Below, in pieces: positions 1 through 64,000 of a DNA stretch of 64,000 bases. The number at the start of each line of letters is the position of its first letter. Position 1 is the stretch's first letter. Source of the stretch: Candidatus Micrarchaeota archaeon (GTDB taxonomy: Archaea; Micrarchaeota; Micrarchaeia; Micrarchaeales; CABMGC01). The notes below the pieces were generated by a model that saw only the letters and a list, made by a program, of their open reading frames with translations, ran no database searches and had not been told where the DNA came from. The position numbers were made by a program, and so were the translations under genes. The DNA lies in the NCBI GenBank assembly GCA_021852055.1, contig JAJZOD010000009.1, positions 35,438 through 99,437 of the forward strand, written 5' to 3'.

Positions 1-1
1 A

Positions 2-340
2 TTAATTCAAGTTAAAAGTGGTCATGTAAATTCAAGTTATATAAGAGACTTTAAAGGAACTTTGGAAAGAGAAAAGGCAAAATTTGGTATATTCATAACT
101 TTAGAAGAACCCACTAAGGACATGAAGGAAGAAGCTATAACTTATGGTTCTGAGGTATCCCCACTAAATCAGGAGAGAGTCCCAAAAATACAAATCTTGA
201 CCATAGAAGATTTACTAAAAGAAGTTAGACCTAAAGTTCTATTTTTAAATATCTCTTATAAGAAAGCGGAACATAAAAAAGAAAAGAAAAGTAGGAAACC
301 AAAACCAAAGAAGGTAGGGAGGTATAAGAAATTAAGTTGA
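2..340 (+). CDS. 3' end of a gene cut by the window edge; restriction-endonuclease-like (Mrr-cat type) C-terminal domain of the kind fused to or adjacent to DNA methyltransferases
   Basis: Frame 2 is open from base 2 (LIQVKSGHVNSSYIRDFKGTLEREKAKFGIFITLEEPTKDM...IQILTIEDLL). The QVK...GIFIT pattern matches my recollection of the nuclease core of such domains. Lys-rich tail. The listed ORF start at 62 is a TTG inside a longer open frame. Confidence 0.4.
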   Translation, partial: LIQVKSGHVNSSYIRDFKGTLEREKAKFGIFITLEEPTKDMKEEAITYGSEVSPLNQERVPKIQILTIEDLLKEVRPKVLFLNISYKKAEHKKEKKSRKPKPKKVGRYKKLS

Positions 341-516
341 CTTTATGGACAAAATAAACACTTTCTGGACAAAGTTCTATGAAATAGCGGCAACGTCAGA
401 TGTAGATGCTCCAGTAAACTATTTATTGATGTATGGCTATTGGCTAGTTTAAACATGCGCGTTACATGTGCATATACTGGTTAAGATAAATCCCAAGTAT
501 ACTCTGAAGTGAGCCA

Positions 517-1809
517 ATGAAGTTTAAAAAGGTACTCGGATTCTGGGATATATTCTGGCTTGGCGTAGGTGGAATGGTCGGCGTAGCCATCCTTACCTTC
601 CCTTCAGTAACCTACCAGCAGGCAGGTCCGGCAGGAATTCTTGCATGGGTCTTCGCTGGAGTTTTCTCCCTACTCATGGCTTTAGTATACTCTGAAATGG
701 TTACAGCATTTCCGAAATCTGGCGCTCTTGTAGTATTTCCGTACGAAGCATTCAAAAAAGGCAAACTAGCAAGGTACCTCGCATTTTTGGAAGGCATAGG
801 TTATTACATAGGCACTGTTTTCGGTATAGTAATATCGGCAATAATACTCGGAAATTATATAAGCCCGGAATTTGCTACCGGCACACCAGGCTCGTTCCTG
901 ATAGCTGAAGCGTCTATCCTAATAGTCGGCATAATAAATCTCTACGGTGCAAGGATAACAAGCAAGGCAAATACCCTAATGAGCATATTCTTCATGGCTT
1001 TCTTTGCCATAGTCATAATTTTCGGGCTCTTGCATGGTAGTGCATCCAATCTTGCGCCGTTCTTTTCAGGTAGCGGCGGTGTAGGGATAATATACGGCAT
1101 ACCCATAGCAATACTTGCCTTCGGTTCATGGACTGCGCTTATAACCATACCTGAAGAGACAAAGAAGGTCGGCACTATACCCAAGGCAGTTATCTGGTCT
1201 ATAATAACGGTAACTGTGCTGTATGTCCTTATAGTGCTGGCCGTTTACATGAACTTAAATGCGCACAGCATAAACTCCACTTATTACAATGACCCTGTAC
1301 TTGGCCTCGTAGCTTCGTTTAACAACGGTTTGCTACTGACGCTGTTTGAGGTTGCAGCAGTGTTGTCGGTAATGGCTGTGATGCTGGTGTTGATACTATC
1401 TAATGCAAGGATAGCAATGGCACTATCACAGATCAACTTCCTGCCGAAGAGCATGTCTAAGATGTCAAGCAGGTCTATACCAGTATATGCCACAATAGCC
1501 TCTTTTGCAATACCTATGCTTTTATCGGCGTTTCCTAACAACTACTATCAGTATGTAATAATAGGTGCTATAGTCGGCACGGGCCTTCCCAGGATAATAG
1601 ATCTTGTTTCGTATTTCGTAATAAGAAAAAGAAGCGATTACAAGCCAACATTTAAGCTTAAATATGGTGTCATCATTTCGCTTCTTGCTCTTGTCGGCCT
1701 TGCTGTATCGGAGCTTTCGCTTGGTACAAGCGATGTATTCTGGTCTGCAGTCACACTACTCGCGCTTACCGGAGTATTCCTGGCCATAGAGAAGTGGCAT
1801 AAAACATAA
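517..1809 (+). CDS. APC-superfamily amino acid/polyamine permease (about 12 TM helices)
   Basis: 430 aa and hydrophobic throughout. The N-terminal pattern WLGVGGMVGVAILTFP...AGPAGILAWVFAG...YSEMVTAFPKSGA is typical of APC permeases. Confidence 0.7.
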   Translation: MKFKKVLGFWDIFWLGVGGMVGVAILTFPSVTYQQAGPAGILAWVFAGVFSLLMALVYSEMVTAFPKSGALVVFPYEAFKKGKLARYLAFLEGIGYYIGTVFGIVISAIILGNYISPEFATGTPGSFLIAEASILIVGIINLYGARITSKANTLMSIFFMAFFAIVIIFGLLHGSASNLAPFFSGSGGVGIIYGIPIAILAFGSWTALITIPEETKKVGTIPKAVIWSIITVTVLYVLIVLAVYMNLNAHSINSTYYNDPVLGLVASFNNGLLLTLFEVAAVLSVMAVMLVLILSNARIAMALSQINFLPKSMSKMSSRSIPVYATIASFAIPMLLSAFPNNYYQYVIIGAIVGTGLPRIIDLVSYFVIRKRSDYKPTFKLKYGVIISLLALVGLAVSELSLGTSDVFWSAVTLLALTGVFLAIEKWHKT

Positions 1810-1819
1810 CGCGCATGGT

Positions 1820-2248
1820 TTAGCCCTCTGGGTAAACGTCTATAGTAACAATTGAGCCGTCAGATAAGCCAAGCCTGCTCCTGAGATTCTCCTCAGCTAT
1901 TATCTCAATAACATTCTTATGTTTTGACATCTTCGGCATTATAACTGCGCATCTTACTCCCATAAGCTCAGCGTTATATGCCGTTGCTCCTCCAAACTCT
2001 TTTCCTTCGTTCTTGAAGCCTGATATCCCAATCCCGTGCGAATTCTTTATCTCATTTATCCTGTAGGCCTCTACATCAGGGATTTTGATGTTAAGAGTTC
2101 CTGCATAAGGAGTGAAGCGCAATTTTTGCTGAATCTGTTGTATATAACCCTGTTTGCCCATGAAATATCTGCCTTCGCCTAAGCCGCTAACTACAGTACC
2201 TTTTACTCTCGTCGTCGATCCTATGTGGCCTTTATCGTCCCTGTCCAT
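1820..2248 (-). CDS. ribK: CTP-dependent riboflavin kinase (archaeal type)
   Basis: 142 aa. GTVVSGLGEGRYFM and FTPYAGTLNIKI motifs are characteristic of archaeal riboflavin kinase. Confidence 0.8.
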   Translation of the reverse strand: MDRDDKGHIGSTTRVKGTVVSGLGEGRYFMGKQGYIQQIQQKLRFTPYAGTLNIKIPDVEAYRINEIKNSHGIGISGFKNEGKEFGGATAYNAELMGVRCAVIMPKMSKHKNVIEIIAEENLRSRLGLSDGSIVTIDVYPEG

Positions 2249-2663
2249 TTTGTTCCAACACTGCTATGAATTTACCGTGCTTTTCATAACCTTCTTATTA
2301 TATGTGCCGTCTCACCAACTATCCTTCCGGTATTAAGCTAAAAAGCATCGTACGGTGAAAACCAATTGCTTATATTTGCCGTTGGTAAGCCTTGTAGCAT
2401 TTCAAGCACTGATTGTTTGTTCGTGAAAAATATAAATACCGGCATGTTTCAGTTTCGAATGCTACCATATCTATCATGTATTCGATATGGCAATCCCTAT
2501 AGTGTATTAATGCAGGAGAGCCTTTACACAACACCCAAAATACAAAATCCCCACTTTTATATGCTATACCATGTGGGACTGCCTATTATGCCATTACTCT
2601 GGCGTTATACGAAAGTTTTTAATAGTTAATCTCTTATCTACTACTGCAAACAAAGGCGATAAA

Positions 2664-3035
2664 ATGGGAGTTTTTGACAAGCTTGGCCAAACATTTGGCA
2701 GTGCAAAGGGCATGGATATAGAAGAGTACATGAATTCGGCGGAGATGGAAGATGTTGATGTCCTCCATGAACCCGCAGAGATGTACGTCAAACCGGTAAC
2801 AGCTGCTAGCGAAAGCGATGCTGATCTGTTGCAGGAGGAGATATCCAAAAGGAACATAATCCTTCTCGATGTCTCAGAGCTGAACAAGCGTCCGGCAACA
2901 AGAAACGCTATACTTACAAAGCTTAAAAGCTATGTAGAAAAGATTAACGGCGATATAGCGCAGATAGATGAAAATCGGGTCCTTATAACACCGAGCAAGG
3001 TAAAGATAATAAAAAGGAGAAAATCGAATAGATAA
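2664..3035 (+). CDS. sepF: SepF-like FtsZ-binding cell division protein
   Basis: Start refined to the ATG at 2664 (MGVFDKLGQTF...). It has an acidic linker and then NIILLDVSEL...INGDIAQIDENRVLITPSKVKI, the typical SepF C-domain pattern. ftsZ is present at 33660. Confidence 0.7.
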   Translation: MGVFDKLGQTFGSAKGMDIEEYMNSAEMEDVDVLHEPAEMYVKPVTAASESDADLLQEEISKRNIILLDVSELNKRPATRNAILTKLKSYVEKINGDIAQIDENRVLITPSKVKIIKRRKSNR

Positions 3036-3099
3036 AATGCGTTAGAATTACAGGGAATCTTCAACCTGTTGCTGATTCCTCTTTTTCTATCGTATTTTA

Positions 3100-3771
3100 C
3101 TATTTGAAGGCTGTTATGATTGCATGCAATTCATGCCTATTTAGCCTTGAGCGCCTTATCATCTTTCTGAATACATTCTTTACTCCGGCACTGTCGCGAA
3201 CATTCTTCATACTTATCATCCTGTCGAACATGGCCATCAGTGTCGCGACCTCCTTTTCGCTTGGCTTTTCAGGATCTCCGGCCTTGCCTGCAAATCTCTT
3301 TTTTGTAAATACATAAAGCAGAACCGCAAGCGCGTGGGATATGTTGAGCACAGGATAATCGGCATTTGAGGCTATGTTGACTAAAATGTCGCACTTTCCA
3401 AGCTCCTCTACCGAGAGCCCGGTGTCATCTCTGCCAATGAGAATGGCTACTTCCTTTGTGTTTTTTTCGATATGCGCCAGGGCATCCTCTGGCGTGAACA
3501 TGTTGTCAAATCTCGGACCTTTGCGAATTATTCCAGTTGTGCCTATTACCATATCGCAATTGGATATGGCATCGTCGAAGTTTTTGTACACCTTCGCCTG
3601 TTTAAGCATGTCTACTGCGTGCTTGGAGTACATTATAGCCTTGTTTCCATGGATGTTGGCCCTTGGCTTTACGAAAAACAGTTTTTTAATACCAAAGTTC
3701 CTGGCCACCCTGGCCATGTAGCCCACGTTCATCTGATATTTAGGCGATACAATTACGAGCTTTAGTTCCAT
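3100..3771 (-). CDS. SpoU/TrmH-family RNA 2'-O-methyltransferase (TrmJ-like)
   Basis: LVIVSPKYQMNVGYMARVARNFG, ILIGRDDTGLS and LNISHALAVLLY match the three SpoU methylase motifs. Confidence 0.7.
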   Translation of the reverse strand: MELKLVIVSPKYQMNVGYMARVARNFGIKKLFFVKPRANIHGNKAIMYSKHAVDMLKQAKVYKNFDDAISNCDMVIGTTGIIRKGPRFDNMFTPEDALAHIEKNTKEVAILIGRDDTGLSVEELGKCDILVNIASNADYPVLNISHALAVLLYVFTKKRFAGKAGDPEKPSEKEVATLMAMFDRMISMKNVRDSAGVKNVFRKMIRRSRLNRHELHAIITAFK

Positions 3772-3775
3772 CCGC

Positions 3776-4639
3776 TTACCTGACTACTTCATCAAGCCAT
3801 TTGCCTACGCTTTTAGCTGTCTCCTCTTCATATCCAGCGAAAGAATGCCCTGCGCCATATATTATTATGCTTCGGTAGTTTTTTGAATGCGTATTTTTTG
3901 AGAGTATGTCTAGATATTCATCTACTGGCCTGTCCCTGTACTCTTCATCACTTCCGAACACAGCGCAGATGGGTACCCTTATCCTTGAAAATTCAGCAAG
4001 TTTGCCGTCGTAGTAGAACATGCGCGCCTCAGCGTTTCTCAGGTCAGAGACCGACAGTGTTCGCTTTGCTGAAAAGAAACCAAGTTCCTGTACCGGTATG
4101 TCCGCTTTTCCAATCTTTTCCAGGCTGTGAACCATTGACATTGCCCTGCGGAATTCAGTCTTGTCTGCCTTTCTCAGTCCATAATCATCTGCAGGGCCTA
4201 GGAGCACCATGGCCTTTACCCTCTTATCATTGCGTTTGTACTGGTAATAAGCTATTTTCTGGCAGCCTGTGCTGTGCCCCATCAGAACGAACTGCCTGAA
4301 CCCCATTCCCCACAACATGCTGATGGCTGCACTTATATCGTATACGCAATCCTCAAAACGCTCCGTGCCTGTACCTGTGTATATCCACTTCTTGCCGTTG
4401 ATCTTTTTAGTGCTGGATAGCTCATCATGGCCCCGCGTGTTAATGCTGAATATTGAGAATCCCTTCAGTGTTTTGGTGAAATACGCAAGTCTCGTGCTGT
4501 TGTAGAAATTGCCGCCCATGCCATGAACGCTTATTATGCACTTTTTTGTGTTGTTGCGCACGAGGAATCCATGCAGAGGTATTCTGTCCTCTGTTGCAAA
4601 GCTTATCAGCTCGCCTTTAAGAATTGTGTTTTTGTACAT
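3776..4639 (-). CDS. alpha/beta-fold hydrolase
   Basis: HGMGGNFY oxyanion region, GHSTG nucleophile elbow, C-terminal GAGHSF. The start is set at the internal ATG (MYKNT) because the longer start at 4672 lies inside a 47-nt palindrome assigned to the neighbouring IS end. Confidence 0.65.
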   Translation of the reverse strand: MYKNTILKGELISFATEDRIPLHGFLVRNNTKKCIISVHGMGGNFYNSTRLAYFTKTLKGFSIFSINTRGHDELSSTKKINGKKWIYTGTGTERFEDCVYDISAAISMLWGMGFRQFVLMGHSTGCQKIAYYQYKRNDKRVKAMVLLGPADDYGLRKADKTEFRRAMSMVHSLEKIGKADIPVQELGFFSAKRTLSVSDLRNAEARMFYYDGKLAEFSRIRVPICAVFGSDEEYRDRPVDEYLDILSKNTHSKNYRSIIIYGAGHSFAGYEEETAKSVGKWLDEVVR

Positions 4640-4745
4640 GGACTCACCTAATCTCGACAAGGAAGCCCACATGATTTATCGGTGGGATGAATTGTCGAGT
4701 ATAAGCATTATATGTTTTTTCAAACATGTATAATTGGTTAGTAGT

Positions 4746-5966
4746 ATGAAACGTGCCGTTCTTCTGCAGATTGATGAGATTACTACAAAGAAGGCCAGAA
4801 TCCTCAAAGATTTCTCCATGAAGGCTACTTCTGAATTCAACCGATTCTGGGATGAAAGAAATTTCTGCAATACTTTTATGGATTTCCATAGAAAAACTTT
4901 TGCTGAATCCAAAAAGAGGACTGGATTCAACGTTCAGGTCTATGCTTCTTTGGAGCGTGCTGTTTGGAGGAGCAAAGGCAAGTCCAAAGGAATTACTATC
5001 AAATTCAACGTTCCTCGCAACTGCAAGACTTTCAATATGACTATGCCCTTTATCGAACTTGGAATTTATCCAAGAAATCGTGTCGCTGTGCCAATCAAGA
5101 AGAACCGCAACTTCCAGAGGTATTCTGACCTTCTCAAAAATGGGTGGATATGCAAGACTTATGGGCTGACTCCTACCTTGCAGATTGTTGCTTATCTTTC
5201 CAAAGAAGATATTGAACTGCCTCCTAAAAAGAATATTCTTGGAGTGGATGTAAATAGTAAATGCTTTGCTGTTTCTATTCTTTCCCCTAACGGAGATGTT
5301 TTGCATCAAGACTACTTCGGTAAAGACCTTTGGATTAAGAGGAAGAAAATCTATGAAAGGAAGTCTATTTTGCAGAGTAATGCTGACAATAGAAGTGAAT
5401 ATGCTAAAAAGGCACTTACTAAGACTAAACGAAATGAACATAACTTTGTCAAAAATAGAATAGGTGAAGTTGTCAGAGAGATTACTGAAATGGCACTGCG
5501 ATATGGTGCCGACATTGCGATTGAGAACCTTAAACGATTCAGCCCAAAAGGAAAGAGGTTCAATCGTGAAGTTATGCGTATTCCTTTCTTTACCTTCAAG
5601 AAGAATCTCGAACAGAGGTGCTTTGACAAGAATATTACGCTGAACATTGTTGATGCATGGCATACAAGTAAGTTCTGTTCCCACTGCGGTGCTGTTGGGA
5701 AAGGACATGACAGTAGAAACTATGCCTTGTTCAGATGTAAGAAATGTGGAGTTGTTATAAATTCCGATAGACAGGCAAGTCTCAATATTGCCATAAAATC
5801 CCTGCTGGAGCGGAGAGATACTACTAACCATAATACTCTCCAGATTTCCAATAGGAGAGTCCCAGTAAACGGGCTTATTCGTCCAGATGTGGTTGTTGAA
5901 CCGATTGTTGCTGTGCGACATATTTCTTCAACTTATGGAAAGCCCACGACCTTTAGTCGTAGGTAG
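4746..5966 (+). CDS. tnpB: TnpB (IS605 OrfB-type RNA-guided endonuclease)
   Basis: RuvC-I LGVDVN, RuvC-II IAIENL, zinc ribbon CSHCG...CKKCG, RuvC-III NSDRQASLNIA. ATG at 4746; an alternative TTG lies at 4734. Confidence 0.85.
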   Translation: MKRAVLLQIDEITTKKARILKDFSMKATSEFNRFWDERNFCNTFMDFHRKTFAESKKRTGFNVQVYASLERAVWRSKGKSKGITIKFNVPRNCKTFNMTMPFIELGIYPRNRVAVPIKKNRNFQRYSDLLKNGWICKTYGLTPTLQIVAYLSKEDIELPPKKNILGVDVNSKCFAVSILSPNGDVLHQDYFGKDLWIKRKKIYERKSILQSNADNRSEYAKKALTKTKRNEHNFVKNRIGEVVREITEMALRYGADIAIENLKRFSPKGKRFNREVMRIPFFTFKKNLEQRCFDKNITLNIVDAWHTSKFCSHCGAVGKGHDSRNYALFRCKKCGVVINSDRQASLNIAIKSLLERRDTTNHNTLQISNRRVPVNGLIRPDVVVEPIVAVRHISSTYGKPTTFSRR

Positions 5967-5975
5967 TTTACATCA
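5780..5975 (+). ncRNA. candidate omega/reRNA scaffold overlapping the tnpB 3' end (boundaries guessed)
   Basis: Inferred from established TnpB biology. The terminal hairpin CC-c-ACGAC-CTTTA-GTCGT-a-GG (5943-5963) is seen in sequence. No covariance model was run. Confidence 0.3.
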
Positions 5976-6135
5976 ACATGGCAGCTATGTTATAAATCCC
6001 TTCCGGTGGAATACTATCGCATTGCCCTTACAAGAAATTGCATGATGTCAACTGTACCTTATCCAACCGAATCTGACTCGTGCGATGTATCCCCGGTTGC
6101 TGTGGTTTTGCGCCTATGCCACAGTATACAGAATC

Positions 6136-6237
6136 TCCCGCTGGGGAGATTTGAACTCCCAGCCTATCGGTATCCTTCTTGATGCCAAGAAGCATTCCAG
6201 ACTACAGCCGATCGCTCTGCCGTTGAGCTACAGCGGG
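6136..6237 (-). tRNA. tRNA-Tyr (anticodon GTA) with a 30-nt intron at the canonical 37/38 position
   Basis: Reverse complement folds as CCCGCTG-TA-GCTC-AACGGCA-GAGC-G-ATCGG-CTGTAG[intron]A-CCGAT-AGGCT-GGGAG-TTCAAAT-CTCCC-CAGCGGG-A. The intron contains a CTTCTTG/CAAGAAG helix. No encoded CCA. Confidence 0.85.
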
Positions 6238-6290
6238 TTGTGATAATGTAAAAAGCAACTATATATAAGTGTTACATAGGTATAAAAATT

Positions 6291-9188
6291 ATGCCAAGCA
6301 AGCCCGAGCCTAAGACTGGCAGTGCTGCATCTGCATCAGTCGGAAAAGATACCGGAGAAAAGATACGTGTTAGTGCATCAGGGTCCTATGGAAAAACTGC
6401 CCGTGAAAATAAGGCACGAGGGAACGTTTCGGCAAAAATTATGTCAAAGCCGGCAGTACCTGCAAATCCAGCAAACAGAAAACAAGAACGCATAGTCATG
6501 CCTCTTACGCTATATCGCATTGCAGAGGAAGCGCGCGAATTTGCAAACAATAAATACTTCCCTGATTCGCTGCTATCTCTATTTGCGTTCATAAGTGTTG
6601 CAATAGTTTTCCCTTTTTATCCTGTGTTTCTTCTCGTGCTCCTTGCAATAGCTGTTTTTGTACTTGCAAGGCTCCATCCGCTTATCGGCCTTATGTCATT
6701 GCTTATTTTAACGTTGCCCATGTACCTTTACCAAGCGCCCCTGCTTGCGCTGCTGTACTGCATAGTCCTTTCTGTATCGCTGTTTTTTGGCTATAAACAC
6801 TATCGCACAATAACGCTTGCGTACGCTCTTGTAGTGCTTCCATTCTCCTTCCTAGGCTACTTTCTTGAAATACCTGTATTCGTTATAGGCCTTTTGTATA
6901 TAGGCATGAAGCGCGGAGCAATTGCAACTGCCATCGCAATTATAATTGTGCCTGTAATAATGGCGCTTACAGGCATGCCAATCTATGCACCAATAGCATA
7001 CAGTTCTGCAGGCTTTAACTCTGCAACATCCCAAGGCCTCGGGCATGTATCTGCATATCTTACCGGCGGGAAGCCAATGCCATCAATTTCGGCATTTCCA
7101 GCTGCGTTGTTTAATTCGCTAGTTACGTTTGTTCACGTCGCACTTTACATACCTACTGCAATATCGCTAAGCTTAACTGCGCTTGCATACAGCATAGAGC
7201 CAATGGTAATACAGCTAGTGCTGTGGCTTGTTGTATTGTTCGCCATTACAAATTACGTAATAAAGAGCCGCTCCGCATTTAAAGGCTCACAGTCAAGCCT
7301 GTTCTCGTTTGCAATACTGGCAGGTTATTTTGTGGTTTCTTTTGTACTCTTCCACACGTTTAATCTATATTCTATCATAGGTTTTATAATAACGCCGCTG
7401 GCTCTTCTGTTCATGGAACTCAACGATGTAGACGTCGTAAGGGCTCTCGACGTCATGAAAAAAGATTTCCTCGGATCTTTTGGCGAGGCCTTTGAGGATC
7501 TTACTACCGGTGCAAGGGAGACCCTTAATGACATAGGCAACTACGACAGCACGAAAGCGGAGCTACGCGAAGCAATACTTCAGCCTATCGAGCATAAAGA
7601 GATAGCCGGCGCATATAAAATAAGGCCTGCAAAGGGCGTACTTCTCTTCGGCCCTCCGGGAACAGGCAAAACACTTATTATGCGCGCGCTGGCCAACGAG
7701 GTAAGGGCCAGATTCTTCTATGTCAAGTCAACATCGATAATATCCCCATCGATTGGTGAGAGTTCTGCAGCGCTATCGAAAATATTCAACAGGGTGAAGG
7801 CGCACACTCCTGCAATCCTCTTCTTTGACGAGCTAGACGGGATAGCCCGCCGCAGGGACGAGTTTACCGGCAATGCTGATCCGGAACTCCTGCCTACGCT
7901 TCTTTCAGAGATGGACGGTTTTCAGAAAATAGAGGGTGTTGTCGTGGTAGGCTCGACAAACGTGCCCCAACTTATTGATCCTGGGTTAATGCGTCCAGGC
8001 CGCTTCGACAGGATAATTTATATGCCGTTGCCTGACAAGCATGGCAGAGTGGAGATATTCAGACACTATGCAAAGATGTATCCCGTCAGCTCTGACATAG
8101 ACTTGAACAGGCTTGCCGATGAAACAAGCAGGTTTTCTGGCGCGGACATAGCAAACGTATACCGCGAAACTGCAACGCACATAGGCAACGAGGCGCTGAA
8201 GAGCTCCAAGGCCCTAAAAATAACAACAAATGATTTACTCGATGTGATAAATGCAACAAAACCCTCCACCAGTTTCCAGCAGCTTGAGGAGTATGAACAA
8301 TTCAGGACAGACTTCGAGAGAAGGCTCGGCGGCGAACCGCAGGCAAAAGAAGGCGTAAAGCTCTCCTTAAGCGATGTTGCCGGCATGGACACTGCAAAAC
8401 TTGCACTCAAGGAAGCCCTTGAGATACCTGTCCTGCATCCGGAGCTCATGCAGAAATACGACATTAAGCCTGTAAGCGGCATACTGCTGTACGGTCCTCC
8501 TGGATGTGGCAAGACAATGCTGATAAATGCAATAGCTGGTGAAATGAGCAAGGTACATCTAATAAACGTTTCCGGTGCAGACCTTAGCAAGGAGGGCTAC
8601 GACAATGCAGTAAAGAAGATGAAGGAAAACTTCTTCAGAGCAAAGGAGAATTCGCCTTCTATACTGTTCATAGACGAGATAGATTCGCTTGTGCCGAGCC
8701 GCGATACCGCAAGCGAACTCGGAACAAGGCTCACTGCCGAATTCCTCCGCGAGTTCGACGAGGTTAAAAAGGCGGAAAATGTCATAATCGTGGGTGCGAC
8801 AAACAGGCCTGATGCGATAGACTCTGCATTAATAAGGCCTGGCAGATTCGACAAACTCATATACGCTTCTCCGCCAGATGTGCATGCGAGGTTAGTGATA
8901 TTCAGCGCTAACCTAAAGAAGTCAGTGGTAGATGCAAATATAGACATACAAAAACTTGCTGATGCTACTGAAGGTTATACTGGAGCTGATATAGTAAACA
9001 TATGTAGGGAAGCAAAGATGCATGCCCTGGAAGGGACACTCTCTAAGGGCACTGCACCTGATTCTGAGCCTGCAGGCGCAATAAACACCCAGGATATAAT
9101 GGACATAATAAAAAGCACAACACCATCTGCGCCTGCGCAGGTAACCGGCAGATACATAGCCTTCGAAAGGACGCACGAACGTCGCTAA
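6291..9188 (+). CDS. membrane-anchored tandem AAA+ ATPase (Cdc48/VCP-like D1-D2 cassette behind a polytopic membrane domain)
   Basis: aa 1-70 are basic and low-complexity. aa ~90-390 hold about 8-10 hydrophobic helices. Two AAA modules follow: GPPGTGKT/ILFFDELD/RPGRFD and GPPGCGKT/ILFIDEID/RPGRFD. Confidence 0.8.
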   Translation: MPSKPEPKTGSAASASVGKDTGEKIRVSASGSYGKTARENKARGNVSAKIMSKPAVPANPANRKQERIVMPLTLYRIAEEAREFANNKYFPDSLLSLFAFISVAIVFPFYPVFLLVLLAIAVFVLARLHPLIGLMSLLILTLPMYLYQAPLLALLYCIVLSVSLFFGYKHYRTITLAYALVVLPFSFLGYFLEIPVFVIGLLYIGMKRGAIATAIAIIIVPVIMALTGMPIYAPIAYSSAGFNSATSQGLGHVSAYLTGGKPMPSISAFPAALFNSLVTFVHVALYIPTAISLSLTALAYSIEPMVIQLVLWLVVLFAITNYVIKSRSAFKGSQSSLFSFAILAGYFVVSFVLFHTFNLYSIIGFIITPLALLFMELNDVDVVRALDVMKKDFLGSFGEAFEDLTTGARETLNDIGNYDSTKAELREAILQPIEHKEIAGAYKIRPAKGVLLFGPPGTGKTLIMRALANEVRARFFYVKSTSIISPSIGESSAALSKIFNRVKAHTPAILFFDELDGIARRRDEFTGNADPELLPTLLSEMDGFQKIEGVVVVGSTNVPQLIDPGLMRPGRFDRIIYMPLPDKHGRVEIFRHYAKMYPVSSDIDLNRLADETSRFSGADIANVYRETATHIGNEALKSSKALKITTNDLLDVINATKPSTSFQQLEEYEQFRTDFERRLGGEPQAKEGVKLSLSDVAGMDTAKLALKEALEIPVLHPELMQKYDIKPVSGILLYGPPGCGKTMLINAIAGEMSKVHLINVSGADLSKEGYDNAVKKMKENFFRAKENSPSILFIDEIDSLVPSRDTASELGTRLTAEFLREFDEVKKAENVIIVGATNRPDAIDSALIRPGRFDKLIYASPPDVHARLVIFSANLKKSVVDANIDIQKLADATEGYTGADIVNICREAKMHALEGTLSKGTAPDSEPAGAINTQDIMDIIKSTTPSAPAQVTGRYIAFERTHERR

Positions 9189-9264
9189 ATCCCCGAACTG
9201 GCATGCCGCTAAATTCGCGTATGTCCCCTGTGCATATATATGTCGTTTGTCAGGCGCGCCTTCT

Positions 9265-10041
9265 TTACCTATTCCTTTTATTTAAGGTGTATACATAGGC
9301 AGCTATTAGCACTACTGCAACTATAATTGCAAAATAGATAGCAAGTGCATACTCGGCATATATTCCCTTAAGATAAGCCAGCACCTCATCCTGTAATGAT
9401 TGTGTCGTTACATAACTAAACGTGAATGATGATAAAAGTTCTCCAGAATCCCAAGAAAATATTGTCGCATTTGCGTAATTTCCCAAGGCATCTGGTTTTG
9501 GCATGTCCGGCGAAGGATACACTGACACAAGCTCAGCTCCAGACGGTATGACTATATTGAAGCGTGTGTTTGTAGGAAGCACCTGGCCGTTTGCAGTGCT
9601 CTCAAAATTGAAAAGGCTATCATTGAAAGAGTACTTAAATTTTCTTGGCGCTATATTGCTGACATTTGTAACGTTGCTTATGTAGTAATTAAGCGATAAT
9701 GTTGCTATGCCGCCATTGGCTGTCTGCTCAAGCAAAGGGCCAGGCAGAAACTCAAATCCATATATGTCATGGCCTATGCCTATCAGGTCTTCATGCAGCA
9801 CTGTTGTATACAGTACATTCTGCCAGTGGCTCAGGCTTAAGTTCAGTGCATTCCTATTGCTGTTGTAGTTTTCAAATGATGAGTTGCTTACAAATAGCGT
9901 GAACTGTTCAAGGACATGCGCGCTGCCGTTTGTGCTCAGAACTACTGTTGTGTTTGTATTGGTTATGTTATAATACGCAAATACGCTCGGCACCGCAGCT
10001 AAAACCAACGAAGCAAGAGCGAGAACAGCAAAAAACCTCAT
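9265..10041 (-). CDS. secreted, C-terminally anchored hypothetical glycoprotein
   Basis: Signal peptide MRFFAVLALASLVLAAVPSVFA, many N-x-S/T sequons, a C-terminal TM helix and a KRNR tail. Confidence 0.5.
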   Translation of the reverse strand: MRFFAVLALASLVLAAVPSVFAYYNITNTNTTVVLSTNGSAHVLEQFTLFVSNSSFENYNSNRNALNLSLSHWQNVLYTTVLHEDLIGIGHDIYGFEFLPGPLLEQTANGGIATLSLNYYISNVTNVSNIAPRKFKYSFNDSLFNFESTANGQVLPTNTRFNIVIPSGAELVSVYPSPDMPKPDALGNYANATIFSWDSGELLSSFTFSYVTTQSLQDEVLAYLKGIYAEYALAIYFAIIVAVVLIAAYVYTLNKRNR

Positions 10042-10479
10042 ATTCTTCTCACCACTTGCTATTATTACAGCAGATAGACTTATAAACTTTCTAAAGATGC
10101 CATTTCATGGGGGCTTGGCATTTACATTCAATCGCCTCGTCAATTCCAAAAGAGCTTCTTAATAACTGAGGAGGTATCCAAGAATACAAGAAAACACGTG
10201 AATTTTCACAGTTTTCATCCCATGTTTTCGTTCTCCTAGAAGGCAACCTAACCGTCTACGGGAGACGCACCTCTCACTATATCAAAAGAGAGAAGAGAGA
10301 TAGAAGTTATCAGGCCTTAAGGTTTATAATTTGACAGGTTCTTATATCGTAAGAGTGTATTAAGCTCTTACGGCGTTTAACCATGCATAGCGAGAAATCC
10401 CACACCATTCACGGGTTGGAGGATGTCACAAAATATATGTTGTAAGGGTTTCAAGTGGATACAGTACAAGTATGATGCA

Positions 10480-12528
10480 ATGGTACATAGACCTCTTAAA
10501 TCTAATCTGCGCAAAGAACAAAGCGCTATGGAGTACCTAATGACGTACGGATGGTCGATACTGCTTATTGCTATAACTCTTGCCGGTATGTTTGAATTGG
10601 GAATATTCAACGGTTCTGGAAATGTGCTGCCAACAGTCTGTGTTGCGCAGTCCGGTTTCCTGTGCACTAACCCTCAAATGAACTCTACAGGCAACCTTAC
10701 TGTGCTTTTAGGTTCAGCCCAGATAAATCCAATAACTATAGTGGGCACTGCATGTACTTCAAATTCATCCACACCAAATAATTTTATATTCAATTTGATG
10801 AACATAAGTTCCGAACAGGAAAAACAGCTCGGATTCGAATGCCCTAAAGGCTCAGGTTCATTCTTTGACGGTTATTTATGGATAAAGTACAACACAAAAG
10901 GTGTAAATGACATTGTTGTTCAAGTTGCGAAGATTACTGCTCAGGTGTCCACGCAATCGAGTGTAGGGATACCGGGCGACAATGGTCAGGGAGAAGTTTA
11001 TATAGCCAATTACCTTGGAGGCACGGGAGGTTATGGCAATGTAGTTATTTTTAACTCGCAAACAAGCTCTGTTATCGGAAGCATCGATTCAAGCCCAAGT
11101 GCATTTGATCATCCCGACGGCATCTTCGTCTCCGGCTCGAATATTTACGTTGCGAATGCTGGCGCAAGCAACGTCCTCATATTCAACACCGACGGCGCAC
11201 TTACAGGTGCGATAACCTCCGGAGCGTTTAATTATCCAGAAGGCATCGCACTCTCCGGCTCGAATATCTACGTTGCGAATACCGATGCAAACAACGTCCT
11301 CATATTCAACACCGACGGTGCACTTACAGGTGCGATAACCTCTGGAGCGTTTGCTCATCCAGCAGGCATCGTACTCTCCGGCTCGAATATTTACGTTGCG
11401 AATGCTGGCGCAAGCAACGTCCTCATATTCAACACCGACGGTGCACTTACAGGTGCGATAACCTCCGGAGCGTTTGATTATCCAGAAGGCATCGCACTCT
11501 CCGGCTCGAATATCTACGTTGCGAATGCTGACGCAAGCAACGTCCTCATATTCAACACCGACGGCGCACTTACAGGTGCGATAACCTCCGGAGCGTTTGA
11601 TTTTCCACAAGGCATCTTCGTCTCCGGCTCGAACATCTACGTTATGAATACTGTTGCAAGCAACTTCCTCATATTCAACACCGACGGCGCACTTACAGGT
11701 ACGATAACCTCCGGAGCGTTTGATAATCCACAAGGCATCTCCATAATCAATAACGAAGCATATATTGCAAATTCTTATGGTGGTTCATATGAAGCTGGCA
11801 ATATCATATCTGTCAATCTTACAACCAATACAATAAATGGCAATATAGGTCCGATAAATGGAATTGATTATCCCACATTTGTTGCCGTTGCTGGATCTAC
11901 TGCTTATATATCCGATCCAAACTATGAGAAGATTCTAATGGCAAGTCTAATAAATAATCAGTTGAACGGCAACATTACTTCAAGTGCATTTTATTATCCA
12001 GATGGCATCGCACTCTCCGGCTCGAATATTTACGTTACGAATACCGATGCAAACAACGTCCTCATATTCAACACCGATGGCGCACTTACAGGTGCGATAA
12101 CCTCCGGAGCGTTTGATTCTCCACAAGGCATCGCACTCTCCGGCTCGAATATTTACGTTGCGAATACTTACGCAAACAACGTCCTCATATTCAACACCGA
12201 TGGTGCACTTACAGGTGCGATAACCTCCGGAGCGTTTGCTTATCCAGCAGGCATCGCACTCTCCGGCTCGAATATTTACGTTACGAATCCTGGCGCAAAC
12301 AACGTCCTCATATTCAACACCGATGGCGCACTTACAGGTGCGATAACCTCCGGAGCGTTTGATTCTCCACAAGGCATCGCACTCTCCGGCTCGAATATTT
12401 ACGTTATGAATACTGATGCAAGCAACGTCCTCATATTCAACACCGATGGCGCACTTACGGGTACGATAACCTCTGGAATGAATTATCCGGACAGCATCTA
12501 TAAGAAACACCCAATTAGTCCTCGATAA
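10480..12528 (+). CDS. prepilin-type (class III signal peptide) protein with about 12 NHL-like beta-propeller repeats
   Basis: Start refined to the ATG at 10480 (MVHRPLKSNLRKEQSAMEYLMTYGWSILLIAI, an archaeal pilin-like N-terminus). It is followed by 41-aa repeats SGSNIYVAN..ANNVLIFNTDGALTGAITSGAF..P.GIAL. Confidence 0.7.
   Translation: MVHRPLKSNLRKEQSAMEYLMTYGWSILLIAITLAGMFELGIFNGSGNVLPTVCVAQSGFLCTNPQMNSTGNLTVLLGSAQINPITIVGTACTSNSSTPNNFIFNLMNISSEQEKQLGFECPKGSGSFFDGYLWIKYNTKGVNDIVVQVAKITAQVSTQSSVGIPGDNGQGEVYIANYLGGTGGYGNVVIFNSQTSSVIGSIDSSPSAFDHPDGIFVSGSNIYVANAGASNVLIFNTDGALTGAITSGAFNYPEGIALSGSNIYVANTDANNVLIFNTDGALTGAITSGAFAHPAGIVLSGSNIYVANAGASNVLIFNTDGALTGAITSGAFDYPEGIALSGSNIYVANADASNVLIFNTDGALTGAITSGAFDFPQGIFVSGSNIYVMNTVASNFLIFNTDGALTGTITSGAFDNPQGISIINNEAYIANSYGGSYEAGNIISVNLTTNTINGNIGPINGIDYPTFVAVAGSTAYISDPNYEKILMASLINNQLNGNITSSAFYYPDGIALSGSNIYVTNTDANNVLIFNTDGALTGAITSGAFDSPQGIALSGSNIYVANTYANNVLIFNTDGALTGAITSGAFAYPAGIALSGSNIYVTNPGANNVLIFNTDGALTGAITSGAFDSPQGIALSGSNIYVMNTDASNVLIFNTDGALTGTITSGMNYPDSIYKKHPISPR
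11101..11715 (+). repeat. 5 tandem, near-identical 123-bp coding repeats (block A)
   Basis: Units start at 11101, 11224, 11347, 11470 and 11593. Long runs are identical at nucleotide level (for example CTCCGGCTCGAATAT.TACGTTGCGAAT and GTCCTCATATTCAACACCGACGG.GCACTTACAGGTGCGATAACCTCCGGAGCGTTT). Confidence 0.9.
11986..12477 (+). repeat. 4 tandem, near-identical 123-bp coding repeats (block B)
   Basis: Units start at 11986, 12109, 12232 and 12355. Same unit as block A. The blocks are separated by about 270 bp of two diverged units. Confidence 0.9.
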
Positions 12529-12805
12529 GTGATATTGTTTCGATATCCTATGTACTGATAAATTCCTTTTCTTCATTTCTCTCATTATCCATCGAATTTG
12601 ACCTAGTTTAGTGTCCTCATAGTGGTCTCTTTATTGTATACGAATTTATCGTTTACCGAGAGAACCTTGTTTTGGGATAATACAATAGCCCTCTCCTCAC
12701 GAAAAGGCTAAATAACTTATTTACCATTAATAGTCCAATATTATACAGCTTAGATACGGCATTGTGTGCCTGATAAGCAAAATCATTGGCTATAGAGTGA
12801 TTTTT

Positions 12806-13231
12806 ATGAAGACTAAGATTGATGACAAACTGCTTGCAGTAATACGGGTCCGGGGCCGCGTAGGCGTAAGGCAAAGCATAACCGAAACGCTCAACAGGCT
12901 GAACCTTAAAAGGGTCAATAACCTTACTATACTTTATGGAAGCAAGTCGAACATAGGCATGATACGCAAGTGCAACGATTTTGTTACATACGGCGAGGTT
13001 CGTGAGGATGTCCTGAGCCAGCTTCTTGAGAAGGAGGGCATAAAGCCTACTGCAGATATGGTAAATTCACTGGCAAGCGGCAAGAAGAGCTTCAAAGAGC
13101 TTGCAGCAGGCCACATACGCATGCATCCTCCAAGGCATGGATACGAAGGCATAAAGGCAGGCTACAGTTCCGGAGGTTCTTTAGGCTACCGTGGAGCCGA
13201 GATAAATAATCTGATAAAGCGCATGATGTAA
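12806..13231 (+). CDS. rpl30: 50S ribosomal protein uL30
   Basis: LLAVIRVRGRVGVRQSITETLNRLNLKRVNN is the typical archaeal L30 (L7Ae-unrelated) N-terminus. Start refined to the ATG at 12806. Confidence 0.85.
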   Translation: MKTKIDDKLLAVIRVRGRVGVRQSITETLNRLNLKRVNNLTILYGSKSNIGMIRKCNDFVTYGEVREDVLSQLLEKEGIKPTADMVNSLASGKKSFKELAAGHIRMHPPRHGYEGIKAGYSSGGSLGYRGAEINNLIKRMM

Positions 13232-13240
13232 GGTTTTTTT

Positions 13241-13660
13241 ATGGTAGTAAGGTCAAAAAAGCAGAACAGAAAATATCTCGGCAGGCGAAGCTGGGGTGCA
13301 GGAAATATAAAGAATAACAGAGGCGCAGGCGACCGCGGTGGCGTAGGCGCAGGCGGCAAGAAACATAAGTTTACACGTGCAGTAGTAACCGGGGAAGGCA
13401 TGCTCGGGAGCAAAGGGTTCACTCCATGGGGTGTTTCAAAGCTTTCTGAAACTAACATAGGTCGCATAAACGAGGCCGTGGTGCTGTCATCGGAGCAGAA
13501 GCCAGTAATAGAACTTCGAGGATTTAAGGTGCTAAGTTCTGGCACAATTTCAAGAGCCGCTTCAATAAAAGCAAACGCTTTCTCGAAGAAGGCCATAGAG
13601 AAGATACAGGCCGCTGGCGGAGAAGCCATAACATACAACAACACTCCTGATCCTGCCTAA
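13241..13660 (+). CDS. rpl15: 50S ribosomal protein uL15
   Basis: MVVRSKKQNRKYLGRRSWGAGNIKNNRGAGDRGGVGAGGKKHKF is the Gly/Arg-rich uL15 N-terminus. It directly follows rpl30, as in the conserved order. Confidence 0.85.
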   Translation: MVVRSKKQNRKYLGRRSWGAGNIKNNRGAGDRGGVGAGGKKHKFTRAVVTGEGMLGSKGFTPWGVSKLSETNIGRINEAVVLSSEQKPVIELRGFKVLSSGTISRAASIKANAFSKKAIEKIQAAGGEAITYNNTPDPA

Positions 13661-13677
13661 GCATTTACAGTGTAAAT

Positions 13678-14823
13678 ATGAAGCTCAACATAGCTTTTTA
13701 TACAGATACATACGAGCCAGCTATCGATGGGGTAGTTAATTCAATAAACAACTTTAAGCGCGAGCTTAAGCTAAGGGGCCATAAGGTATACATATTCGCT
13801 AGTGCACGCTTCGGCAACAAAATACATAACCGCAGCGACACATTCTTTTATCATGGCGTAGGCTTCAAACCCTACCCGCAGTACAGCGTCGCACTGTTCC
13901 CGTATCACTCAATAACTACAATAAACAAGCTTGATATTGATCTGATACATTCACATACGCCATTTTTCATGGGTCTTTCCGGACTTATAAATGCAAAGCT
14001 GTCCAGGCTTCCTATTGTAGGGTCTTATCATACAATGGTAAGCAATAAAGCCATAATAAACGAATATTATCCAAACAACAAGCTGATAAAAGACATGACA
14101 ACAAAATACATGAATAAATACATCTCCTTTTTCTATAAAAGATGCAATGCGACCATCGTCCCATCTGAGGTAATCGCGTCAATCCTGCGCAGAAATGACA
14201 TAGCAAACATAAATGTAGTGCCAAACATGGTTGACAGGAGGGTCTTTAACAGAAAAGCAGGAGGCGCTTCCGCATTCCGCAACAGTTATCATATAAAAGA
14301 TGATGAGAATGTGGTGCTTTACGTCGGAAGGCTTAGTCGGGAGAAGAAGCTGGATGTAATGCTAAAGTCAGCCAAGGTGCTTCAGAAAAAGGGCATAAAA
14401 TTCGTAATCGTAGGCGCAGGCCCGGCAGAATCATATTATAAGGGCATCGCTAGGCGTCTGAATCTTCAGAATGTCATATTTACCGGGCTTATACCAAACA
14501 AAGACCTCCCTGGCGTATACGCAGCCTGCAATGTTTTCTGCATGCCAAGCACTTTTGAGACGCAGGGCATAGTCGCACTTGAGGCTATGTCTTCTGGCAA
14601 GCCTGTCGTCGGAGCAGACTACCTTGCCCTCAAGGATCTGATAAAAAACGGCGTAAATGGTGAAAAGTTCAGGGCTGGTGATTATCTGCACTGTTCTGAA
14701 AAAATAGAAAAAGCTTTAAATAATGCTGATACATATACTTCTGGTGCAGTTGACACTGCTATAAGGTTTTCTCCAAAGAATGTTACGGAAAAGCTTATTC
14801 ATGTTTACAAGTCAGTTCTTTAG
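13678..14823 (+). CDS. GT4-family (group 1) glycosyltransferase
   Basis: GT-B architecture. The C-terminal half has LYVGRLSREKKLD, a FETQGIVALEAMSSGKPVV E-x7-E region, and NGVNGEKF. Confidence 0.75.
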   Translation: MKLNIAFYTDTYEPAIDGVVNSINNFKRELKLRGHKVYIFASARFGNKIHNRSDTFFYHGVGFKPYPQYSVALFPYHSITTINKLDIDLIHSHTPFFMGLSGLINAKLSRLPIVGSYHTMVSNKAIINEYYPNNKLIKDMTTKYMNKYISFFYKRCNATIVPSEVIASILRRNDIANINVVPNMVDRRVFNRKAGGASAFRNSYHIKDDENVVLYVGRLSREKKLDVMLKSAKVLQKKGIKFVIVGAGPAESYYKGIARRLNLQNVIFTGLIPNKDLPGVYAACNVFCMPSTFETQGIVALEAMSSGKPVVGADYLALKDLIKNGVNGEKFRAGDYLHCSEKIEKALNNADTYTSGAVDTAIRFSPKNVTEKLIHVYKSVL

Positions 14824-14909
14824 TTGATGCTTATACCTGCGAATTAGTTTACTTACTGTCTAATGAAGGCGATATACTGAAAGAGAAAAACAAAGATGAA
14901 GGCAATCAA

Positions 14910-15659
14910 ATGCAGAAAGCCGAAAACAACAGTGCAGCTGCAACAAAAGGTGCACACACAGAAGCCAATGCAAGTACTGCAGTTAATGTTACTGGCAATG
15001 CGCAGGAGCAGCAAAAGCAGCACAGTGTTGCAGAGCCTGAAAAAAGGCCGCCTTTTGACTATTCGGTGAAGCTTCCAGACGGAGCCTCGGAACGCCAGAA
15101 AGAACTTGCCAAGGAGATAGAAGAAGAGCGCAGGAAAAAAGGAGCCATCATAAATGACGTGCGCAGAATGAAGCGCAAGCTTGCATACAAGGTTGCGGAG
15201 AAAGAGGCAACAGCAAAACTCGTAGCGCAAGGCAAAAAGTCAACAAAAAATATTGGCTACCTGCGCAGGCGCAAGGAAAACCTTGAATTCAGGATCTCAA
15301 CAGAGGCATACACGCTTGAGGCGGAGAGGGAGCTGATACGCAAGAAAAGTGCAATAGACGCCGAGCTCGACGAAGCCATAAAAAGCTACAGAATGCGCAG
15401 GAAATCGGAGTTCATAGACGGCGACATAGCTGGGCTTAATAAAACCATAGAAGAGCGCAGCAAGGCTCTTGATGAAATAGAGAAGAAACTTGACTTGCTT
15501 TACGGAGAACTGCGGCGCCTCAACGGCGAGATGCGCCATCACTCTGCGCCAAAACCTGAGCGAAAGAAGCAAGAACAGCAAAAGCCCATAGAGGTAAGCC
15601 TTGCAGACATAGCCATAATAAAAGGCAAAAAGAAGGAAGAGAGAGAAGACAGTGATTAG
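14910..15659 (+). CDS. Lys/Glu-rich coiled-coil protein, function unknown
   Basis: 249 aa with heptad-like charged sequence throughout. It resembles conserved archaeal coiled-coil proteins but no specific motif was recognised. Confidence 0.4.
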   Translation: MQKAENNSAAATKGAHTEANASTAVNVTGNAQEQQKQHSVAEPEKRPPFDYSVKLPDGASERQKELAKEIEEERRKKGAIINDVRRMKRKLAYKVAEKEATAKLVAQGKKSTKNIGYLRRRKENLEFRISTEAYTLEAERELIRKKSAIDAELDEAIKSYRMRRKSEFIDGDIAGLNKTIEERSKALDEIEKKLDLLYGELRRLNGEMRHHSAPKPERKKQEQQKPIEVSLADIAIIKGKKKEEREDSD

Positions 15660-15876
15660 TTGTCCGTGAATTAATTAATTCAAAAATACAAAAACTGTGA
15701 TGCTGTTAAGGCTGCCATAAATTATTCGACTGCCAATGCTGCTGTAATAGTGCATTAGGTTACGTACTTTTAGTGAACTTCCGCACGGTACGCAGTGGGG
15801 CATCTAATGGCAATGCAACGCTTAATGGACCAACTGCCCAGCATATCCCCCTGCAGGCAGCGGGGATCCTCAAGCA

Positions 15877-18555
15877 CTAAACCCCGCCTGACAGGCCCAG
15901 ATCTATAGTGGCTTCAGGTGGCATTCCAATTTTGCTCAACAGAAGTATCTGGTTTGCAGATAAGGCAGACTTGTACACCTGCACATTTGCTATCGTACCA
16001 TTGAACTGATGCCCATATAATCCACCGATAACTACTGAATTGTCAGGCAGTGTCACCGCTCCTCCTGTAGTCTTTGTGCTCCCGACAACTGCGCCATTCA
16101 CATAAAAGCTCAGATATGTGCCGTTGTAAATGCCGGCAATGCTGTACCATGCATCAGGATTGGGAAATACATTGTTGCAATTTACATATGTCCATGTACC
16201 TGAAACATCAACTCCAAACAGTGCATCGGCAGCTCCCTGGGTGCCTGGCTTTGCATCTATATAAAGACCGCCATTGACTCCATTGAGGTTTACTACGCCT
16301 TCGGTATTTTTAATGTACTCCGAAGGATAAATCCACGCCAGCACTGAAAGCGTATTGCTGCCTATTATAACGTTGTTGGGCGCTACCACGTTTCCGGCAC
16401 CTGCCATGTCAACTCCGTAACTGTTATCTGAGTACTGCAGCATTCCCTGTTTTTGGAATTGGTACTGACTGTAAACGATATTGGAGCTCGTGGATTCTGC
16501 TGCATATTTGCTGCTGTCGTTGTTTGAGCCTTCAAGAGGCCACCAGCCTACAATGCCGTTGCGCAGCGGAGTGCCTTGCTGGCCTTCTAAATAAAGCAAG
16601 CTTGCATTAGACTGCGTAAGTGTCCTGTTGTATACCTGAACATTTGATATTATGCCGTTGAAATAAGTGCCTGTTGCAGGAAAGTACCCTATATCTAAGT
16701 TGGTCCATGATGTAGATGACTGCCACTGCCCTGTAGAATCGCCTGTGCCTACGAGCTTGCCATTCACATATATGCTGCTTATCGTTGCAGAAGATATGTC
16801 AGGAGATGCCGTACCTATAATATTATACCAGACTCCCTGCCTTAGCGGGTACTGCACGTCGTATATGTCGCCGTTGGCATTGCCTATCCTTATATAATTA
16901 CCCACAAAAAGAGAAAGAAGAAATCCAGCGCCCTTTGTACCTGCCATGGGCATGAATGTCCTACTGTTCTGCGAGGCATTGAGCATTATCCACGCACTTA
17001 CTGATAAACCGTTTGTAGGCACGCTGACGCGCAGCGCATTTGAAGGATTGTTCACTGTTATGACGCTATTAACACCGTTGAAGACGGCTGCGTAGCCTGA
17101 ACTTGCATTTACGTTATAACTGCTGTTCAGTCCTGTGCCTTCAAATAATACACCACCTGAAATTACTGCATTATTTCCATAAGTCCCATAATCAGCTCCG
17201 TTGCCTTCCAAAGGCCACCATCCAAGCAGTTTGGAGCTGAACACTGGCGGGGTCTGTAAGCCGTCGCTGTAAAGTGTATAAATAGCGTTGGAAGAAAGGG
17301 ATTCGTTATAAAGCTGTATGTTTGCCATCATGCCTTTGTAGTATGTTGCTTGCGAATCGCCCTCGGAATATCCAAAGAGGATTGGCGCATTGCTATACAG
17401 CTCAGTGCTAAAAGAGAATGTGCCTACTGGCAAACCGTTCACATAAGCAGTGAGGTTTTCAGAGAGTGCATTGTAGCTTGCGGTTATCATAGACCACGCG
17501 TTTGCATTGACATTACCGAAGTCGGCGCTGCCTACCCCATATACATTAAATTCGTATGATTTTTGTGTCTGAAAGATCTCCCAGCTATCGGTTCCGACAT
17601 TGCCCTGACCGATTATGGCTGCATCATTTGAATACGCAGCAGGACGCACCCATAAATTTATGGTGATGGTGTTTGGCGAATTAGATATTGCATTTGTTGT
17701 CATATAAGAGTTGCCATTAAACATTGATGCAAATGCAGGAAATGCATATGTCGCATTTGCCGTAGTGCCTGTATTGCCGTAACCACTTATATCATAAACC
17801 TCAGGACCGCTGCCCAAGTTCATGGGCCACCATCCTGTGAGGTTATTAGCCATGCCGTTTGCCTGATAAAATGCTGTCGCAGTTACTGCTGCTGGGCCTG
17901 CGCTGCCTCCTTGGTATAAAAATGCACTGGCAATTCCATTACTATCTGTATAGTTTGTAAACCACTGCTTTTCGGATCCTCCTGTAAAATTCCCTGATGA
18001 TGTCTGGAAGCCCAAAAGCACGTTTCCGACTGCGTTGCCTTTAGATCCTGTAACGTACGCATTTATCTTGTAACCCTGCAAACCGTTTTGTCGGGAAGGC
18101 ACTGCACTCATATGCACGGCAGCACTGCTATTTGACATGTTATAACACTGATAATCCACACATATCTCCCCAAGGTAGTTTTGCACTTCTAGGTAGCTTG
18201 TATTAAGTACACCAGAGGTAAGCACATCCCTCGACTTGGAATATGAAACTGCAACAGAGTTCTGTGTGCCCAGCTGTGCTGTGGCAATTACAACGCCTGC
18301 CCTGCTTATATTGACTCCGTGTATCGGCAAGCCTATATTGCTGTAAAGCGACGAGTTAGAATAGTATCCGCTTCCTGCAGCTGCAGCCAGATCTATCTGC
18401 TGTGCTATGTCCTGTGCTACAAGCTGAAGCTGGGAAAACCCCTGCTGATTAAGCACAATTGCACGCTGCGAGATTATAAGGCCGAAAAAGAAAAGGAAGA
18501 CTATAACAACAAGTGCAAATATTATTACAAACTCGAGAGCTATCTGTGCTTTCAT
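15877..18555 (-). CDS. prepilin-type N-terminus fused to a large LamG/concanavalin-A-like lectin multidomain protein (putative adhesin)
   Basis: N-terminus MKAQIALEFVIIFALVVIVF. At least three modules begin with GWWP(L/M)(E/N)G and contain SAWI...Y.NG..VG...I(A/S)N(V/I)Q(V/L)Y(N/K) patterns typical of LamG domains. Confidence 0.65.
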   Translation of the reverse strand: MKAQIALEFVIIFALVVIVFLFFFGLIISQRAIVLNQQGFSQLQLVAQDIAQQIDLAAAAGSGYYSNSSLYSNIGLPIHGVNISRAGVVIATAQLGTQNSVAVSYSKSRDVLTSGVLNTSYLEVQNYLGEICVDYQCYNMSNSSAAVHMSAVPSRQNGLQGYKINAYVTGSKGNAVGNVLLGFQTSSGNFTGGSEKQWFTNYTDSNGIASAFLYQGGSAGPAAVTATAFYQANGMANNLTGWWPMNLGSGPEVYDISGYGNTGTTANATYAFPAFASMFNGNSYMTTNAISNSPNTITINLWVRPAAYSNDAAIIGQGNVGTDSWEIFQTQKSYEFNVYGVGSADFGNVNANAWSMITASYNALSENLTAYVNGLPVGTFSFSTELYSNAPILFGYSEGDSQATYYKGMMANIQLYNESLSSNAIYTLYSDGLQTPPVFSSKLLGWWPLEGNGADYGTYGNNAVISGGVLFEGTGLNSSYNVNASSGYAAVFNGVNSVITVNNPSNALRVSVPTNGLSVSAWIMLNASQNSRTFMPMAGTKGAGFLLSLFVGNYIRIGNANGDIYDVQYPLRQGVWYNIIGTASPDISSATISSIYVNGKLVGTGDSTGQWQSSTSWTNLDIGYFPATGTYFNGIISNVQVYNRTLTQSNASLLYLEGQQGTPLRNGIVGWWPLEGSNNDSSKYAAESTSSNIVYSQYQFQKQGMLQYSDNSYGVDMAGAGNVVAPNNVIIGSNTLSVLAWIYPSEYIKNTEGVVNLNGVNGGLYIDAKPGTQGAADALFGVDVSGTWTYVNCNNVFPNPDAWYSIAGIYNGTYLSFYVNGAVVGSTKTTGGAVTLPDNSVVIGGLYGHQFNGTIANVQVYKSALSANQILLLSKIGMPPEATIDLGLSGGV

Positions 18556-18568
18556 TCCATCAACATAT

Positions 18569-19054
18569 TCAGCTAACCGGAGTCATGTACACACACGGCA
18601 AACTAGGGTCAGAAGGGCAGTTAAGCTGGGCGCTCACATTTACTATATACGTGCCCTGACCGGTTATGCCGCCAAGATTCCCGCTTACGTTAACGCTGGT
18701 GTACTGGGTTACATACGATGCACCGTTGGGTGCTCTGAGCTCAAATGTTATGGAATGACCGACGCTGTTTGATTTTGTGCCAATGTATATGTCCTCAACT
18801 CCAGGCGGCATCTGCAACTCGACGAACTGCTTTGCAGGATAGCCCTCTGCTCCTACCAGCGAAACAATGCTGGCAAGCTTGCTTGCAGATTGCTGCGCCT
18901 GTATCGCAGATATCGACACATTTGCATTGGACAGCTGTATAAATGCAATGACCACCATCGGCAGAAGTATTGCAAGCCCGAGCGACAATGTTATCAGTAA
19001 CTCGAAGCTTGACTGCGCCCTTGCGCCTCTCCTCTGGTTTTGTTTATTCCTCAT
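18569..19054 (-). CDS. archaeal type IV pilin-like protein (class III signal peptide)
   Basis: MRNKQNQRRGARAQSSFELLITLSLGLAILLPMVVIAF has a basic leader, a small residue, then Q and a hydrophobic helix. 161 aa. It lies immediately upstream of the LamG gene on the same strand. Confidence 0.6.
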   Translation of the reverse strand: MRNKQNQRRGARAQSSFELLITLSLGLAILLPMVVIAFIQLSNANVSISAIQAQQSASKLASIVSLVGAEGYPAKQFVELQMPPGVEDIYIGTKSNSVGHSITFELRAPNGASYVTQYTSVNVSGNLGGITGQGTYIVNVSAQLNCPSDPSLPCVYMTPVS

Positions 19055-20177
19055 CCAAATCCGCGCGCTTCCTTAGCTTCGCATCCATATACACTATCTC
19101 TTTTCTCTGTTTTATGGAGTCATACATATTTTCAACAATGCTTTTCAGGGTCTCTTCAAGGCTGAATCCTGCAGCCGAAGCAGATACTACACCCTGCTTG
19201 GCAAGCCACACCCTAAGCTTCATCTCATAATTCTTTGCTCGGTGTCTTTTTATGTTGAATGCAATGCTATCCACGCTTATGTTGTGGAATTTGTTTATTC
19301 TATCTGCAAGCGCCTGCAGCTCTGAAGTTATATCCTCTCTAAAATCCGAGGTATAATCATCAAGCCCTGATATCATTATTTTGTCCTCAGTTGTTGCTGA
19401 TCCTGCCGCAACAGTTTCGAACAGGTCCCTTATTGTCACTATTCCCACTGGAACTCCAGATCTTGTGACTACAAGCGATGATATATTGCCTTCCACCATG
19501 TCGCGCATTGCTGAGTCTGCGCTTTCATCCTGTGCTATAGATCTAACGCCGCTTTCTGCTATGTCACCGACAATTCCTTCCCGCCTTTTTTCACTAGCCC
19601 TCTCGGGAAGTCTTGAATGCAAAGAAGCGTTGTCCAGAATATGCCTGTTTGTAAGTATCCCCTTAAGCTTTCCGTCCGAGATCACAGCCAGCCTTTTTAT
19701 ATTGCTCTGGCGCATAACTGCTTTTGCAGTGGAGACTGTCGAATCAGAATCTATTGCAACAAGCGGGGTTGACATTATGTCCTTAACTTTATATTTTGAA
19801 AGCAGGTGGAGTGAAAGTATTGCCTTAAGCATGGTCTTCCTGCTTACTATGCCTGTGATCTTCTTGTTCTCATAATAAGGCAGCGCCTTTGCTCCAGAAC
19901 CGTAAAACTGGTAAACCGCCTTCTCTATGCTTGTATTGCTGTCAAGCACAGGAACCTTCAGTGCAAATTTGCTTATTGCAGACTTGTTGCTTATTTTTGT
20001 GCCTTTTTTCAGGACAGACCGGTCATCAACAATCCCATAAAACTCCCCGTTCTTGGTAACGACAACTGCGCCGTATTTGTTTATTTTTGCAAGTGCTTCT
20101 GTAAGTGGCGCTTTATGGTCATAAAAATCAGTTTCAGAAACGAATTCACTTGGCACAGACTCAAAGGCTATTTTCAT
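19044..20177 (-). CDS. four-CBS-domain protein with an extra C-terminal alpha/beta domain
   Basis: Repeated CBS patterns (GIVDDRSVL, GIVSRKTML, GILTNRHIL, GIVTIRDLF). The C-terminal 110 aa are unassigned. The stop overlaps the start of the pilin-like gene by 11 nt. Confidence 0.7.
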   Translation of the reverse strand: MKIAFESVPSEFVSETDFYDHKAPLTEALAKINKYGAVVVTKNGEFYGIVDDRSVLKKGTKISNKSAISKFALKVPVLDSNTSIEKAVYQFYGSGAKALPYYENKKITGIVSRKTMLKAILSLHLLSKYKVKDIMSTPLVAIDSDSTVSTAKAVMRQSNIKRLAVISDGKLKGILTNRHILDNASLHSRLPERASEKRREGIVGDIAESGVRSIAQDESADSAMRDMVEGNISSLVVTRSGVPVGIVTIRDLFETVAAGSATTEDKIMISGLDDYTSDFREDITSELQALADRINKFHNISVDSIAFNIKRHRAKNYEMKLRVWLAKQGVVSASAAGFSLEETLKSIVENMYDSIKQRKEIVYMDAKLRKRADLDEE

Positions 20178-20319
20178 AACAACACCAATACATGTATAAT
20201 AAATATCTGTATATTTATAACTTAAATACCTTTCTTACCTACCAAAATTGTGTTGTATTTGCAGTATTTGTTGCATATGTTTGGGCATATACTTACAAAG
20301 GGCAAATTAATTTTGGTTT

Positions 20320-20390
20320 GCCAGGATGGCAGATCGGCTATGCGTCCGCCTGCAGAGCGGAATAGGGGGATTCGACTTCCCCTCCTGGCT
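20320..20390 (+). tRNA. tRNA-Cys (anticodon GCA)
   Basis: GCCAGGA-TG-GCA-GATCGGCTA-TGC-G-TCCGC-CTGCAGA-GCGGA-ATAG-GGGGA-TTCGACT-TCCCC-TCCTGGC-T. Confidence 0.85.
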
Positions 20391-20408
20391 TAATCCTCAT
20401 GGTTCTAA

Positions 20409-21812
20409 TCAAGCGCTGCTTTTCGCAAGACCCGGTTTTATGGCAGATATGAGGTTGCGCAGTATATCGCTTCTATCATAGCCCTGTGAAAGTTTTATAT
20501 TGGCTGCGGTTCCGTGTCCTCCTCCGGACTCTATCTCCTCTGCATGCGAGTTCTTGAGTTCAGCTATTATGCCAAGTATGTTTACAGATTCAGCTACACG
20601 TTTGTCTACCCTTATGGATATAAACGAACCGAAGTAAAGCAGCAGAACAGCCTTGCCCTTGTTTCTTTCGATAAGCTTATCTAGAAGCTTTGACGAAAAT
20701 CTGCCAGGGAGAGGATATTTAGTGTCTTCACTGCGCACAGCATCGAAGTCTACTACATATATATTGCCATCCCCTGCTTTATATGTTTTCATATGCTGCA
20801 ACGCCAGATCTATCGCCTCTGACATCTTTGCTTTGGAGTACGCGAGAAGCTCGTCATATCTGCCTTTGTTCATAACCACTGTATCTATGTCTTTTGGAGT
20901 GAGGTTCCTAGTCTGCTGTCCGACAGCTATCCTAACGTCACTTGTCAACAGGTCAAGGAGCGTTGCAAGTTCGCTTCCAGGGCCGTTTTTGTCCGCATAC
21001 TTGCTGTAATCCCCTACAAATGAGGCGTTCTCGATCTCTTTGGTGTCTGTTCTTGCGAGAGTCTTGGATAATACAATAGCGAGAAACCCTGCAGTGAAGT
21101 CAGATGTGCCGCCGAACTGCCACGGATTCAGATAAAACTGCAACTTCTTGCCCTCAAATCCTTCTTCAAGCGGATGGTGGTCGAGCCATATTACATCGAA
21201 TTCGCTGCTTATGTTTTTTATACCTGCATTGCTCATCACTGATGTGCCAAAATCTATAATTACAAGAAGCGGTTTTTCTATACATACTGTGTTGGCAGCA
21301 GATGATTTGTCATTTATAGCATCTGTTACATCGTACGTTACTCCTCTGTGCATCGCCCACCTTATTCGTCCGCTCCCCAGATTTTTCTCTGATAAAAGTC
21401 CGTCAATCGCTTTGTAAAGGGCATATGCGCCGCTTGATCCATCTGCATCATTGTGGAAACGTATTACTATGTGGGCTCCAAGAAGCAGTTTCTTCACTAG
21501 CATTCTGGATGCGGAAAGCAGTGCAGGCCGCATTCTTAATACTATGTCGTTAAGCTCTTTTATGGCTGTTTTATACTCGCCGCTTAGAACCATCTGTTCT
21601 GTCTCTACATCGGCAATTGTTTCTATTTCATCTATCTGCGCTGTACCGGATATTTTTGTTATACTTCCATCCTGTATCTCTACTTTATTGCACAGCTTCA
21701 TGCCATCTTTGCATGCAGCATCCTGCACAATCACGCCTTCGTCATCGAAATGTACGCAGTGGCAATTTTTCCCTGAAGCCGTGCCTCTTATTCCTGTCAC
21801 TACATACTCCAA
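20409..21812 (-). CDS. DHH/DHHA1-family RecJ-like phosphoesterase (archaeal RecJ/GAN/Cdc45-like)
   Basis: DHH motifs HNDADGSSG, IIDFG, LDHHP and GGGHGTAA. Confidence 0.7.
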   Translation of the reverse strand: MEYVVTGIRGTASGKNCHCVHFDDEGVIVQDAACKDGMKLCNKVEIQDGSITKISGTAQIDEIETIADVETEQMVLSGEYKTAIKELNDIVLRMRPALLSASRMLVKKLLLGAHIVIRFHNDADGSSGAYALYKAIDGLLSEKNLGSGRIRWAMHRGVTYDVTDAINDKSSAANTVCIEKPLLVIIDFGTSVMSNAGIKNISSEFDVIWLDHHPLEEGFEGKKLQFYLNPWQFGGTSDFTAGFLAIVLSKTLARTDTKEIENASFVGDYSKYADKNGPGSELATLLDLLTSDVRIAVGQQTRNLTPKDIDTVVMNKGRYDELLAYSKAKMSEAIDLALQHMKTYKAGDGNIYVVDFDAVRSEDTKYPLPGRFSSKLLDKLIERNKGKAVLLLYFGSFISIRVDKRVAESVNILGIIAELKNSHAEEIESGGGHGTAANIKLSQGYDRSDILRNLISAIKPGLAKSSA

Positions 21813-21835
21813 TTTACCACCGACATCCCCTGTTT

Positions 21836-23053
21836 TTACGTATTGTTATATATATTCTGCAGGCATGCTGAATTCAGACTTGCATTGTTTATATAGGTGC
21901 AGTAACTCGAGTTTACATATGCCTGCGCCATTGCAGCAAAACACGTATACTGCGCCTGGGACTGAAGAGTCCTGCACACGCTAACGTTCTTTGTCCCTAT
22001 AGCCTTGAAAATAGTTATAATTGTAGCGCAGCCTGGCACCGAAACAGTCGCATTCTCGCACAGCCCTGCAGAAATCTGGCTGTAGTTGAGGCCCGTAAGG
22101 TTCGGTATGATTGAACTTCCTAATGAGTTTTCAGATACAGTTGTAATTCCAGATGTGCCTAAAGAAGCGGTTGAATTTCCGGGAGCGCTTTGTATGAAAT
22201 CGCTGCACAGCCCGGATAGCGTTTGATTAACTATGTAGTTGCAGTATTCAGGTTTGCCAAGTTTGTATGACACATACAAATAGCACAAATCTCTGGCGCT
22301 ATACGTCACATTCGAAAGAAACTGAACATAGCTCAGCGGCGTCTCGAAGTTGCTGTTTACAACTATGTTGCTGCCTGCATTGCTGCTTGTGCCGTAGCTG
22401 TAAATTCCCGAATACGTTGCTATACTGTTGACCGTTTCCGGATTTGTGGAATTGCTTACGGACATGCATGCAGTGGCGTTTGAAGTAGCATAAACATAGC
22501 TCAGTTCTGCAGCAGACATGCATACAGAATGCGAGTATGTACTGCCGATGCCGCTGCATATTGATGGGTCATGCAGCTCAGAAGCCATATTGCTAAGGCA
22601 CTGGTATTCATAAGACGCGTTTGTGCCATTTAGTTTATAACAAGCCGTATACGCGCCTGTTTTGCTTGCAACTGTGTATACGCACGTGCTCCTGCTCTCT
22701 TGATTATTTATGCCGAGGCATGTGCTAGAATTTGATGTATTAATTGCTATGGAGTATAAGCACTGGTCTGTTCCCTGGCTTGTGTCCAGATAAGAGCAAA
22801 GAGTCGCGTTTTCAGATGAGTAAGCAAGATTGCTTATGCATGTATCCCTATAGCCTGAGAGTGCTATCCCAAGGCAGGCCTTTATCCCATGCGACTGGCT
22901 GCTGCCCTGAAGCAGCACTACTGCAGCTGCAATGAGTGCAAGCACAATTGTTGACAAAACCAGAAGCCTTAGTTTTTCATCTCCTCCGAGAGCCTTTAGC
23001 AACGGATCCCGGCTTTTTACCGCCTTCACCTCCTTCCGGACAACTGCTGGCAT
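21836..23053 (-). CDS. N-terminally anchored extracellular Cys-rich repeat protein, function unknown
   Basis: One TM helix (LLVLSTIVLALIAAAVVLL), then more than 25 Cys in a recurring C-x10-13-C spacing with many N-x-S/T sequons. Confidence 0.5.
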   Translation of the reverse strand: MPAVVRKEVKAVKSRDPLLKALGGDEKLRLLVLSTIVLALIAAAVVLLQGSSQSHGIKACLGIALSGYRDTCISNLAYSSENATLCSYLDTSQGTDQCLYSIAINTSNSSTCLGINNQESRSTCVYTVASKTGAYTACYKLNGTNASYEYQCLSNMASELHDPSICSGIGSTYSHSVCMSAAELSYVYATSNATACMSVSNSTNPETVNSIATYSGIYSYGTSSNAGSNIVVNSNFETPLSYVQFLSNVTYSARDLCYLYVSYKLGKPEYCNYIVNQTLSGLCSDFIQSAPGNSTASLGTSGITTVSENSLGSSIIPNLTGLNYSQISAGLCENATVSVPGCATIITIFKAIGTKNVSVCRTLQSQAQYTCFAAMAQAYVNSSYCTYINNASLNSACLQNIYNNT

Positions 23054-23118
23054 TTACTCAAGTATACTTTTAAGGCAACTTTATTAAGGCTTTTCAGCTA
23101 TTACTAATCTGTGATTAC

Positions 23119-23883
23119 TTGGACAGGAGAATGCTTTTAATAGGAATTCTGCTTATAATAATCTCCGTCTTTGTCGGCAGCACGCAGATTGCTCAGCCGT
23201 CCACAGAGATGCCATACGCGTCAGGTTCTGTGGTTGCTCCAAACAGCTTTGTTTATGGCGCTCTCAAGCTAAATTACAGTAATTTTATCTTTATATATAA
23301 TTCCAGCAATCCGGTAAACTTTTACCTTCTAAACGACTCTGGTTTTGCTTACCTGAAATTATACAACTCCGTATCCGTGTTCTCAGGCAATACTGCAGGG
23401 CATGGGGTGATATATAAGCTCCTCAACAAAACGCAGGGCGGTGTGCTCTATGCATATAACTATTCTACAAATAGCTCGGCAAATGCATCAATACCTTACT
23501 TTATAACAGGTGGCTCTGGAAACAAATACCACGGAAGCTACTTCTTTTTATTCAGCAATCAGGGCAATACTATAAGCAACGTAACATACGAATATGTGAA
23601 CGGTCCGCTTGGCAACAGCTCTGCAGAAGTATACTCATACGTCTCAACACCCGGCAGCATAGTGTCCGCAATACTTTTCATAGCCGGTGTGGTTCTTATA
23701 TTTTTCTCGCTGTTTAGGAAAAGAGAGAAGAAGGTGCAGAGCGATATCGACATCGAGGCTTCTAAGCTGTACAGTTCGATATCTGCGAAAAGCAATCCAG
23801 TGAGCAATAAACCCCGCAGCAACAGGCAAAAGCGCAGATCAACAGGCAGCAAAAAGGGCAATAGAAGGAAGCGGAAAAGGTAA
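23119..23883 (+). CDS. bitopic surface protein, function unknown
   Basis: N-terminal TM helix, sequon-rich ectodomain, C-terminal TM helix and an Arg/Lys-rich tail (RSNRQKRRSTGSKKGNRRKRKR). Confidence 0.45.
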   Translation: MDRRMLLIGILLIIISVFVGSTQIAQPSTEMPYASGSVVAPNSFVYGALKLNYSNFIFIYNSSNPVNFYLLNDSGFAYLKLYNSVSVFSGNTAGHGVIYKLLNKTQGGVLYAYNYSTNSSANASIPYFITGGSGNKYHGSYFFLFSNQGNTISNVTYEYVNGPLGNSSAEVYSYVSTPGSIVSAILFIAGVVLIFFSLFRKREKKVQSDIDIEASKLYSSISAKSNPVSNKPRSNRQKRRSTGSKKGNRRKRKR

Positions 23884-23981
23884 TGACACACGCAGAGCAG
23901 AGTTCATGCACGATTATTATCCAAATCAAGTTCGTCAAAAGCTTTAATACATCTTCAGTGTATAGTAATACAGTGCATTAT

Positions 23982-24671
23982 ATGGATAGTTTGCAAGAGC
24001 GGATGGCTGGAGAGATAACGCTATCCGAGACTCCCGGAAGCACAATGAAAAAATGGCGCGAGCTTTTCGGCATATCGCAAATAGACCTTGCAAAGTATCT
24101 GAAAATATCAACATCAACAATAAGCGATTACGAAGGCAACAGGCGCGCCAGTCCTGGCGTAGGCGTCATAAAGCGCTTTATAGCAGCTCTGTACACTATA
24201 GACACGCAGCGCGGCGGCGAGGTAATACGCAATCTGGAGAAATTCAGCAAAAAAGATGAGGCGGGATCCTTCTACTCTATACATGATTTCTCTGCGCCTA
24301 TATCCGGCACTGACATAGTCCGGCTTATAGATGCCAAAATAATAACGAATCCTAATTATCTGGACTCTATGAAATTATTCGGCTATACTCTTCTGGACAG
24401 CCTGCGTGTTATCTTAGAACTTTCACCTGCAGAGTATCCCAAGCTATTCGGCACAACAAGCGAACGCGCTTTTATATTTGATCAGGTCAGCACTGGCAGG
24501 TCTCCCATGGTTGTTGTAAGGGTGGCTCCTATAAAACCAAAGCTTGTGGTAATACAGAATCTTGATACTGTAGACAAGCTTGCAATAAAGATCTCCCAAA
24601 TAGAGCACATACCTCTTCTTACTACCAAGCTAAATGCCGAAGAGATAAAGATGCGTCTCAATAACATCTGA
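23982..24671 (+). CDS. XRE-type HTH transcriptional regulator with a large C-terminal domain
   Basis: MKKWRELFGISQIDLAKYLKISTSTISDYEGNRR is a classic HTH_3 pattern. Start refined to the ATG at 23982. Confidence 0.6.
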   Translation: MDSLQERMAGEITLSETPGSTMKKWRELFGISQIDLAKYLKISTSTISDYEGNRRASPGVGVIKRFIAALYTIDTQRGGEVIRNLEKFSKKDEAGSFYSIHDFSAPISGTDIVRLIDAKIITNPNYLDSMKLFGYTLLDSLRVILELSPAEYPKLFGTTSERAFIFDQVSTGRSPMVVVRVAPIKPKLVVIQNLDTVDKLAIKISQIEHIPLLTTKLNAEEIKMRLNNI

Positions 24672-24748
24672 ACAAAACCCAGGAGTACGCAAATACTGCT
24701 ACGTATCCTGTGCAGACCATGCTCCTGTTTTCTGTCAAGTGCAATGAT

Positions 24749-25480
24749 TTACTGATCCGATCCTGCAGATGCGATGTCTACCCCCGATGGGGTTATCCGA
24801 TAAGGAACTGCTATGTGCTTGTGATTCACGCCCCGCATTTTCCTGACCTCGAATGTAGGCGTGCGATTCCCGTTCTTGTTTAAAATAGTGTCAAGTATAA
24901 TAAGGCCATCATAGATTGAGAACTCAGGCTGATATTTTGATGCATTTTCGCTTTCAAGCTCCGCAGTTATGAGTGATGTCACGTGCTGCCTGTTCAATAT
25001 AACAAGAAGGCTTGTTGAAAGATTTCTGTATTCAAACAGTGTATTTGGGTAGAGCTTTATATACGATAGCGAATCTATAACTATGCGTCTGGCATGGTAG
25101 TCTTCTATCCTCGACTGCAGCTGCGATATCATGCCCGTAAATGCGTAGTTTGTGCTCTCCGAGCCCTTCTGCATGAACGTCTTTGTCTCTTCGTAACCGA
25201 ATATTATTATCTTCTTTTCATTTACAAAATCGTCTATCCTCTTTAGCTCCGGAAACGATTCTTTTATGCTTTGCAAAAGTATGTCTGTATCCTCATTAAA
25301 AGAGAAAAATACCCCGACCTCGCCGTTCTCTGCACCGCGATACAGATATTCAAACGCCAAAAGCGTTTTTCCTGAACCTGGGTTGCCTGCAATAACTACC
25401 TGGCTTCCTTCAGGTACTCCCCCGCTGAGAAGTGCGTCAACGCCTTTTATTCCGATCTTAATGCGATTTCTCATAACCAC
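24749..25480 (-). CDS. KaiC/RadA-like RecA-superfamily ATPase (single domain)
   Basis: GIKGVDALLSGGVPEGSQVVIAGNPGSGKTLLAFEYL (Walker A) and RIVIDSLS (Walker B). Confidence 0.7.
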   Translation of the reverse strand: MVMRNRIKIGIKGVDALLSGGVPEGSQVVIAGNPGSGKTLLAFEYLYRGAENGEVGVFFSFNEDTDILLQSIKESFPELKRIDDFVNEKKIIIFGYEETKTFMQKGSESTNYAFTGMISQLQSRIEDYHARRIVIDSLSYIKLYPNTLFEYRNLSTSLLVILNRQHVTSLITAELESENASKYQPEFSIYDGLIILDTILNKNGNRTPTFEVRKMRGVNHKHIAVPYRITPSGVDIASAGSDQ

Positions 25481-25565
25481 AACTTCTTCATTGCATAATT
25501 AGTATTATGGCAAATGCTTTATAGGTTTTTACGTAAAAATAGGATTCAGTCAGCGCTGCAATTCG

Positions 25566-26288
25566 ATGCAATTTCTGATGCAAATAAACGATGTTATGAA
25601 AAACACTAAAAGTAGCCTCTTCAAAGCGTCGTTGCGCCTATCAGCCATAGGATCAACGTACTTTTTAGTCATAGCAGCAATATTTGTGGCGCTGGCATTT
25701 TTCTCCTATGGCATTTTTTCAATTGCGGCCCAACTATCAGGGACTTTCGGAATTTTAGAATCATATAAAACCACAATCCTGCTAAGGGCGCTGTTCTCTT
25801 CCGCAACAGCATTTATACTCAGCTTCTATATTGCAACACTCTATCGCTCAGCCGAGTATATAAAATCAGGGAAGAACGTGCACTACGTTGAAAGCTTCAT
25901 GAACGGCTTCTCGCGCCTTGTCCATAACAAAAACACTACGTTTGCTGTAATTGGATTCGGATTTATAGCAGGAATTATCTCCGGAATGTACACCATTCCG
26001 GGAGGCATAACAGTTAACCTTGCATCAGGAGCGGAAGCAGGGCTTTTTATAGAGGGATTATTATTCGCAGTAATAAGCGGGATTTCGCTCTCAGGATATT
26101 CAAACACAAAGTACTGCACAGATTTTCCAACACTGTTCAGCTACATAGGCAAACGCTCCGGCAGTTCTAATCTGCTTCTTTATGCTTCTGCGCTTCTACC
26201 TGTGTTTATTCCCATAATGCCATATGTAGTTGTACTTCAGCTATTCCTGCTTCCCATTTCCGTGGCTATTGTAAGCTTGTCAAAATGA
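25566..26288 (+). CDS. polytopic membrane protein, function unknown
   Basis: 240 aa with about 6 hydrophobic helices. No motif recognised. Confidence 0.4.
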   Translation: MQFLMQINDVMKNTKSSLFKASLRLSAIGSTYFLVIAAIFVALAFFSYGIFSIAAQLSGTFGILESYKTTILLRALFSSATAFILSFYIATLYRSAEYIKSGKNVHYVESFMNGFSRLVHNKNTTFAVIGFGFIAGIISGMYTIPGGITVNLASGAEAGLFIEGLLFAVISGISLSGYSNTKYCTDFPTLFSYIGKRSGSSNLLLYASALLPVFIPIMPYVVVLQLFLLPISVAIVSLSK

Positions 26289-26344
26289 CCGTCAGTTGAA
26301 GCTATGAAATCAATGTAAGCCTGTTTTGAATCAAATTGTATAAG

Positions 26345-26415
26345 TGGAGGTACAGAGAATCGAACTCTGGCTTGCAGAATGTCAATCTGCCGTCCTACCA
26401 TTAGACGATACCTCC
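26345..26415 (-). tRNA. tRNA-Val (anticodon GAC)
   Basis: Reverse complement: GGAGGTA-TC-GTCT-AATGGTA-GGAC-G-GCAGA-TTGACAT-TCTGC-AAGC-CAGAG-TTCGATT-CTCTG-TACCTCC-A. Confidence 0.85.
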
Positions 26416-26436
26416 ATGTTGCCTTTATTTATTCAG

Positions 26437-27327
26437 TCAGATATGCAATTTATAGCCGTCTGTTGCAGCTACCGAGTTCCTGAAGCGGCTGTGCACCTCT
26501 TTATTTATAATATCCAGGTTCTTGTATCTTGCGCTAAAGTGCGTTATTATCAGCATTTTTGCTCCGGCCTTTTTTGCTATTTCGGCTGCCTCCACTACTG
26601 TGGAGTGCTTCCTCTTCAATGCAAGCTCTCTATATTCGCTTGTAAATGACGACTCGTGTATCAGGACATCCGCGTGCTTCGCTGCAGTGATCGTGCTCTT
26701 CGTGGGTCTTGTATCGGCGGCATAGACTACCATCTTGCCGCGCTTAGGTACTGTAAGCCCTTTGGTGCTTATCCTTTTGCCGTTTATGTAAGTATATCCT
26801 CTCTTCTCCAGATCCGCGAACATGGTGCCTTTTATGCCGAGTTTTTTGCATTTGCCTTCAATGAACTGCGTTTTGTCGTCTTCCTTGAATACAAATCCAT
26901 ATGTCGAAACGTTATGGTTTAGCTTAAATGCCGACACTGTAAATCCTTTGCCTTTGTATATGACACCTGTATTTATTCCGATTATGCTTATCGGATAGCC
27001 TATTATCGGCTTGTCAAACACTATTAAATTCTTTACTGCCTTCTCAAAGCCTTTCGGTATGAATATCTTAAGCTCATCAGTGCGGTTGTTAAGCGCAAGT
27101 GTGCGCACAAGCCCTGCTATCCCTATAACATGGTCGCCGTGTATATGGCTTAGGAATATGGCCTTCAACTTTGCCGGGTTTACTCCGTAGCGCATCATCT
27201 GCATCTGCGTGCCCTCTCCGCAGTCGAAAAGGAAGGAGCTGCCTTCATAGCTCAGTGCAATAGAAGGCAATGACCTGCTTTTTGTAGGCAGAGAGCCTGC
27301 GGTACCCAAAAATGTTATATCTATCAT
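26437..27327 (-). CDS. rnz: ribonuclease Z (tRNA 3' endonuclease)
   Basis: Metallo-beta-lactamase motif LSHIHGDH, the N-terminal ITFLGTAGSLPT...FLFDCGEGTQ pattern, and a C-terminal ITHFSARY. Confidence 0.85.
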   Translation of the reverse strand: MIDITFLGTAGSLPTKSRSLPSIALSYEGSSFLFDCGEGTQMQMMRYGVNPAKLKAIFLSHIHGDHVIGIAGLVRTLALNNRTDELKIFIPKGFEKAVKNLIVFDKPIIGYPISIIGINTGVIYKGKGFTVSAFKLNHNVSTYGFVFKEDDKTQFIEGKCKKLGIKGTMFADLEKRGYTYINGKRISTKGLTVPKRGKMVVYAADTRPTKSTITAAKHADVLIHESSFTSEYRELALKRKHSTVVEAAEIAKKAGAKMLIITHFSARYKNLDIINKEVHSRFRNSVAATDGYKLHI

Positions 27328-27361
27328 AGACTCAAGACTCCTTCAATTTCTTACTGACTAC

Positions 27362-28480
27362 TTATTGTTGCAATGTTATTTTAACTGTTTTGTTCTTCAG
27401 GTCGAGCTCCTTAACCTCAAGCTCAGGGAATTCGGATTTAACGTCGTCAAGCGTTGCTCTTTTGTTCTCCTTTAGATAAGCGCACAGTGCATTTATAATG
27501 TTCATCTTCTCCAATATGCGCTTGCCATATTTTGCATATTCGGCAGTATCGGCAGACAACTGCGATAGAAGCTGCTCCTGCTTCTCTATATTCAGCTTCA
27601 GCTCCTTCAGCCTCCCCTCCTTTGCAGTGTCTGGAACAGATGATCTTTCGTGGAGATAAAGCTCATCGAGGAGCGAAGACATAGTGGCAAAATTCTTGCT
27701 TTTCATGCTTTCATATTTGGCTATGCTGCATGCTGCAAAATCTGCTGCTGCGCCATCGCTGTTGTAGTATATGCGCGGTGTTTCTGTAGCTATCCTCCTG
27801 CCAAAAACCAGTATCTGCTCTGCAATGTTCTGGCGCTGCTTCTCAGAAATAGATGCTGCTCTCGGATCAAGCCCTGCCCGTGTTATAATATCCTCCAGGT
27901 ACATAGGTCCGACATTAAGGATTTTTGCAGTCTCGGCTATGAGGCTCTTCCCAGTCCCGATGCCGCTTGCTATCCTCTCTGCAGCCTTCCTGTCTATGGC
28001 AAGCGGATCCTCTGAACTAGATTTTGGATATTCATATTTTGTTCCAACCTTTATCTGATGTGCTGCATGTATGTTGGTCCTGTAGCAGGCTTCTATGGTG
28101 CCTTCAGAATCTATTAGGAACATATTGCCCTTGCCGTACATCTCTAATATAATAGTGCGCTTGCCTTTGTCCAAATTGAATTTTATTATCCTGTCATGGT
28201 TCTCCTGTTCAATTGTGTCCACTACGCTGTTCTCAATCCTTTTCCGTACAGCCATTGCAAACTGGGTGGCTTCATCAGCAGGTTCGCTAAAGCTCGTAAT
28301 GTTGATCGTTCTGAGAAGTTTTATGTATACAAGGTGCGTCTCGCCGTTTTTATAGAATGCTATCTTAAATGCCCCGCTCCCGAGGTCATAAAACTTTCTA
28401 ATCCTTGAAAATTCAACTGATCCTTTTAGTTCACGCACAAGAAGTCCTATCTCAAGAGCAGTTATCTCATGCATCCCCAA
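27362..28480 (-). CDS. NFACT-N domain protein (short Rqc2/FbpA-family homolog)
   Basis: The N-terminal pattern ITALEIGLLVRELKG...RIRKFYD...LVYIKL...IILEMYGKGNMFLID resembles the NFACT-N domain. The C-terminal half is coiled coil. No NFACT-R region is present. Confidence 0.5.
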   Translation of the reverse strand: MGMHEITALEIGLLVRELKGSVEFSRIRKFYDLGSGAFKIAFYKNGETHLVYIKLLRTINITSFSEPADEATQFAMAVRKRIENSVVDTIEQENHDRIIKFNLDKGKRTIILEMYGKGNMFLIDSEGTIEACYRTNIHAAHQIKVGTKYEYPKSSSEDPLAIDRKAAERIASGIGTGKSLIAETAKILNVGPMYLEDIITRAGLDPRAASISEKQRQNIAEQILVFGRRIATETPRIYYNSDGAAADFAACSIAKYESMKSKNFATMSSLLDELYLHERSSVPDTAKEGRLKELKLNIEKQEQLLSQLSADTAEYAKYGKRILEKMNIINALCAYLKENKRATLDDVKSEFPELEVKELDLKNKTVKITLQQ

Positions 28481-29285
28481 AACCTGACTTACCTTTTTTC
28501 AGGCGTTTCCTGCCCTCATCCTTTATTATCTGAGAGAAGAACTTGGATCTTGAGCCTGCGCTTTTTGCCTGCTCTATTGCAGTGCCTATCTGTATTATAT
28601 CGGCTCCGCTTTTTATAGAGTTGCGTATCGCTGATTCTTCATTTATGCCGCCTGCAATAATATAAGGCACAGAAATCGCATGCCTAACCTCTTTTATCAT
28701 ATCAAAAGGCACAGAAGTGAAGCCCTGCGCCTGAGGGTTCGAGCCAACGTCTGTTATAATGAACCTGTTGCCTAAATATTCACCTGCAAGCGCCAAAGCT
28801 GCAGCTATCTTAGGTTTTTCCCGAGGCACAAGGTTGGCATCGCCTACCCACCCGACAGTTCCTCCGGGCGATATCACTATATAGCCTACTGGCAGTGCTT
28901 CGACATTCATTGACTTAAGCACCGGTGCAGAAAGCATCTGCGCCTGTGTTATCCAGTAAGGGTTTCTAGCATTGAGCAAAGACATAAAATACAGGGCATC
29001 TGCATACCTTGTTATAGTTGCAATATTCCCCGGGAAAAGGACCACTGGAACGTTTACTTTATCTTTTATGTTTTTAGTTACGAAGTCAAGCAGCTCTCCC
29101 TGGGCGCCTATGCTGCCTCCTACCAGTACTATATCTGAGCCATTTTCAGCAGAACTCACTGCACTTGATACTGCAGCTTCAGGCGACTCATAATCAAGCG
29201 GATCAGTAACGTTGAAAAGCAGGGCGCCTTCGCTCTCCAGTTTCTCATTTATGTATTTCTCAGTCTTTCCTACCCGTATGCCCAT
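28467..29285 (-). CDS. geranylgeranylglyceryl phosphate synthase (PcrB/GGGPS family)
   Basis: TIM-barrel pattern: LFNVTDP, IVLVGGS, FPGN, IAGGI and IIQIGTAIE. Confidence 0.8.
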   Translation of the reverse strand: MGIRVGKTEKYINEKLESEGALLFNVTDPLDYESPEAAVSSAVSSAENGSDIVLVGGSIGAQGELLDFVTKNIKDKVNVPVVLFPGNIATITRYADALYFMSLLNARNPYWITQAQMLSAPVLKSMNVEALPVGYIVISPGGTVGWVGDANLVPREKPKIAAALALAGEYLGNRFIITDVGSNPQAQGFTSVPFDMIKEVRHAISVPYIIAGGINEESAIRNSIKSGADIIQIGTAIEQAKSAGSRSKFFSQIIKDEGRKRLKKGKSGFGDA

Positions 29286-29302
29286 TCTATCATCTATGCT
29301 AT

Positions 29303-30346
29303 CTAATCGTTATTTTCAAAAGATTTCCTATCCTTATACCCTCTGAGAAATTCGTCTACAAGTTCTTTCGTTGCCACGTTAATGTTTATTTTTGGGACAA
29401 AGCCAAGTTCCTTCCTTATCCTGCTTATGTCGATAACCCTGTTGCTTGTTATAAAACGGAGTTCATCGGGGTCTACACCTGCTGCCTTGGAAAACATCCT
29501 TGCAATTGCAGGGTTTATGTGTTTTGACGGCACAGGAGCATCAAGCTTTTTAGCGGCCATATCCACAAGCTGTAATTGTGTATACGCCCTACCGTCGCTG
29601 AGATTATACACGCGGTATGCAGAAATCCTGCTGTTCTTCGCAAGAATCATTGCATTTATAACGTCTTTTATGTGCACCAGCGAAAGATTGTTGCTGCCAT
29701 CGCCTATTATATACAGGCTGCCTTTTTTTATCATCTTGAAAACTTTAAAAAATGAGCCTTCAAATCCCGGACCGTACATTGTAGCCATCCGGAGTATAGT
29801 ATAGCCTATGCGTCCTCCAAACTTCATTATCTGCTGTTCCGCGAGCATCTTACTGTGCCCGTACATGTCTGTCGGATGCAAGGCAGATTCCTCTGTTAGT
29901 ACCTCTTTTCTTACCCTTCCATAGACATCAACAGAGCTTGGGAAGACAAATCTCCCAACGCCTCCGAATTCTGATGCTTCAAGTATGGCTGCTGTGCCAT
30001 GCGCATTTACGCGCACTATCTCTTTAGGGCTGTGAGAATGCTGGCTCACAATTGCAGCGAGATGATATACTGTGTCTGCGCCTTCGCACGCCTTTTTAAG
30101 GGCATCCCTATCTGTTATGTCTCCAATGTAAGGCACTACGCCTGCAGGCAGCATATTCATCTGGTTGTGCTGATTTATTAAGCACCTTACTGTGATGCCA
30201 TCTGCAAGCATAGCGCTGCAAAGCCTTCTGCCAAGCCTACCCGAGGCTCCTGTAATTAATACAGTACTGCTTTCAGTGCTGTTCCTGTGACCTGCCCTTA
30301 TGGCCTTCTTCTCTTTATTTTTTATTTTTTTTGATGCCATAATCAT
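29303..30346 (-). CDS. NAD-dependent epimerase/dehydratase (extended SDR)
   Basis: VLITGASGRLGRRL Rossmann motif and YGHSK (a Y-x3-K catalytic pair). Confidence 0.75.
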   Translation of the reverse strand: MIMASKKIKNKEKKAIRAGHRNSTESSTVLITGASGRLGRRLCSAMLADGITVRCLINQHNQMNMLPAGVVPYIGDITDRDALKKACEGADTVYHLAAIVSQHSHSPKEIVRVNAHGTAAILEASEFGGVGRFVFPSSVDVYGRVRKEVLTEESALHPTDMYGHSKMLAEQQIMKFGGRIGYTILRMATMYGPGFEGSFFKVFKMIKKGSLYIIGDGSNNLSLVHIKDVINAMILAKNSRISAYRVYNLSDGRAYTQLQLVDMAAKKLDAPVPSKHINPAIARMFSKAAGVDPDELRFITSNRVIDISRIRKELGFVPKININVATKELVDEFLRGYKDRKSFENND

Positions 30347-31155
30347 GCCTGCGTAGAGTGTTTTTCAGTAAGCAGATTGCTCGCAAGGAAGCGCATATAA
30401 CCTTCAGGCACGCTATTCATTGCAAAGTTTACCCAATCCTTGCCGAACGGCACACTTACGCTTACCTTCACGCCTTTTTTCATTAACTTGCTAAGCCGCT
30501 TATAACTGTAGCCTAGCCTGAACTCCAGAACAACGCTGCCTTTGTATTTGTTCTTGCCCGATAAACCACCTATGAGCTTTTCCGGAGGCGATGACAAAAC
30601 CAAATTTCTCGAATCTTTCAGCACCGGAGCAATTCCGCCGTTATTCAAAGCAGAGCTCGCTTCCCTGCCTTCATAAAAAATCACCTTCACTGATTTCATC
30701 TTCTTGAGCAAAGGCACAAACTTTTTAACGCTGCTCTCTGCAAAAGCAACGCCGTAGCCTCTTGCGTTTTTAAAATTATCCGCAAACAGGATTTCGGGCC
30801 CTTCTGCCTCCAGCCACACAAATATACCGTATCTATTTGCTGTAGCTATTATCTCTCCTGCGTTTTTTGCAGCTGCACCACTGTCAATAAGTGCGCCGAT
30901 CTGCGATAGCGGTATGTGCACGCTTGCCGTAAGGCCCAGTCTCGAAACTCTCCTTATAAGCTCAAGATATGTTATTGTTATGTATCTGGCCCTTGACTTG
31001 TTTTCTACATCGCCGCTTAAGAATGTTACTGATGCAAGCATCTTCCTGCTGTTTAGCTCCTCGACTTTTGAGAGAGCTGCGCTCATGGTTGTCCCTGCTA
31101 TATGCTTCTTTACCATCCTATGAAGCATCTTTTCAACTAATGACTCGTCAGGCAA
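30343..31155 (-). CDS. proline dehydrogenase-like TIM-barrel protein (tentative)
   Basis: KKHIAGTTMSAALSKVEELNSRKMLASVTFLSGDV...SVHIPLSQIG resembles the N-terminal part of monofunctional PRODH. Weak, by-eye call only. Confidence 0.35.
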   Translation of the reverse strand: MPDESLVEKMLHRMVKKHIAGTTMSAALSKVEELNSRKMLASVTFLSGDVENKSRARYITITYLELIRRVSRLGLTASVHIPLSQIGALIDSGAAAKNAGEIIATANRYGIFVWLEAEGPEILFADNFKNARGYGVAFAESSVKKFVPLLKKMKSVKVIFYEGREASSALNNGGIAPVLKDSRNLVLSSPPEKLIGGLSGKNKYKGSVVLEFRLGYSYKRLSKLMKKGVKVSVSVPFGKDWVNFAMNSVPEGYMRFLASNLLTEKHSTQA

Positions 31156-31233
31156 GCAATAAACCCCTACAAATACATACGTCTGATTATATATACACAG
31201 ATAGCTTTATAATTATACTAACTTTGTGGTAGA

Positions 31234-32478
31234 ATGAGGTTTTTATCAGCCACTGCGGGCACTAACGGCACTATTAAGACCACGCCGGAAGATTTCATTG
31301 TCAACGAGATAACACCTAACGGGCGCGTTCTGGAGCTTTCAAGGCAGTATACGCCGGTTGAACTGGGAGAGCAGGAACGTGCCGATTCAAAATTTACGCG
31401 TTTTATACTCCAAAAAAGGTCATGGGATACTACTGGTGCTCTTGTTGCCATAGCAAAAAAACTTGGACATGGGAAGAAGAGCTTCGGATATGCTGGCACA
31501 AAAGATAAGATGTCAACATCAACGCAGCTGGCTTCGATTTTTGGAATAGAGCCTGCGCAGCTTTTAAACATACACATAAAGGACATAAGCATAAACGGCG
31601 CATGGAAAGGAGAAGAGGTAATATTGGGCAGCAACATAGGAAACGCCTTTGACATAAAGATAAGGGAGGCAAACCGCAGCGAAAATGCTGTAAAAATAAT
31701 AGATGAACTTGAAGGCGTGTTTCCCAATTATTTCGACAGGCAACGGTTCGGATACAGGTTAAACAACTTCAGAATAGGCCGCCTAATTCTTGAGAACAGG
31801 CTGGAAGATGCAGTCATGATGTTCCTGACAGACTCGTCAAATGAAGTAAATAAAGAGTCAAATGAGGCGAGAAAGCGCCTTTCAGAAGAGCAGGATTTCA
31901 GGTCTGCGCTTGCTTACTTCCCAAAGCACCTGAAATACGAGCGCACTGTAATCGAGTACATGTCAAGGTACAACAACTATGCCAACGCGCTGAGGAAGCT
32001 ACCTCGCGGAATACTGCTGTTGTTTATACACGCTGTCGAATCTGGCATATTCAACACATGTCTTGAACAGCGCATTAAATCTGACGATACCGGCAGCAGC
32101 GCAGTATACCTGAAAAAGAACAAGTTCGGATTTCCTGATTCTGACACTGTTGCAGCAGACGGTTCTGAGGGTTTTGCAGCTGCACCGTTAATAGGCTATG
32201 AAACGCATCCAAAATATCTGAGCGAGTACGAGGATTCAATAATGGAAAGCGTTGGTATACGGTGCGAAGACTTCAAGATAAAGTCAATGCCTGAACTGAG
32301 CATGAAAGGTGCATTCAGGGTGCTTCTTGCACCTGCAAGGAATCTATTGTGCGATGTTAATAGTAATGAGCTAAGGTTGAAATTTGAGATTCCGTCAGGG
32401 TCGTATGCAACAGTCCTGGCTAATGAGATTACAAAAACTGAAAGTATCGCCATGGAAGCTATCATCAGAGAGTCCTAA
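31234..32478 (+). CDS. truD: tRNA pseudouridine(13) synthase TruD/Pus7 family
   Basis: GTIKTTPEDFIVNEI and FGYAGTKDKMSTSTQ (catalytic Asp motif). Confidence 0.85.
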   Translation: MRFLSATAGTNGTIKTTPEDFIVNEITPNGRVLELSRQYTPVELGEQERADSKFTRFILQKRSWDTTGALVAIAKKLGHGKKSFGYAGTKDKMSTSTQLASIFGIEPAQLLNIHIKDISINGAWKGEEVILGSNIGNAFDIKIREANRSENAVKIIDELEGVFPNYFDRQRFGYRLNNFRIGRLILENRLEDAVMMFLTDSSNEVNKESNEARKRLSEEQDFRSALAYFPKHLKYERTVIEYMSRYNNYANALRKLPRGILLLFIHAVESGIFNTCLEQRIKSDDTGSSAVYLKKNKFGFPDSDTVAADGSEGFAAAPLIGYETHPKYLSEYEDSIMESVGIRCEDFKIKSMPELSMKGAFRVLLAPARNLLCDVNSNELRLKFEIPSGSYATVLANEITKTESIAMEAIIRES

Positions 32479-33463
32479 ATATGCTTCCACTAAGGGTCTC
32501 GAAAGCCTGTATATACTTCTTGCTAGTGTTTGCTATAACGTCTTCCGGAAGCACCGGTATGTTATCTGGGCTCTTGTTCCATCCAACCGATTCGACATAA
32601 TCACGCACGTACTGTTTGTCATAGCTGATCTGCGGGCCGCCAGGAAGGTATGTATCTGAAGGCCAGAATCTTGACGAATCTGGAGTTAGAAGCTCGTCTA
32701 TCAGAACAAGCTGTTCTGATCCATTTATCCCGAACTCGAGCTTTGTGTCTGCTATTATTATGCCCCGCGGGAGCGCATAGTTATGCGCATGTTCGTACAC
32801 AGCCAGTGTTATCTCCTTTAACATGCTTGTCTTCTCTCTTCCTATCTCAGCAGTGAGCTGCTCAAATGTTATATTCTGATCGTGTCCAGTCTGACTTTTT
32901 GTCGAGGGTGTGAATATAGGATGCTGCAGTCTGCCTGATTCTATAATGCCATCCGGGAGCTTAATGCCTGTCACAGTGCCGTTTTTTCTATACTCTTTCC
33001 ATGCTGATCCAGATATGTAGCCCCTGGCTATGCACTCTGTCATAATCGGGATCTTCCGCGACACTATGGAGCTCCTTCCATCCAGCACCATTGCAACTTC
33101 CTTGGGCTCTATGATAAGTTTTCCTGGGATGCTGTGCGTTCTGATTATTCCTGCGCGTTCTATCTCTGCAAGCCAGAACTGCGATATCTTATTGAGCACT
33201 TCCCCCTTTCCAGGTATGCCCTGATTGAGCACCACGTCGAATGTTGATATCCTGTCTGTCGCAACCATGAGGAGTACACCCGGAGCTATAATGTAGGTAT
33301 CCCTTACTTTTCCCCTGCTCAGCAGCTTAAATGGCAGATTTGTGCCAATTAGAGGCTTGTTTACATCATTGTTCTCAAATTTGAACATGCTTTTAAGATC
33401 CACTATTCCGCCGAAATCTATCCTTGTTCCATCCGGTCCTTTTTTCACTGTAATGCTTGTCAT
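32465..33463 (-). CDS. purC: SAICAR synthetase
   Basis: GKVRDTY, LLMVATDRISTFDVV and LIDELLTPDSSRFW motifs. Confidence 0.85.
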   Translation of the reverse strand: MTSITVKKGPDGTRIDFGGIVDLKSMFKFENNDVNKPLIGTNLPFKLLSRGKVRDTYIIAPGVLLMVATDRISTFDVVLNQGIPGKGEVLNKISQFWLAEIERAGIIRTHSIPGKLIIEPKEVAMVLDGRSSIVSRKIPIMTECIARGYISGSAWKEYRKNGTVTGIKLPDGIIESGRLQHPIFTPSTKSQTGHDQNITFEQLTAEIGREKTSMLKEITLAVYEHAHNYALPRGIIIADTKLEFGINGSEQLVLIDELLTPDSSRFWPSDTYLPGGPQISYDKQYVRDYVESVGWNKSPDNIPVLPEDVIANTSKKYIQAFETLSGSIFRTL

Positions 33464-33659
33464 AGCTATCAGAAACGTATGTCAGTGCCACATATATAAA
33501 GCTTTCTTAGAGAAAAACCTCTTGTCGTGTAATTGTGAATCTGCCTGTGTTTTGATTTTAGTCCTTGCTATATTGTAGCATACGCGCTGCTGCCTGCTGC
33601 GCTCTGCTTCTTCAAAACCTGCGTAAAAATACCGGAACGCAAAGTATTTTAGGTTTGTA

Positions 33660-34703
33660 ATGTTAGTAAATGATGGTGCTTATATGTATTCCGGATCTGA
33701 ACCAGTAAGTTCTGCTGCTGAAGATTACGATGCATTCAAACCGCAGATAGCTGTCGTAGGTGTCGGTGGCGGCGGCAACAATACAGTAAATCGTCTCAGT
33801 GCAATGGATATAAAGGGCGCAGGGCTCTTTGCTTTTAATACTGACGGGAGGCAGCTGGGCATGTTAGGCCAGAGCATAAACAGGCTTATGCTTGGCAGAC
33901 AGCTGACTAACGGGCTCGGGGCTGGCGGCTTTCCTGAAGTAGGGGAAAAGGCGGCAGTGCTTTCAAGGATAGACATAGAACTTCTAATACGCGATAAAAA
34001 CCTCATATTTCTTACTGCAGGAATGGGTGGCGGAACAGGCACAGGTGCTGCGCCTGTGGTCGCGCAGATAGCAAAGGAGAGCGGTGCAATAGTTATAGGT
34101 ATAGTGACTATACCATTTTCACTTGAGCGCGTGCGTCTTGAAACGGCCAAAAAAGGCATAGCTAAACTGCGCCAGAATGTTGACACTCTTATAGTGATAG
34201 ACAATCAGCGCCTTGTCCAATTATATCCTAATGTTCCCATAGAACAATCGTTTAAGCTTGCAGATGACATAACCGCTCGCGCAGTGCGTGGTATAACCGA
34301 GACAATAACACAGCCGAGCATGATAAACCTTGATTTTGCTGACTTAAGGAGCATAATGTCTGCAGGCGGGCTTGCAATGATAAGTGTCGGAGAGGGTCAT
34401 GGGCATAACAAAGTTGAAGAAGTAGTGAAGAACACTCTTACGAATAAGCTGCTTGATGTAAATTATGAAAATGCAAAAGGTGTGCTTCTTCACATTACCG
34501 GTGGCGCAGACCTTACCCTGGGCGATGTTAACAGCATCGGAGAAAAGATGACTGAGAGCGTATCTCCAGATGCAAATGTATCTTGGGGCGCAAGGCTTGA
34601 TCCTGAATACAATGGCAAGGTAGAGGTCATAGCAATATTTACTGGGGTGTCAGGATCCTCGGTCTTGGGAATGGATCAGGGAACTGGCGGATTTGATTTA
34701 TAA
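33660..34703 (+). CDS. ftsZ: cell division GTPase FtsZ
   Basis: VGVGGGGNNTVNRL and the tubulin signature GMGGGTGTGAAPVVA. Confidence 0.95.
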   Translation: MLVNDGAYMYSGSEPVSSAAEDYDAFKPQIAVVGVGGGGNNTVNRLSAMDIKGAGLFAFNTDGRQLGMLGQSINRLMLGRQLTNGLGAGGFPEVGEKAAVLSRIDIELLIRDKNLIFLTAGMGGGTGTGAAPVVAQIAKESGAIVIGIVTIPFSLERVRLETAKKGIAKLRQNVDTLIVIDNQRLVQLYPNVPIEQSFKLADDITARAVRGITETITQPSMINLDFADLRSIMSAGGLAMISVGEGHGHNKVEEVVKNTLTNKLLDVNYENAKGVLLHITGGADLTLGDVNSIGEKMTESVSPDANVSWGARLDPEYNGKVEVIAIFTGVSGSSVLGMDQGTGGFDL

Positions 34704-34741
34704 ATTCAAAAGACACCACAGCAGATAAGCGCGTTGCCAAA

Positions 34742-36079
34742 CTATCCTACGGTGCCTACATGCCTTGAAGCCTGTCTGTTGCGCGTATCTGCGCCTTTTT
34801 CTTTTGGGATTTTATAGAACACGAGAATACCGATTGTAGAAAGGATATTGCTTATTAAAATAACAAGGAATATCTCGTTAAGGAAATTCGGTATTATTAT
34901 GCCTGCAGCAAGCGGCAACGTTGCTACTATGGCAGGGGACAGGCCCCTTGCTACATTAAATGACACCACCCTTTCTGTTGTCTTCTTTTCAGTTGTCTCA
35001 TTAGGCTCATATTCTTTTATGACAGGCAAGAAGATTATGCGTACCAGCACCATCATGACAGACATGACTACAGCCATGCCTATCATAACTGTGCTCAGGT
35101 TTTCTGCATTGAACAGCAATCCTATATATACAAAGAAGAATGTGCTTGTGAAGAAACCGACCTCCCTCTGATACTCCTTTATGTACTTTATTCCGTTGCC
35201 CAGATGCAAATGCTGCATTACAAATACGCCTACGACCTGGCCCATCACAGATACCTTCGCTGTATCCGAAGGGCGCTGTAATTTGAACGTAATCATGCCT
35301 AAATTAGAAAACATTATGCCGAATGTAAACACGGCTATCGCTGTACTTAAATTTAGCAGTGTTGCTATGCCATAAGTGGCAAGGACAATGGTGATGGTTA
35401 GCATCCACCCATATTTTTTGCTGTAGTCCTCAAAACTCTTAAGTATGTAAAGCCAGAAAATTGCAAGGACTATCCCAAGAATCACCGCACCGAATATGGA
35501 TACTATGAAAAGCGTAGCTGCCCCTGATATAGTTACATTCGATGTAAGCATAAACTGGAGCAGCAGAATAGGTATCACAAGTGAAAGCGCATCCGTTGCC
35601 ACGCTCTCGTATATCATTGTGTCATTAAGTTCCTGCGTCACTCGCAGAGACTTCATTAACGTAGGTACTATAATGCTGCTCGGCCCTGACAGTGCAAAAC
35701 CGAATATCAGCGCCTCTGCAATTGTCCATCCAAATATGGAGTACGCAGCTGCAGCCAGAATCATGCCTGTAGACAGCGCTATGGCAAAAGTGAATGCACT
35801 CGCCTTTTTTATCACCTTGCCAAGTCTGAATATGTTTATGTTCAGGCCTACATCAAAAAGTATAAATGAAATAGCAAGTGCTGATACTACCGGAACTATG
35901 TTTTCTAATGTACTGTTTGCGCCTGTGTTCACAAGGTGCAGTACGGGCCCCGCTATCAGCCCTATAAGCATGAGAGGCAATATTTTTGTAATTCTTATCC
36001 TATTGAACAGTGCGCTTATTATAAACCCTAAGAATGCGACTCCTGCAACAAATATGAATAACAATCCTACATTTATCAT
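34742..36079 (-). CDS. monovalent cation/H+ antiporter (CPA family)
   Basis: 445 aa, about 12 TM helices, Na+/H+ exchanger-like hydrophobic profile. Confidence 0.65.
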   Translation of the reverse strand: MINVGLLFIFVAGVAFLGFIISALFNRIRITKILPLMLIGLIAGPVLHLVNTGANSTLENIVPVVSALAISFILFDVGLNINIFRLGKVIKKASAFTFAIALSTGMILAAAAYSIFGWTIAEALIFGFALSGPSSIIVPTLMKSLRVTQELNDTMIYESVATDALSLVIPILLLQFMLTSNVTISGAATLFIVSIFGAVILGIVLAIFWLYILKSFEDYSKKYGWMLTITIVLATYGIATLLNLSTAIAVFTFGIMFSNLGMITFKLQRPSDTAKVSVMGQVVGVFVMQHLHLGNGIKYIKEYQREVGFFTSTFFFVYIGLLFNAENLSTVMIGMAVVMSVMMVLVRIIFLPVIKEYEPNETTEKKTTERVVSFNVARGLSPAIVATLPLAAGIIIPNFLNEIFLVILISNILSTIGILVFYKIPKEKGADTRNRQASRHVGTVG

Positions 36080-36175
36080 TCACATATGCTTGGACTTAAT
36101 ACTACTTAAACATTACTAAACTTCGTGCAGTTTGCAGAAGATGCAGCCTGTGCTTATGCATCGTCTTTATCTTCC

Positions 36176-36472
36176 TCAATGCCTGACTGAAATAACTCCT
36201 TTATTAATACTGCGTATGGGCTTCTGCCTTCTGTCCAGAACCCTTTTATGCGTGGTGGTGCTTTCCGGAGCAGTAAGGAGTATATCAGATCTTCTGATAA
36301 TTCTGTGCCTTCCTGCGTGCTCTGCATACCTTTTTGCCTTGTTTGCTATGCTTTCAGCGAGTTTCTCAAGTTCCCGTTCAAGGTCCAAGACTGCATCCTC
36401 TGTTACTTTCTCAGCCCCTGCCTCCCGTATAAACTGCTCGATGTCATACAAGCTGAACTTCCTTTCGCTCAC
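36176..36472 (-). CDS. archaeal histone with a 30-aa basic C-terminal extension
   Basis: The histone fold FIREAGAEKVTEDAVLDLERELEKLAESIANKAKRYAEHAGRHRIIRRSDILL aligns by eye with HMfB (IKDAGAERVSDDA...RHAGRKTIKAEDIEL). It is followed by ESTTTHKRVLDRRQKPIRSINKGVISVRH. Confidence 0.8.
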   Translation of the reverse strand: MSERKFSLYDIEQFIREAGAEKVTEDAVLDLERELEKLAESIANKAKRYAEHAGRHRIIRRSDILLTAPESTTTHKRVLDRRQKPIRSINKGVISVRH

Positions 36473-37001
36473 AAAACCACCGCAGTAAAAACTGCAGCTG
36501 TAATTGGATAAGAAGCTTTAAAAATAGTCCTGTTGCAAACAGAATAGTGGCATTCCCGTAATATTCAATGCAGCATCTTTTTAGCAAAGCACAGGCTCAG
36601 ATAGCATAATCAGAGTTTTCTGCGTGTTCAAGACAAAACTTGCATGTACATTTTTTGTCGTACTACGCATAAGTATTATAAATCTAATCGCACCAAACAA
36701 ACTCTTACAAGTGGTTATATGGCTAGATTAACTTTTCAGGCAAGTAAGGCTAGATGCAGTCAAAATGTCGGCCACCCGCATGCCGATATGCTGCCCGACT
36801 GGCAGCATCGAGAATTTTCACGGGTAGGAATAAATCTAAGGAATCCATCGGCTGTGTATACCCCTCCAACTAAGGAAATGCGAGATGAATTTATAAATTT
36901 AGATTTTTTTATGACATTAAAAAGAGGCAATAAAGATCCATAGTTTACATTCTGAGCTATTAGCAAGCAGGATAGCTCCGAAATTACAACGGCCGCATAT
37001 G

Positions 37002-38195
37002 TTACTTATATCTCAGAAGTGCTCCAAGGCCCGTGTAGCCCATTGTAAATTCCTTGCCATAAGAGCTCTCATCAGATACAAAGACTATCTCTGCTCCAGA
37101 CGCCTCCGCCAGCTCTACAAGCTCCTCAATCATATCCTTTTCTTCAACTACTTCAAGCCGTCCGCCGTCGCTATGTTTCTCCTGCCTCTGCCTCCCAGTC
37201 TCCAAGGCTTCAAATGTGCTGTTGCATGAGTTGCACTTATATTTAACCAGATGCAATTCAAGTTCATTGCTTATTATTAGCGTATCCACTTTTTTGGCTT
37301 CCAGAGCCTTCCGCGTCTCTTCATAACCATATACTGCAAGCCCCCTGCGCACGCGTTCCTGCATGAATCTCTCTATGACCTTATGCTCTTTTGCTGCTTC
37401 CTGCTCCTTAAGCAGTTCATCTGCTTTCTCAACTATTTCTTCCAAGCCGGTTTCATCTGTGTAACCTGTATCATAAGTGCCCAGTATTTTAATCTGGTAG
37501 TTGAGGGTATTGCCTTTTACAAAACCCTCCTTCGCCGGTCCAGGGCCTCCAACAATGACGCCCTTTATCTTGAACTCGTTCTTTGCAAATAGGCCATTTA
37601 CAACATCGCTTATGCGCACCGAGTACTCATGTATGCTTTCTTCACGTCCGCGCGCAAATCTCTGTGCCGATTGGCCGCCTTTTCTTACCTTTGCATGCGC
37701 CATGGAATTTAATCTTCTGACTATCTGTATGTGCGTCCCTTTCAATGTCGCAATTGTCGCTTCACGCCCATCCATAACCACGAGGCAGTACGTGTCCTTA
37801 TTGTCGAGTATCGCCTCAAGCGGTTCTAGAACAAATGTAGAATCACATCTGTATATGTTTACCCCCAACGGCTCCGGTGGTTCTATAGAAAATAGCTGAA
37901 TGTCAGACTTGCTCTGGTTGTTGGATATGTTGCCTGCAAAAACGGCAATGCCGTTCTTCGGCGTTGTCCTAAAAAGCCTAAGGTACTGTATTATCTTGTC
38001 TATGGCGCTCTGCACGTTCTGGCGCGTGCTCTTGCTTTTGATATTGCCTGATTGGCTGTGCTCATCGCGCAGCCTTGCTATCTCCGCATCAAGCGAAAAG
38101 CCTGTAGGTACGTAAATGCTGACAAGTTCTGTGCCGTAGCCTCTTATACTCTTCAGGCGTTTAACCTCGCGCAGCATTGCATAGTCGTTCTTCAT
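37002..38195 (-). CDS. prf1: peptide chain release factor aRF1
   Basis: NIKS motif (GNIKSKSTRQN) and GGQ motif (KGGQSAQRFAR). Confidence 0.95.
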   Translation of the reverse strand: MKNDYAMLREVKRLKSIRGYGTELVSIYVPTGFSLDAEIARLRDEHSQSGNIKSKSTRQNVQSAIDKIIQYLRLFRTTPKNGIAVFAGNISNNQSKSDIQLFSIEPPEPLGVNIYRCDSTFVLEPLEAILDNKDTYCLVVMDGREATIATLKGTHIQIVRRLNSMAHAKVRKGGQSAQRFARGREESIHEYSVRISDVVNGLFAKNEFKIKGVIVGGPGPAKEGFVKGNTLNYQIKILGTYDTGYTDETGLEEIVEKADELLKEQEAAKEHKVIERFMQERVRRGLAVYGYEETRKALEAKKVDTLIISNELELHLVKYKCNSCNSTFEALETGRQRQEKHSDGGRLEVVEEKDMIEELVELAEASGAEIVFVSDESSYGKEFTMGYTGLGALLRYK

Positions 38196-38330
38196 GTCAT
38201 CAATATATGCTACTTGTTTCTATATATACATTATTACTAAATTACTAAAAGGTCACGCATCTGCCTCGCTGCCTTGCGTTGTTCTGGCAGGCGTATTTTC
38301 TGTCAGATCCAAGTTTAATGTTTGCTATAT

Positions 38331-39629
38331 CTATTTTCTTATCTCAGTTTTTCCCATATACGGCACAAGAACATCCGGCACTGCCACAGTGCCTTTGTCT
38401 GTGACATAATTCTCCACTATGCACGCAATGGTCCTCTGTACGCTTATGCCTGTGCTGTTCAGAGTGTATACATATCTGCGCTCCCCTTTTTCGTCGTATT
38501 TTATATCAAGGCGCACGCTCTGCCATTCCCTTGCAGTTGAGCAGGATCCAAGTTCGCGGTAATCTCCTTGCCCAGGAAAATATGCTTCCCAGTCAACTGT
38601 CTTACTCATCTGGTGGCCAGTGTCTCCGCTGCTAAGCAGTACGAGCCTGTACGGTATATTGAGCTCCTGCATGAACTCCTCCGAGTTTGCAAGAATTTCG
38701 TCGAAATATTTCTGTTCATCCTCCCTTCTGCAATATACGAACTGCTCTATCTTGTTGAACTGATGCACGCGGAATATCCCTTTGGTGTCCTTGCCGTGTG
38801 AACCTGCTTCGCGCCTGAATGACGGGCTGAAGCCAACGTACTTCAAAGGGAGCTCGTTTCCTGAGAAGGTTTCTTCAGCATGCATTGCAGCAAGGCTATG
38901 CTCTGCTGTGCTTATCATAAACAGCTCCTCATCAACATGCTCAAAATTGTTCACGGCCTCGGCTTCGCGCGCCTCAGAAGTCCTGTAAAGTGCATCCTCG
39001 AATACGCCCAAAGGAGCCACCCCTTTGTAATATTTCTTCTTCAGCATATATGGCGGAGAGATGAGCGTATACCCCTTCTTGCACATCTTGTCAATTGCAT
39101 AGCGGATGACTGCCTGCTCCAGCAGTGCAAGGTCGCCGCGCAGGTAGAAAAATCTTGCACCTGCTGTTTTTGCTGCACGCTCTTCATCGAGCAGCCCCAG
39201 CTTTGTAAGTACATCCGCGTGGTTAGGTCCGTTTTTCTTTTTCACAGTGCCCCATGTCTTAATTACTTTGTTTGCTTCCGGAGGCATGCCTATTGGAACT
39301 GAACTGTCAAGCACGTTAGGCACATTCCATACCATTCCGTCTATTTTTGTTTCGTACGCTGTTATTTCTGCCTGCATGCCGTCTAGTTTCTTCTTAAGCT
39401 CTCCGAGCGCGGCTATCCTGCTCTTTACATCTAAGCCCTTTTTCTTGGCCTCGGATATTTCAATGCTTGACTTATTTCGCTGCGCCTGCAGTTCCTGAAT
39501 TTCTGTGCGCATAACGCGCCATTTTTCATCAAGCGATAAGAGCTCATCTATCGGAAAGTTGCTGTTCCTGTTTTTAAGCGTCTGGCGTATCTCGTCTATG
39601 TGGTCTCTTACATATTTAGTTGTAATCAT
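38331..39629 (-). CDS. serS: seryl-tRNA synthetase
   Basis: N-terminal coiled-coil arm plus class II motifs (FRREAGSHGKDTKGIFRVHQF, GSCSTAREWQ). First ATG at 39629; a TTG alternative lies at 39641. Confidence 0.9.
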   Translation of the reverse strand: MITTKYVRDHIDEIRQTLKNRNSNFPIDELLSLDEKWRVMRTEIQELQAQRNKSSIEISEAKKKGLDVKSRIAALGELKKKLDGMQAEITAYETKIDGMVWNVPNVLDSSVPIGMPPEANKVIKTWGTVKKKNGPNHADVLTKLGLLDEERAAKTAGARFFYLRGDLALLEQAVIRYAIDKMCKKGYTLISPPYMLKKKYYKGVAPLGVFEDALYRTSEAREAEAVNNFEHVDEELFMISTAEHSLAAMHAEETFSGNELPLKYVGFSPSFRREAGSHGKDTKGIFRVHQFNKIEQFVYCRREDEQKYFDEILANSEEFMQELNIPYRLVLLSSGDTGHQMSKTVDWEAYFPGQGDYRELGSCSTAREWQSVRLDIKYDEKGERRYVYTLNSTGISVQRTIACIVENYVTDKGTVAVPDVLVPYMGKTEIRK

Positions 39630-39693
39630 ATAAACCAACAATAATTATAGATGACATACGATTATAATACTTTACGACAAAGTTTAAAGTTAT

Positions 39694-39782
39694 GCAGGGG
39701 TGGCAGAGCTTGGCCAAATGCGACGGGCTTAGGACCCGTTCCCTTAGCGGGTGCGAGAGTTCAAATCTCTCCCCCTGCACCA
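39694..39782 (+). tRNA. tRNA-Leu (anticodon TAG), CCA encoded
   Basis: Acceptor GCAGGGG/CCCCTGC, anticodon arm ACGGG-CTTAGGA-CCCGT, long variable arm, T arm GAGAG-TTCAAAT-CTCTC, discriminator A and CCA. Its last 34 nt (39749-39782) are the repeat unit found three more times downstream. Confidence 0.9.
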
Positions 39783-39783
39783 T

Positions 39784-40560
39784 TTAGATTAATCCGGCAG
39801 CTCCAAAGCGCTCCATAAGATATCCTTTCACGTCCTTGTATCTGACAAATTCACTTTCTGGTAGCAGCCTCCCTAATTCCTTGTCCCATATAAGGCCCAA
39901 CTGTTTCATCCTGGCAAGCAATCTATCTTTTGTGAACGTATGGCCATATTCCTTCATCTTCTTGTCTATCATACTGACTTCAAAATCCACGCCGCTCTTT
40001 GCGAGAAAATAGATGTCATACAAATCTCTCGCCTTAACATTATGCCTGAAAAGCAGTGCAACAATTTTCTCGGATAGTATCTCCTCCCTGTTCATGACTA
40101 CCGCGACATACGGTTTTAAGTCCGGGTATGCAGGGTTTCTCCTAAATACCTCGGTTTTCTCAACGACAGAAGCCTTCTTGTCCACCTCTATCTTTAGGTG
40201 CTGGTATTTGTTCAGCATCTCAAATAATGGCCCTCTCACACTAAGCTCGTACACAAGCATATCGGCATTATTTTTCTTCCTCATAATCTTCAGCGGATAT
40301 TCCTTAGAAATCTTGTCTACGACATTGTCAAGCAATACGAGCAGCCTATTTCCGCCATCATCATGCACCAACGAGAAGTCGAGATCGTCGGAAAACCTTA
40401 TAGAGTTATAGAATTTTGAGAGTGCTGTCCCGCCCTTAAACACCAACTCTCCAGTTACAGCATATATCTCATCAAGAAATAGTTCTTCCACGTAGTCCTT
40501 CTCCTTCTGATACGGTTGCTCGTAAATGCCCATTTTCAGAAGTTCATCCTTTTCAATCAT
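39784..40560 (-). CDS. abiEii: AbiEii-type nucleotidyltransferase toxin (type IV TA / abortive infection)
   Basis: LVFKGGTALSKFYNSIRFSDDLDFS is the hallmark NTase motif of the AbiEii (DUF1814) family. It lies downstream of an AbiEi-like gene with a 4-nt gap. Confidence 0.75.
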   Translation of the reverse strand: MIEKDELLKMGIYEQPYQKEKDYVEELFLDEIYAVTGELVFKGGTALSKFYNSIRFSDDLDFSLVHDDGGNRLLVLLDNVVDKISKEYPLKIMRKKNNADMLVYELSVRGPLFEMLNKYQHLKIEVDKKASVVEKTEVFRRNPAYPDLKPYVAVVMNREEILSEKIVALLFRHNVKARDLYDIYFLAKSGVDFEVSMIDKKMKEYGHTFTKDRLLARMKQLGLIWDKELGRLLPESEFVRYKDVKGYLMERFGAAGLI

Positions 40561-40564
40561 ATAT

Positions 40565-41203
40565 TCACCTATCCCTTTGTGCTAAAGCGGACAGGCTTTT
40601 GGCCTGCGTTGCATATCCATATTCTCTCAGCAGCGCCGTGATTCCAACAAGCACCGATCTTTTCTTACTTTTCACTGCATAAGACACAAGTTTGTTTACG
40701 TCTATCCTGGCTGGCCTTTCGAGTGCCGCAGGGTCTAAGTCATTTACATCATCAAAATAATATATGTCTATCAGTGCCTTCTCCGGTTCTGCGATGAATA
40801 TGTTACCATCTGCTTCCTTTTTGTATCCGAACATCATGTCCTTTTTTATTTTTTTGAAAACAATGTCAAAACCCGCAACACCTTTAAGCCTATTGTGCCT
40901 TTTCGTGGAGACTACGTAGACGACTCTCGGTATCTGCGTAGTCAAGCCGTAATAGGCAAGTGCAGATACCATGCTAACATACGAAGGGCTCATCACATGC
41001 GACGCTATCTCATATTCGTTGTACCTCTCCTTTACATAGTATAAGCCCCTTTCAACCCTGCCGATGTACCCTTTCTTCACGCCTCTGTGAAGGAAAAGTA
41101 TAGAGTAAGTTCTGTTCTTGTGCAGTATCTTTATCGTGTCGTTTAAGGTAAATACAGGCATGTGCCTTTCAATCAGGAATCTTACAAAGTCCCTTGTTTG
41201 CAT
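40565..41203 (-). CDS. abiEi: AbiEi-type antitoxin/transcriptional regulator
   Basis: N-terminal wHTH-like region (VFTLNDTIKIL...GYIGRVERGLYYV), then PSYVSMVSALAYYGLTTQ, typical of AbiEi. Start refined to the ATG at 41203. Confidence 0.65.
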   Translation of the reverse strand: MQTRDFVRFLIERHMPVFTLNDTIKILHKNRTYSILFLHRGVKKGYIGRVERGLYYVKERYNEYEIASHVMSPSYVSMVSALAYYGLTTQIPRVVYVVSTKRHNRLKGVAGFDIVFKKIKKDMMFGYKKEADGNIFIAEPEKALIDIYYFDDVNDLDPAALERPARIDVNKLVSYAVKSKKRSVLVGITALLREYGYATQAKSLSALAQRDR

Positions 41204-41363
41204 GTTAGTAATTTGCACAAGAGGATATTTAAATATATGTGTTAAGTTAATTATCAAATGATAATCAATAGCACATTAATTAACAAGGGCTTCTCAGCTA
41301 GCTCAGAGCTCGTTGGAGTGTCCGGAAGCCCTCCGGAAGGAGAAGGGCCTGCTGCCTTAAGTC

Positions 41364-41391
41364 TGCGAGAGTTCAAATCTCTCCCCCTGCA
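41364..41391 (+). repeat. att-like copy 2: 28-nt core identical to tRNA-Leu 39752-39779
   Basis: TGCGAGAGTTCAAATCTCTCCCCCTGCA. Weaker similarity (CCTTA) extends to about 41355. Confidence 0.85.
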
Positions 41392-41584
41392 TATTCAATT
41401 TACGGCGACAAAGCAGGGTTCGAAAATCCGAAACGGAAATCTTCAAGAAGGGAAGATTTCAATAAGTCTTCCGATAACTTCTACATTACTATGCGGAAAG
41501 AGGAGCTATACAAAGAGACAGATAACGCCTTTAGCCTAGAGCAAGCTATAGACCTGAAAAGAACGTTAAGTCATTGAACACAAT

Positions 41585-41814
41585 CTAGTCTAGAAGCCGC
41601 TCAAATTCTTCGACTGTTAAGCCGACCTCCATTATTATTGCACGCAATGTGCCTCTTGGCACCTCTTTTCTATTCGGCACTACGGCTCTTCGGTGTGGAG
41701 GCTGCGTATTTCTGAGTATTATGTGGCTTCCCATTTGATGGTCGTATCTATATCCAATCTTGGATAGTGCCTTGACTACCTCTGCCGCTGATACTATATA
41801 AGAATCTTAGGCAT
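41585..41814 (-). pseudogene. hicA: hicA mRNA-interferase toxin gene disrupted by a 2-nt frameshift in a TATATA run
   Basis: The ATG at 41814 gives MPKILI then TAG (41796-41794). The next frame continues VSAAEVVKALSKIGYRYDHQMGSHIILRNTQPPHRRAVVPNRKEVPRGTLRAIIMEVGLTVEEFERLLD, a full HicA core with no start codon of its own. Confidence 0.65.
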
Positions 41815-41824
41815 TCACATTCAC

Positions 41825-42031
41825 CTATACGACTTCCTCTTTTATAGAAGGGGGTATCGGCTCGTTGTGCTTCTTGAGACTAGCCAGATAACCGGCTATA
41901 GCATCCTTGACGTTCTCTATAGCCTCTTTTCTAGTCTTGCCATCAGAAACGCATCTGGGCAACTGAGGTACGGTAGCTACAAATACGCCGTCTTCGTCCT
42001 GCTCTATTTCAACCCTGAAATATCTTCTCAT
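41825..42031 (-). CDS. hicB: HicB-like antitoxin (UPF0150-type, short form)
   Basis: FRVEIEQDEDGVFVATVPQLPRCVSDGKTRKEAIENVKDAIAGYL is the typical HicB N-domain pattern. It lies 10 nt upstream of the hicA ATG. Confidence 0.75.
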   Translation of the reverse strand: MRRYFRVEIEQDEDGVFVATVPQLPRCVSDGKTRKEAIENVKDAIAGYLASLKKHNEPIPPSIKEEVV

Positions 42032-42202
42032 GTCCGTTCATTGTATATTATACAACCCAAGCTATTTAAATTTAGGAAGTGTCCTGGCCCTAACTAAAGA
42101 CCTCCGGGCGACTAGAGACCCTATATCCCAAAAGGTCTTTAAGTAGCTCTGGGCAGGAAGCCCTAAGCCTGAAAGCAAGTTGACTAGAAATATCTAAGGC
42201 AC

Positions 42203-42715
42203 TTATTGCAGTTCATCGATATACCCCTCAAGTGTGTCTTTGTGCCCCCATCCCTCAGCTGCATGTTCTACAATCCAATTCAGCCGAGGCTCAAACTGTC
42301 CTTTTAACGAAGTATTACTTGGCTCATTGAGTAATCCTATAATCTCGTAAAACATATTTTCCATGCTTGTGTAAAATGCTTCATACAGGTCGCCGTACTT
42401 TTCGCCTAACCTAGTTCCTGTTTCAACGTAAAAAATCATTAGTTCTATGATATGCTTCTCATCTTTAGATATTTTTTTGAAGTTAGAGATAAGTTTTCTT
42501 GCTTCCTTCAAGTTTGGTCTTGCATCATTGAAAATACATGTCCTTATTTTCCCTTTGAAATATATCATTGCTTCTCCCTCTCCGTTTTCGCCTTCAAGCT
42601 TTAATAAGAGCCATTCAAGATTTTCCTTTCTTAAATCTGCAACATCAAGTAGGAGAGAAACCAATTTATCTTTCTCTAGACTTTTTAACTTTCTCCTAAG
42701 ATCCTCACCTTTCAT
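42203..42715 (-). CDS. all-helical 170-aa protein of unknown function (third gene of the operon)
   Basis: It resembles, from memory only, widespread uncharacterised DUF-type proteins (LKEARKLISNFKK...ELMIFYVETG...GDLYEAFYTSMENMF...GWGHKD). 11 nt downstream of the RelE-like gene. Confidence 0.45.
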   Translation of the reverse strand: MKGEDLRRKLKSLEKDKLVSLLLDVADLRKENLEWLLLKLEGENGEGEAMIYFKGKIRTCIFNDARPNLKEARKLISNFKKISKDEKHIIELMIFYVETGTRLGEKYGDLYEAFYTSMENMFYEIIGLLNEPSNTSLKGQFEPRLNWIVEHAAEGWGHKDTLEGYIDELQ

Positions 42716-42726
42716 CTTTTGAGCAC

Positions 42727-43125
42727 CTACCTTTTCTTGTAGCCGAATATTTTGTTGTATTCTTCATGGTCTATTATATCCAGCACGTCTAACCAAATTG
42801 AGAGTATCTCAACTTCTGTGTCCTCCCTCTGAGGCTGCTTTATTGTGTATATCATTCTCCAAGCACCAGAGAGGTTCACTTTCCAAAGGTTCGTAACATC
42901 ATATAGCGAGATGTATTTTTGAGCTACATTCTTCTTTGGTATGTGAATTCCGTAGTCATAATCCACTTTCAATATGGCTATCTTGTTATCTATTGATTTA
43001 AGGAGCGTCTCGTGGAACGAGTCAGTTATACTTTTTGATATATCCTCAGCAACTTTCTTTTTTAGGGCTAGGTAGGCGTCTTTTGCATCCCCTAAAAGCT
43101 TTACCGAAACGCGTTTCTCTACCAA
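42727..43125 (-). CDS. RelE/ParE-superfamily-like toxin with an N-terminal extension (tentative)
   Basis: The C-terminal pattern LWKVNLSGAWRMIYTIK...VEILSIWLDVLDIIDHEEYNKIFGY parallels the L.G..R.IY.I....V.I..I..H..Y core of RelE/ParE toxins. Confidence 0.45.
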   Translation of the reverse strand: MVEKRVSVKLLGDAKDAYLALKKKVAEDISKSITDSFHETLLKSIDNKIAILKVDYDYGIHIPKKNVAQKYISLYDVTNLWKVNLSGAWRMIYTIKQPQREDTEVEILSIWLDVLDIIDHEEYNKIFGYKKR

Positions 43126-43129
43126 AACA

Positions 43130-43396
43130 TCACACCGGTAAGCCTTCCTGCTCGGCCTTCTCTAGTTTCTTGCTGGGATTGAATGTCCAGATAAAGCCTT
43201 TCTTGGTTTCAAGAACCATGCCTCGCTTCTCCATGTAGTCAAGCGCAAGGTTCAAGGTAGAACGCATTACACCAGTCTGCAATCTAGCCAATATCTGGTT
43301 CCTGCTAACTGGGTTATTAGCCTTCTTGACTACTTCCTCTATTGCCAATATGGTCTTAAGCGTAGGATAGTGGACGATCTCTTTCTGTAGTTGCAT
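43130..43396 (-). CDS. small winged-helix DNA-binding protein (putative antitoxin/regulator)
   Basis: Start refined to the ATG at 43396 (MQLQKEIVHYPTLKTILAIEEVVKKANNPVSRNQILARLQTGVMRSTLNLALDYMEKRGMVLETKKG). 4 nt upstream of the RelE-like gene. Confidence 0.5.
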   Translation of the reverse strand: MQLQKEIVHYPTLKTILAIEEVVKKANNPVSRNQILARLQTGVMRSTLNLALDYMEKRGMVLETKKGFIWTFNPSKKLEKAEQEGLPV

Positions 43397-43564
43397 AATA
43401 TAACACCTAATAAGTATATACCCTAATAGATATATAAGTCTTTCTACACATTTAGAGGCTTCTCTACATGAACTTGGCAATCCATGTAGAGAAAAGTCCA
43501 AATAGAAATCCTCAAAATAGCTTTTCACTAGTGACTAATGCACATCAAGCTTGGGCTTAGAATC

Positions 43565-43674
43565 TTATGTTGTTTTTGGTGTGAAATATGGCTAGGAATA
43601 TAGGCGTGAAACAGCTAGGAAACGCTCTCAAACCCCTATCGGGTGCGAGAGTTCAAATCTCTCCCCCTGCACCA
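43565..43674 (+). repeat. 110-nt direct repeat (76-nt non-tRNA arm plus 34-nt att-like copy 3 at 43641-43674)
   Basis: 107/110 identical to 47598-47707. The last 34 nt are identical to tRNA-Leu 39749-39782. Confidence 0.9.
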
Positions 43675-43730
43675 ACTCAAAAGGTTCTTTTTGCAAAAGT
43701 ATTTATATATTAACATTTAGTTAATATATT

Positions 43731-44447
43731 ATGAAATTGACAACAAGGATAAAGGGATATATCGATTCAGCAAAGCTAACCTACTTCCCCCTCCTGGCTA
43801 GCCTTTCGTTAACTTCTGAGAACTCATTGCGGGTCACGCTTAACAGACTGGTCAAAGCCGGCGAAATATACAACCCGATTAAAGGCGCATATGTTTCAAA
43901 AAATGCAGATATGTTCTGGGTAGCATGCCAACTGCACGTAGGCTATATATCTCTCTCTACAGCTTTCTATCTCCACCACCTGATTGAAGAATTTCCGTTT
44001 ACGGTTTTTGTTGCGTCTAACGTTAGGAAATCCGTGCAGATGGGGAACCTCGAATTCATTTACTTCAAGGCACGTAATTATGCCGGTATCGAGAAAGGCG
44101 ATTACCCACTTGCTTCGGTTGAGAAAGCAATCAGCGATTCCTTAATGCACTTATCCTTAACGAATTTTACAATGCTTGCAAAGGTACTGTACTACGCAGA
44201 CATAGATTCTGGCAAGCTGATTCGGTTATGCGACGCAGAAAACTCCGCATCCTTTCAAAGGCTTGGATATCTGCTGTCCCTTCTTCCAAAACTTGATAAG
44301 GAAAAGTCAAAAATGCTCACATTCTGCAGGAAAAAGATAAAAGCAAACGCATATCTTAGCGGGAAACGCAGTGGCACATATATACCAGAATGGAAAATTA
44401 TAGATAACATAGGCAAAGAGGCGATTCTGTCATGGTGGCAACAATAG
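43731..44447 (+). CDS. abiEi: AbiEi-type antitoxin/regulator (second, divergent copy)
   Basis: SLRVTLNRLVKAGEIYNPIKGAYV wHTH-like region, then GYISLSTAFYLHHLIEE. Overlaps the downstream AbiEii gene by 16 nt. Confidence 0.6.
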   Translation: MKLTTRIKGYIDSAKLTYFPLLASLSLTSENSLRVTLNRLVKAGEIYNPIKGAYVSKNADMFWVACQLHVGYISLSTAFYLHHLIEEFPFTVFVASNVRKSVQMGNLEFIYFKARNYAGIEKGDYPLASVEKAISDSLMHLSLTNFTMLAKVLYYADIDSGKLIRLCDAENSASFQRLGYLLSLLPKLDKEKSKMLTFCRKKIKANAYLSGKRSGTYIPEWKIIDNIGKEAILSWWQQ

Positions 44448-45112
44448 CTTTTAAACTCGACGAGTTGCAGGATTACGCAGCAAGAGATGGACTAAGCTTG
44501 AATTTCGTGGTCAAGGAGGCCTTCCTTTTTGAGCTCATGGAATCCATGGGGACGGAAAAGTTCGTGCTGAAGGGCGGTACAGCCATAAATAAAGGCTATT
44601 TGGGTAGTCACCAGCGGTTTTCTGAGGATTTAGATTATGACACTGATCTAGATGAAGGCGATGCCAAAAAATATATCAAACAGATTGGATGGGAAATCAA
44701 GAAGGAATTTTTCACAAAACATTCGATTGGCTTCTCGATGGCGTATAAGTTTGACAGCATCAGAGACGTAGTCAGACTTGACATCTCATTTGGTATAAAA
44801 AACAAAATAGAAAAGAGGCGAGCAGCATCTGATTTTATACCAGTATCAAAAATAGCGCCAATGTACGGTTTCAGTGAACTCAACCACCAGAAGGAATCTG
44901 CATTTGAAGAAAGAAGGGAGTGGAAAGATATCTACGATTTATACTGGATGCATGAGTTGTATCCACATGAATTCAGGATAAAATATAAGACAAAGTTCGC
45001 GGAGGCGCTTTCAACTACAAACGTTCCGAAGATTGCAAATGCATACATACCTGCACAAAAAAGACCCAACTGGGACGAAGTTATCGAGAAGTTGAAGCAA
45101 GCGATCAAATAG
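44432..45112 (+). CDS. abiEii: AbiEii-type nucleotidyltransferase toxin (second, divergent copy)
   Basis: FVLKGGTAINKGYLGSHQRFSEDLDYD NTase motif. Confidence 0.75.
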   Translation: MVATIAFKLDELQDYAARDGLSLNFVVKEAFLFELMESMGTEKFVLKGGTAINKGYLGSHQRFSEDLDYDTDLDEGDAKKYIKQIGWEIKKEFFTKHSIGFSMAYKFDSIRDVVRLDISFGIKNKIEKRRAASDFIPVSKIAPMYGFSELNHQKESAFEERREWKDIYDLYWMHELYPHEFRIKYKTKFAEALSTTNVPKIANAYIPAQKRPNWDEVIEKLKQAIK

Positions 45113-45374
45113 CGCCAGAGCGAGAAAGAACAGATTCTTTCCTGTCGGATTCACTTATGGCATAACTTAGTCAAATGCGCAAGGTTTAAGACATTGAATC
45201 TTTGGCAGAGGAAGCCTAATCGCTATCCACGCAAAATCAGCCGCTGCTATGTTGCTAGCTTACAGCTCATTGGAGCGACCCATCTAAAGGTGATTTGCGT
45301 AGACTTTAGGTTCCGGGCAAAAAAAAACAAATATAAACTTTTGTATTGTATATAAACCTGATTCTTGTGGTGTC

Positions 45375-46598
45375 ATGGCAACTTCTAAGTCTATAGGTTG
45401 GATAATAGGAATTATAATAGTGGTGCTTGTAATTGCTGTTGCAATCAGCTCTCTGAGCAAGCCTAGCACTGCGCCAAGCACAAGCATAGCACAATCTCAA
45501 AACAGTACCACTACCATACGCGCATCACAGGTGCCATCACAGTTGTATGTCAGCACAGCAGGATCTGACTCAGCAAACGGCACACTCTCTGCCCCGCTTA
45601 AGACAATAAACCGGGCAATAGCGCTAGCTAGGCCAGGTCAGGTCATAATAGTGGCCCCCGGAACTTACAATGAGCAGATAAACATAACCTCCAGAGCTAT
45701 CATCGAAGGTGAAAATGCCAATACGACAATAATAAACGCCTCAGGTCAGATGAATGGCATAAACATTATCGGCCCTGGGGCTAATGGCACAGTGCTAAGT
45801 AATCTCACTGTAGAAAATGCGGATAACCACGGAATATACGCTCAGGATGTAGGCAACGTAAAGATCATAGATAACATAGTAAAGCACAATGGTGTCAATG
45901 CTACAGTATGTCCTCAGCCGCCGGCAAAGCCTGCAGGCCCGTGCATAATTGAGGACAAGCCAATAGAACTGATAGGAACAAACAATGTTACAGTTGAAAA
46001 TAATGTAGTCACAAACAACCTCGCCGATGGGGGTATAGGCATATCAGATCTCGGTACTATAAATCCTGGAAGTTTAGCGCAAACGCACATTTTTGCTAGT
46101 TCTAGAGGCAACAAGATAATAGGAAACAAGGTTATATACAACAAAGGTGGTTGCGGCATCGTAATTGCATCATATAACAAAGATGGTGTAATAAACAATT
46201 TGGTGGAGAACAATACTGTCGGTTTCAGTGTCGCTGGAATAGTAATAGGCGCCGGGGCACCAAACTCAACTGCTATGAACAATCTAGTTGTAAACAACAC
46301 GGCATTTAACAATTTCCTCCCAGGCATAATAGTGCATGCTACAACACCCGGCGACGTCCTATCTAATACTACTGTAGAATTCAACAGGGTTAGCGGCAAC
46401 GGCGCAGACGCAGAAGTAGGGGCGATGAATAAGACAGGGATAGTTGTTTCAGGAGATGTGATGCCGGTACTGAACGCCACAATAAAGGGCAACAACGTAA
46501 GCAACGAGTATTACGGGATATGGCTGAGGAATGCTCCAGGTGCAGCTATGCAGAACAATACCTTTGCGAATGTTACTGTAGAAAATTATACAAAGTGA
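45375..46598 (+). CDS. N-terminally anchored, secreted right-handed parallel beta-helix repeat protein
   Basis: TM/signal anchor SIGWIIGIIIVVLVIAVAI, Ser/Thr linker, then repeated (I/V)xNNx(I/V)xxN(x)GI beta-helix rungs (ENADNHGIYA, IIDNIVKHNG, VENNVVTNNLADGGIGI, IIGNKVIYNKGGCGIVI). Confidence 0.7.
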   Translation: MATSKSIGWIIGIIIVVLVIAVAISSLSKPSTAPSTSIAQSQNSTTTIRASQVPSQLYVSTAGSDSANGTLSAPLKTINRAIALARPGQVIIVAPGTYNEQINITSRAIIEGENANTTIINASGQMNGINIIGPGANGTVLSNLTVENADNHGIYAQDVGNVKIIDNIVKHNGVNATVCPQPPAKPAGPCIIEDKPIELIGTNNVTVENNVVTNNLADGGIGISDLGTINPGSLAQTHIFASSRGNKIIGNKVIYNKGGCGIVIASYNKDGVINNLVENNTVGFSVAGIVIGAGAPNSTAMNNLVVNNTAFNNFLPGIIVHATTPGDVLSNTTVEFNRVSGNGADAEVGAMNKTGIVVSGDVMPVLNATIKGNNVSNEYYGIWLRNAPGAAMQNNTFANVTVENYTK

Positions 46599-46622
46599 TT
46601 GTTGCCGCACACAGTGGCTTTC

Positions 46623-47486
46623 ATGTCCAAAGAGCGAGGTTTTCCAAAACATCCCGGTAGCTCTCTGTCGAGCGTAGCCAAAATAGAATCCCCTCAACAT
46701 ATAGGAGCAGAACAGGGCAGTTTCCCTGCTTATACGCACCGCCTCTTATTACAGAGCTTCCTGCTTGGGCTTGTACCTCCTATTGTTCTGTTAGCTGCAA
46801 TCATCCTAAAAAGCCTAACTCTACTGACCTACACGCATGTCATGTCGGCAGTGATGTGGACTGGTTTTGACCTCTTCATGGCCCTAATACTCGGGCGGGT
46901 GCTCAGGTCGCTTGACATAGCGGGCAGGGTAGAAGTGGCCAAAAGGCTCACTCCATCTACCTTCTTCATATTGCCTTCCCTTGCCGCAACTACCATAACT
47001 GCGGGCATATATCTCGCAATGTCACTTGGAGTTTTTAATCTTTCGTACCTCTGGATAGTGGCTGCATTGTTAATAGTCACCATATTGACTGTCCAGGGCT
47101 TCGTCATTCTCATGCCGAACAGTATGAGAATCTTCATAGAGCTAGCTAAGCCGGATCCTAGCAAAGAGAGGATAGCGAAGCTCAACGGCATAAACATAAG
47201 GCTTGCTGGTGTCCAGGGGGTATTCCAGATTGTGATAATCTTCATAATGGTGAACATCTCCAATCTTCCTGGCGCCGCAGCGCAACTGAACCTTCCAATG
47301 ATCTTCTACTCTCTCATCGCTTTCGCTGCGCTGTTCTTGGGCGTGTACTTATTCATATATCGCGGCGCGCTGGCGGACTATAAGCGGGGTGAGCTGAACG
47401 AAAAGGCAATCAGCACGCTCAGGTTTGGATTATACGGCCATATAATCATATTTCTTATATTGGGGCTTACATTACTGTTCGCATAA
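46623..47486 (+). CDS. polytopic membrane protein, function unknown
   Basis: About 7 hydrophobic helices. Start uncertain (TTG at 46599 directly after the upstream stop, first ATG at 46623). Confidence 0.4.
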   Translation: MSKERGFPKHPGSSLSSVAKIESPQHIGAEQGSFPAYTHRLLLQSFLLGLVPPIVLLAAIILKSLTLLTYTHVMSAVMWTGFDLFMALILGRVLRSLDIAGRVEVAKRLTPSTFFILPSLAATTITAGIYLAMSLGVFNLSYLWIVAALLIVTILTVQGFVILMPNSMRIFIELAKPDPSKERIAKLNGINIRLAGVQGVFQIVIIFIMVNISNLPGAAAQLNLPMIFYSLIAFAALFLGVYLFIYRGALADYKRGELNEKAISTLRFGLYGHIIIFLILGLTLLFA

Positions 47487-47597
47487 CCTTATGCGAGGTT
47501 CAAGGTTCAGATCTGCCTGAAATCTGAACGCTAGCTGCTTATATACCCTGCTCGGCCATTGTTCATGGTTCAGATGAACCTGCTTTGGTTTAAGATT

Positions 47598-47707
47598 TTA
47601 TGTTGTTTTTGGTGTGAAATATGGCTAGGAATATCGGCGTGATACAGCTAGGAAACACTCTCAAACCCCTATCGGGTGCGAGAGTTCAAATCTCTCCCCC
47701 TGCACCA
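47598..47707 (+). repeat. 110-nt direct repeat (arm plus att-like copy 4 at 47674-47707)
   Basis: See 43565-43674. It is followed by TTTA, as is the tRNA-proximal copy. Confidence 0.9.
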
Positions 47708-47814
47708 TTTAAACTCTCTCCGTGCTCTAATAAGCAAAAGCTTTAAAGCTGTCATTGAATTATTGAATGAAAGGACTGTGGCAAGTCTCGTATCCGCTTT
47801 ATGCAATAATGCAG

Positions 47815-49071
47815 CTATTTATTTTCAAGCCTGAGAACCTTCCTCACTTTTTGTATGGCTACTATAGCTGTGTCTATGTCCTCCTTCCTCGTGTACAAAT
47901 AAAAGCTCATCCTGGCTACTGAAGGTTCGCCAATTATCTCGTTTACCAAAGGCATTGCGCAGTGGTGTCCTGCGCGTATGGCTACGCCTTCGCTGTTGAA
48001 TATCTCAGCAACATCATGCGAATGTGCTCCCTTGATGTTGAATGATATCACACCTGCCCTATTGTTCTCGTCAATGTCTTTTCTCCGTATGCCATAAGTT
48101 ATGACTCCCTGCTCCTCCTCCAAAAGTTTCAGGGCATACCTCGTCATGTCAATCTCATGCTTTCTTATATTTTTGACCCCGATTCTATTGATATATTCAA
48201 CAGCTGTACCAAGGCCTATCCCGCCTTCTACATTTGATGTGCCGGCTTCGAACTTCCAGGGAAGTTCGTTCCATGTGCAGCCATCGAACTTTACGCTGCG
48301 TATCATATCCCCTCCGCCATATATTGGTTCCATTTGCTCGAGAAGCTCTTCTTTACCGTATAGCACGCCAATACCTGCAGGACCAAGCATTTTGTGAGAA
48401 GAGAATGCCATAAAATCGCATCCTATGCTTTTAACGTCGACTTGCATATGCGGCACAGATTGGGCTGCATCAACAACAACAACTGCTCCAGTGTCATGGG
48501 CCATCTTAGTCAGCTTTCGAACATCATTTATGGTTCCGAGGACGTTTGAAACATGCGTGAAGGCTACAAGCTTTGGATGTTTCTCAAGCCTTTTTTTATA
48601 ATCTTCCAGATTTAAAGTGGCCTGATCTGCAAGTTTTATGTATTCTACCTTTGCGCCCTTTCTTTTTGCAAGCATCTGCCACGGCACTATATTGCTGTGG
48701 TGTTCCATCTGTGTTATAAGCACAGTGTCTCCCTTGGAAATATTACGCTCAGCCCAAGACAGACCTACTAAGTTTATTGACTCTGTGGTGTTCCTTGTGT
48801 ATATAACTTCATTGTATGATGGTGCGTTTATCAACTTTGCAACTAACTCCTTGGATCTTATGTATGCATCCGTAGCCTTCGCTGATATATCATAAAGGCC
48901 CCGGTGTATGTTTGCATTATATGTCCTGTAATAATCAGATACTGCATTTATCACACTTTCAGGTTTCTGTGATGTAGCGGCGCTGTCCAGATACACGAGT
49001 CGCTTCCCTCCTCTTGTAGTTGTCGACAAGATAAGAAAGTCTTTTATTATGCTTTCCACGTCCAGTGCCAT
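47815..49071 (-). CDS. sufS: cysteine desulfurase SufS (class V aminotransferase)
   Basis: LVYLDSAATSQKP, SSHKMLGPAGIGVLY (PLP lysine), RAGHHCAMPL (active-site Cys loop). Start placed at MALDVESIIKDF; the longest ORF start at 49170 would overlap the upstream small ORF. Confidence 0.85.
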   Translation of the reverse strand: MALDVESIIKDFLILSTTTRGGKRLVYLDSAATSQKPESVINAVSDYYRTYNANIHRGLYDISAKATDAYIRSKELVAKLINAPSYNEVIYTRNTTESINLVGLSWAERNISKGDTVLITQMEHHSNIVPWQMLAKRKGAKVEYIKLADQATLNLEDYKKRLEKHPKLVAFTHVSNVLGTINDVRKLTKMAHDTGAVVVVDAAQSVPHMQVDVKSIGCDFMAFSSHKMLGPAGIGVLYGKEELLEQMEPIYGGGDMIRSVKFDGCTWNELPWKFEAGTSNVEGGIGLGTAVEYINRIGVKNIRKHEIDMTRYALKLLEEEQGVITYGIRRKDIDENNRAGVISFNIKGAHSHDVAEIFNSEGVAIRAGHHCAMPLVNEIIGEPSVARMSFYLYTRKEDIDTAIVAIQKVRKVLRLENK

Positions 49072-49078
49072 ACCTCCA

Positions 49079-49306
49079 CTACCAAACATTTTTGAACTCT
49101 TTGAATTTCCGTTTCTGCTTCGGAGCACGTTTGTAGGTTTTTTTGGCATCTTTGTTAATGTCATTGTCAATACTGCTTACTTTCTTTACGGTGCTCTTCT
49201 GTTGCCCTATGGCAATTTTATGCTGGTCCATAGCCTTCTTTTTTTCTATGGCAAAAAGACGCCTCCCCTCCTTTTCCCAGATTCTCTTAAATTCCTTATT
49301 CTGCAT
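49079..49306 (-). CDS. small Lys-rich hypothetical protein between sufC and sufS
   Basis: 75-aa ORF that fits the gap exactly. No recognisable motif. It could be non-coding. Confidence 0.25.
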   Translation of the reverse strand: MQNKEFKRIWEKEGRRLFAIEKKKAMDQHKIAIGQQKSTVKKVSSIDNDINKDAKKTYKRAPKQKRKFKEFKNVW

Positions 49307-49340
49307 TTTTCACACCGTAATTATATGGGCGCACTGCCTA

Positions 49341-50066
49341 TTATACGTTATACCCGCTCTCCTCAACTTCGCGTATGAGCTCTTTGCCTCCTTCCTTCAC
49401 AATTTTCCCGTCTTTCATTACATGAATAAACTCTGGTTGCATGTAATTAAGTATCCTGCTGTAGTGTGTTATCACAATCAGGCCCATATTCATATCCTGC
49501 CTCATGGATTCGACATTTTTTGCAACTATGCGTATTGCATCTACATCGAGTCCAGAGTCAGGCTCGTCGAGTATGGCTATCTTCGGCTTAAGGACACGCA
49601 TCTGTAGTATCTCAACCTTTTTCTTCTCTCCTCCAGAAAATCCATGATTCAGGGACCTCCCTATCAGCTCATCTTTCAGCTCTAATGCTGCCGAAGTGCT
49701 CTTTACTTCGCTCATGAACTCCTTAAACTGTAGTGGCTTGTTGGTTATTGCACCTCTTGCAGTATTAAGAAAGTTAAGCAGTCCAAGACCTTCTATCTCT
49801 ATCGGGTTCTGAAACTGCAAAAACAGCCCCAGCTTCGCACGCTCATTAACCTTCATGCCGACTATGCTCTTGTTGTCTAAAAGTATATCTCCTGATGTTA
49901 TTTTAAGCTGCGGATGCCCCATTATTGCCTTGGCTAGGGTTGTCTTGCCTGATCCGTTGGGACCCATTATTACGTGAAGCTCACCCTCATTTATGACCAA
50001 GTCCACGCCGTTTACAACCTCTTTGTCGTCAATAGACACATGCAGATTTTTTATCTCAAGTTTCAT
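49341..50066 (-). CDS. sufC: Fe-S cluster assembly ATPase SufC
   Basis: Walker A GPNGSGKTTL, ABC signature FSGGEKKK, Walker B ILDEPDSGLD. Confidence 0.9.
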   Translation of the reverse strand: MKLEIKNLHVSIDDKEVVNGVDLVINEGELHVIMGPNGSGKTTLAKAIMGHPQLKITSGDILLDNKSIVGMKVNERAKLGLFLQFQNPIEIEGLGLLNFLNTARGAITNKPLQFKEFMSEVKSTSAALELKDELIGRSLNHGFSGGEKKKVEILQMRVLKPKIAILDEPDSGLDVDAIRIVAKNVESMRQDMNMGLIVITHYSRILNYMQPEFIHVMKDGKIVKEGGKELIREVEESGYNV

Positions 50067-50070
50067 GGCC

Positions 50071-51327
50071 TCACTTATTTGCAGTTGATGTCATCCATAT
50101 GCCTTTCGGAGTTACTGTATTTATGACTCCAAAGTCATCGTTTTCTATTCTACTTAGTATAACTGATGATGCAATCTCCTTTGCCGAAGGATTCTGTATA
50201 TTTGACAGATATCTTGTTATGAACGAAGCAACAAACATCTTGCGTGCCTGTGTTTCTGGTATGCCTCTGGATTCCATATAAAACAGTGCCTCTTTGTCTA
50301 TAGGAGATGTAGCCGCACTATGTGTTGCAGATACCTCATTGCTGTAATCTATTGACATGTCCGGCAGAGCATCTACATGCGCCTTGTCGTTTAGTACTAT
50401 GCCCCTTTGGTTTACCCTGGAAAATGCCCCTCTGGTGAGCCTTTCAACCTTTGCATAGCCTTTCAGAAGGCAGTACGAACCGCCGTCAAGAATTGCACCG
50501 GTTTCAAGCCGTGTATAACTACGTTCCTTTGAATTAATCACATACGTGTTTATGTCAAACTTCTGTTCCCTTGTGCCATAAATCGTTTCTGCTGCATTTA
50601 TTCTGCTTGACTTGCCTTGTGTGTCAAAAAAACCAACGCTTTTGGTAATGCCAGAGCCGTTATAAATGAAATTCAGGTTTATCTCAGAATTCTCTTCAAT
50701 TATGCCTTTTGAGAGATTAAGCAGCTGCGATTGCGCATTGCCGTCATTAAGCATTGTAAACTCCATTTTTGAATCCTTATGTACTGAAAATTCCTGAAGC
50801 GGAGAAACAAGCGCACCTGTCCCTGGGAGCGAAGCATAAAGCTCAAATACATCCAAAAATGCGCCTTCGCCTATGTCAAAAAACACCTGAAATACTAAAT
50901 TATCCTCATTTATTACCATAATGGAAAGTTTCTTTGAAGTTTTCTTCTCAATCTTTACAAAAACGACGTCTCGAGAATTGGCATTAACATACGCCACAAG
51001 TTTGTTGTCAGTGTTCTTGAATATCTTCCCTCTAAGCTCACTTTCAGAGAGGGAATCCATGCGTTTTATGCTGACTATGCCGGAGCTGTTCCTAACGAAT
51101 GAATTAGAGATCACAACATCAAACTTCTTGTTAGTCCTCTCTTCAATGTAATTTGCATATGCCTCCACTTCTTTGCGCCTCCCGGAGCTCCTTGCTGCAT
51201 CAAGATCGGTTTCGCTAGGAAGGTGTACCTCTACAAAATATTTCTTGTAAAGATCATTTAGTTCGTACGGAAGCGTATCGTACTGCTGCAATGCATCCCT
51301 TCTAAATTCATCGTATGCTTCTGACAA
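50071..51327 (-). CDS. sufD: Fe-S cluster assembly protein SufD (SufB/D family)
   Basis: The C-terminal beta-helix region with HSAATSPIDKEALFYMESRGIPETQARKMFV is typical of the SufB/SufD family. It lacks the SufB N-terminal region. Confidence 0.75.
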   Translation of the reverse strand: MSEAYDEFRRDALQQYDTLPYELNDLYKKYFVEVHLPSETDLDAARSSGRRKEVEAYANYIEERTNKKFDVVISNSFVRNSSGIVSIKRMDSLSESELRGKIFKNTDNKLVAYVNANSRDVVFVKIEKKTSKKLSIMVINEDNLVFQVFFDIGEGAFLDVFELYASLPGTGALVSPLQEFSVHKDSKMEFTMLNDGNAQSQLLNLSKGIIEENSEINLNFIYNGSGITKSVGFFDTQGKSSRINAAETIYGTREQKFDINTYVINSKERSYTRLETGAILDGGSYCLLKGYAKVERLTRGAFSRVNQRGIVLNDKAHVDALPDMSIDYSNEVSATHSAATSPIDKEALFYMESRGIPETQARKMFVASFITRYLSNIQNPSAKEIASSVILSRIENDDFGVINTVTPKGIWMTSTANK

Positions 51328-51346
51328 AAAATTACCACTGGTGCGA

Positions 51347-52753
51347 TCAACCGACGCTGCCTGCTGTGTCGAGTTTTATTAACCTTTTCAGCTCAAGCGA
51401 GTACTCCATGGGAAGTACCTTTGTGAGGTCATCTATAAATCCCAGGACTATCATTGCAACTGCATCCTCTTCACTTATACCTCTGGACATCAAATAAAAT
51501 ATCATATCGTCGCTTATCTTGCCTATTTTCGCCTCATGGCTTATTATGGCGTCGCTTCTGTTTATCTGATTGTACGGATATGTATTTGTCTTGGCGAATC
51601 CGTCAAGAAGCATGGCATCGCAAGATACGTGTGCCTTGGCATCGGCTGCGTTCTTAGCAACATGCAGAAGCCCGCGGAAAGTGCTTACTCCACTGCCCTT
51701 CGAAACACTCTTGGATATTATTTTAGATGTAGTATTTGATGCGAGATGGTATATCTTCCCACCAGAATCCTGAACTTGGCCTTCTCCTGCAACTGCTATT
51801 GAGAGCACTTCGCCGCTTGCGCCTTTTCCCATTAAATATATGCTTGGATATTTCATATTGATTTTGCTTCCAATATTCGCATCTATCCATTCAACTCTTG
51901 CGTTTTCGTGTGCATGCGCTCTTTGTGTGACCAGATTATACACATTCTTAGACCAGTTTTGTATTGTAACATATCGTATGTGCGCGCCCTTCAATGCAAC
52001 AAGTTCGACTATGGCTGAGTGAAGCGAGTTTGTAGCATAAACCGGTGCAGTGCAGCCCTCTATGTACGTAACGTCGGCACCTTCATCAGCTATTATAAGT
52101 GTGCGTTCAAACTGCCCAGATTTCTCTGCGTTTATCCTAAAGTAAGCATTTAGCGGCATAGTTGCCTTGACACCTTTTGGTATATAAATAAATGATCCGC
52201 CTGACCATGTGGCCGTGTTAAGTGCAGCGAACTTGTTGTCGGTAGCTGGTATCACCGTTCCGAAATATTTCTTAACGAGCTCAGGGTATTTCTTCACTGC
52301 AGTGTCTGTATCTACAAATATAATGCCCTGTCTCTCAAGCTCCTTGTTGACATGCGAGTAAACTACAGAAGAATCAAACTGCGATTCGGCTCCTGCAAAG
52401 AACTTGCGCTCTGCTTCAGGAACTCCGAGCTTATCAAACGTGTTTTTAATATCGGCAGGGACATCCTCCCAACGAGCAGCTTTGACATGTTTTGGATTTC
52501 TGTAGTACCATATATCATCAAAATTTATGCCGCTTAAGTCTGCGCCCCACTTGGGCATGGGCTTGCTATAAAAAATCTTCAGTGCTGTGAGTCTCTTGTC
52601 CAGCATCCATTCCGGTTCGCTCTTTATGCCTGATATTTTTCTGATTATATCCTCAGAGAGCCCCTTTTCAAAGTCGTCATATTCGACATTAACATTAAAG
52701 CCGTAACGTTCCTTGTATTCTGCTGACTGTATAACCTCCTCCCTCTCCTCCAT
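51347..52753 (-). CDS. sufB: Fe-S cluster assembly scaffold SufB
   Basis: IEGCTAPVY, VTIQNWS, HEAKIGKISDDMIFYLMSRGISEEDA. First ATG at 52753; a GTG lies at 52762. Confidence 0.9.
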   Translation of the reverse strand: MEEREEVIQSAEYKERYGFNVNVEYDDFEKGLSEDIIRKISGIKSEPEWMLDKRLTALKIFYSKPMPKWGADLSGINFDDIWYYRNPKHVKAARWEDVPADIKNTFDKLGVPEAERKFFAGAESQFDSSVVYSHVNKELERQGIIFVDTDTAVKKYPELVKKYFGTVIPATDNKFAALNTATWSGGSFIYIPKGVKATMPLNAYFRINAEKSGQFERTLIIADEGADVTYIEGCTAPVYATNSLHSAIVELVALKGAHIRYVTIQNWSKNVYNLVTQRAHAHENARVEWIDANIGSKINMKYPSIYLMGKGASGEVLSIAVAGEGQVQDSGGKIYHLASNTTSKIISKSVSKGSGVSTFRGLLHVAKNAADAKAHVSCDAMLLDGFAKTNTYPYNQINRSDAIISHEAKIGKISDDMIFYLMSRGISEEDAVAMIVLGFIDDLTKVLPMEYSLELKRLIKLDTAGSVG

Positions 52754-52761
52754 AAAAATCA

Positions 52762-53103
52762 CTACACTGATGTTTTTGACTCAGCCTTTGAAAAGCTGCA
52801 TCCAAAACTGTTAAGCTTATTGCATATAGTGCATATGCATACGTTTGCCATCTCTTTGTTTCCGGCCGCTATCTTCTCCGCATATGCATCCACTATTCCT
52901 GCATCTATTCCGTCTCCTATACTCTTTATCTTGTCGGAGAACTTTCCGTTGATGTACTTGCTTATTGCAGCCTGTGTCATACCCAGGCTGTCAGCTATCT
53001 CTTCCTCTTTTTGGCTATACTTCGAGTTGAGGGTCTTTATTAAAGCATACCTGACTGCTGGTATTATCTCCTTCGTTGCCCTTTCATATCCGCTAGCCAT
53101 CAA
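52762..53103 (-). CDS. HTH regulator with a C-terminal C-x-C-x2-C-x7-C cluster, first gene of the suf cluster
   Basis: EEEIADSLGMTQAAISKYINGK HTH, then VCICTICNKLNSFGC. Its stop is 8 nt before the sufB ATG. Confidence 0.55.
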   Translation of the reverse strand: MMASGYERATKEIIPAVRYALIKTLNSKYSQKEEEIADSLGMTQAAISKYINGKFSDKIKSIGDGIDAGIVDAYAEKIAAGNKEMANVCICTICNKLNSFGCSFSKAESKTSV

Positions 53104-53342
53104 ACTCCCTATAACTCGGTTATAATATAACCGGCAATGTTTATATAACTATTCAATGCTGCTGCATGTTTTCGGTTATGCAACAAAACCTGAATCTGAA
53201 ACTTGAAACATACGGTAACTGATAACCGGTCACGAATCAATCTGCGGTTTCTGATGCTCCATAAAATCTACTAAAGTAATTTATAAATGCATAGCGGGAA
53301 AACTCCTATCTTTTAGACCGACATGATTGATTTCTCCTCCTA

Positions 53343-53398
53343 GCACCTGACACCGCAACAAGTCAGATAATGTTGCGGTGTGATGTATAAACAGGTGC
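53343..53398 (+). promoter_or_regulatory. two-tier hairpin that sequesters the Shine-Dalgarno-like AGGTG of the IS110 transposase
   Basis: Outer stem GCACCTG (53343-53349) / CAGGTGC (53392-53398). Inner perfect 11-bp stem ACACCGCAACA (53350-53360) / TGTTGCGGTGT (53371-53381). It ends 4 nt before the ATG at 53403. Confidence 0.45.
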
Positions 53399-53402
53399 AA
53401 AC

Positions 53403-54380
53403 ATGGAAATAGCAATAGACCTTGGAAAGTGGAAGAGTTACGTTGTCATGGAAGACAACGACAGAGTGGTAAAGGAAGGGTATACCGAGACCACAAAGGA
53501 CAGGTTCTCTACCTTTTTCGGAAAAGTGGATAATCCGAAAATAATAGTTGAGGCAAGCAGTACCATAAACAGAATTGCCAACATCTTTGAAGGATACGAC
53601 ATCACGGTAGCGCATCCTGCAAAAGTCAAACTTATTGCACAGTCTGTAAAGAAGACAGACAAAGTTGACGCGCATACGATAATGGATCTGTACAAAAAGG
53701 ACTATCTTCCGAAGTCTTATCTGCCGTCAAAGAAGATAAGGGATATGAGAGACATCTGTAGATAGAGGTCTTTTCTGGTAGGGCAGAGAACTGCAATCAA
53801 GAACAAGATACGTTACCAGTCATATTGCCTCGGAATAGAATTTAAGACCTGGACAAAAAGAAACATAAAAATGCTGAAGGAAGAACCAAAACTGATGCTC
53901 CTGATGGCACAACTTGAATCAACTACTCATATAATAACCGAATATGAACGTATGATAAAAGACGCGGCAGGGGAAGACGCTAATGCAAGACTGATAGACA
54001 CAATACCAGGAATCGGAAAAGTAAGTGCATTGATCATTGCATCTGAAATAGGAGATGTAAATCGTTTCCCGTCGGAGAAAAACATCTTCGCGTACACAGG
54101 ACTGGTGCCTAAAATATACCAATCTGGCAATAAGGAATGGAAGGGTCACATTACAAAAGGCAATGGCTTCCTGAAATGGACATTGGTAGAATGTGTAGGG
54201 ATACACATAATGAACTCCGCGGATTCGCCTATAACTGTAGCCTATGAACGTATACGAGAGAGAAGAGGAAACAAAAAGGCAAAGATTGCAGCCGCAAGGC
54301 ATATGCTGCGGGCAATTTATTATATGCTCAAACGGAATCAGAATTTTGATTCCTATTTGGGAGGCAGGAGGATGCGTTGA
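53403..54380 (+). pseudogene. IS110-family (DEDD) transposase interrupted by one in-frame TAG at 53763-53765
   Basis: The N-part has IAIDLGK, VEASS and KTDKVDA. The C-part has IPGIGKVSALIIASEIGDVNRF. Both ORFs (53403.. and ..54380) share one frame: ...RDMRDICR*RSFLVGQRTAIKNKIRYQ... Confidence 0.8.
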
Positions 54381-54646
54381 TCCTATCGTGTTGCGATGCA
54401 ACGTCTTTTAGACTAACGCCCTCCTGCCCTAATGAAAGTCAGAATATCGCACTGCGATGGATAGTAGAGCATTGAGAAAATATTAAAAGATGGATGGTAA
54501 TAAATGATTACAACCCAACAATATCTGGCCTATTGCAGTTTGAGTATTAGGTCGGAGAAATCCATTTGTCGTGAGAACCTTAATTCAGGACAATACAAAG
54601 CGAATGTAGAAACAAAAAGTATATAACTCTTAATAGTATAATAAAC

Positions 54647-55888
54647 ATGGTCGTCATGAAAACTGCATATAAGTATCGTGCATATCCTTCAAAGGAACAG
54701 AAGGCAACACTTAATCGGCAGATGCTCCTTTCAAAGGAACTCTATAATCTGCTTCTTGAAAAGTCAAAGGCATACTACAAAGAGACAGGAAAGACGCTAA
54801 CAGAATACAGAATGAATGTCTGGATTACGCAAACAAAGAAGGAAAAACCAGAATTTACAGAACTGCACTCGCAGGTTCTCCAGAACATTTCAAAGAGAGT
54901 ATCTGATGCTTACAGGCACTTCTTTAGAAGATGCAAGGAAAAGAAACAGGGAAAGACTGTTAAGGTAGGATTCCCACGATACAGAAAATTCGTATCATCG
55001 CTTACATATCCTCAGTTGGGTTTCAAGATAAAAAAGAAGAACGCAGAACTTTCAAAGATAGGCAGTATAAACTTCGTAAATCACAGAGAGATAGAGGGAA
55101 AGGTAAAGACGCTTACAATAAAGAAAACAAAGTCGCAGGAATGGTATATCACGATTGCTGTTGAAAAGGAAGATAAACCATTCATATCAAACAATAAACC
55201 AAAGACAGGTATTGATTTAGGCATAAGCCAATATGTTGCACTTTCAGATAACACAATTCATCAGAACGTAAAGATAACAAAGCACCAGAGAAACCGCTCA
55301 AGGCTTCTGCAACAGAATGTCTCAAGAAAGAGAAAAGGCTCTCGCAATAGAAAGAAGGCGGTAATAAGATTCGCAAGATACTCGGAGCACATCGCAAGAA
55401 TAAGGCAGGATTGCCTTCACAAACTTTCATACAATCTTGTCCACTCATACTCGTTCATCGCATACGAAGATTTGGAAATACCGAACATGGTGAAAAATCG
55501 AAGGTATGCAAAGTCAATAAGTGAATGCTCTTGGGGAAACTTTACTCAAATGCTACAATACAAGGCTGAAAGTGCTGGTTGCGTAGCGGTTACGGTAAAT
55601 CCCCAACATACCACGATGACTTGCAGTAATTGCGGGAACATGCAAAGAATGTCAATATCGCAAAGGACATTCATCTGCGAGAAGTGCGGTATGAGAAAAG
55701 ACAGAGATATAAATGCAAGTGTAAATATACTCGGTAGAGCGTTGAACTCTACGAGTTCAAATTTTGACAGCAAAACTGTCAAAGCTACCGAAGGACATTC
55801 GGGAAGTCAAGCCTGTGGAGACAATGTAAGACCTTCCGCAAGGAAGGCAGTTGCTGAAGAAGCAGGAACTATACGGGTGGCATCATGA
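54647..55888 (+). CDS. tnpB: TnpB (IS605 OrfB-type RNA-guided endonuclease)
   Basis: N-terminal KTAYKYRAYPSKEQ, RuvC-I GIDLG, RuvC-II IAYEDL, zinc ribbon CSNCG...CEKCG, RuvC-III DRDINASVNI. Confidence 0.85.
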   Translation: MVVMKTAYKYRAYPSKEQKATLNRQMLLSKELYNLLLEKSKAYYKETGKTLTEYRMNVWITQTKKEKPEFTELHSQVLQNISKRVSDAYRHFFRRCKEKKQGKTVKVGFPRYRKFVSSLTYPQLGFKIKKKNAELSKIGSINFVNHREIEGKVKTLTIKKTKSQEWYITIAVEKEDKPFISNNKPKTGIDLGISQYVALSDNTIHQNVKITKHQRNRSRLLQQNVSRKRKGSRNRKKAVIRFARYSEHIARIRQDCLHKLSYNLVHSYSFIAYEDLEIPNMVKNRRYAKSISECSWGNFTQMLQYKAESAGCVAVTVNPQHTTMTCSNCGNMQRMSISQRTFICEKCGMRKDRDINASVNILGRALNSTSSNFDSKTVKATEGHSGSQACGDNVRPSARKAVAEEAGTIRVAS

Positions 55889-55945
55889 CGACCAATCATA
55901 GCCACTCTGGAAGCTCCCAACCTTCAGTTGGGAGAGGATGTCACA
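55750..55945 (+). ncRNA. candidate omega/reRNA scaffold of tnpB copy 2 (boundaries guessed)
   Basis: Inferred from TnpB biology. Local helices are visible (TTGACAGCAAAACTGTCAA, GACCTTCCGCAAGGAAGGC) plus the terminal 8-bp hairpin. No model was run. Confidence 0.3.
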
Positions 55946-55972
55946 TTTTTAAAACCAGACAATTATGGTGCA

Positions 55973-58279
55973 ATGATTAATTCAATAGAGCTTGAGAATT
56001 GGAAGACTCACGGCAGAACTACAATGAACTTCTCCAAGGGTACTAATATCCTGATAGGCCATATGGGTGCAGGAAAGAGCTCAGTGCTTGACGCCTTGTC
56101 CTTTGCTCTTTTCGGCACTTTTCCTTCTATAAAAAACAGGCGCATAAAGGTCGAAGACATAATAAGAAGCAAGCCAAAACAGACGAGAACAGCAAGGCTA
56201 AAGCTTGATTTTGATGCTAACGGATCAAAGTACACTGTTGAAAGGACTCTGTCTTTGGACGAACCGGCTAAAGCAGCACTAAAGAAAGACGGCGCATATG
56301 TGCAGTCGCAGCCACAGCGAGTAACCGAAGAGGTTGAAAAGGTGCTTAAAATTGACTATGAACTATTCTCCAGGGCCGTATATTCAGAACAGAACCGTGT
56401 TGATTACTTTTTAGAGATAAGCTCTTCAGACAGGAAACGTCAGATAGACAATCTGCTCGGTCTGGACCGGTTTGCCCTTGCATATGAGAACTCAACTAGT
56501 CTTATCAACAGGGTAAAGAACATGATTGAGGATTCGGAGAAGGCAGCAAAGAATTTTGATATTAAAAGGCTAAATGACCAGATAACTCAACTGTCACTTG
56601 ATTTAGACAGGGCGTCTGCACAAAATATTGCATTAGAGCAAGATACCAGCAGCATTTTGTCATCTAAAACCTCACTTGAAAAAGAACTTCTGGTTCAGAA
56701 GGCACTTCTTGATAAAAAGGTAAAAATTGAGAAGGAAGTGGCAGAGTTTGAGAGCAGGATAGCAGTGCTTGAAAAAGAGTTATCCTCTACAAAAACCGGG
56801 ATAACAGGCACACTGGATGATATAAATAAGCGTATATCCGCATCTGAAGTGGAAATAGCCGGCCTGCAGAAGGAGATTTCCAGGAGTTCATTATCAATGC
56901 AGTCACTTCAGATTAAGCTCGGAAAGTTGCAGAAAGAATTATCTGACATAGAAAAAAACAAAAAGGAAAAAGATGAAGTAACTGAAAGATTCAAAGGAAA
57001 AACAGCCGATTTGCTCAGGCATAAGATAGAGTTCCTCTCAAAAGAAGTTGAGGCTCTGGACGGAGAATATGCACAGCAGATAAGTCTGAAACACGAATCA
57101 GAGAAATCACTGCTTGAATTGAAGAAACATCTCGCCAAGTGCCCTGTCTGTGACACCGAGCTATCCGAAGAGAAGAGGTTATCACTGATTACTGCAAAAA
57201 CAACTGCACTGAAGGAGTCGGAATCAAAGTCTGCAGCAGCACTAAGGCTTCGCACAGAGAAAAAGAGCGCGATAACTGCACTGAACAGCGAATTAAACAG
57301 CATGATTGCTACGCTTGAGCGCATTTCAGGTTACGGTGACCTAGATAAAAAATTTGCCTCATGCGCTTTTGAGATTAAAAAACTCTCAGACGAGCTTGAA
57401 ATCTCAAATACTGCTTTTAAGCAGATAAATTACAAGCTTGCTGAAGAAAACAGTAAACTGTCTTCATTGAGGCTATCCAAGGCTGCTGCTGAGCGAGCCA
57501 ATAAACTTTCACAGGATATACAGAAAAACAAAGTGTTTCTCGATTCAAAGAAGGCAGATCTGTCAGGCATGGTCGTGGATAACGCTCTGGTTGAAGAACT
57601 TCAGGCGCAGTATCTTGCCGTAAACTCCGAGTTTGCTTCGAAAAAAATGGCACTTGAGGAAGGGAAAAAGGCATATGCCGAAAAAGCGCAGCGCCTCTCA
57701 GAAAAAAAGGAAGAGATGAAGCGCATAGAGTCATTAGTCGAAGAACTTAATCTTAAAAAATTATCACTGGACGAACTGTCTAAATTCAGGAATGCACTTT
57801 CAGAAACGCAGTCTGCGCTAAGAAAAAGGCTTGTAAGCTCTGTAAACGATATAATGGAAAGCATATGGCCTAATCTTTATCCATATGGAGATTATGCCGG
57901 TATAATGCTCTCTGCCACAGATGATGACTACGTACTACAACTGAGGTCATTAAAGGACGGAGAATATGTTTGGGAAAATGTCAATTCTACAGCAAGTGGC
58001 GGGGAGCGCAGCATAGCGTGCATAGTTATGCGCATAGCATTCAGTCTTGTTTTAGTGCCAAACCTACGCTGGCTTATTCTTGATGAGCCAACACACAACA
58101 TAGACAGTAACGGCATAGCTAAGTTTGTGCGCCTTTTAAATGAGAACCTGCCTGGCATAATAGAGCAGATATTCATCATAACGCATGACGAGCAGCTTAA
58201 ACAGGTATCAAGCGGGACAATCTATTCGCTTTCCAGAGAAAAAGAGATCAACGGCACATCAATTGTACAGGAACTGTGA
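55973..58279 (+). CDS. rad50: DNA double-strand break repair ATPase Rad50
   Basis: Walker A GHMGAGKSS, long coiled coils with a central CPVC zinc hook, signature SGGERS, Walker B LILDEPTHNID. Start refined to the ATG at 55973 (MINSIELENWKTHG). Confidence 0.85.
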   Translation: MINSIELENWKTHGRTTMNFSKGTNILIGHMGAGKSSVLDALSFALFGTFPSIKNRRIKVEDIIRSKPKQTRTARLKLDFDANGSKYTVERTLSLDEPAKAALKKDGAYVQSQPQRVTEEVEKVLKIDYELFSRAVYSEQNRVDYFLEISSSDRKRQIDNLLGLDRFALAYENSTSLINRVKNMIEDSEKAAKNFDIKRLNDQITQLSLDLDRASAQNIALEQDTSSILSSKTSLEKELLVQKALLDKKVKIEKEVAEFESRIAVLEKELSSTKTGITGTLDDINKRISASEVEIAGLQKEISRSSLSMQSLQIKLGKLQKELSDIEKNKKEKDEVTERFKGKTADLLRHKIEFLSKEVEALDGEYAQQISLKHESEKSLLELKKHLAKCPVCDTELSEEKRLSLITAKTTALKESESKSAAALRLRTEKKSAITALNSELNSMIATLERISGYGDLDKKFASCAFEIKKLSDELEISNTAFKQINYKLAEENSKLSSLRLSKAAAERANKLSQDIQKNKVFLDSKKADLSGMVVDNALVEELQAQYLAVNSEFASKKMALEEGKKAYAEKAQRLSEKKEEMKRIESLVEELNLKKLSLDELSKFRNALSETQSALRKRLVSSVNDIMESIWPNLYPYGDYAGIMLSATDDDYVLQLRSLKDGEYVWENVNSTASGGERSIACIVMRIAFSLVLVPNLRWLILDEPTHNIDSNGIAKFVRLLNENLPGIIEQIFIITHDEQLKQVSSGTIYSLSREKEINGTSIVQEL

Positions 58280-58568
58280 CGTTCATCTAATTGATATCAC
58301 GCTTTCTATCCAAATATATCTGGATTATAAAAACGAAATGCCTGGCTGTAGCTTATTGTATATTCTCCAATCTGATATATAAATATGTGCAAAAAATATA
58401 TATGTTATACATGTTTTTGGTGTTAAAGTATTTAAACAACCTTAATCATATAATAAAATGCCTTTCCTGTGAAAGGCCCAAGAAAAGATTGGGGGTGGGG
58501 ATACTCATTGGCTTCATCACGCTGGTGAGTTATCCATTTTTGGCTCACGAATATCATGGCCTGAATGT

Positions 58569-58841
58569 GTGGATAAGATGATGGGAAAAATACCTGGACT
58601 GAGGATACGCGGCGATATGTGTTCTTTATTTTTTGTAGGACCTGGTAGCTGCCCTGATGTGCAAAGATCAGCAATGAAACTGCTTTGTATAAAAGGTGTA
58701 AAAGAGGTAATGGTGACAAGTGGGAAATACGCATTTATGGTAAAAAGTACCGATGCAGAAAGAGAAAGCGTGCGCCAGAACATTGCAAAGATGCATGGGC
58801 ATGCAGTTTCTATACAATGTCATTACAGCTACACAAAGTAA
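58569..58841 (+). CDS. small protein, possibly a stand-alone Lrp/AsnC-type ligand-binding (RAM-like) domain
   Basis: LFFVGPGSCPDVQRSAMKLLCIKGVKEVMVTSGKYAFMVKSTDAE loosely follows the beta-alpha-beta-beta pattern of such proteins. The start is uncertain. Confidence 0.3.
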   Translation: MDKMMGKIPGLRIRGDMCSLFFVGPGSCPDVQRSAMKLLCIKGVKEVMVTSGKYAFMVKSTDAERESVRQNIAKMHGHAVSIQCHYSYTK

Positions 58842-58853
58842 TGTATTAACGAT

Positions 58854-59492
58854 TCATTTGCTTGGAGGATAGCCGTTAAGCATGCCAGAGTACCTAGCCA
58901 ATTTCCTTGAGTGCAGCCTTATCCTCTTTTTCCCCTGCTCTATACTCTCACAAAGAATGGCTATCTCACCTTTCTTCAGGAATCTAAGAACGCCTTTCCT
59001 GCTTTTATAAAGTTGTGCTGAGAGCTTCCGAAGCGACGCAGCCTCTTCATCCGATAGCTTCATATGCACTTTGGTCCTATGTTTCATCCTTTCTATTACA
59101 GAATTAAGATATCTATTTACTGCATCGGTATCCCTTGCCTTTTTGCTTATGCCTATTAACAGCAATCCGGCTATCTCGTCGCCATACACCTGTTTATACG
59201 CTGCACCGAGCTTCTCTATTGCAGCAGTATAGTTCCTGAGCTCTACGGCGCTCATATACTTAAGATGTTCGAGTATATTCGGCACACAGAATGCTTCGTA
59301 TTCTGCAGTGTCAAGAAGCTTTCCCATCCTTCCTGAATGTACTTCAAGCGTTTCAACTACGCCATTATTTTTCTGATGATCAGGCACGCTCTTTCTCCAG
59401 GCGGCACGCACAACCCCAAGTATATTTGCGCCGTAACCCAAGTCTGCGCGATCCTGTTTTTCGCCTTCACGATTTATTGTTACTGCCACCAT
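58854..59492 (-). CDS. hypothetical protein downstream of gltX
   Basis: 212 aa from the ATG at 59492 (MVAVTINREGE). The longer start would overlap gltX by 38 nt. No motif recognised. Confidence 0.4.
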   Translation of the reverse strand: MVAVTINREGEKQDRADLGYGANILGVVRAAWRKSVPDHQKNNGVVETLEVHSGRMGKLLDTAEYEAFCVPNILEHLKYMSAVELRNYTAAIEKLGAAYKQVYGDEIAGLLLIGISKKARDTDAVNRYLNSVIERMKHRTKVHMKLSDEEAASLRKLSAQLYKSRKGVLRFLKKGEIAILCESIEQGKKRIRLHSRKLARYSGMLNGYPPSK

Positions 59493-59499
59493 AAATCCC

Positions 59500-61227
59500 T
59501 CATAAAGATATAAATGCAAAGCCATCTTTGTTATCAAGCTTGAAGTAGCCTGTCCTTTCTAACTGAACTACTTCGCCAACGTCCAAACTCTCAGCATGGC
59601 TCTCAATGTATCCCTCTTTTACAATCATGCTGCTGCTGTTGAATTCATCTCCTGCCAAAAGGTCCTTTATCTCATATATTTTGCATGCCATATAGTTGCC
59701 TTCATTTACCCACTGTACTTTTGCGGAATCATTGCCGCTGCCGTCTTTTATGTACTCTGCAGTTATCTGATTTCCGTCCAAATATCTCACTACTATGCTG
59801 AAAGCATCCTTCAACCTTATCTGGGCGCCTTTAGTTAACTTACTTGCATCATACATATTTATAAAGAATGTGTTGCTTAACCTATATCTCCTATAACCCA
59901 TTCCGGTCCCAGGGTGCAGCTTTATTTTTATATCGCGCATGTCTTCAGGAATGCCTTGAACTACCACCTTCACCGGCTTTTCAACGAAGAACATATGTTT
60001 TGAAATTGCATCAATAAGTTTTCTGTTCTCTGCAAGCAGCATCTCTATGCTTACTTCACTATCGTTTTTGCTCATGCCGAACCTCATTACAAAAGATTTT
60101 ATCGCTGCAGGGAGTATGCCTCTGCGCCGCAGTCCTGCTATGGTCACCAGCCTTGGATCATCATATCCCCAAAGAAGTCCGCGAGCTATCAAGTCATTTA
60201 TCTTGCGCTTAGAAGTCAAATTGTCTTTTATCTCAAGTCTTGCAATGCTGTGAACTCTAGGCTTCCTAAGCCCAAGGCAATCCAGTATGTAAAAATACAG
60301 CTCATCTACCAGTTCAAACTCTTTGCTACGTATAACGTCAGTGATGCCCTTTATAGAATCTACTATCGGCGTATTAAAAAAGTAAGTCGGCCATACGCTG
60401 TACTTCGTGCCTTGCCTGTAGTGCATTCCTTCCTTTACCCTAAAAAGCGTAGGATCGCGCATTGTTGTGTTATCATCTTTCAGGTCTGCATTAAGCCTAA
60501 GTATCATGCCTTCGGCGCCTCCGTTGGAGTTTAGCATCTCTCTCCATAGCTTGATGTTCTTCTCTATCTTCTGTCTCTTGTGAACGCATCTTGTGCCCTG
60601 CATCCTGCCTTCTTTTATCTTGTCTGCTGTGCAGCTGCATACGTACGCCTTTCCGCCTTCTATGAGCTTCTCAGCATAAGAATACATTATATCTATATTG
60701 TCGCTTGAGAAGTACTCTGTATCATATGCGATGCCAAGCCATTTCATATCCCTCCTTATTGCGTCTACGAACTCCTGTTTTTCTTTCTCAGGATTGGTGT
60801 CATCGAAGTAAAGCGCCATCCTGCCCTTATACTTGTCTGTGAACTCCCTTTCTATCCATGCTGCTTTGGCGTGCCCTATTTGCATGTACCCGTTCGGCTC
60901 CGGAGGAAATCTTGTAACAAAACGTCCTATATCTGCACCTTCAAGCTCGAACTTGTGCTGTGCGCTTCTTTCTGCCCTGTCCGCATCTTCACGCTTAAAT
61001 TCTTCAGCGTAACGCTCAGCATCATTCTCAAGTTGTCTGCGATCAGTGCTATTTATCCTATCAACAATTTCTGCTGCCTCTTCGGAAAGCTGTTTCATAT
61101 TTGCCTTTAAATCTGGAAATTTTGAAAGAATCTTGCTTATTACTGCGGACTGGCGCGCCTTTCCGTACTCTATGGCATTTTTTACCGCTATCTTTTTCAT
61201 CTCTTCTTTTATCTCCGAGTTTAGCAT
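59500..61227 (-). CDS. gltX: glutamyl-tRNA synthetase (archaeal/eukaryal GlxRS type)
   Basis: The HIGH-equivalent PEPNGYMQIGHAKAA, the KMSKS-equivalent LTSKRK, and a C-terminal beta-barrel anticodon-binding region. Confidence 0.9.
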   Translation of the reverse strand: MLNSEIKEEMKKIAVKNAIEYGKARQSAVISKILSKFPDLKANMKQLSEEAAEIVDRINSTDRRQLENDAERYAEEFKREDADRAERSAQHKFELEGADIGRFVTRFPPEPNGYMQIGHAKAAWIEREFTDKYKGRMALYFDDTNPEKEKQEFVDAIRRDMKWLGIAYDTEYFSSDNIDIMYSYAEKLIEGGKAYVCSCTADKIKEGRMQGTRCVHKRQKIEKNIKLWREMLNSNGGAEGMILRLNADLKDDNTTMRDPTLFRVKEGMHYRQGTKYSVWPTYFFNTPIVDSIKGITDVIRSKEFELVDELYFYILDCLGLRKPRVHSIARLEIKDNLTSKRKINDLIARGLLWGYDDPRLVTIAGLRRRGILPAAIKSFVMRFGMSKNDSEVSIEMLLAENRKLIDAISKHMFFVEKPVKVVVQGIPEDMRDIKIKLHPGTGMGYRRYRLSNTFFINMYDASKLTKGAQIRLKDAFSIVVRYLDGNQITAEYIKDGSGNDSAKVQWVNEGNYMACKIYEIKDLLAGDEFNSSSMIVKEGYIESHAESLDVGEVVQLERTGYFKLDNKDGFAFISL

Positions 61228-61836
61228 TTATACACTTGTTATATTTATCTGATAAATTGTGCCATTGGCCTCAAGATTTGCAGCAATACGTATTTTTATG
61301 CTGTTTTCGCTGTAGCTTAAATTAAGCGGTATCTGTGCGCTTCTCATTGACTGTTCAATCTGTATCGGATATCCTTTTGATGTGCTGCCTGCTACTGTGA
61401 AATTAATGACAGGCGGCAGTTCAATTTCTGCATTTCCAGTAAATTTAGCGCATGCCACATAACTGCTGTTCATCTTGCTTATTACGCTCTTATAAAACTC
61501 CTCTGTGTCTGTCCTTCCTGTCTGAACTAGCACATAATCCCCCATGTTTTGCACATTCGCAACGGACCCGTTTGCTTCAAGCGCAGCAGTGATATTGCTT
61601 ATGTAGTTCAGAGTGCCAGAGTAATTTTTACATGTTGCAGTAATCTGGAGGTTGTTGGAGTAATTCAGTATCGTTGCGTTCACGATGCTAAAGCCGTAGA
61701 ATGTCTGCACCTGCAATGTTGTTGTGGTTTTTGCCGTCTGGCTTCCGTTGGAGCCTACAAAAACGGCATATGATGAGAGGAACAGCAAACCTACAAAAAT
61801 CGATACAAATACCTGCATGGCCTTTTTTTTGTCCAA
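61228..61836 (-). CDS. secreted or N-anchored hypothetical protein
   Basis: N-terminal hydrophobic helix MQVFVSIFVGLLFLSSYAVFV and a sequon-rich body. Its stop abuts the gltX start. Confidence 0.45.
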   Translation of the reverse strand: MDKKKAMQVFVSIFVGLLFLSSYAVFVGSNGSQTAKTTTTLQVQTFYGFSIVNATILNYSNNLQITATCKNYSGTLNYISNITAALEANGSVANVQNMGDYVLVQTGRTDTEEFYKSVISKMNSSYVACAKFTGNAEIELPPVINFTVAGSTSKGYPIQIEQSMRSAQIPLNLSYSENSIKIRIAANLEANGTIYQINITSV

Positions 61837-62031
61837 GGAATCACTATAATTGCAAACTCATAATGTAAGGATACGGAAGTTTAAATAACCTAATGGTGAG
61901 TATTCGATTGTTATTTATTTTGATTAGGATAGCTGTTTGGCATGATATGGCGGGGGTCTGCAGAATTTATATAGGAGTAATACCGTAACCGCAAGAATAT
62001 TATATTCTTGTGCATAGAAATAAGTGATTTT

Positions 62032-62748
62032 ATGACCTTTAAAGAAGGAGATTTTGTCAAGATAGACTACAGCATAAGGCGCAATTCTGATGGAACCGTC
62101 GTCAGGACTACTGAAAGGCAGGTCGCAGAAAAGAATGGCATATACGACAAGGAATCAGTATATACGCCGCAGTTAGTAGTATTGGGAAAAGACAGCACAA
62201 TAAAAGGCATTCAAAATGCGCTTATGGATATGAGTGTCGGCCAAAAAAAGACCATAGAACTGCAGCCAGCGGAAGCTTTCGGCGAAAGAGACAAGGAATT
62301 AGTGCGCGTAATGCCTCTTTCAGACTTCAGGAAAAGGGACATGGAACCTGTGCCTGGCATGCAAATAGACCTGGATGGTATAATAGCTACTGTAGTGAGC
62401 GTTAATTCAGGACGGGTAATGGTCGATGCAAACCATCCCCTTGCAGGAGAGAAGATTACATGCGAAATAAGTGTAATAAGCAAGGTAGATGATGGAGCGT
62501 CTAAGGTAAAGGCAGCATTCGAACGTTATGGCATAGAGCCGTCATCAGCCGAAATGATCGGAAACGCAGCAAAAGTTTCATTCGGTGCAAAAATCAAAAA
62601 AGATTCACGCTTTCTTATAGACAAGGCCAATGCTATCGCATTTGCCTTTAACTGTATAGATGTACTCAATACAGTAAAAGTCGAAGAGGAGTACTCCCGC
62701 GCAGAGAACAAGCCACAAAGTCTAGAAGAAAGTGATTCTGAAAAGTAA
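62032..62748 (+). CDS. FKBP-type peptidyl-prolyl isomerase (long archaeal SlyD-like form with IF insert and C-terminal domain)
   Basis: GDFVKIDY, LVVLGKDSTIKGIQNALMDMSVGQKK and VDANHPLAGEKI motifs. Start refined to the ATG at 62032. Confidence 0.8.
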   Translation: MTFKEGDFVKIDYSIRRNSDGTVVRTTERQVAEKNGIYDKESVYTPQLVVLGKDSTIKGIQNALMDMSVGQKKTIELQPAEAFGERDKELVRVMPLSDFRKRDMEPVPGMQIDLDGIIATVVSVNSGRVMVDANHPLAGEKITCEISVISKVDDGASKVKAAFERYGIEPSSAEMIGNAAKVSFGAKIKKDSRFLIDKANAIAFAFNCIDVLNTVKVEEEYSRAENKPQSLEESDSEK

Positions 62749-62775
62749 AAACAGCCAGTTCAGGAAAAGACAAAA

Positions 62776-62964
62776 TTAGTCGTTTATGCTAATTGCATAA
62801 GTGCCGTTTACTTTTATTCCGAGCTTTTTTGCAATTTCAGATACCTCCGCATTTAGTATTATTACATAGCCAGACCATTTGTGTGTTAGGTTTGCCGAGT
62901 CGCAAAGAGGGCACTTGTCGCCTTGGGCTATTATAAGCTTGCAATTCCTACATGCCTTTTCCAT
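62776..62964 (-). CDS. spt4: transcription elongation factor Spt4 (RpoE'')
   Basis: 62 aa with a zinc ribbon CRNC...CPLC followed by WSGYVIIL. Confidence 0.85.
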   Translation of the reverse strand: MEKACRNCKLIIAQGDKCPLCDSANLTHKWSGYVIILNAEVSEIAKKLGIKVNGTYAISIND

Positions 62965-62968
62965 TCAA

Positions 62969-63556
62969 TTACCTCTTCCTGTTTGCCGTGCCTTTTCTTC
63001 CAACACTTTTCTCTCTGGCTTTCGGCTCCTTAAGCCACTCTGGTTTTCCAAGTCCGTCAGGCCGCATAGTCAGCGCTATTTTCGCATCTTTTATGTTGCT
63101 TTTCAGGCTGACTGTTGATATCTTTGCATATACAACATCGCCCTTCTTTATGCTCCTTTTAGTATTCCTGAGCACAAACGTGCCTGTTTTTCTATCGTAG
63201 TTTATGTAATCGTTAGTTATCTGCGACATATGGACAAGGCCATCTATTGGTCCAAGCCTTACAAAGCAGCCGAAGTCAACAAGTTCAGACACCTCTCCGA
63301 CAACTATCTCGCCAACATCAAGATTGAAAGATAAAAGGTCAAATGTCACTGTGTGGTGCGTAGACGGATCTCCTGGCAGTATTGTTCCGTCGCTTATGTC
63401 CTTCACGTTGAAGAGTGCAATTATTATGCCCATCTGCTTGTTCATTGTGCGCTCGTACCTGCTTCTCAGTATCTCCTTTGCAGCCTTGTTTATATCCTCG
63501 CCAAAATGGCTTGGGGGTATGCTTATAGTGTCTTTTACTGTATGTACATAATACAA
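62969..63556 (-). CDS. rpo7: RNA polymerase subunit Rpo7 (E')
   Basis: The N-terminal domain plus the S1 domain GEIVVGEVSELVDFGCFVRLGPIDGLVHMSQI. It is adjacent to spt4, as in most archaea. Confidence 0.9.
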   Translation of the reverse strand: MYYVHTVKDTISIPPSHFGEDINKAAKEILRSRYERTMNKQMGIIIALFNVKDISDGTILPGDPSTHHTVTFDLLSFNLDVGEIVVGEVSELVDFGCFVRLGPIDGLVHMSQITNDYINYDRKTGTFVLRNTKRSIKKGDVVYAKISTVSLKSNIKDAKIALTMRPDGLGKPEWLKEPKAREKSVGRKGTANRKR

Positions 63557-63660
63557 ACTCTCACCTAGGGCTTATAATCCATTAATTGATTAGTAGCCAA
63601 CTAATTTAAACATATCGCCAGAATCCTATGCCGCCCCAAATCCAACAGCTGCAGCATGGA

Positions 63661-64000
63661 TCATCTGAATGTGCCTGCCCTTGTAAAAGAGACGACGTGA
63701 GCCCCTTCATCAGAAAGCTCTTTTTTTAACTTCCTGTCGTTCGTGCACACAATGCAGTGCCGTTTTCTCCATTCCCGTACAATCCATGCATCTACGTATC
63801 CTGCGTCCTTTTCAATATGCAAGCCGGTTTTTTGGCCTATAATCAGTACAGCAAACCCTGCGGGACCTGCAATCTTTCCCCTACCTTTGGCATGCCTGGA
63901 AATCTCGCGCATAATGCCCTTTGATATTATAATAGTCGTTCCGGGAAAGCTGTTCTCTGCAGCTGCGAATATGTCCTTTTTGTTTGATATAGAGAAAAGT
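63661..64000 (-). CDS. PIN-domain protein (Fcf1/Utp24-like), 5' end outside the window
   Basis: The frame is open to the window edge (...LFSISNKKDIFAAAENSFPGTTIIISKGIMREISRH...). The C-terminal HCIVCTNDRKLKKEL resembles the fourth acidic motif region. The position upstream of rpo7 is conserved. Confidence 0.5.
   Translation of the reverse strand, partial: LFSISNKKDIFAAAENSFPGTTIIISKGIMREISRHAKGRGKIAGPAGFAVLIIGQKTGLHIEKDAGYVDAWIVREWRKRHCIVCTNDRKLKKELSDEGAHVVSFTRAGTFR

Follow-up and report, generated by a model that had tools for sequence, protein, structure and literature searches.

The stretch of DNA analysed here (the window, 64 kb) contains an 8-kb array that starts in a tRNA-Leu(TAG) gene and is punctuated by copies of the 3' part of this gene (Table 1). 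ARAGORN and Rfam agree on this one tRNA-Leu(TAG). Its last 34 nt occur exactly three times, at positions 39749, 43641 and 47674 and on the plus strand only; the number of matches expected by chance, from 100 shuffles, is 0. A diverged copy (c2) preserves an exact core of 28 nt (41364-41391), and a fifth piece of the tRNA is truncated (~45168-45192). All copies share one orientation, and the starts of successive copies c1 to c4 are 1612, 2280 and 4033 nt apart. An earlier note on this DNA had described the perfect 34-nt direct repeats and the 28-nt core, and an exact-repeat search confirmed their coordinates. The note had also considered that the 34-nt unit might be a dispersed repeat; since no further copy is present elsewhere in the 64-kb window, it is not a dispersed repeat there. 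Copies c3 and c4 form the ends of a 126-nt repeat with 94% identity, the second copy of which lies at 47582-47707.

The adjacency of serS and this tRNA-Leu is kept across Micrarchaeota. On the other side, the flank 3' of c4 leads to sufS (47815-49170, minus strand) and is identical in every strain contig that carries sufS. sufS, which the earlier note listed as a core gene, is not a conserved neighbour: none of the other species examined has sufS within 10 kb of this tRNA-Leu.

Table 1. Features of the array at tRNA-Leu(TAG); positions are those of the window.
Feature	Position	Strand	Evidence or remark
Intact tRNA-Leu(TAG)	39694..39782	+	ARAGORN; Rfam tRNA, 54.9 bits
att copy c1, last 34 nt of tRNA-Leu, encoded CCA included	39749-39782	+	exact-repeat search
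Segment E1	39783..41339	-	type IV toxin-antitoxin pair AbiEii + AbiEi
AbiEii (E1)	39784-40560	-	Pfam AbiEii 2.6e-26
AbiEi (E1)	40565-41257	-	Pfam AbiEi_4 5.8e-7; NCBIfam TAA_AbiEi
att copy c2, diverged tRNA-Leu 3' part	41340..41391	+	repeat family D1
Left arm (P') of E2	41392..41494	+	84-89% identical to left arms of L012, L025, L028, L042, L043
Tyrosine recombinase 3' remnant, catalytic-Tyr codon to stop	41495..41577	+	tblastn, profile
hicA pseudogene	41585-41814	-	Pfam HicA_toxin 2e-14
hicB, intact	41825-42031	-	Pfam HicB_lk_antitox 1.7e-9
DUF6155 (E2 cargo)	42203-42715	-	Pfam
132-aa RelE/ParE-fold protein (E2 cargo)	42727-43125	-	modelled fold
wHTH protein (E2 cargo)	43130-43396/43528	-	Pfam
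Inverted repeats CTCTACATG/CATGTAGAG	43450-43503		I4; within E2 cargo region
Right arm (P) of E2, truncated proximal part	43549..43640	+	126-nt repeat with 47582-47707, 94%
Putative integrase start codon, E2 right arm	43588	+	MARNIGVKQLGNALKPLSG...
att copy c3, exact 34 nt	43641..43674	+	exact-repeat search
Segment E3a, AbiE cassette with own promoter block	43675..45192	+	homology to L029
AbiEi-like (E3a)	43731-44447	+	homologues named AbiEi by NCBI
AbiEii (E3a)	44432-45112	+	Pfam AbiEii 1.1e-14
Segment E3b cargo	45193..47504	+	beta-helix protein + membrane protein
Secreted right-handed beta-helix protein (E3b)	45375-46598	+	Pfam Beta_helix/DUF1565/NosD; NCBIfam
Membrane protein (E3b)	46623-47486	+	
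22-nt palindromic/direct repeats, E3b right arm	47498-47519, 47561-47582		
Right arm (P) of E3b, full length	47505..47673	+	repeat family D9
TATA-like TTATATA, E3b right arm	47539-47545		
GGTG, E3b right arm	47611-47614		
Putative integrase start codon, E3b right arm	47621		
att copy c4, exact 34 nt	47674..47707	+	exact-repeat search

The predicted toxin-antitoxin set of the array consists of two AbiEi/AbiEii pairs, hicB with hicA, and a wHTH protein paired with a RelE/ParE-fold protein, all in the two-gene arrangements usual for type IV AbiE, type II HicAB and RelE/ParE systems. The gene content is as described earlier, with Pfam matches for AbiEii/AbiEi, HicB and DUF6155; the Pfam search gave no match for the AbiEi-like protein of E3a, which is recognized by its NCBI-named homologues. 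The hicBA pair was only half right: hicB is intact, but hicA, unlike in a typical HicAB system, is frameshifted by a 2-nt insertion after codon 5 when aligned to the intact hicA of contig L042. The protein that had been called RelE-like found no sequence-family match, which sets it apart from typical RelE/ParE proteins. Its AlphaFold2 model (pLDDT 75.5) has ParE/HigB toxins as top Foldseek matches (5ceg_B, E 3.7e-3; 6af4; 5jaa), although the fold match is moderate (TM 0.5-0.68).

In composition the array deviates slightly from its surroundings, with a GC content of 0.427 versus 0.435 for the window (sd 0.020, 1.5-kb windows). The values of the segments are 0.421, 0.405, 0.409 and 0.454, and the AT-richness noticed earlier is real only for ~42.0-44.0 kb.

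Intact elements of 1.8-1.9 kb occupy the same tRNA in other Micrarchaeota. Their order is tRNA 3' part, left arm, a 256-aa tyrosine recombinase, one toxin-antitoxin pair, right arm and core. The element in L028 (1.93 kb) combines the integrase with a ParE toxin and a 77-aa partner, and that in L043 (1.84 kb) with DUF4258/DUF2283. An intact integrase also adjoins the tRNA in L025, L012 and L042, where the right ends of the elements were not found. The hosts are distant, with only ~54-63% SerRS identity to the window species; the arms in the window are 83-95% identical to those of the intact elements. The integrases match Pfam PF00589 and not PF16795. Their closest curated model is archaeal XerA (43 bits versus a cut-off of 220), and no BLAST similarity was found among 50,697 phage records. 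They constitute a Micrarchaeota-specific, tRNA-Leu-targeting family of tyrosine recombinases. In the searchable literature, descriptions of the family or of elements from Micrarchaeota did not turn up.

Segment E2 retains both arms and a relic of this integrase. Copy c2 belongs with its left end and aligns contiguously to the tRNA 3' part plus left arm of L025, L028, L012, L042 and L043. The stretch that forms the left arm of E2 is, in the intact relatives, the 5' coding region of the integrase, from the core to a 'VSWHQ' motif. Here it continues in frame directly into the final ~30 codons, because a deletion of ~710 nt has removed codons 1 to ~229. Integrase similarity was detected by tblastn at 41467-41571 (E 1e-5), with up to 77% identity to the C-termini of family members. 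When the window was searched in six frames with a profile of 120 integrases, the sole match was the frame 41302-41574 (E 1.3e-7). The earlier statement that the islands contain no recognizable integrase therefore overlooked an in-frame relic at 41302-41577, and also two probable promoter-and-start-codon stubs of the integrase gene, one in each right arm (starts at 43588 and 47621). Its alternative idea of a lost recombinase is right: other Micrarchaeota still have the family intact at this tRNA, and a 3' remnant of it lies inside segment 2.

Segments 2 and 3 both terminate with a conserved right arm. That of E2 aligns to the right arms of L001, L028, L034, L040 and L051, and that of E3b to L028, L001, L034 and L040. 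Segment 3 is a composite of a 1.5-kb AbiE cassette (E3a), whose right end is the truncated tRNA fragment, and a second remnant (E3b). The array thus contains at least four remnants and not three islands. E3b shares a 56-nt block (45227-45281; blastn 84%) with L051 (1735-1790), where it lies downstream of the integrase. In E1 the AbiEii stop codon is placed 1 nt past the tRNA. Neither arms nor an integrase trace were found in E1 or E3a.

Among strains whose serS or sufC is identical the cargo differs, and their sequences part from the window at core or arm boundaries: L034 departs from the window at 47505, exactly at the start of the right arm, L039 at 43645, inside c3, L040 at 43549 and L003 at 41400. 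In place of the E3b cargo L034 has a GHKL ATPase and DUF4258. E1 is found in strain contigs L001-L005 at just 80-95% identity, next to a flank that is ~100% identical; in L007 a different sequence directly follows the tRNA, and in L051 an E1-like module lies to the left of a right arm and core. The E2 cargo pair shares 88% DNA identity with its counterpart in L025, which adjoins an intact integrase; the stretch with the integrase remnant and hicAB (41495-42077) is 94.5% identical to L042 (1482-2062), which has the same gene order int-hicA-hicB; for the AbiE cassette, identity to L029 is 87%. These identities, which suggest horizontal transfer of the modules, are seen despite ~54% SerRS identity or, in L042, a different flanking gene.

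The comparison with related genomes had been proposed earlier as a test of ancestral, non-mobile DNA. On that reading, local duplication of the tRNA 3' end would have placed tRNA fragments between ordinary chromosomal genes. A GC content near the genome average and the presence of E1 in most strains are compatible with this explanation. However, content varies between strains with identical flanking genes, with breaks at cores or arms, and is shared at 87-94% with distant species; the proposed comparison thus speaks against ancestral DNA. The array also contains an integrase relic and conserved arms, and 18 of 22 related species have a single tRNA copy and no element in the available DNA (up to 10 kb). 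We consider ancestral DNA highly improbable.

Assembly could also mislead if chimeric metagenome contigs had been joined at short repeats; several short contigs do end inside the tRNA (39718/39719), and L001 and L002 connect the array to other genes. However, the array was recovered from tRNA-Leu to sufS in four assemblies of separate samples, at 99.9-100% identity in three and at 97.7% in the fourth (L036), and a fifth assembly covers 40389-55346. L032 and L033 span serS to sufS, L036 and L037 reach tRNA-Leu or E1, and L035 stops in E1. These assemblies come from different samples and pipelines (NCBI MAG, JGI, ENA), and k141 contig names imply a final assembly k-mer longer than the repeats (34-126 nt). 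Because independent assemblies reproduce the array, the chance of an artefact is negligible.

Taken together, the interval is very probably a tandem array of decayed integrative elements at tRNA-Leu(TAG), acquired serially by means of the Micrarchaeota-specific integrase. The elements would have entered the 3' part of the tRNA one after another by site-specific recombination. Each integration would restore the tRNA with the core copy that the element brings and displace the older 3' part downstream; this displacement would generate the ladder of direct repeats, and the leftmost element would be the newest. The interpretation of the repeats as att scars of integration into the tRNA, and of the locus as a site of accretion whose content is mainly toxin-antitoxin and Abi modules, is thus supported. 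Every element in this strain would have lost its integrase, E2 through the deletion described above and E3b, and probably E1, together with the entire left end. E1 and E3a may likewise derive from integrase-bearing elements, or may have been mobilized in trans; E3a would be a small AbiE cassette never seen with an integrase of its own. The cargo may have been retained because such modules are addictive, protective, or both. Integrase decay is also seen elsewhere: the second integrase of L043 is cut after 72 codons and the copy in L046 is frameshifted. Since no intact integrase of the tRNA-Leu family turned up in the contigs of the window species, activity here is historical.

Transposases of the IS110 family or TnpB provide another conceivable means of mobilization. 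Genes of the IS110 type (53403-54380) and for TnpB (54647-55888) are found 5.7 kb away, and a stretch of 87 nt upstream of the IS110 start is 89% identical to one just upstream of the right-arm start codon in L043. Yet the right arms in the window resemble the IS110 5' region only in the GGTG...ATG ribosome-binding context, IS ends flanking the segments are absent, and the boundaries consist of tRNA cores whose arms are part of the tyrosine recombinase gene. We give this mechanism a very slim chance.

A partly overlapping explanation is that the locus is not a mere graveyard but an active platform for integrase-free modules, each made up of a promoter, a toxin-antitoxin pair and a single tRNA-derived core. 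An integrase acting in trans would cut such modules out as circles and insert them again at any of the core copies. The array would be an archaeal counterpart to integron cassette arrays, pdif modules or CIMEs. Five contexts contain the same AbiE cassette with an identical 40-nt promoter block. In four of them (window, L029, L046, L050) its left boundary is a tRNA-Leu core or relic, and its right boundary a core or tRNA fragment. L012 and L046 have vapBC cassettes of ~0.75 kb, free of an integrase, with tRNA-Leu on one side and a second core on the other, copies c1, c3 and c4 remain identical over 34 nt, and tandem junctions can restore a complete integrase gene, as in L051. The right-hand junction is not constant, however. 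In L050 and L046 the cassette lies between tRNA-Leu cores, with the right core 3-20 nt past the stop codon, while in L029, where the tRNA lies on one side and a 65-nt piece of it on the other, and in the window a spacer of 75-90 nt precedes the 65-nt fragment; in L047 the cassette adjoins tRNA-Glu without a repeat. Idiosyncratic deletion fits such variation better than precise cassette excision. In addition, neither circular junctions, nor empty sites (tRNA joined directly to the sufS flank), nor the integrase were seen in this species, and the readable histories (E2, L043, L046) are ones of integrase decay. An active platform is possible but doubtful.

Islands of this kind are already known. 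Like the Streptococcus CIMEs of tandem ICE/IME-type accretion (Pavlovic et al. 2004; reviewed in PMC5704250), the remnants have lost integration genes and kept attL and attR, and further elements integrate at the same 3' gene end to give a tandem array, with mobilization possible in cis or trans. CIMEs are bacterial and driven by conjugation, whereas the units here contain no transfer genes and are ten times smaller. The cryptic integrated elements of Thaumarchaeota and other archaea also show tandem integration and loss of the integrase after integration (PMC6563490, PMC8371274); they share mostly tRNA targets, toxin-antitoxin or defence cargo and arrays formed by re-use of a site. Those elements are 2.6-98 kb long and defined by their integrase, whereas the remnants here measure 1.5-2.5 kb without one, and even the intact relatives are smaller than the smallest element reported in these papers. 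Chromosomal integron cassette arrays and pdif (XerC/D) modules likewise consist of small modules, often toxin-antitoxin pairs, between short tyrosine-recombinase sites. Here, in contrast, tRNA fragments take the place of attC hairpins or dif sites, the modules have their own promoters, cassette junctions are non-uniform, and the integrase lies inside the array as part of an element.

The arrangement of the integrase gene is probably new. Its reading frame appears to run from the right-arm start codon through the tRNA-like core into the left arm, so that integration would split the gene. The promoter and first 19 codons would lie in the right arm, codons 20-28 would come from the core and the remainder from the left arm; integration of this 'suicidal' type would part the catalytic portion from promoter and start codon. 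Excision would then need an intact copy, provided by another element or by the junction of two tandem elements. The frame from core to integrase is open in all seven integrase-linked tRNA-Leu copies (150 or 147 nt), as it is in a relative that targets tRNA-Glu. In most copies the left arm has no in-frame start codon, and distant homologues align from residue ~42, into the left-arm region and upstream of the internal Met. The substitution pattern gives modest backing: codon differences in the split-gene frame are 89 synonymous versus 262 non-synonymous, and the other two frames have 42 and 57 synonymous differences. ORFs of the attP form are rare, with only one or two seen. P0020 (L051) is a 316-aa ORF that begins at the right-arm ATG equivalent to the 43588 start and lies at a tandem junction, not on a free circle; P0355 is an apparent second full-length form. 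In the right arms of L001 and L043 the start is lost or a stop codon is present, and an internal GTG/ATG ('VSM') could act as start in the integrated state.

The family apparently disrupts its own gene when it inserts, which until now has been described only for an unrelated one, the suicidal (SSV1-type, type I) archaeal integrases of the SSV1, pTN3 and pT26-2 families (PMC8371274, PMC7253208). As in these, attP apparently lies within the integrase ORF, the target is a tRNA 3' part, integration would leave an Int(N) stub and Int(C) at opposite ends, an intact gene from another copy should be needed for excision, and related elements pile up at one site. Unlike these, the enzyme belongs to PF00589 and not PF16795, has HxxR instead of KxxR in box II and only 28 codons upstream of the core end, and occurs in a DPANN archaeon, not a hyperthermophile, on elements of 1.8-1.9 kb whose sole cargo is a toxin-antitoxin pair.

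The window contains a single tRNA-Leu(TAG) gene, identified by both ARAGORN and Rfam, and this tRNA was the sole RNA family that Rfam found at a permissive threshold. Its last 34 nt recur exactly at two positions downstream, where 0 are expected in shuffled sequences, and a 28-nt core of the same 3' segment recurs at a third. All of the copies point in one direction, and none is more than 8 kb downstream of the tRNA. The inserted DNA is hence bounded by direct repeats of the tRNA 3' part and has the intact tRNA at one end. This is the att signature that the earlier note had read from the four copies; its proposed refutation, that the 34-nt unit is a dispersed genome-wide repeat, finds no support within the 64-kb window, where no further copy occurs. 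A longer repeat, of 126 nt with 94% identity, terminates in copies 3 and 4. Copy 2 was also considered as a complete pseudo-tRNA or an intron-bearing tRNA; this idea was dropped because the copy has no acceptor 5' strand and both ARAGORN and Rfam are silent on it.

Features of the array, its surroundings and related loci
Feature	Sequence	Position
tRNA-Leu(TAG)	window	39694-39782
Copy 1 of the tRNA 3' segment	window	from 39749
Copy 2 (28-nt core)	window	41364-41391
Copy 3 (34 nt)	window	from 43641
Copy 4 (34 nt)	window	from 47674
CCA in copies 1, 3 and 4	window	39780-39782, 43672-43674, 47705-47707
Longer repeat ending in copies 3 and 4	window	43549-43674, 47582-47707
End of L006, L008 and L009 in the tRNA	window	39718/39719
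Second tRNA-Leu 5' sequence	L001	1087-1112
First AbiEii/AbiEi pair	window	39784-41257
Left arm after copy 2	window	41392-41494
Stop codon of integrase relic	window	41577
Stretch aligned with L042	window	41495-42077
ATGs in right arms	window	43588, 47621
L029-type AbiE cassette	window	43640-45128
Start of tRNA fragment	window	about 45168-45192
Second remnant of segment 3	window	45193-47673
CTCTACATG / CATGTAGAG(A)AA motifs	window	43450-43503
Same motifs	L051	1470-1640
Same motifs	L052	9560-9700
Same motifs	L043	~9520-9575
AbiE cassette after tRNA-Glu(TTC)	L047-L049	4819-6385
vapBC cassette	L012	1501-2386
vapBC cassette	L046	4078-4947
ORF through tRNA-Glu(CTC) T-arm	L052	7935-8900
Departure of L034	window	47505
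Departure of L039	window	43645
Departure of L040	window	43549
Departure of L003	window	41400
Coverage of fifth assembly	window	40389-55346
Flank compared between strains	window	36000-39750
Segment 1 compared with L001, L002, L003	window	39750-41290
Identity breakpoints in abiEii	window	about 40000-40250
Alternative continuation	L001	1-8344
Alternative continuation	L002	1-8334
IS110 ORF, DEDD domain	window	53403-53765
IS110 ORF, Transposase_20 domain	window	53871-54380
IS605 OrfB/TnpB gene	window	54647-55888
Low-GC region	window	53403-55888
Stretch upstream of IS110 start	window	53320-53406
Counterpart of that stretch	L043	9577-9663

The organism belongs to the Micrarchaeota (DPANN), and the divergent serS-tRNA-Leu pair is kept across this phylum. 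CCA is encoded in three of the four core copies of the window and is absent from most Micrarchaeota tRNA-Leu genes examined (loci L010-L030) and from L007, a contig of the same species; from this distribution we infer that the CCA of the functional tRNA-Leu is probably element-derived. Three short assemblies end ~25 nt into the tRNA-Leu, and the strain contig L001 holds a second sequence identical to its 5' 26 nt. Another tRNA-Leu sharing the same 5' half seems to be present in the genome.

Pfam confirmed the AbiEii/AbiEi genes directly after the tRNA, HicB, DUF6155 and a second AbiEii. The first AbiE pair consists of adjacent AbiEi (wHTH antitoxin) and AbiEii (nucleotidyltransferase) genes with support from Pfam and NCBIfam. 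In the second pair AbiEii was recognized by Pfam, and AbiEi, which has no Pfam match, has homologues named AbiEi by NCBI. Both pairs thus show the adjacent AbiEi and AbiEii genes of a type IV toxin-antitoxin system AbiE. The hicB gene is intact and hicA is a pseudogene (2-nt insertion, stop after 6 codons), so that the window lacks an intact HicAB pair. No sequence family matches an ORF of 132 aa; the best structural matches to its AlphaFold2 model (pLDDT 75.5) are ParE/HigB toxins. The last two genes of the array encode a secreted beta-helix protein and a membrane protein and are not toxin-antitoxin genes. The earlier note's description of a locus in which most ORFs are of addiction or abortive-infection types is supported. 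Its impression of AT-rich segments is correct only in part: the GC content is clearly low solely at 42.0-44.0 kb (0.38-0.40), whereas the array as a whole differs only slightly from the window (0.427 vs 0.435, sd 0.020).

The array contains the relic of an integrase. In three distant Micrarchaeota (SerRS 54-63% identical) a tyrosine recombinase of 256-260 aa, which matches Pfam Phage_integrase at 2e-10, is located right after tRNA-Leu and a left arm of ~100 nt. The same left arm follows copy 2 in the window; it continues, in frame, into only the last ~30 integrase codons, from the catalytic tyrosine to the stop. This relic is up to 77% identical to the C-termini of family members, and when an integrase profile built from 120 members was run on all six frames of the window, nothing else was matched (E 1.3e-7). 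Locus L042 represents the undeleted state, with tRNA-Leu, left arm, int, hicA and hicB in this order. The window matches L042 beyond the left arm with 94.5% identity, and ~710 nt of the integrase gene are therefore missing. An integrase gene beside an att site, which the window does not have, is present in the homologous elements L012, L025, L028, L042, L043 and L050. The statement that no integrase is recognizable is hence valid for an intact gene, but it overlooked this 3' relic and the probable Int(N) stubs (5' parts of the gene) described below; the suspected loss of the recombinase is borne out.

The integrase family has >560 members, and those with a named source are from Micrarchaeota MAGs. 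Searches against viral contigs gave no match, and no relatives were found among phage/virus records and plasmid collections. Archaeal XerA is the chromosomal dif-resolving enzyme. The integrase reached 43.3 bits with the archaeal XerA NCBIfam equivalog, far under its cut-off of 220 bits, and an assignment to XerA was rejected; PDB 4a8e was matched at E 0.003 only. A 364-aa ORF in the strain contig L003 was suspected to be an integrase and shows only a faint hint of a transposase domain. Decay is also seen elsewhere, since the second integrase of L043 is cut after 72 codons and the copy in L046 is frameshifted.

Complete relatives reveal the anatomy of the element. The L028 element (1.93 kb) contains the integrase, a ParE toxin and its partner, and the L043 element (1.84 kb) contains the integrase and a DUF4258/DUF2283 pair. 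At the end of both there is a conserved right arm (95-200 nt) and then a second core. The right arm holds paired 22-nt repeats and palindromes, which are candidate protein-binding sites. Segments 2 and 3 of the window both terminate in this arm. Segment 2 has kept copy 2 with the left arm and the right arm with copy 3 while its integrase was deleted; with integration genes lost and attL/attR kept, it resembles in this respect a cis-mobilizable element (CIME), a type whose excision can be driven by a related element's integrase. Segment 3 is composite. Its first part shares 87% identity with an AbiE cassette of 1.6 kb in L029, which lies between the tRNA and a tRNA fragment of 65 nt; ~20 nt from the beginning of this fragment remain in the window. 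The same cassette lies between tRNA-Leu cores in L046 and L050 and adjoins tRNA-Glu in L047. The rest of segment 3 has a 56-nt block in common with the region downstream of the L051 integrase and ends in a full-length right arm. As segment 3 is an AbiE cassette followed by a second remnant, the array holds at least four remnants and not three islands, as previously counted.

The AbiE cassettes carry a conserved promoter block containing a TATA sequence. In L047-L049 the AbiE cassette occurs directly after tRNA-Glu(TTC), between core genes and without a repeat. Integrase-free vapBC (PIN) cassettes of ~0.75 kb are located between tRNA-Leu and a second tRNA fragment in L012 and L046; downstream of them follows an element with an integrase, or what is left of one, and the window is stacked in this way, too. 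CTCTACATG / CATGTAGAG(A)AA motifs occur repeatedly (2 to 5 copies) within elements of the integrase family, both in those targeting tRNA-Leu and in those targeting tRNA-Glu. A non-coding block of ~160 nt built of these motifs is common to L051 and L052. The motifs could be operator sites or iteron-like repeats.

Next to these relatives we compared strain contigs with identical SerRS or SufC; in the SerRS look-up the ATG-start form gave matches and the TTG-start form none. The array from tRNA-Leu to sufS is present in three independent assemblies at 99.9-100% identity and in a fourth at 97.7%; a fifth covers part of the window. Other strains differ. L034 departs from the window at the distal edge of a right arm and has a GHKL ATPase and DUF4258 there instead, L039 departs inside copy 3, and L040 and L003 have departure points of their own. 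In L007 segment 1 is absent after the tRNA. These five contigs show content that varies among close relatives with breakpoints at att sites, as is typical for an island, and they contradict the alternative that relatives share identical content. At a larger distance, 18 of 22 related species have a single tRNA-Leu copy and no element within the available DNA of up to 10 kb. None of the related species examined has sufS within 10 kb of tRNA-Leu, so that sufS is not a conserved neighbour and an empty serS-tRNA-sufS site could not be found; the proposed comparison of this interval thus yielded differently filled sites but no empty one. A metagenome scan with AbiEi found one locus only, 33% identical.

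In segment 1 the AbiE pair is only 80-95% identical between strains, whereas the flanking 3.7 kb are ~100% identical, and the breakpoints of identity are inside abiEii and not at an att site. This pattern is indicative of alleles being replaced through homologous recombination, or of diversifying selection. In L001 and L002, which have identical SerRS, chromosomal genes other than sufS lie beyond segment 1. Those of L001 encode a cold-shock protein and a cluster of ribosomal proteins; those of L002 encode a surface protein of 1486 aa and a CDC48-like ATPase. These differences suggest that the genome was rearranged at the array or received a large alternative insertion there.

The position of the integrase relative to the core raises a further point. 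In each of the seven integrase-linked tRNA-Leu copies the reading frame stays open from the core, across the left arm, to the integrase (150 or 147 nt), with a chance of 6-10% per copy. The frame with this position relative to the T-arm is also open in a 57%-identical relative at tRNA-Glu. Most left arms have no in-frame start codon, and the alignments with distant homologues begin at residue ~42, ahead of the internal Met. At a tandem junction in L051, where right arm, core and left arm are contiguous, an ORF of 316 aa starts in the right arm with MARNIGVKQPGNTLKPLAGSRVQISPPA. The right arms of the window encode the same peptide from ATGs that follow a GGTG and, in the case of the full-length arm, a TTATATA as well; these arms contain probable Int(N) stubs. 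A codon-position/substitution test gave only modest support for coding in the left arm, and more weight is therefore placed on frame conservation, the scarcity of internal starts, the full-length ORF and the extent of the homologue alignments. A free circular form of the element was not seen. Judged from these sequence features, it is rather probable that the integrase gene spans attP, so that integration would split it into Int(N) and Int(C). The tRNA-Glu relative is an integrase-family member at tRNA-Glu(CTC) in L052; evidently the family has switched between tRNA-Leu and tRNA-Glu as targets.

[quoted passage not shown] The Micrarchaeota integrase would share this attP position with the SSV-type enzymes. 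Unlike these, however, the proteins P0020 (from L051), P0027, P0062 and the L028 integrase matched only PF00589 at E up to 10, and the RLTTHS(L/P)RHY sequence of the integrase corresponds to HxxR instead of the KxxR in the suicidal signature R...KxxR...Y. Without PF16795, with HxxR and with no similarity to phage or virus records, the integrase was not assigned to the SSV type. An integron consists of IntI beside attI and promoterless cassettes that each end in attC. Here, in contrast, the sites are tRNA fragments, the cassettes have their own promoter block and the integrase is inside the array; an integron integrase was rejected on these features. Tandem re-use of tRNA sites, integrase loss after integration and integrase-less remnants flanked by att sites (CIMEs) have already been described (PMC6563490, PMC8371274, PMC5704250). 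The array is a clear archaeal example of such tandem tRNA-site islands with CIME-like remnants. The reading in the earlier note is right in substance, with four corrections (remnant number, relics, AT bias and sufS). In the searchable literature no prior description was found of the element family, of its 1.8-1.9-kb size or of probable self-splitting in a non-SSV integrase.

DPANN archaea, whose genomes are <1 Mb, are presumed to lose DNA that is not essential. In this strain 8 kb, ~1% of a genome of the size of its relatives, is given to a hypervariable stack of addiction and anti-phage genes. The array is a readable history of accretion, integrase loss and cargo exchange, and modules of this type pass from one Micrarchaeota species to another. 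Should the split-gene reading be correct, it would matter more than this history. Self-disrupting integrases are described mainly from hyperthermophilic archaea and at present count as one lineage. If they had arisen a second time, from an unrelated tyrosine recombinase, the paradoxical design would be a recurrent solution, and the 1.9-kb element would offer a very small system for testing how such elements escape. Taking all parts together, we tentatively propose, as a possibility that falls somewhat short of probable, that the family is a second, independently evolved suicidal lineage (PF00589/Xer-like), with promoter and first codons on one side of the tRNA-derived core and the catalytic part on the other, carried on the smallest integrative elements yet seen (~1.9 kb, integrase and one toxin-antitoxin pair). 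Tandem accretion at tRNA-Leu would then rebuild complete integrase genes at the junctions, giving a self-renewing platform that shuffles integrase-free toxin-antitoxin/Abi cassettes among DPANN archaea.

An IS110-family transposase gene downstream of the array is broken into two ORFs, one of 120 aa with the DEDD domain and one of 169 aa with the Transposase_20 domain, and is followed by an IS605 OrfB/TnpB gene. The region is one of the two with the lowest GC content in the window (0.39). The IS110 ORF appears to be unsplit in the strain contig L036 (>271 aa). The right arm was also compared with the IS110 5' end as a possible homologue; in the window the two have no more than a ribosome-binding context in common. 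The 87-nt sequence preceding the IS110 start codon shares 89% identity with a stretch of L043 that replaces the distal right arm just before the putative integrase start codon. This L043 stretch looks like a hybrid of an IS110 5' end and an element arm.

Follow-up and report, generated by a model that had tools for sequence, protein, structure and literature searches.

The question raised by this locus is whether three short, co-oriented genes, which the sequence-only reading took as a candidate tripartite toxin–antitoxin (TA) or defence module, represent one three-part system or a pair of genes with an added neighbour. The window, meaning the whole 64-kb stretch of DNA that was analysed, contains the three proposed minus-strand ORFs, which were re-derived from the sequence with spacings of 4 nt between the first two genes (43126-43129) and 11 nt between the last two (42716-42726):

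g1, 43130-43396, minus strand, 88 aa, ATG start
g2, 42727-43125, minus strand, 132 aa, TTG start
g3, 42203-42715, minus strand, 170 aa, ATG start

All three are genuine genes, as codon positions 1 and 2 carry far fewer substitutions than position 3 when relatives are compared. An alternative 132-aa reading of g1 from a GTG at 43528 was rejected as spurious in favour of the ATG at 43396, because every g1 relative is 86–95 aa long and a near-invariant promoter block abuts this ATG. With a modest lean towards it, the locus is probably best read as a two-gene type II TA-like operon (g1-g2) followed by a passenger third cistron, g3; as g3 is an add-on in one narrow lineage, this would be an uncharacterised variant of the usual two-gene TA module and not a new three-part system.

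The g2 protein is a member of the RelE/ParE/YoeB superfamily, as judged by profile homology and predicted fold. The g2 of the window is itself above threshold in no Pfam model; its best toxin-family match is ParE_like (PF24732; E 0.11, 13 bits against a cutoff of 24.4), which spans only the last 12 residues, and there was no toxin-family match in NCBIfam and no match to PDB sequences by single-sequence phmmer. The 299 g2 homologues are nearly all 132 aa long. Among full-length relatives (29–48% identity), PF05016 (ParE_toxin), a family that takes in RelE as well as ParE proteins, is matched by 12/33 and 17/45 (best E 3.3e-8), and some relatives also match PF24732 and PF06769 (YoeB_toxin). The g2 family profile reaches the solved S. 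aureus YoeB structures 7bwf_A and 6l8e_E (E 1.6e-4 to 1.8e-4), the sole solved structures that it reaches, and hhalign of the family against E. coli YoeB gives E 3.2e-5 with a probability of 73%; both the family profile and the hhalign alignments place R90 of g2 on YoeB R65. The residues G59, R90, H120 and Y123 are invariant in the 45-member alignment of the broad family, and since H120 and Y123 fall outside the region aligned with YoeB, taking them as the equivalents of YoeB H83 and Y84 is only a guess. The AF2 model of g2 (pLDDT 76.6, pTM 0.72, with a low-confidence loop at residues 100–111) shows a strand at 5–8, helices at 13–30 and 37–54, strands at 60–62, 80–84, 89–93, 109–112 and 116–119 and a helix at 120–127, that is, the N-terminal strand, two-helix hairpin and antiparallel sheet of the RelE/ParE fold with longer helices, and in Micrarchaeota members the sheet also contains an insertion of 8 residues. 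When this model was compared with the PDB by Foldseek, the first five matches were ParE, HigB2, HigB2, HigB and Cami1, all of RelE/ParE type and headed by ParE 5ceg_B (probability 0.98), with weak E-values of 0.026 at best to 0.9. The earlier RelE/ParE assignment is thus backed by transitive Pfam matches, YoeB profile matches and the predicted fold with its Foldseek matches. The ~60-aa helical N-terminal extension described with it was not upheld: since the profile alignments begin at YoeB residue 3 and the modelled fold is canonical, this region is the fold's own strand and two-helix hairpin, lengthened. By analogy with characterised members, g2 would be a putative toxin of the ribosome-dependent mRNA endonuclease kind.

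The upstream partner g1 appears to be a small winged-helix protein in the antitoxin or regulator position, an assignment already made from the sequence and supported here by weak family matches (TBPIP, E 1e-3; SelB-wing_2; Penicillinase_R; RPA32 wH), of which none reaches its curated cutoff. Ten residues are invariant among g1 proteins (H9, P11, L13, T15, E20, T47, L48, Y54, G59 and W70), and the C-terminal tail, NPSKKLEKAEQEGLPV, is also conserved. Upstream of g1 the following elements were observed:

43397-43443, minus strand, near-invariant promoter block of 47 nt, AAAGACTTATATATCTATTAGGGTATATACTTATTAGGTGTTATATT
43406-43434, minus strand, 13-nt direct repeats, candidate g1 operator, the sole two TATAYYTATTAGG matches in the 64-kb window
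43422-43434, minus strand, direct repeat copy TATATCTATTAGG
43406-43418, minus strand, direct repeat copy TATACTTATTAGG
43461-43492, upstream of the promoter, perfect 10-nt inverted repeat TCTCTACATG-N12-CATGTAGAGA

The promoter block contains a TATA-like box and GGTG, and 41 of its columns are invariant among 12 aligned Micrarchaeaceae sequences; in the same genome pairs, 27–55% of the conserved g1/g2 amino-acid positions differ in codon. The motif is still recognisable in Iainarchaeum and other lineages. The 13-nt repeats, set 16 nt apart from start to start, overlap the TATA-like box and are retained in relatives, and in a paralogous pair (type B) the equivalent position is occupied by other repeats, which are palindromic. 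The 10-nt inverted repeat occurs once in the window, with 0 expected from shuffles; it is conserved, and in some relatives duplicated, in L013, L014, L027, L031 and partly L023, so designated by locus, and is a second candidate binding site or insulator.

The pair g1-g2 is an uncharacterised family across DPANN archaea. A census confined to pattern-matched loci, 80 at most, places g1 immediately before g2 in 75 of the 79 DPANN genome loci holding a g2 relative, with a spacing that is nearly always −11 to +9 nt. The pair is present in Micrarchaeota, Iainarchaeum, Woesearchaeota, Nanoarchaeota and Altiarchaeales, its identity running from 93% down to 32% roughly along taxonomy, and about one locus is found per genome, the complete genome L030 included. 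Its surroundings are frequently of a housekeeping kind with no integrase in view (RNase HII, CTP synthase, aminoacyl-tRNA synthetase, tRNA-intron endonuclease), the conservation of g1 and g2 exceeds that of SerRS, and no g2 relatives, nor any of g3, were found in the 2.9 million viral contigs of IMG/VR. These features (about one copy per genome, several DPANN phyla, conservation above SerRS, housekeeping neighbours and no viral copies) are unlike those of classic TA modules. In several lineages the g2 stop is closely followed by the 3' end of a tRNA (Leu, Gly or Ser). Strictly vertical inheritance of the pair within Micrarchaeaceae is opposed by the comparison with L014, where g2 shows 93% identity and keeps the same codon at 72% of conserved residues, as against 54% and 40% for the adjacent SerRS, and by L023, a mosaic of g1/g2. 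Disrupted copies in L008, L019 and L059 and truncated ORFs in L016, L055 and L061 suggest that the pair is dispensable, or may instead reflect MAG assembly errors. No paper describing the pair was found in a literature search, a search of PHROGs with g1, g2 and g3 gave nothing useful, and in current annotation both genes are labelled only 'hypothetical protein'.

The third protein, g3, has a single Pfam match, to DUF6155 (PF19652; 27.9 bits against a gathering cutoff of 27), in which its residues 3–167 cover profile positions 3–167 of 170, and most of its 32 homologues carry the same precomputed DUF6155 annotation. Its AF2 model (pLDDT 88.8) has nine helices and no strand, which together with the DUF6155 match agrees with the earlier description of an all-helical DUF-type protein; no significant match to this model was found in fold searches of the PDB and BFVD, searches of PDB sequences and NCBIfam returned nothing useful, and no paper mentioning DUF6155 was found in a literature search. 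The synteny of the locus was viewed from both sides. Seen from g2, g3 follows in 1/79 loci and is absent from the other 78; seen from g3, neither g1 nor g2 occurs in 77/80 metagenome loci with DUF6155 relatives, the pair being present in the other three. The idea of a conserved tripartite TA is not supported from either side, and that of a defence module found no counterpart in PADLOC-DB 2.0, where searches with g1, g2 and g3 gave no family match up to E 1. The neighbours of DUF6155 genes elsewhere are heterogeneous (PIF1/WYL helicase, Bro-N, YhcG_C with HEPN, or none), and a search for a recurrent partner by clustering the flanking ORFs of the 80 loci revealed no common neighbour, the clusters all being tiny. 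At the window the homology to the closest g3-less relatives ends exactly at the g2 stop codon, and differences at codon positions 1+2 relative to those at position 3 amount to ~0.47 for g3 as against 0.08 for g1, so that g3 is under weaker constraint than g1. The third cistron is lineage-restricted and probably a passenger outside the conserved module.

Micrarchaeaceae have an integration hotspot at tRNA-Leu, and the locus is part of it, as shown by the following features of the window:

39694-39782, plus strand, tRNA-Leu(TAG), attachment site of the island array (ARAGORN and Rfam)
39753-39779, plus strand, att-core copy 1, inside tRNA-Leu, exact 27-nt core
39784-40560, minus strand, AbiEii (Pfam E 2.6e-26)
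40565-41257, minus strand, AbiEi (Pfam AbiEi_4 E 5.8e-7)
41335-41571, plus strand, tyrosine integrase remnant (tblastn with the L014 integrase)
41365-41391, plus strand, att-core copy 2, exact 27-nt repeat of the tRNA-Leu 3' end
41585-41734, minus strand, hicA, N-terminally truncated (HicA_toxin E 1.2e-7, profile positions 20–58 of 58)
41825-42031, minus strand, hicB (Pfam HicB_lk_antitox E 1.7e-9)
43645-43671, plus strand, att-core copy 3, upstream of g1, within a 110-nt element
47678-47704, plus strand, att-core copy 4 (exact core search)

The first island is filled by AbiEii-AbiEi, a type IV TA pair, and in L015, which is without it, the tRNA 3' end runs directly into a homologue of window positions 41364-41481. 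The integrase remnant keeps residues 11–59 and 281–315 of a 318-aa integrase, which is intact in L014 (318 aa), L031 (316 aa) and L026 (260-aa ORF) and sits in these relatives between tRNA-Leu and g2. The genes hicB and hicA lie directly downstream of g1-g2-g3, and hicAB and g3 together form inserted cargo that separates g2 from the integrase. The mobile-island setting beside hicBA that had been proposed from the sequence is thus borne out by the att-core copies at tRNA-Leu, the integrase remnant and the downstream hicB/hicA. The 110-nt element at 43568-43674 is repeated at 47597-47709. Its CTCAAAC had raised the idea of a split or intron-containing tRNA-Leu(CAA), which was dropped: ARAGORN and Rfam find no tRNA in it, no 5' half with a GCAGGGG acceptor is present elsewhere in the window, and its fold is not better than that of shuffles (z = −0.59). 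The element is treated here as a putative att-type repeat with a conserved flank.

Within its own narrow clade the association of g3 with the pair is not random, and it is here that g3 could be a true third component and the window could encode a real tripartite system, a reading that we consider improbable. In that case g3 could serve as an additional neutraliser, stabilise g1 as a chaperone would, act as a sensor, or be a further effector under the control of the pair. All five lineages with g3 of at least 63% identity (the window, L019/L010/L011, L008/9, L096 and L097/98) carry it in the same orientation as a g2-type gene and 11–13 nt past it in every context with readable flanks, this holds across both paralogous pair types, A and B, which share ~44% identity in g2, all three genes are intact in three of the five lineages, and at the window g3 has an SD-like GGTG ahead of its start and no terminator-like gap separates it from g2. 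As to whether the triad is absent elsewhere, it does recur in the other four of these lineages, and the recurrence is confined to that narrow Micrarchaeota clade. Set against a tripartite role are the 74 of 79 loci in which the pair lacks g3, the closest relatives L013–L016 (g2 90–93% identical) included, and the solitary state or unrelated neighbours of more distant DUF6155 proteins. No adaptation of g1 or g2 to g3 was observed: both are of the same length and nearly the same sequence with or without it, g1 being 88 aa in either case and that of the window differing by one residue (99% identity) from the g1 of L013, a locus without g3, and no extension of the chaperone-addiction type is present. 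In two of the five lineages g2 is broken, and in one of these g3 is broken as well: L008 has an in-frame stop in g2' beside an intact g3, and the g2 of L019 lacks a start and is altered at two invariant residues (S36F, G59E), next to a g3 with a premature stop. Nucleotide homology between the window and L008 is limited to g3 and the last 57 nt of g2, which fits transfer of g3 by recombination through the conserved 3' end of g2.

A different weight is given to the pair if g1-g2 is a domesticated, quasi-housekeeping DPANN regulator that no longer serves addiction or defence, for example a RelE/YoeB-like ribosome-associated factor that could be held under a dedicated winged-helix repressor, with g3 irrelevant; this appears somewhat unlikely, and much of the census speaks for it, namely the five archaeal groups with identity roughly following taxonomy, about one locus per genome including the complete one, the frequent housekeeping neighbours, the conservation above SerRS and the promoter conserved across phyla. 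A precedent also exists in a TA-like MNT-HEPN fusion (cls.004259, NEQ050) that is unusually conserved in DPANN and lies in housekeeping contexts (Makarova, Wolf and Koonin 2019, PMC6393860). However, the Micrarchaeaceae pair lies between att-core repeats next to an integrase, its synonymous divergence below that of the neighbouring SerRS and the g1/g2 mosaic point to horizontal exchange, disrupted or truncated copies exist (MAG errors being possible), and the census that carries the argument covers pattern-matched loci only. A further alternative concerns the activity of g2, which would be a ParE-type gyrase poison instead of a RelE/YoeB-type mRNA endonuclease. This is doubtful: a ParE toxin is the top Foldseek match, ParE_toxin and ParE_like are the commonest Pfam matches in the family and the long N-terminal helical hairpin is ParE-like, but PF05016 does not separate RelE from ParE proteins, YoeB is all that the sequence profile reaches among solved structures, and the Arg aligned to YoeB R65 together with the invariant C-terminal His and Tyr is the pattern of the RNase members. 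The pair might also be a selected, DPANN-wide cellular module for which DUF6155 was recruited as a true third partner in one Micrarchaeota clade, a combination to which we give little weight; if true, the selected pair could tune translation or dormancy in host-dependent, genome-reduced archaea, and a cellular role would account for its conservation above a tRNA synthetase and parallel the MNT-HEPN gene.

Under the favoured reading of a two-gene TA-like operon with a passenger, g1 would repress the operon by binding both 13-nt direct repeats, which overlap its promoter, while the conserved C-terminal tail of g1 would keep g2 inactive. Free g2 would then be toxic by cutting mRNA on the ribosome through the invariant R90, H120 and Y123, the proposed counterparts of YoeB R65, H83 and Y84. 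In Micrarchaeaceae the pair, beside a tyrosine integrase at the tRNA-Leu 3' end, may have been exchanged as the stabilising module of a small integrative element, and g3 would have been inserted 11 nt past the g2 stop, entering, along with hicAB, the variable segment that separates g2 from the integrase; transcripts that start at the g1 promoter and continue past g2 are the most likely source of g3 expression.

Compared with YefM-YoeB and RelBE, the pair likewise consists of two small co-oriented genes a few nucleotides apart with the toxin second, g2 shares the predicted RelE/ParE fold and YoeB profile homology with R90 on R65, the repeats overlap the promoter as in autoregulated TA operons, and the pair is located in an integrative island. 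It differs in that the upstream partner is a putative winged-helix protein and not of the YefM/Phd or RelB fold, that g2 exceeds these toxins in length (132 aa) and has lengthened helices as well as the 8-residue sheet insertion, that the g2 of the window, known here from sequence and model, is below all Pfam thresholds, and that the pair is unusually conserved, DPANN-wide and present in about one copy per genome. Tripartite systems of the RelE/ParE type include TAC (HigB-HigA-SecB-like chaperone), PaaR2-PaaA2-ParE2 and PasABC, which resemble the locus in having three small genes in one operon with a RelE/ParE-fold toxin; unlike these, g3 is an all-helical DUF6155 protein matching no SecB-like or regulator fold and missing from nearly all relatives of the pair (78/79), and g1 has no extra segment in g3-bearing loci. 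As regards DUF6155 itself, g3 matches PF19652 over its full length, and other members are without g1-g2 neighbours. The MNT-HEPN gene (PMC6393860) is alike in being a TA-type module, unusually conserved in DPANN and often in housekeeping contexts, and unlike in that RelE/YoeB-like and winged-helix families in two separate genes are involved here and that mobility of the pair is clearly evident in one family.

The locus shows that three genes in a neat operon may amount to a conserved pair with a recent insertion, which two-sided synteny settles quickly, and it documents a tRNA-Leu hotspot of Micrarchaeaceae in which a small integrase element gathers TA cargo (AbiE, HicAB and DUF6155). The g1-g2 pair defines an uncharacterised RelE/YoeB-like subfamily with a putative winged-helix partner, a cross-phylum promoter and candidate operator and strong conservation in DPANN archaea, where TA-like genes may be retained for cellular functions, and of this g1-g2 offers a concrete testable case.

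Three minus-strand reading frames, separated by 4 nt (g1–g2) and 11 nt (g2–g3), are present in the window just as the sequence-only reading had described them:

43130-43396, minus strand: g1, probable winged-helix (wHTH) protein of 88 aa, ATG start
42727-43125, minus strand: g2, RelE/ParE/YoeB-superfamily protein of 132 aa, TTG start
42203-42715, minus strand: g3, DUF6155 protein of 170 aa, ATG start

All three are genes, because each has conserved homologues and has changed less at codon positions 1 and 2 than at position 3; by the same comparison, constraint on g3 is weaker than on g1. A longer, GTG-initiated reading of g1 was rejected as spurious, since all relatives measure 86–95 aa and a promoter block with hardly any variation lies directly against the ATG.

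The g1–g2 pair makes up a DPANN family that is uncharacterised and shows unusual conservation. The nearest relatives of both proteins are encoded in Micrarchaeota MAGs, which assigns the window to a DPANN archaeon. Scanning a single genome from each species yielded 79 g2 loci, spanning Micrarchaeota, Iainarchaeum, Woesearchaeota, Nanoarchaeota, Altiarchaeales and others, and a g1 homologue was observed directly upstream in 75 of them, nearly always at a spacing of −11 to +9 nt, the remaining four being cut by contig ends or holding a g2 fragment only. The g2 family is compact (569 representatives at 50% identity out of 1.84 billion), and a search of IMG/VR turned up no relative of either g2 or g3. 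The pair is far more strongly conserved than the adjoining essential enzyme SerRS (38331-39641), which is 50–58% identical to its counterparts in five relatives where g1 and g2 reach 83–95% and 70–93%, respectively; against the relative L014, amino-acid identity and identical codons at conserved residues are 93% and 72% for g2, and 54% and 40% for SerRS. Comparison with the window, L014, L015, L030 and L031 further exposed a mosaic at L023 4732-5399, with a group-A g1 (91–93% identical to the window group) and a group-B g2 (88–90% identical to L030 and L031), these being sequence groups within type A, the window's version of the pair. The different group membership of the two L023 genes implies recombination between them, and this mosaic, together with the low divergence of the pair relative to SerRS, speaks for horizontal exchange among members of the family.

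Across 12 Micrarchaeaceae sequences there is hardly any variation in the 47 nt preceding g1 (43397-43443), which include two direct repeats of 13 nt, TATATCTATTAGG and TATACTTATTAGG, spaced 16 nt apart and overlapping a TATA-like box; the motif has no further match in the window and can be made out in other phyla. Positions 43461-43492 carry a perfect inverted repeat with 10-nt arms. The paralogous type B pair (g1' of 95 aa; g2' of 116–121 aa, ~44% identical to the window g2) carries different, palindromic repeats, AGATATAT-TT-ATATATCT, in the same place, and both repeat sets show the sequence pattern expected of candidate operator sites for cognate repressors. Type B pairs were located as follows, the one in L059 adjoining a VapBC-like pair and a truncated type A g2:

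L059 3401-4035, type B pair
L098 585-1234, type B pair
L096 12-661, type B pair
L008 3340-3989, type B pair

The region 39694-47709 is a tRNA-Leu integration hotspot accumulating toxin-antitoxin cargo. Four exact same-strand copies of the 27-nt tRNA-Leu 3' core (39753, 41365, 43645 and 47678) bound three tandem islands, two of which contain an AbiEi/AbiEii pair, one occupying the first island and the other lying beyond copy 3. The gene order in relatives (L014, L031, L026) is SerRS, tRNA-Leu, tyrosine integrase, then convergent g2 and g1; the integrase (316–318 aa, a 260-aa ORF in L026) has a reading frame that begins inside the tRNA-Leu 3' end. Intact in some relatives, it persists in the window only as a remnant, and hicB, a truncated hicA and g3 occupy the stretch between this remnant and g2, in agreement with the mobile island next to hicBA proposed from the sequence:

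39694-39782, tRNA-Leu(TAG)
41335-41571, integrase remnant, first ~60 and last ~35 codons kept
41585-41734, hicA ORF of 49 aa, matching HicA_toxin profile positions 20–58 of 58, apparently N-terminally truncated
41825-42031, hicB, seemingly complete
43568-43674 and 47597-47709, ~110-nt element (also L027 2421-2543; L008 5461-5564)
L014 5403-6359, L031 5381-6331 and L026 5381-6163, tyrosine integrase ORFs

The ~110-nt element, with two window copies and conserved in other Micrarchaeota, consists of a 65-nt extension, which includes 'CTCAAAC', followed by the final 42 nt of tRNA-Leu; no tRNA was called in it by ARAGORN or Rfam and it folds no better than shuffles, and it may represent either an att flank or a decayed tRNA. 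The distance between the tRNA and the g2 stop is 60–170 nt in L023 and L030, and other lineages have the 3' end of a tRNA-Gly or tRNA-Ser just past that stop. The third island also encodes a 407-aa protein (45375-46598) that combines a hydrophobic segment at its N-terminus with domains of the right-handed beta-helix type (Beta_helix, DUF1565, NosD).

AF2 confidently (pLDDT 88.8) predicts nine helices for g3, as its all-helical description anticipated; the model has no significant match in the PDB or BFVD, the protein has none in PADLOC or PHROGs, and a literature search on DUF6155 found nothing. The proposal that the three genes form a tripartite toxin-antitoxin or defence system falls, as g3 is present in one of the 79 g2 loci (L019) and 77 of 80 DUF6155-bearing metagenome loci lack g1 and g2, with mixed neighbours (PIF1/WYL helicase, Bro-N, YhcG_C with HEPN and PIN, or none). 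The triad does recur in a narrow clade (g3 at least 63% identical; only 32 close homologues of g3 exist), where g3 invariably lies 11–13 nt past a g2-type gene:

Window, type A: g1, g2 and g3 intact
L019/L010/L011, type A: g2 without start codon and with S36F and G59E; g3 with a stop at codon 157
L008/9, type B: in-frame stop in g2'; g3 intact
L096, type B: intact
L097/98, type B: intact

A true tripartite module confined to this clade, which the fixed spacing and the intact triads would fit, is nevertheless improbable. The closest type A relatives, L013–L016 (g2 90–93% identical; g1 of L013 differing by one residue), lack g3, the window homology ending exactly at the g2 stop codon, and nucleotide homology with L008 extends over g3 and just the final 57 nt of g2, which suggests that g3 moves by recombination via the conserved g2 3' end.

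For g2, the window sequence matched no toxin model (best toxin-family Pfam ParE_like, E 0.11 over 12 residues) and nothing among NCBIfam, PADLOC and PDB sequences, but the RelE/ParE fold guessed for it is borne out by other evidence. Its AF2 model (40 homologues, pLDDT 76.6) combines a short strand and a pair of long helices with a sheet, and the best five Foldseek matches in the PDB, at weak E of 0.026 to 0.9, are ParE, HigB2 (twice), HigB and the RelE-like Cami1. PF05016 ParE_toxin is matched by 12/33 and 17/45 full-length relatives from Woesearchaeota, Nanoarchaeota and other lineages, down to E 3e-8, and ParE_like and YoeB_toxin by some. The broad family profile matches solved S. aureus YoeB structures (E 1.6e-4), and hhalign placed R90 on the catalytic R65 of E. 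coli YoeB (E 3e-5, with a manually entered YoeB sequence); G59, R90, H120 and Y123 do not vary across the broad alignment. The supposed helical N-terminal extension is the fold's usual N-terminal portion with lengthened helices, because YoeB is aligned from its residue 3 onwards, and Micrarchaeota members carry an 8-residue insertion within the sheet. That g2 acts as a ParE-type rather than an RNase-type toxin, as the ParE matches might allow, seems quite unlikely beside the YoeB alignments; this alternative concerns only the activity of g2 and is compatible with the other readings.

The reading we favour, by a modest degree of confidence, is that g1 and a putative YoeB/RelE-like toxin would form an autoregulated two-gene TA-like operon, which in Micrarchaeaceae may be carried along with a small tRNA-Leu integrative element, and that g3 is probably a passenger cistron sitting in a variable cargo slot. 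Outside Micrarchaeaceae the pair has housekeeping neighbourhoods (RNase HII and CTP synthase; tRNA-intron endonuclease and an aminoacyl-tRNA synthetase; HD proteins), and a domesticated, quasi-housekeeping DPANN regulator, echoing the conserved MNT-HEPN gene noted in PMC6393860, is conceivable on that side, though doubtful beside the integrase-linked gene order and the signs of exchange within the family. The TA-like pair would belong to a known kind of system rather than to a new one, and as an uncharacterised DPANN pair it is worth testing in its own right.
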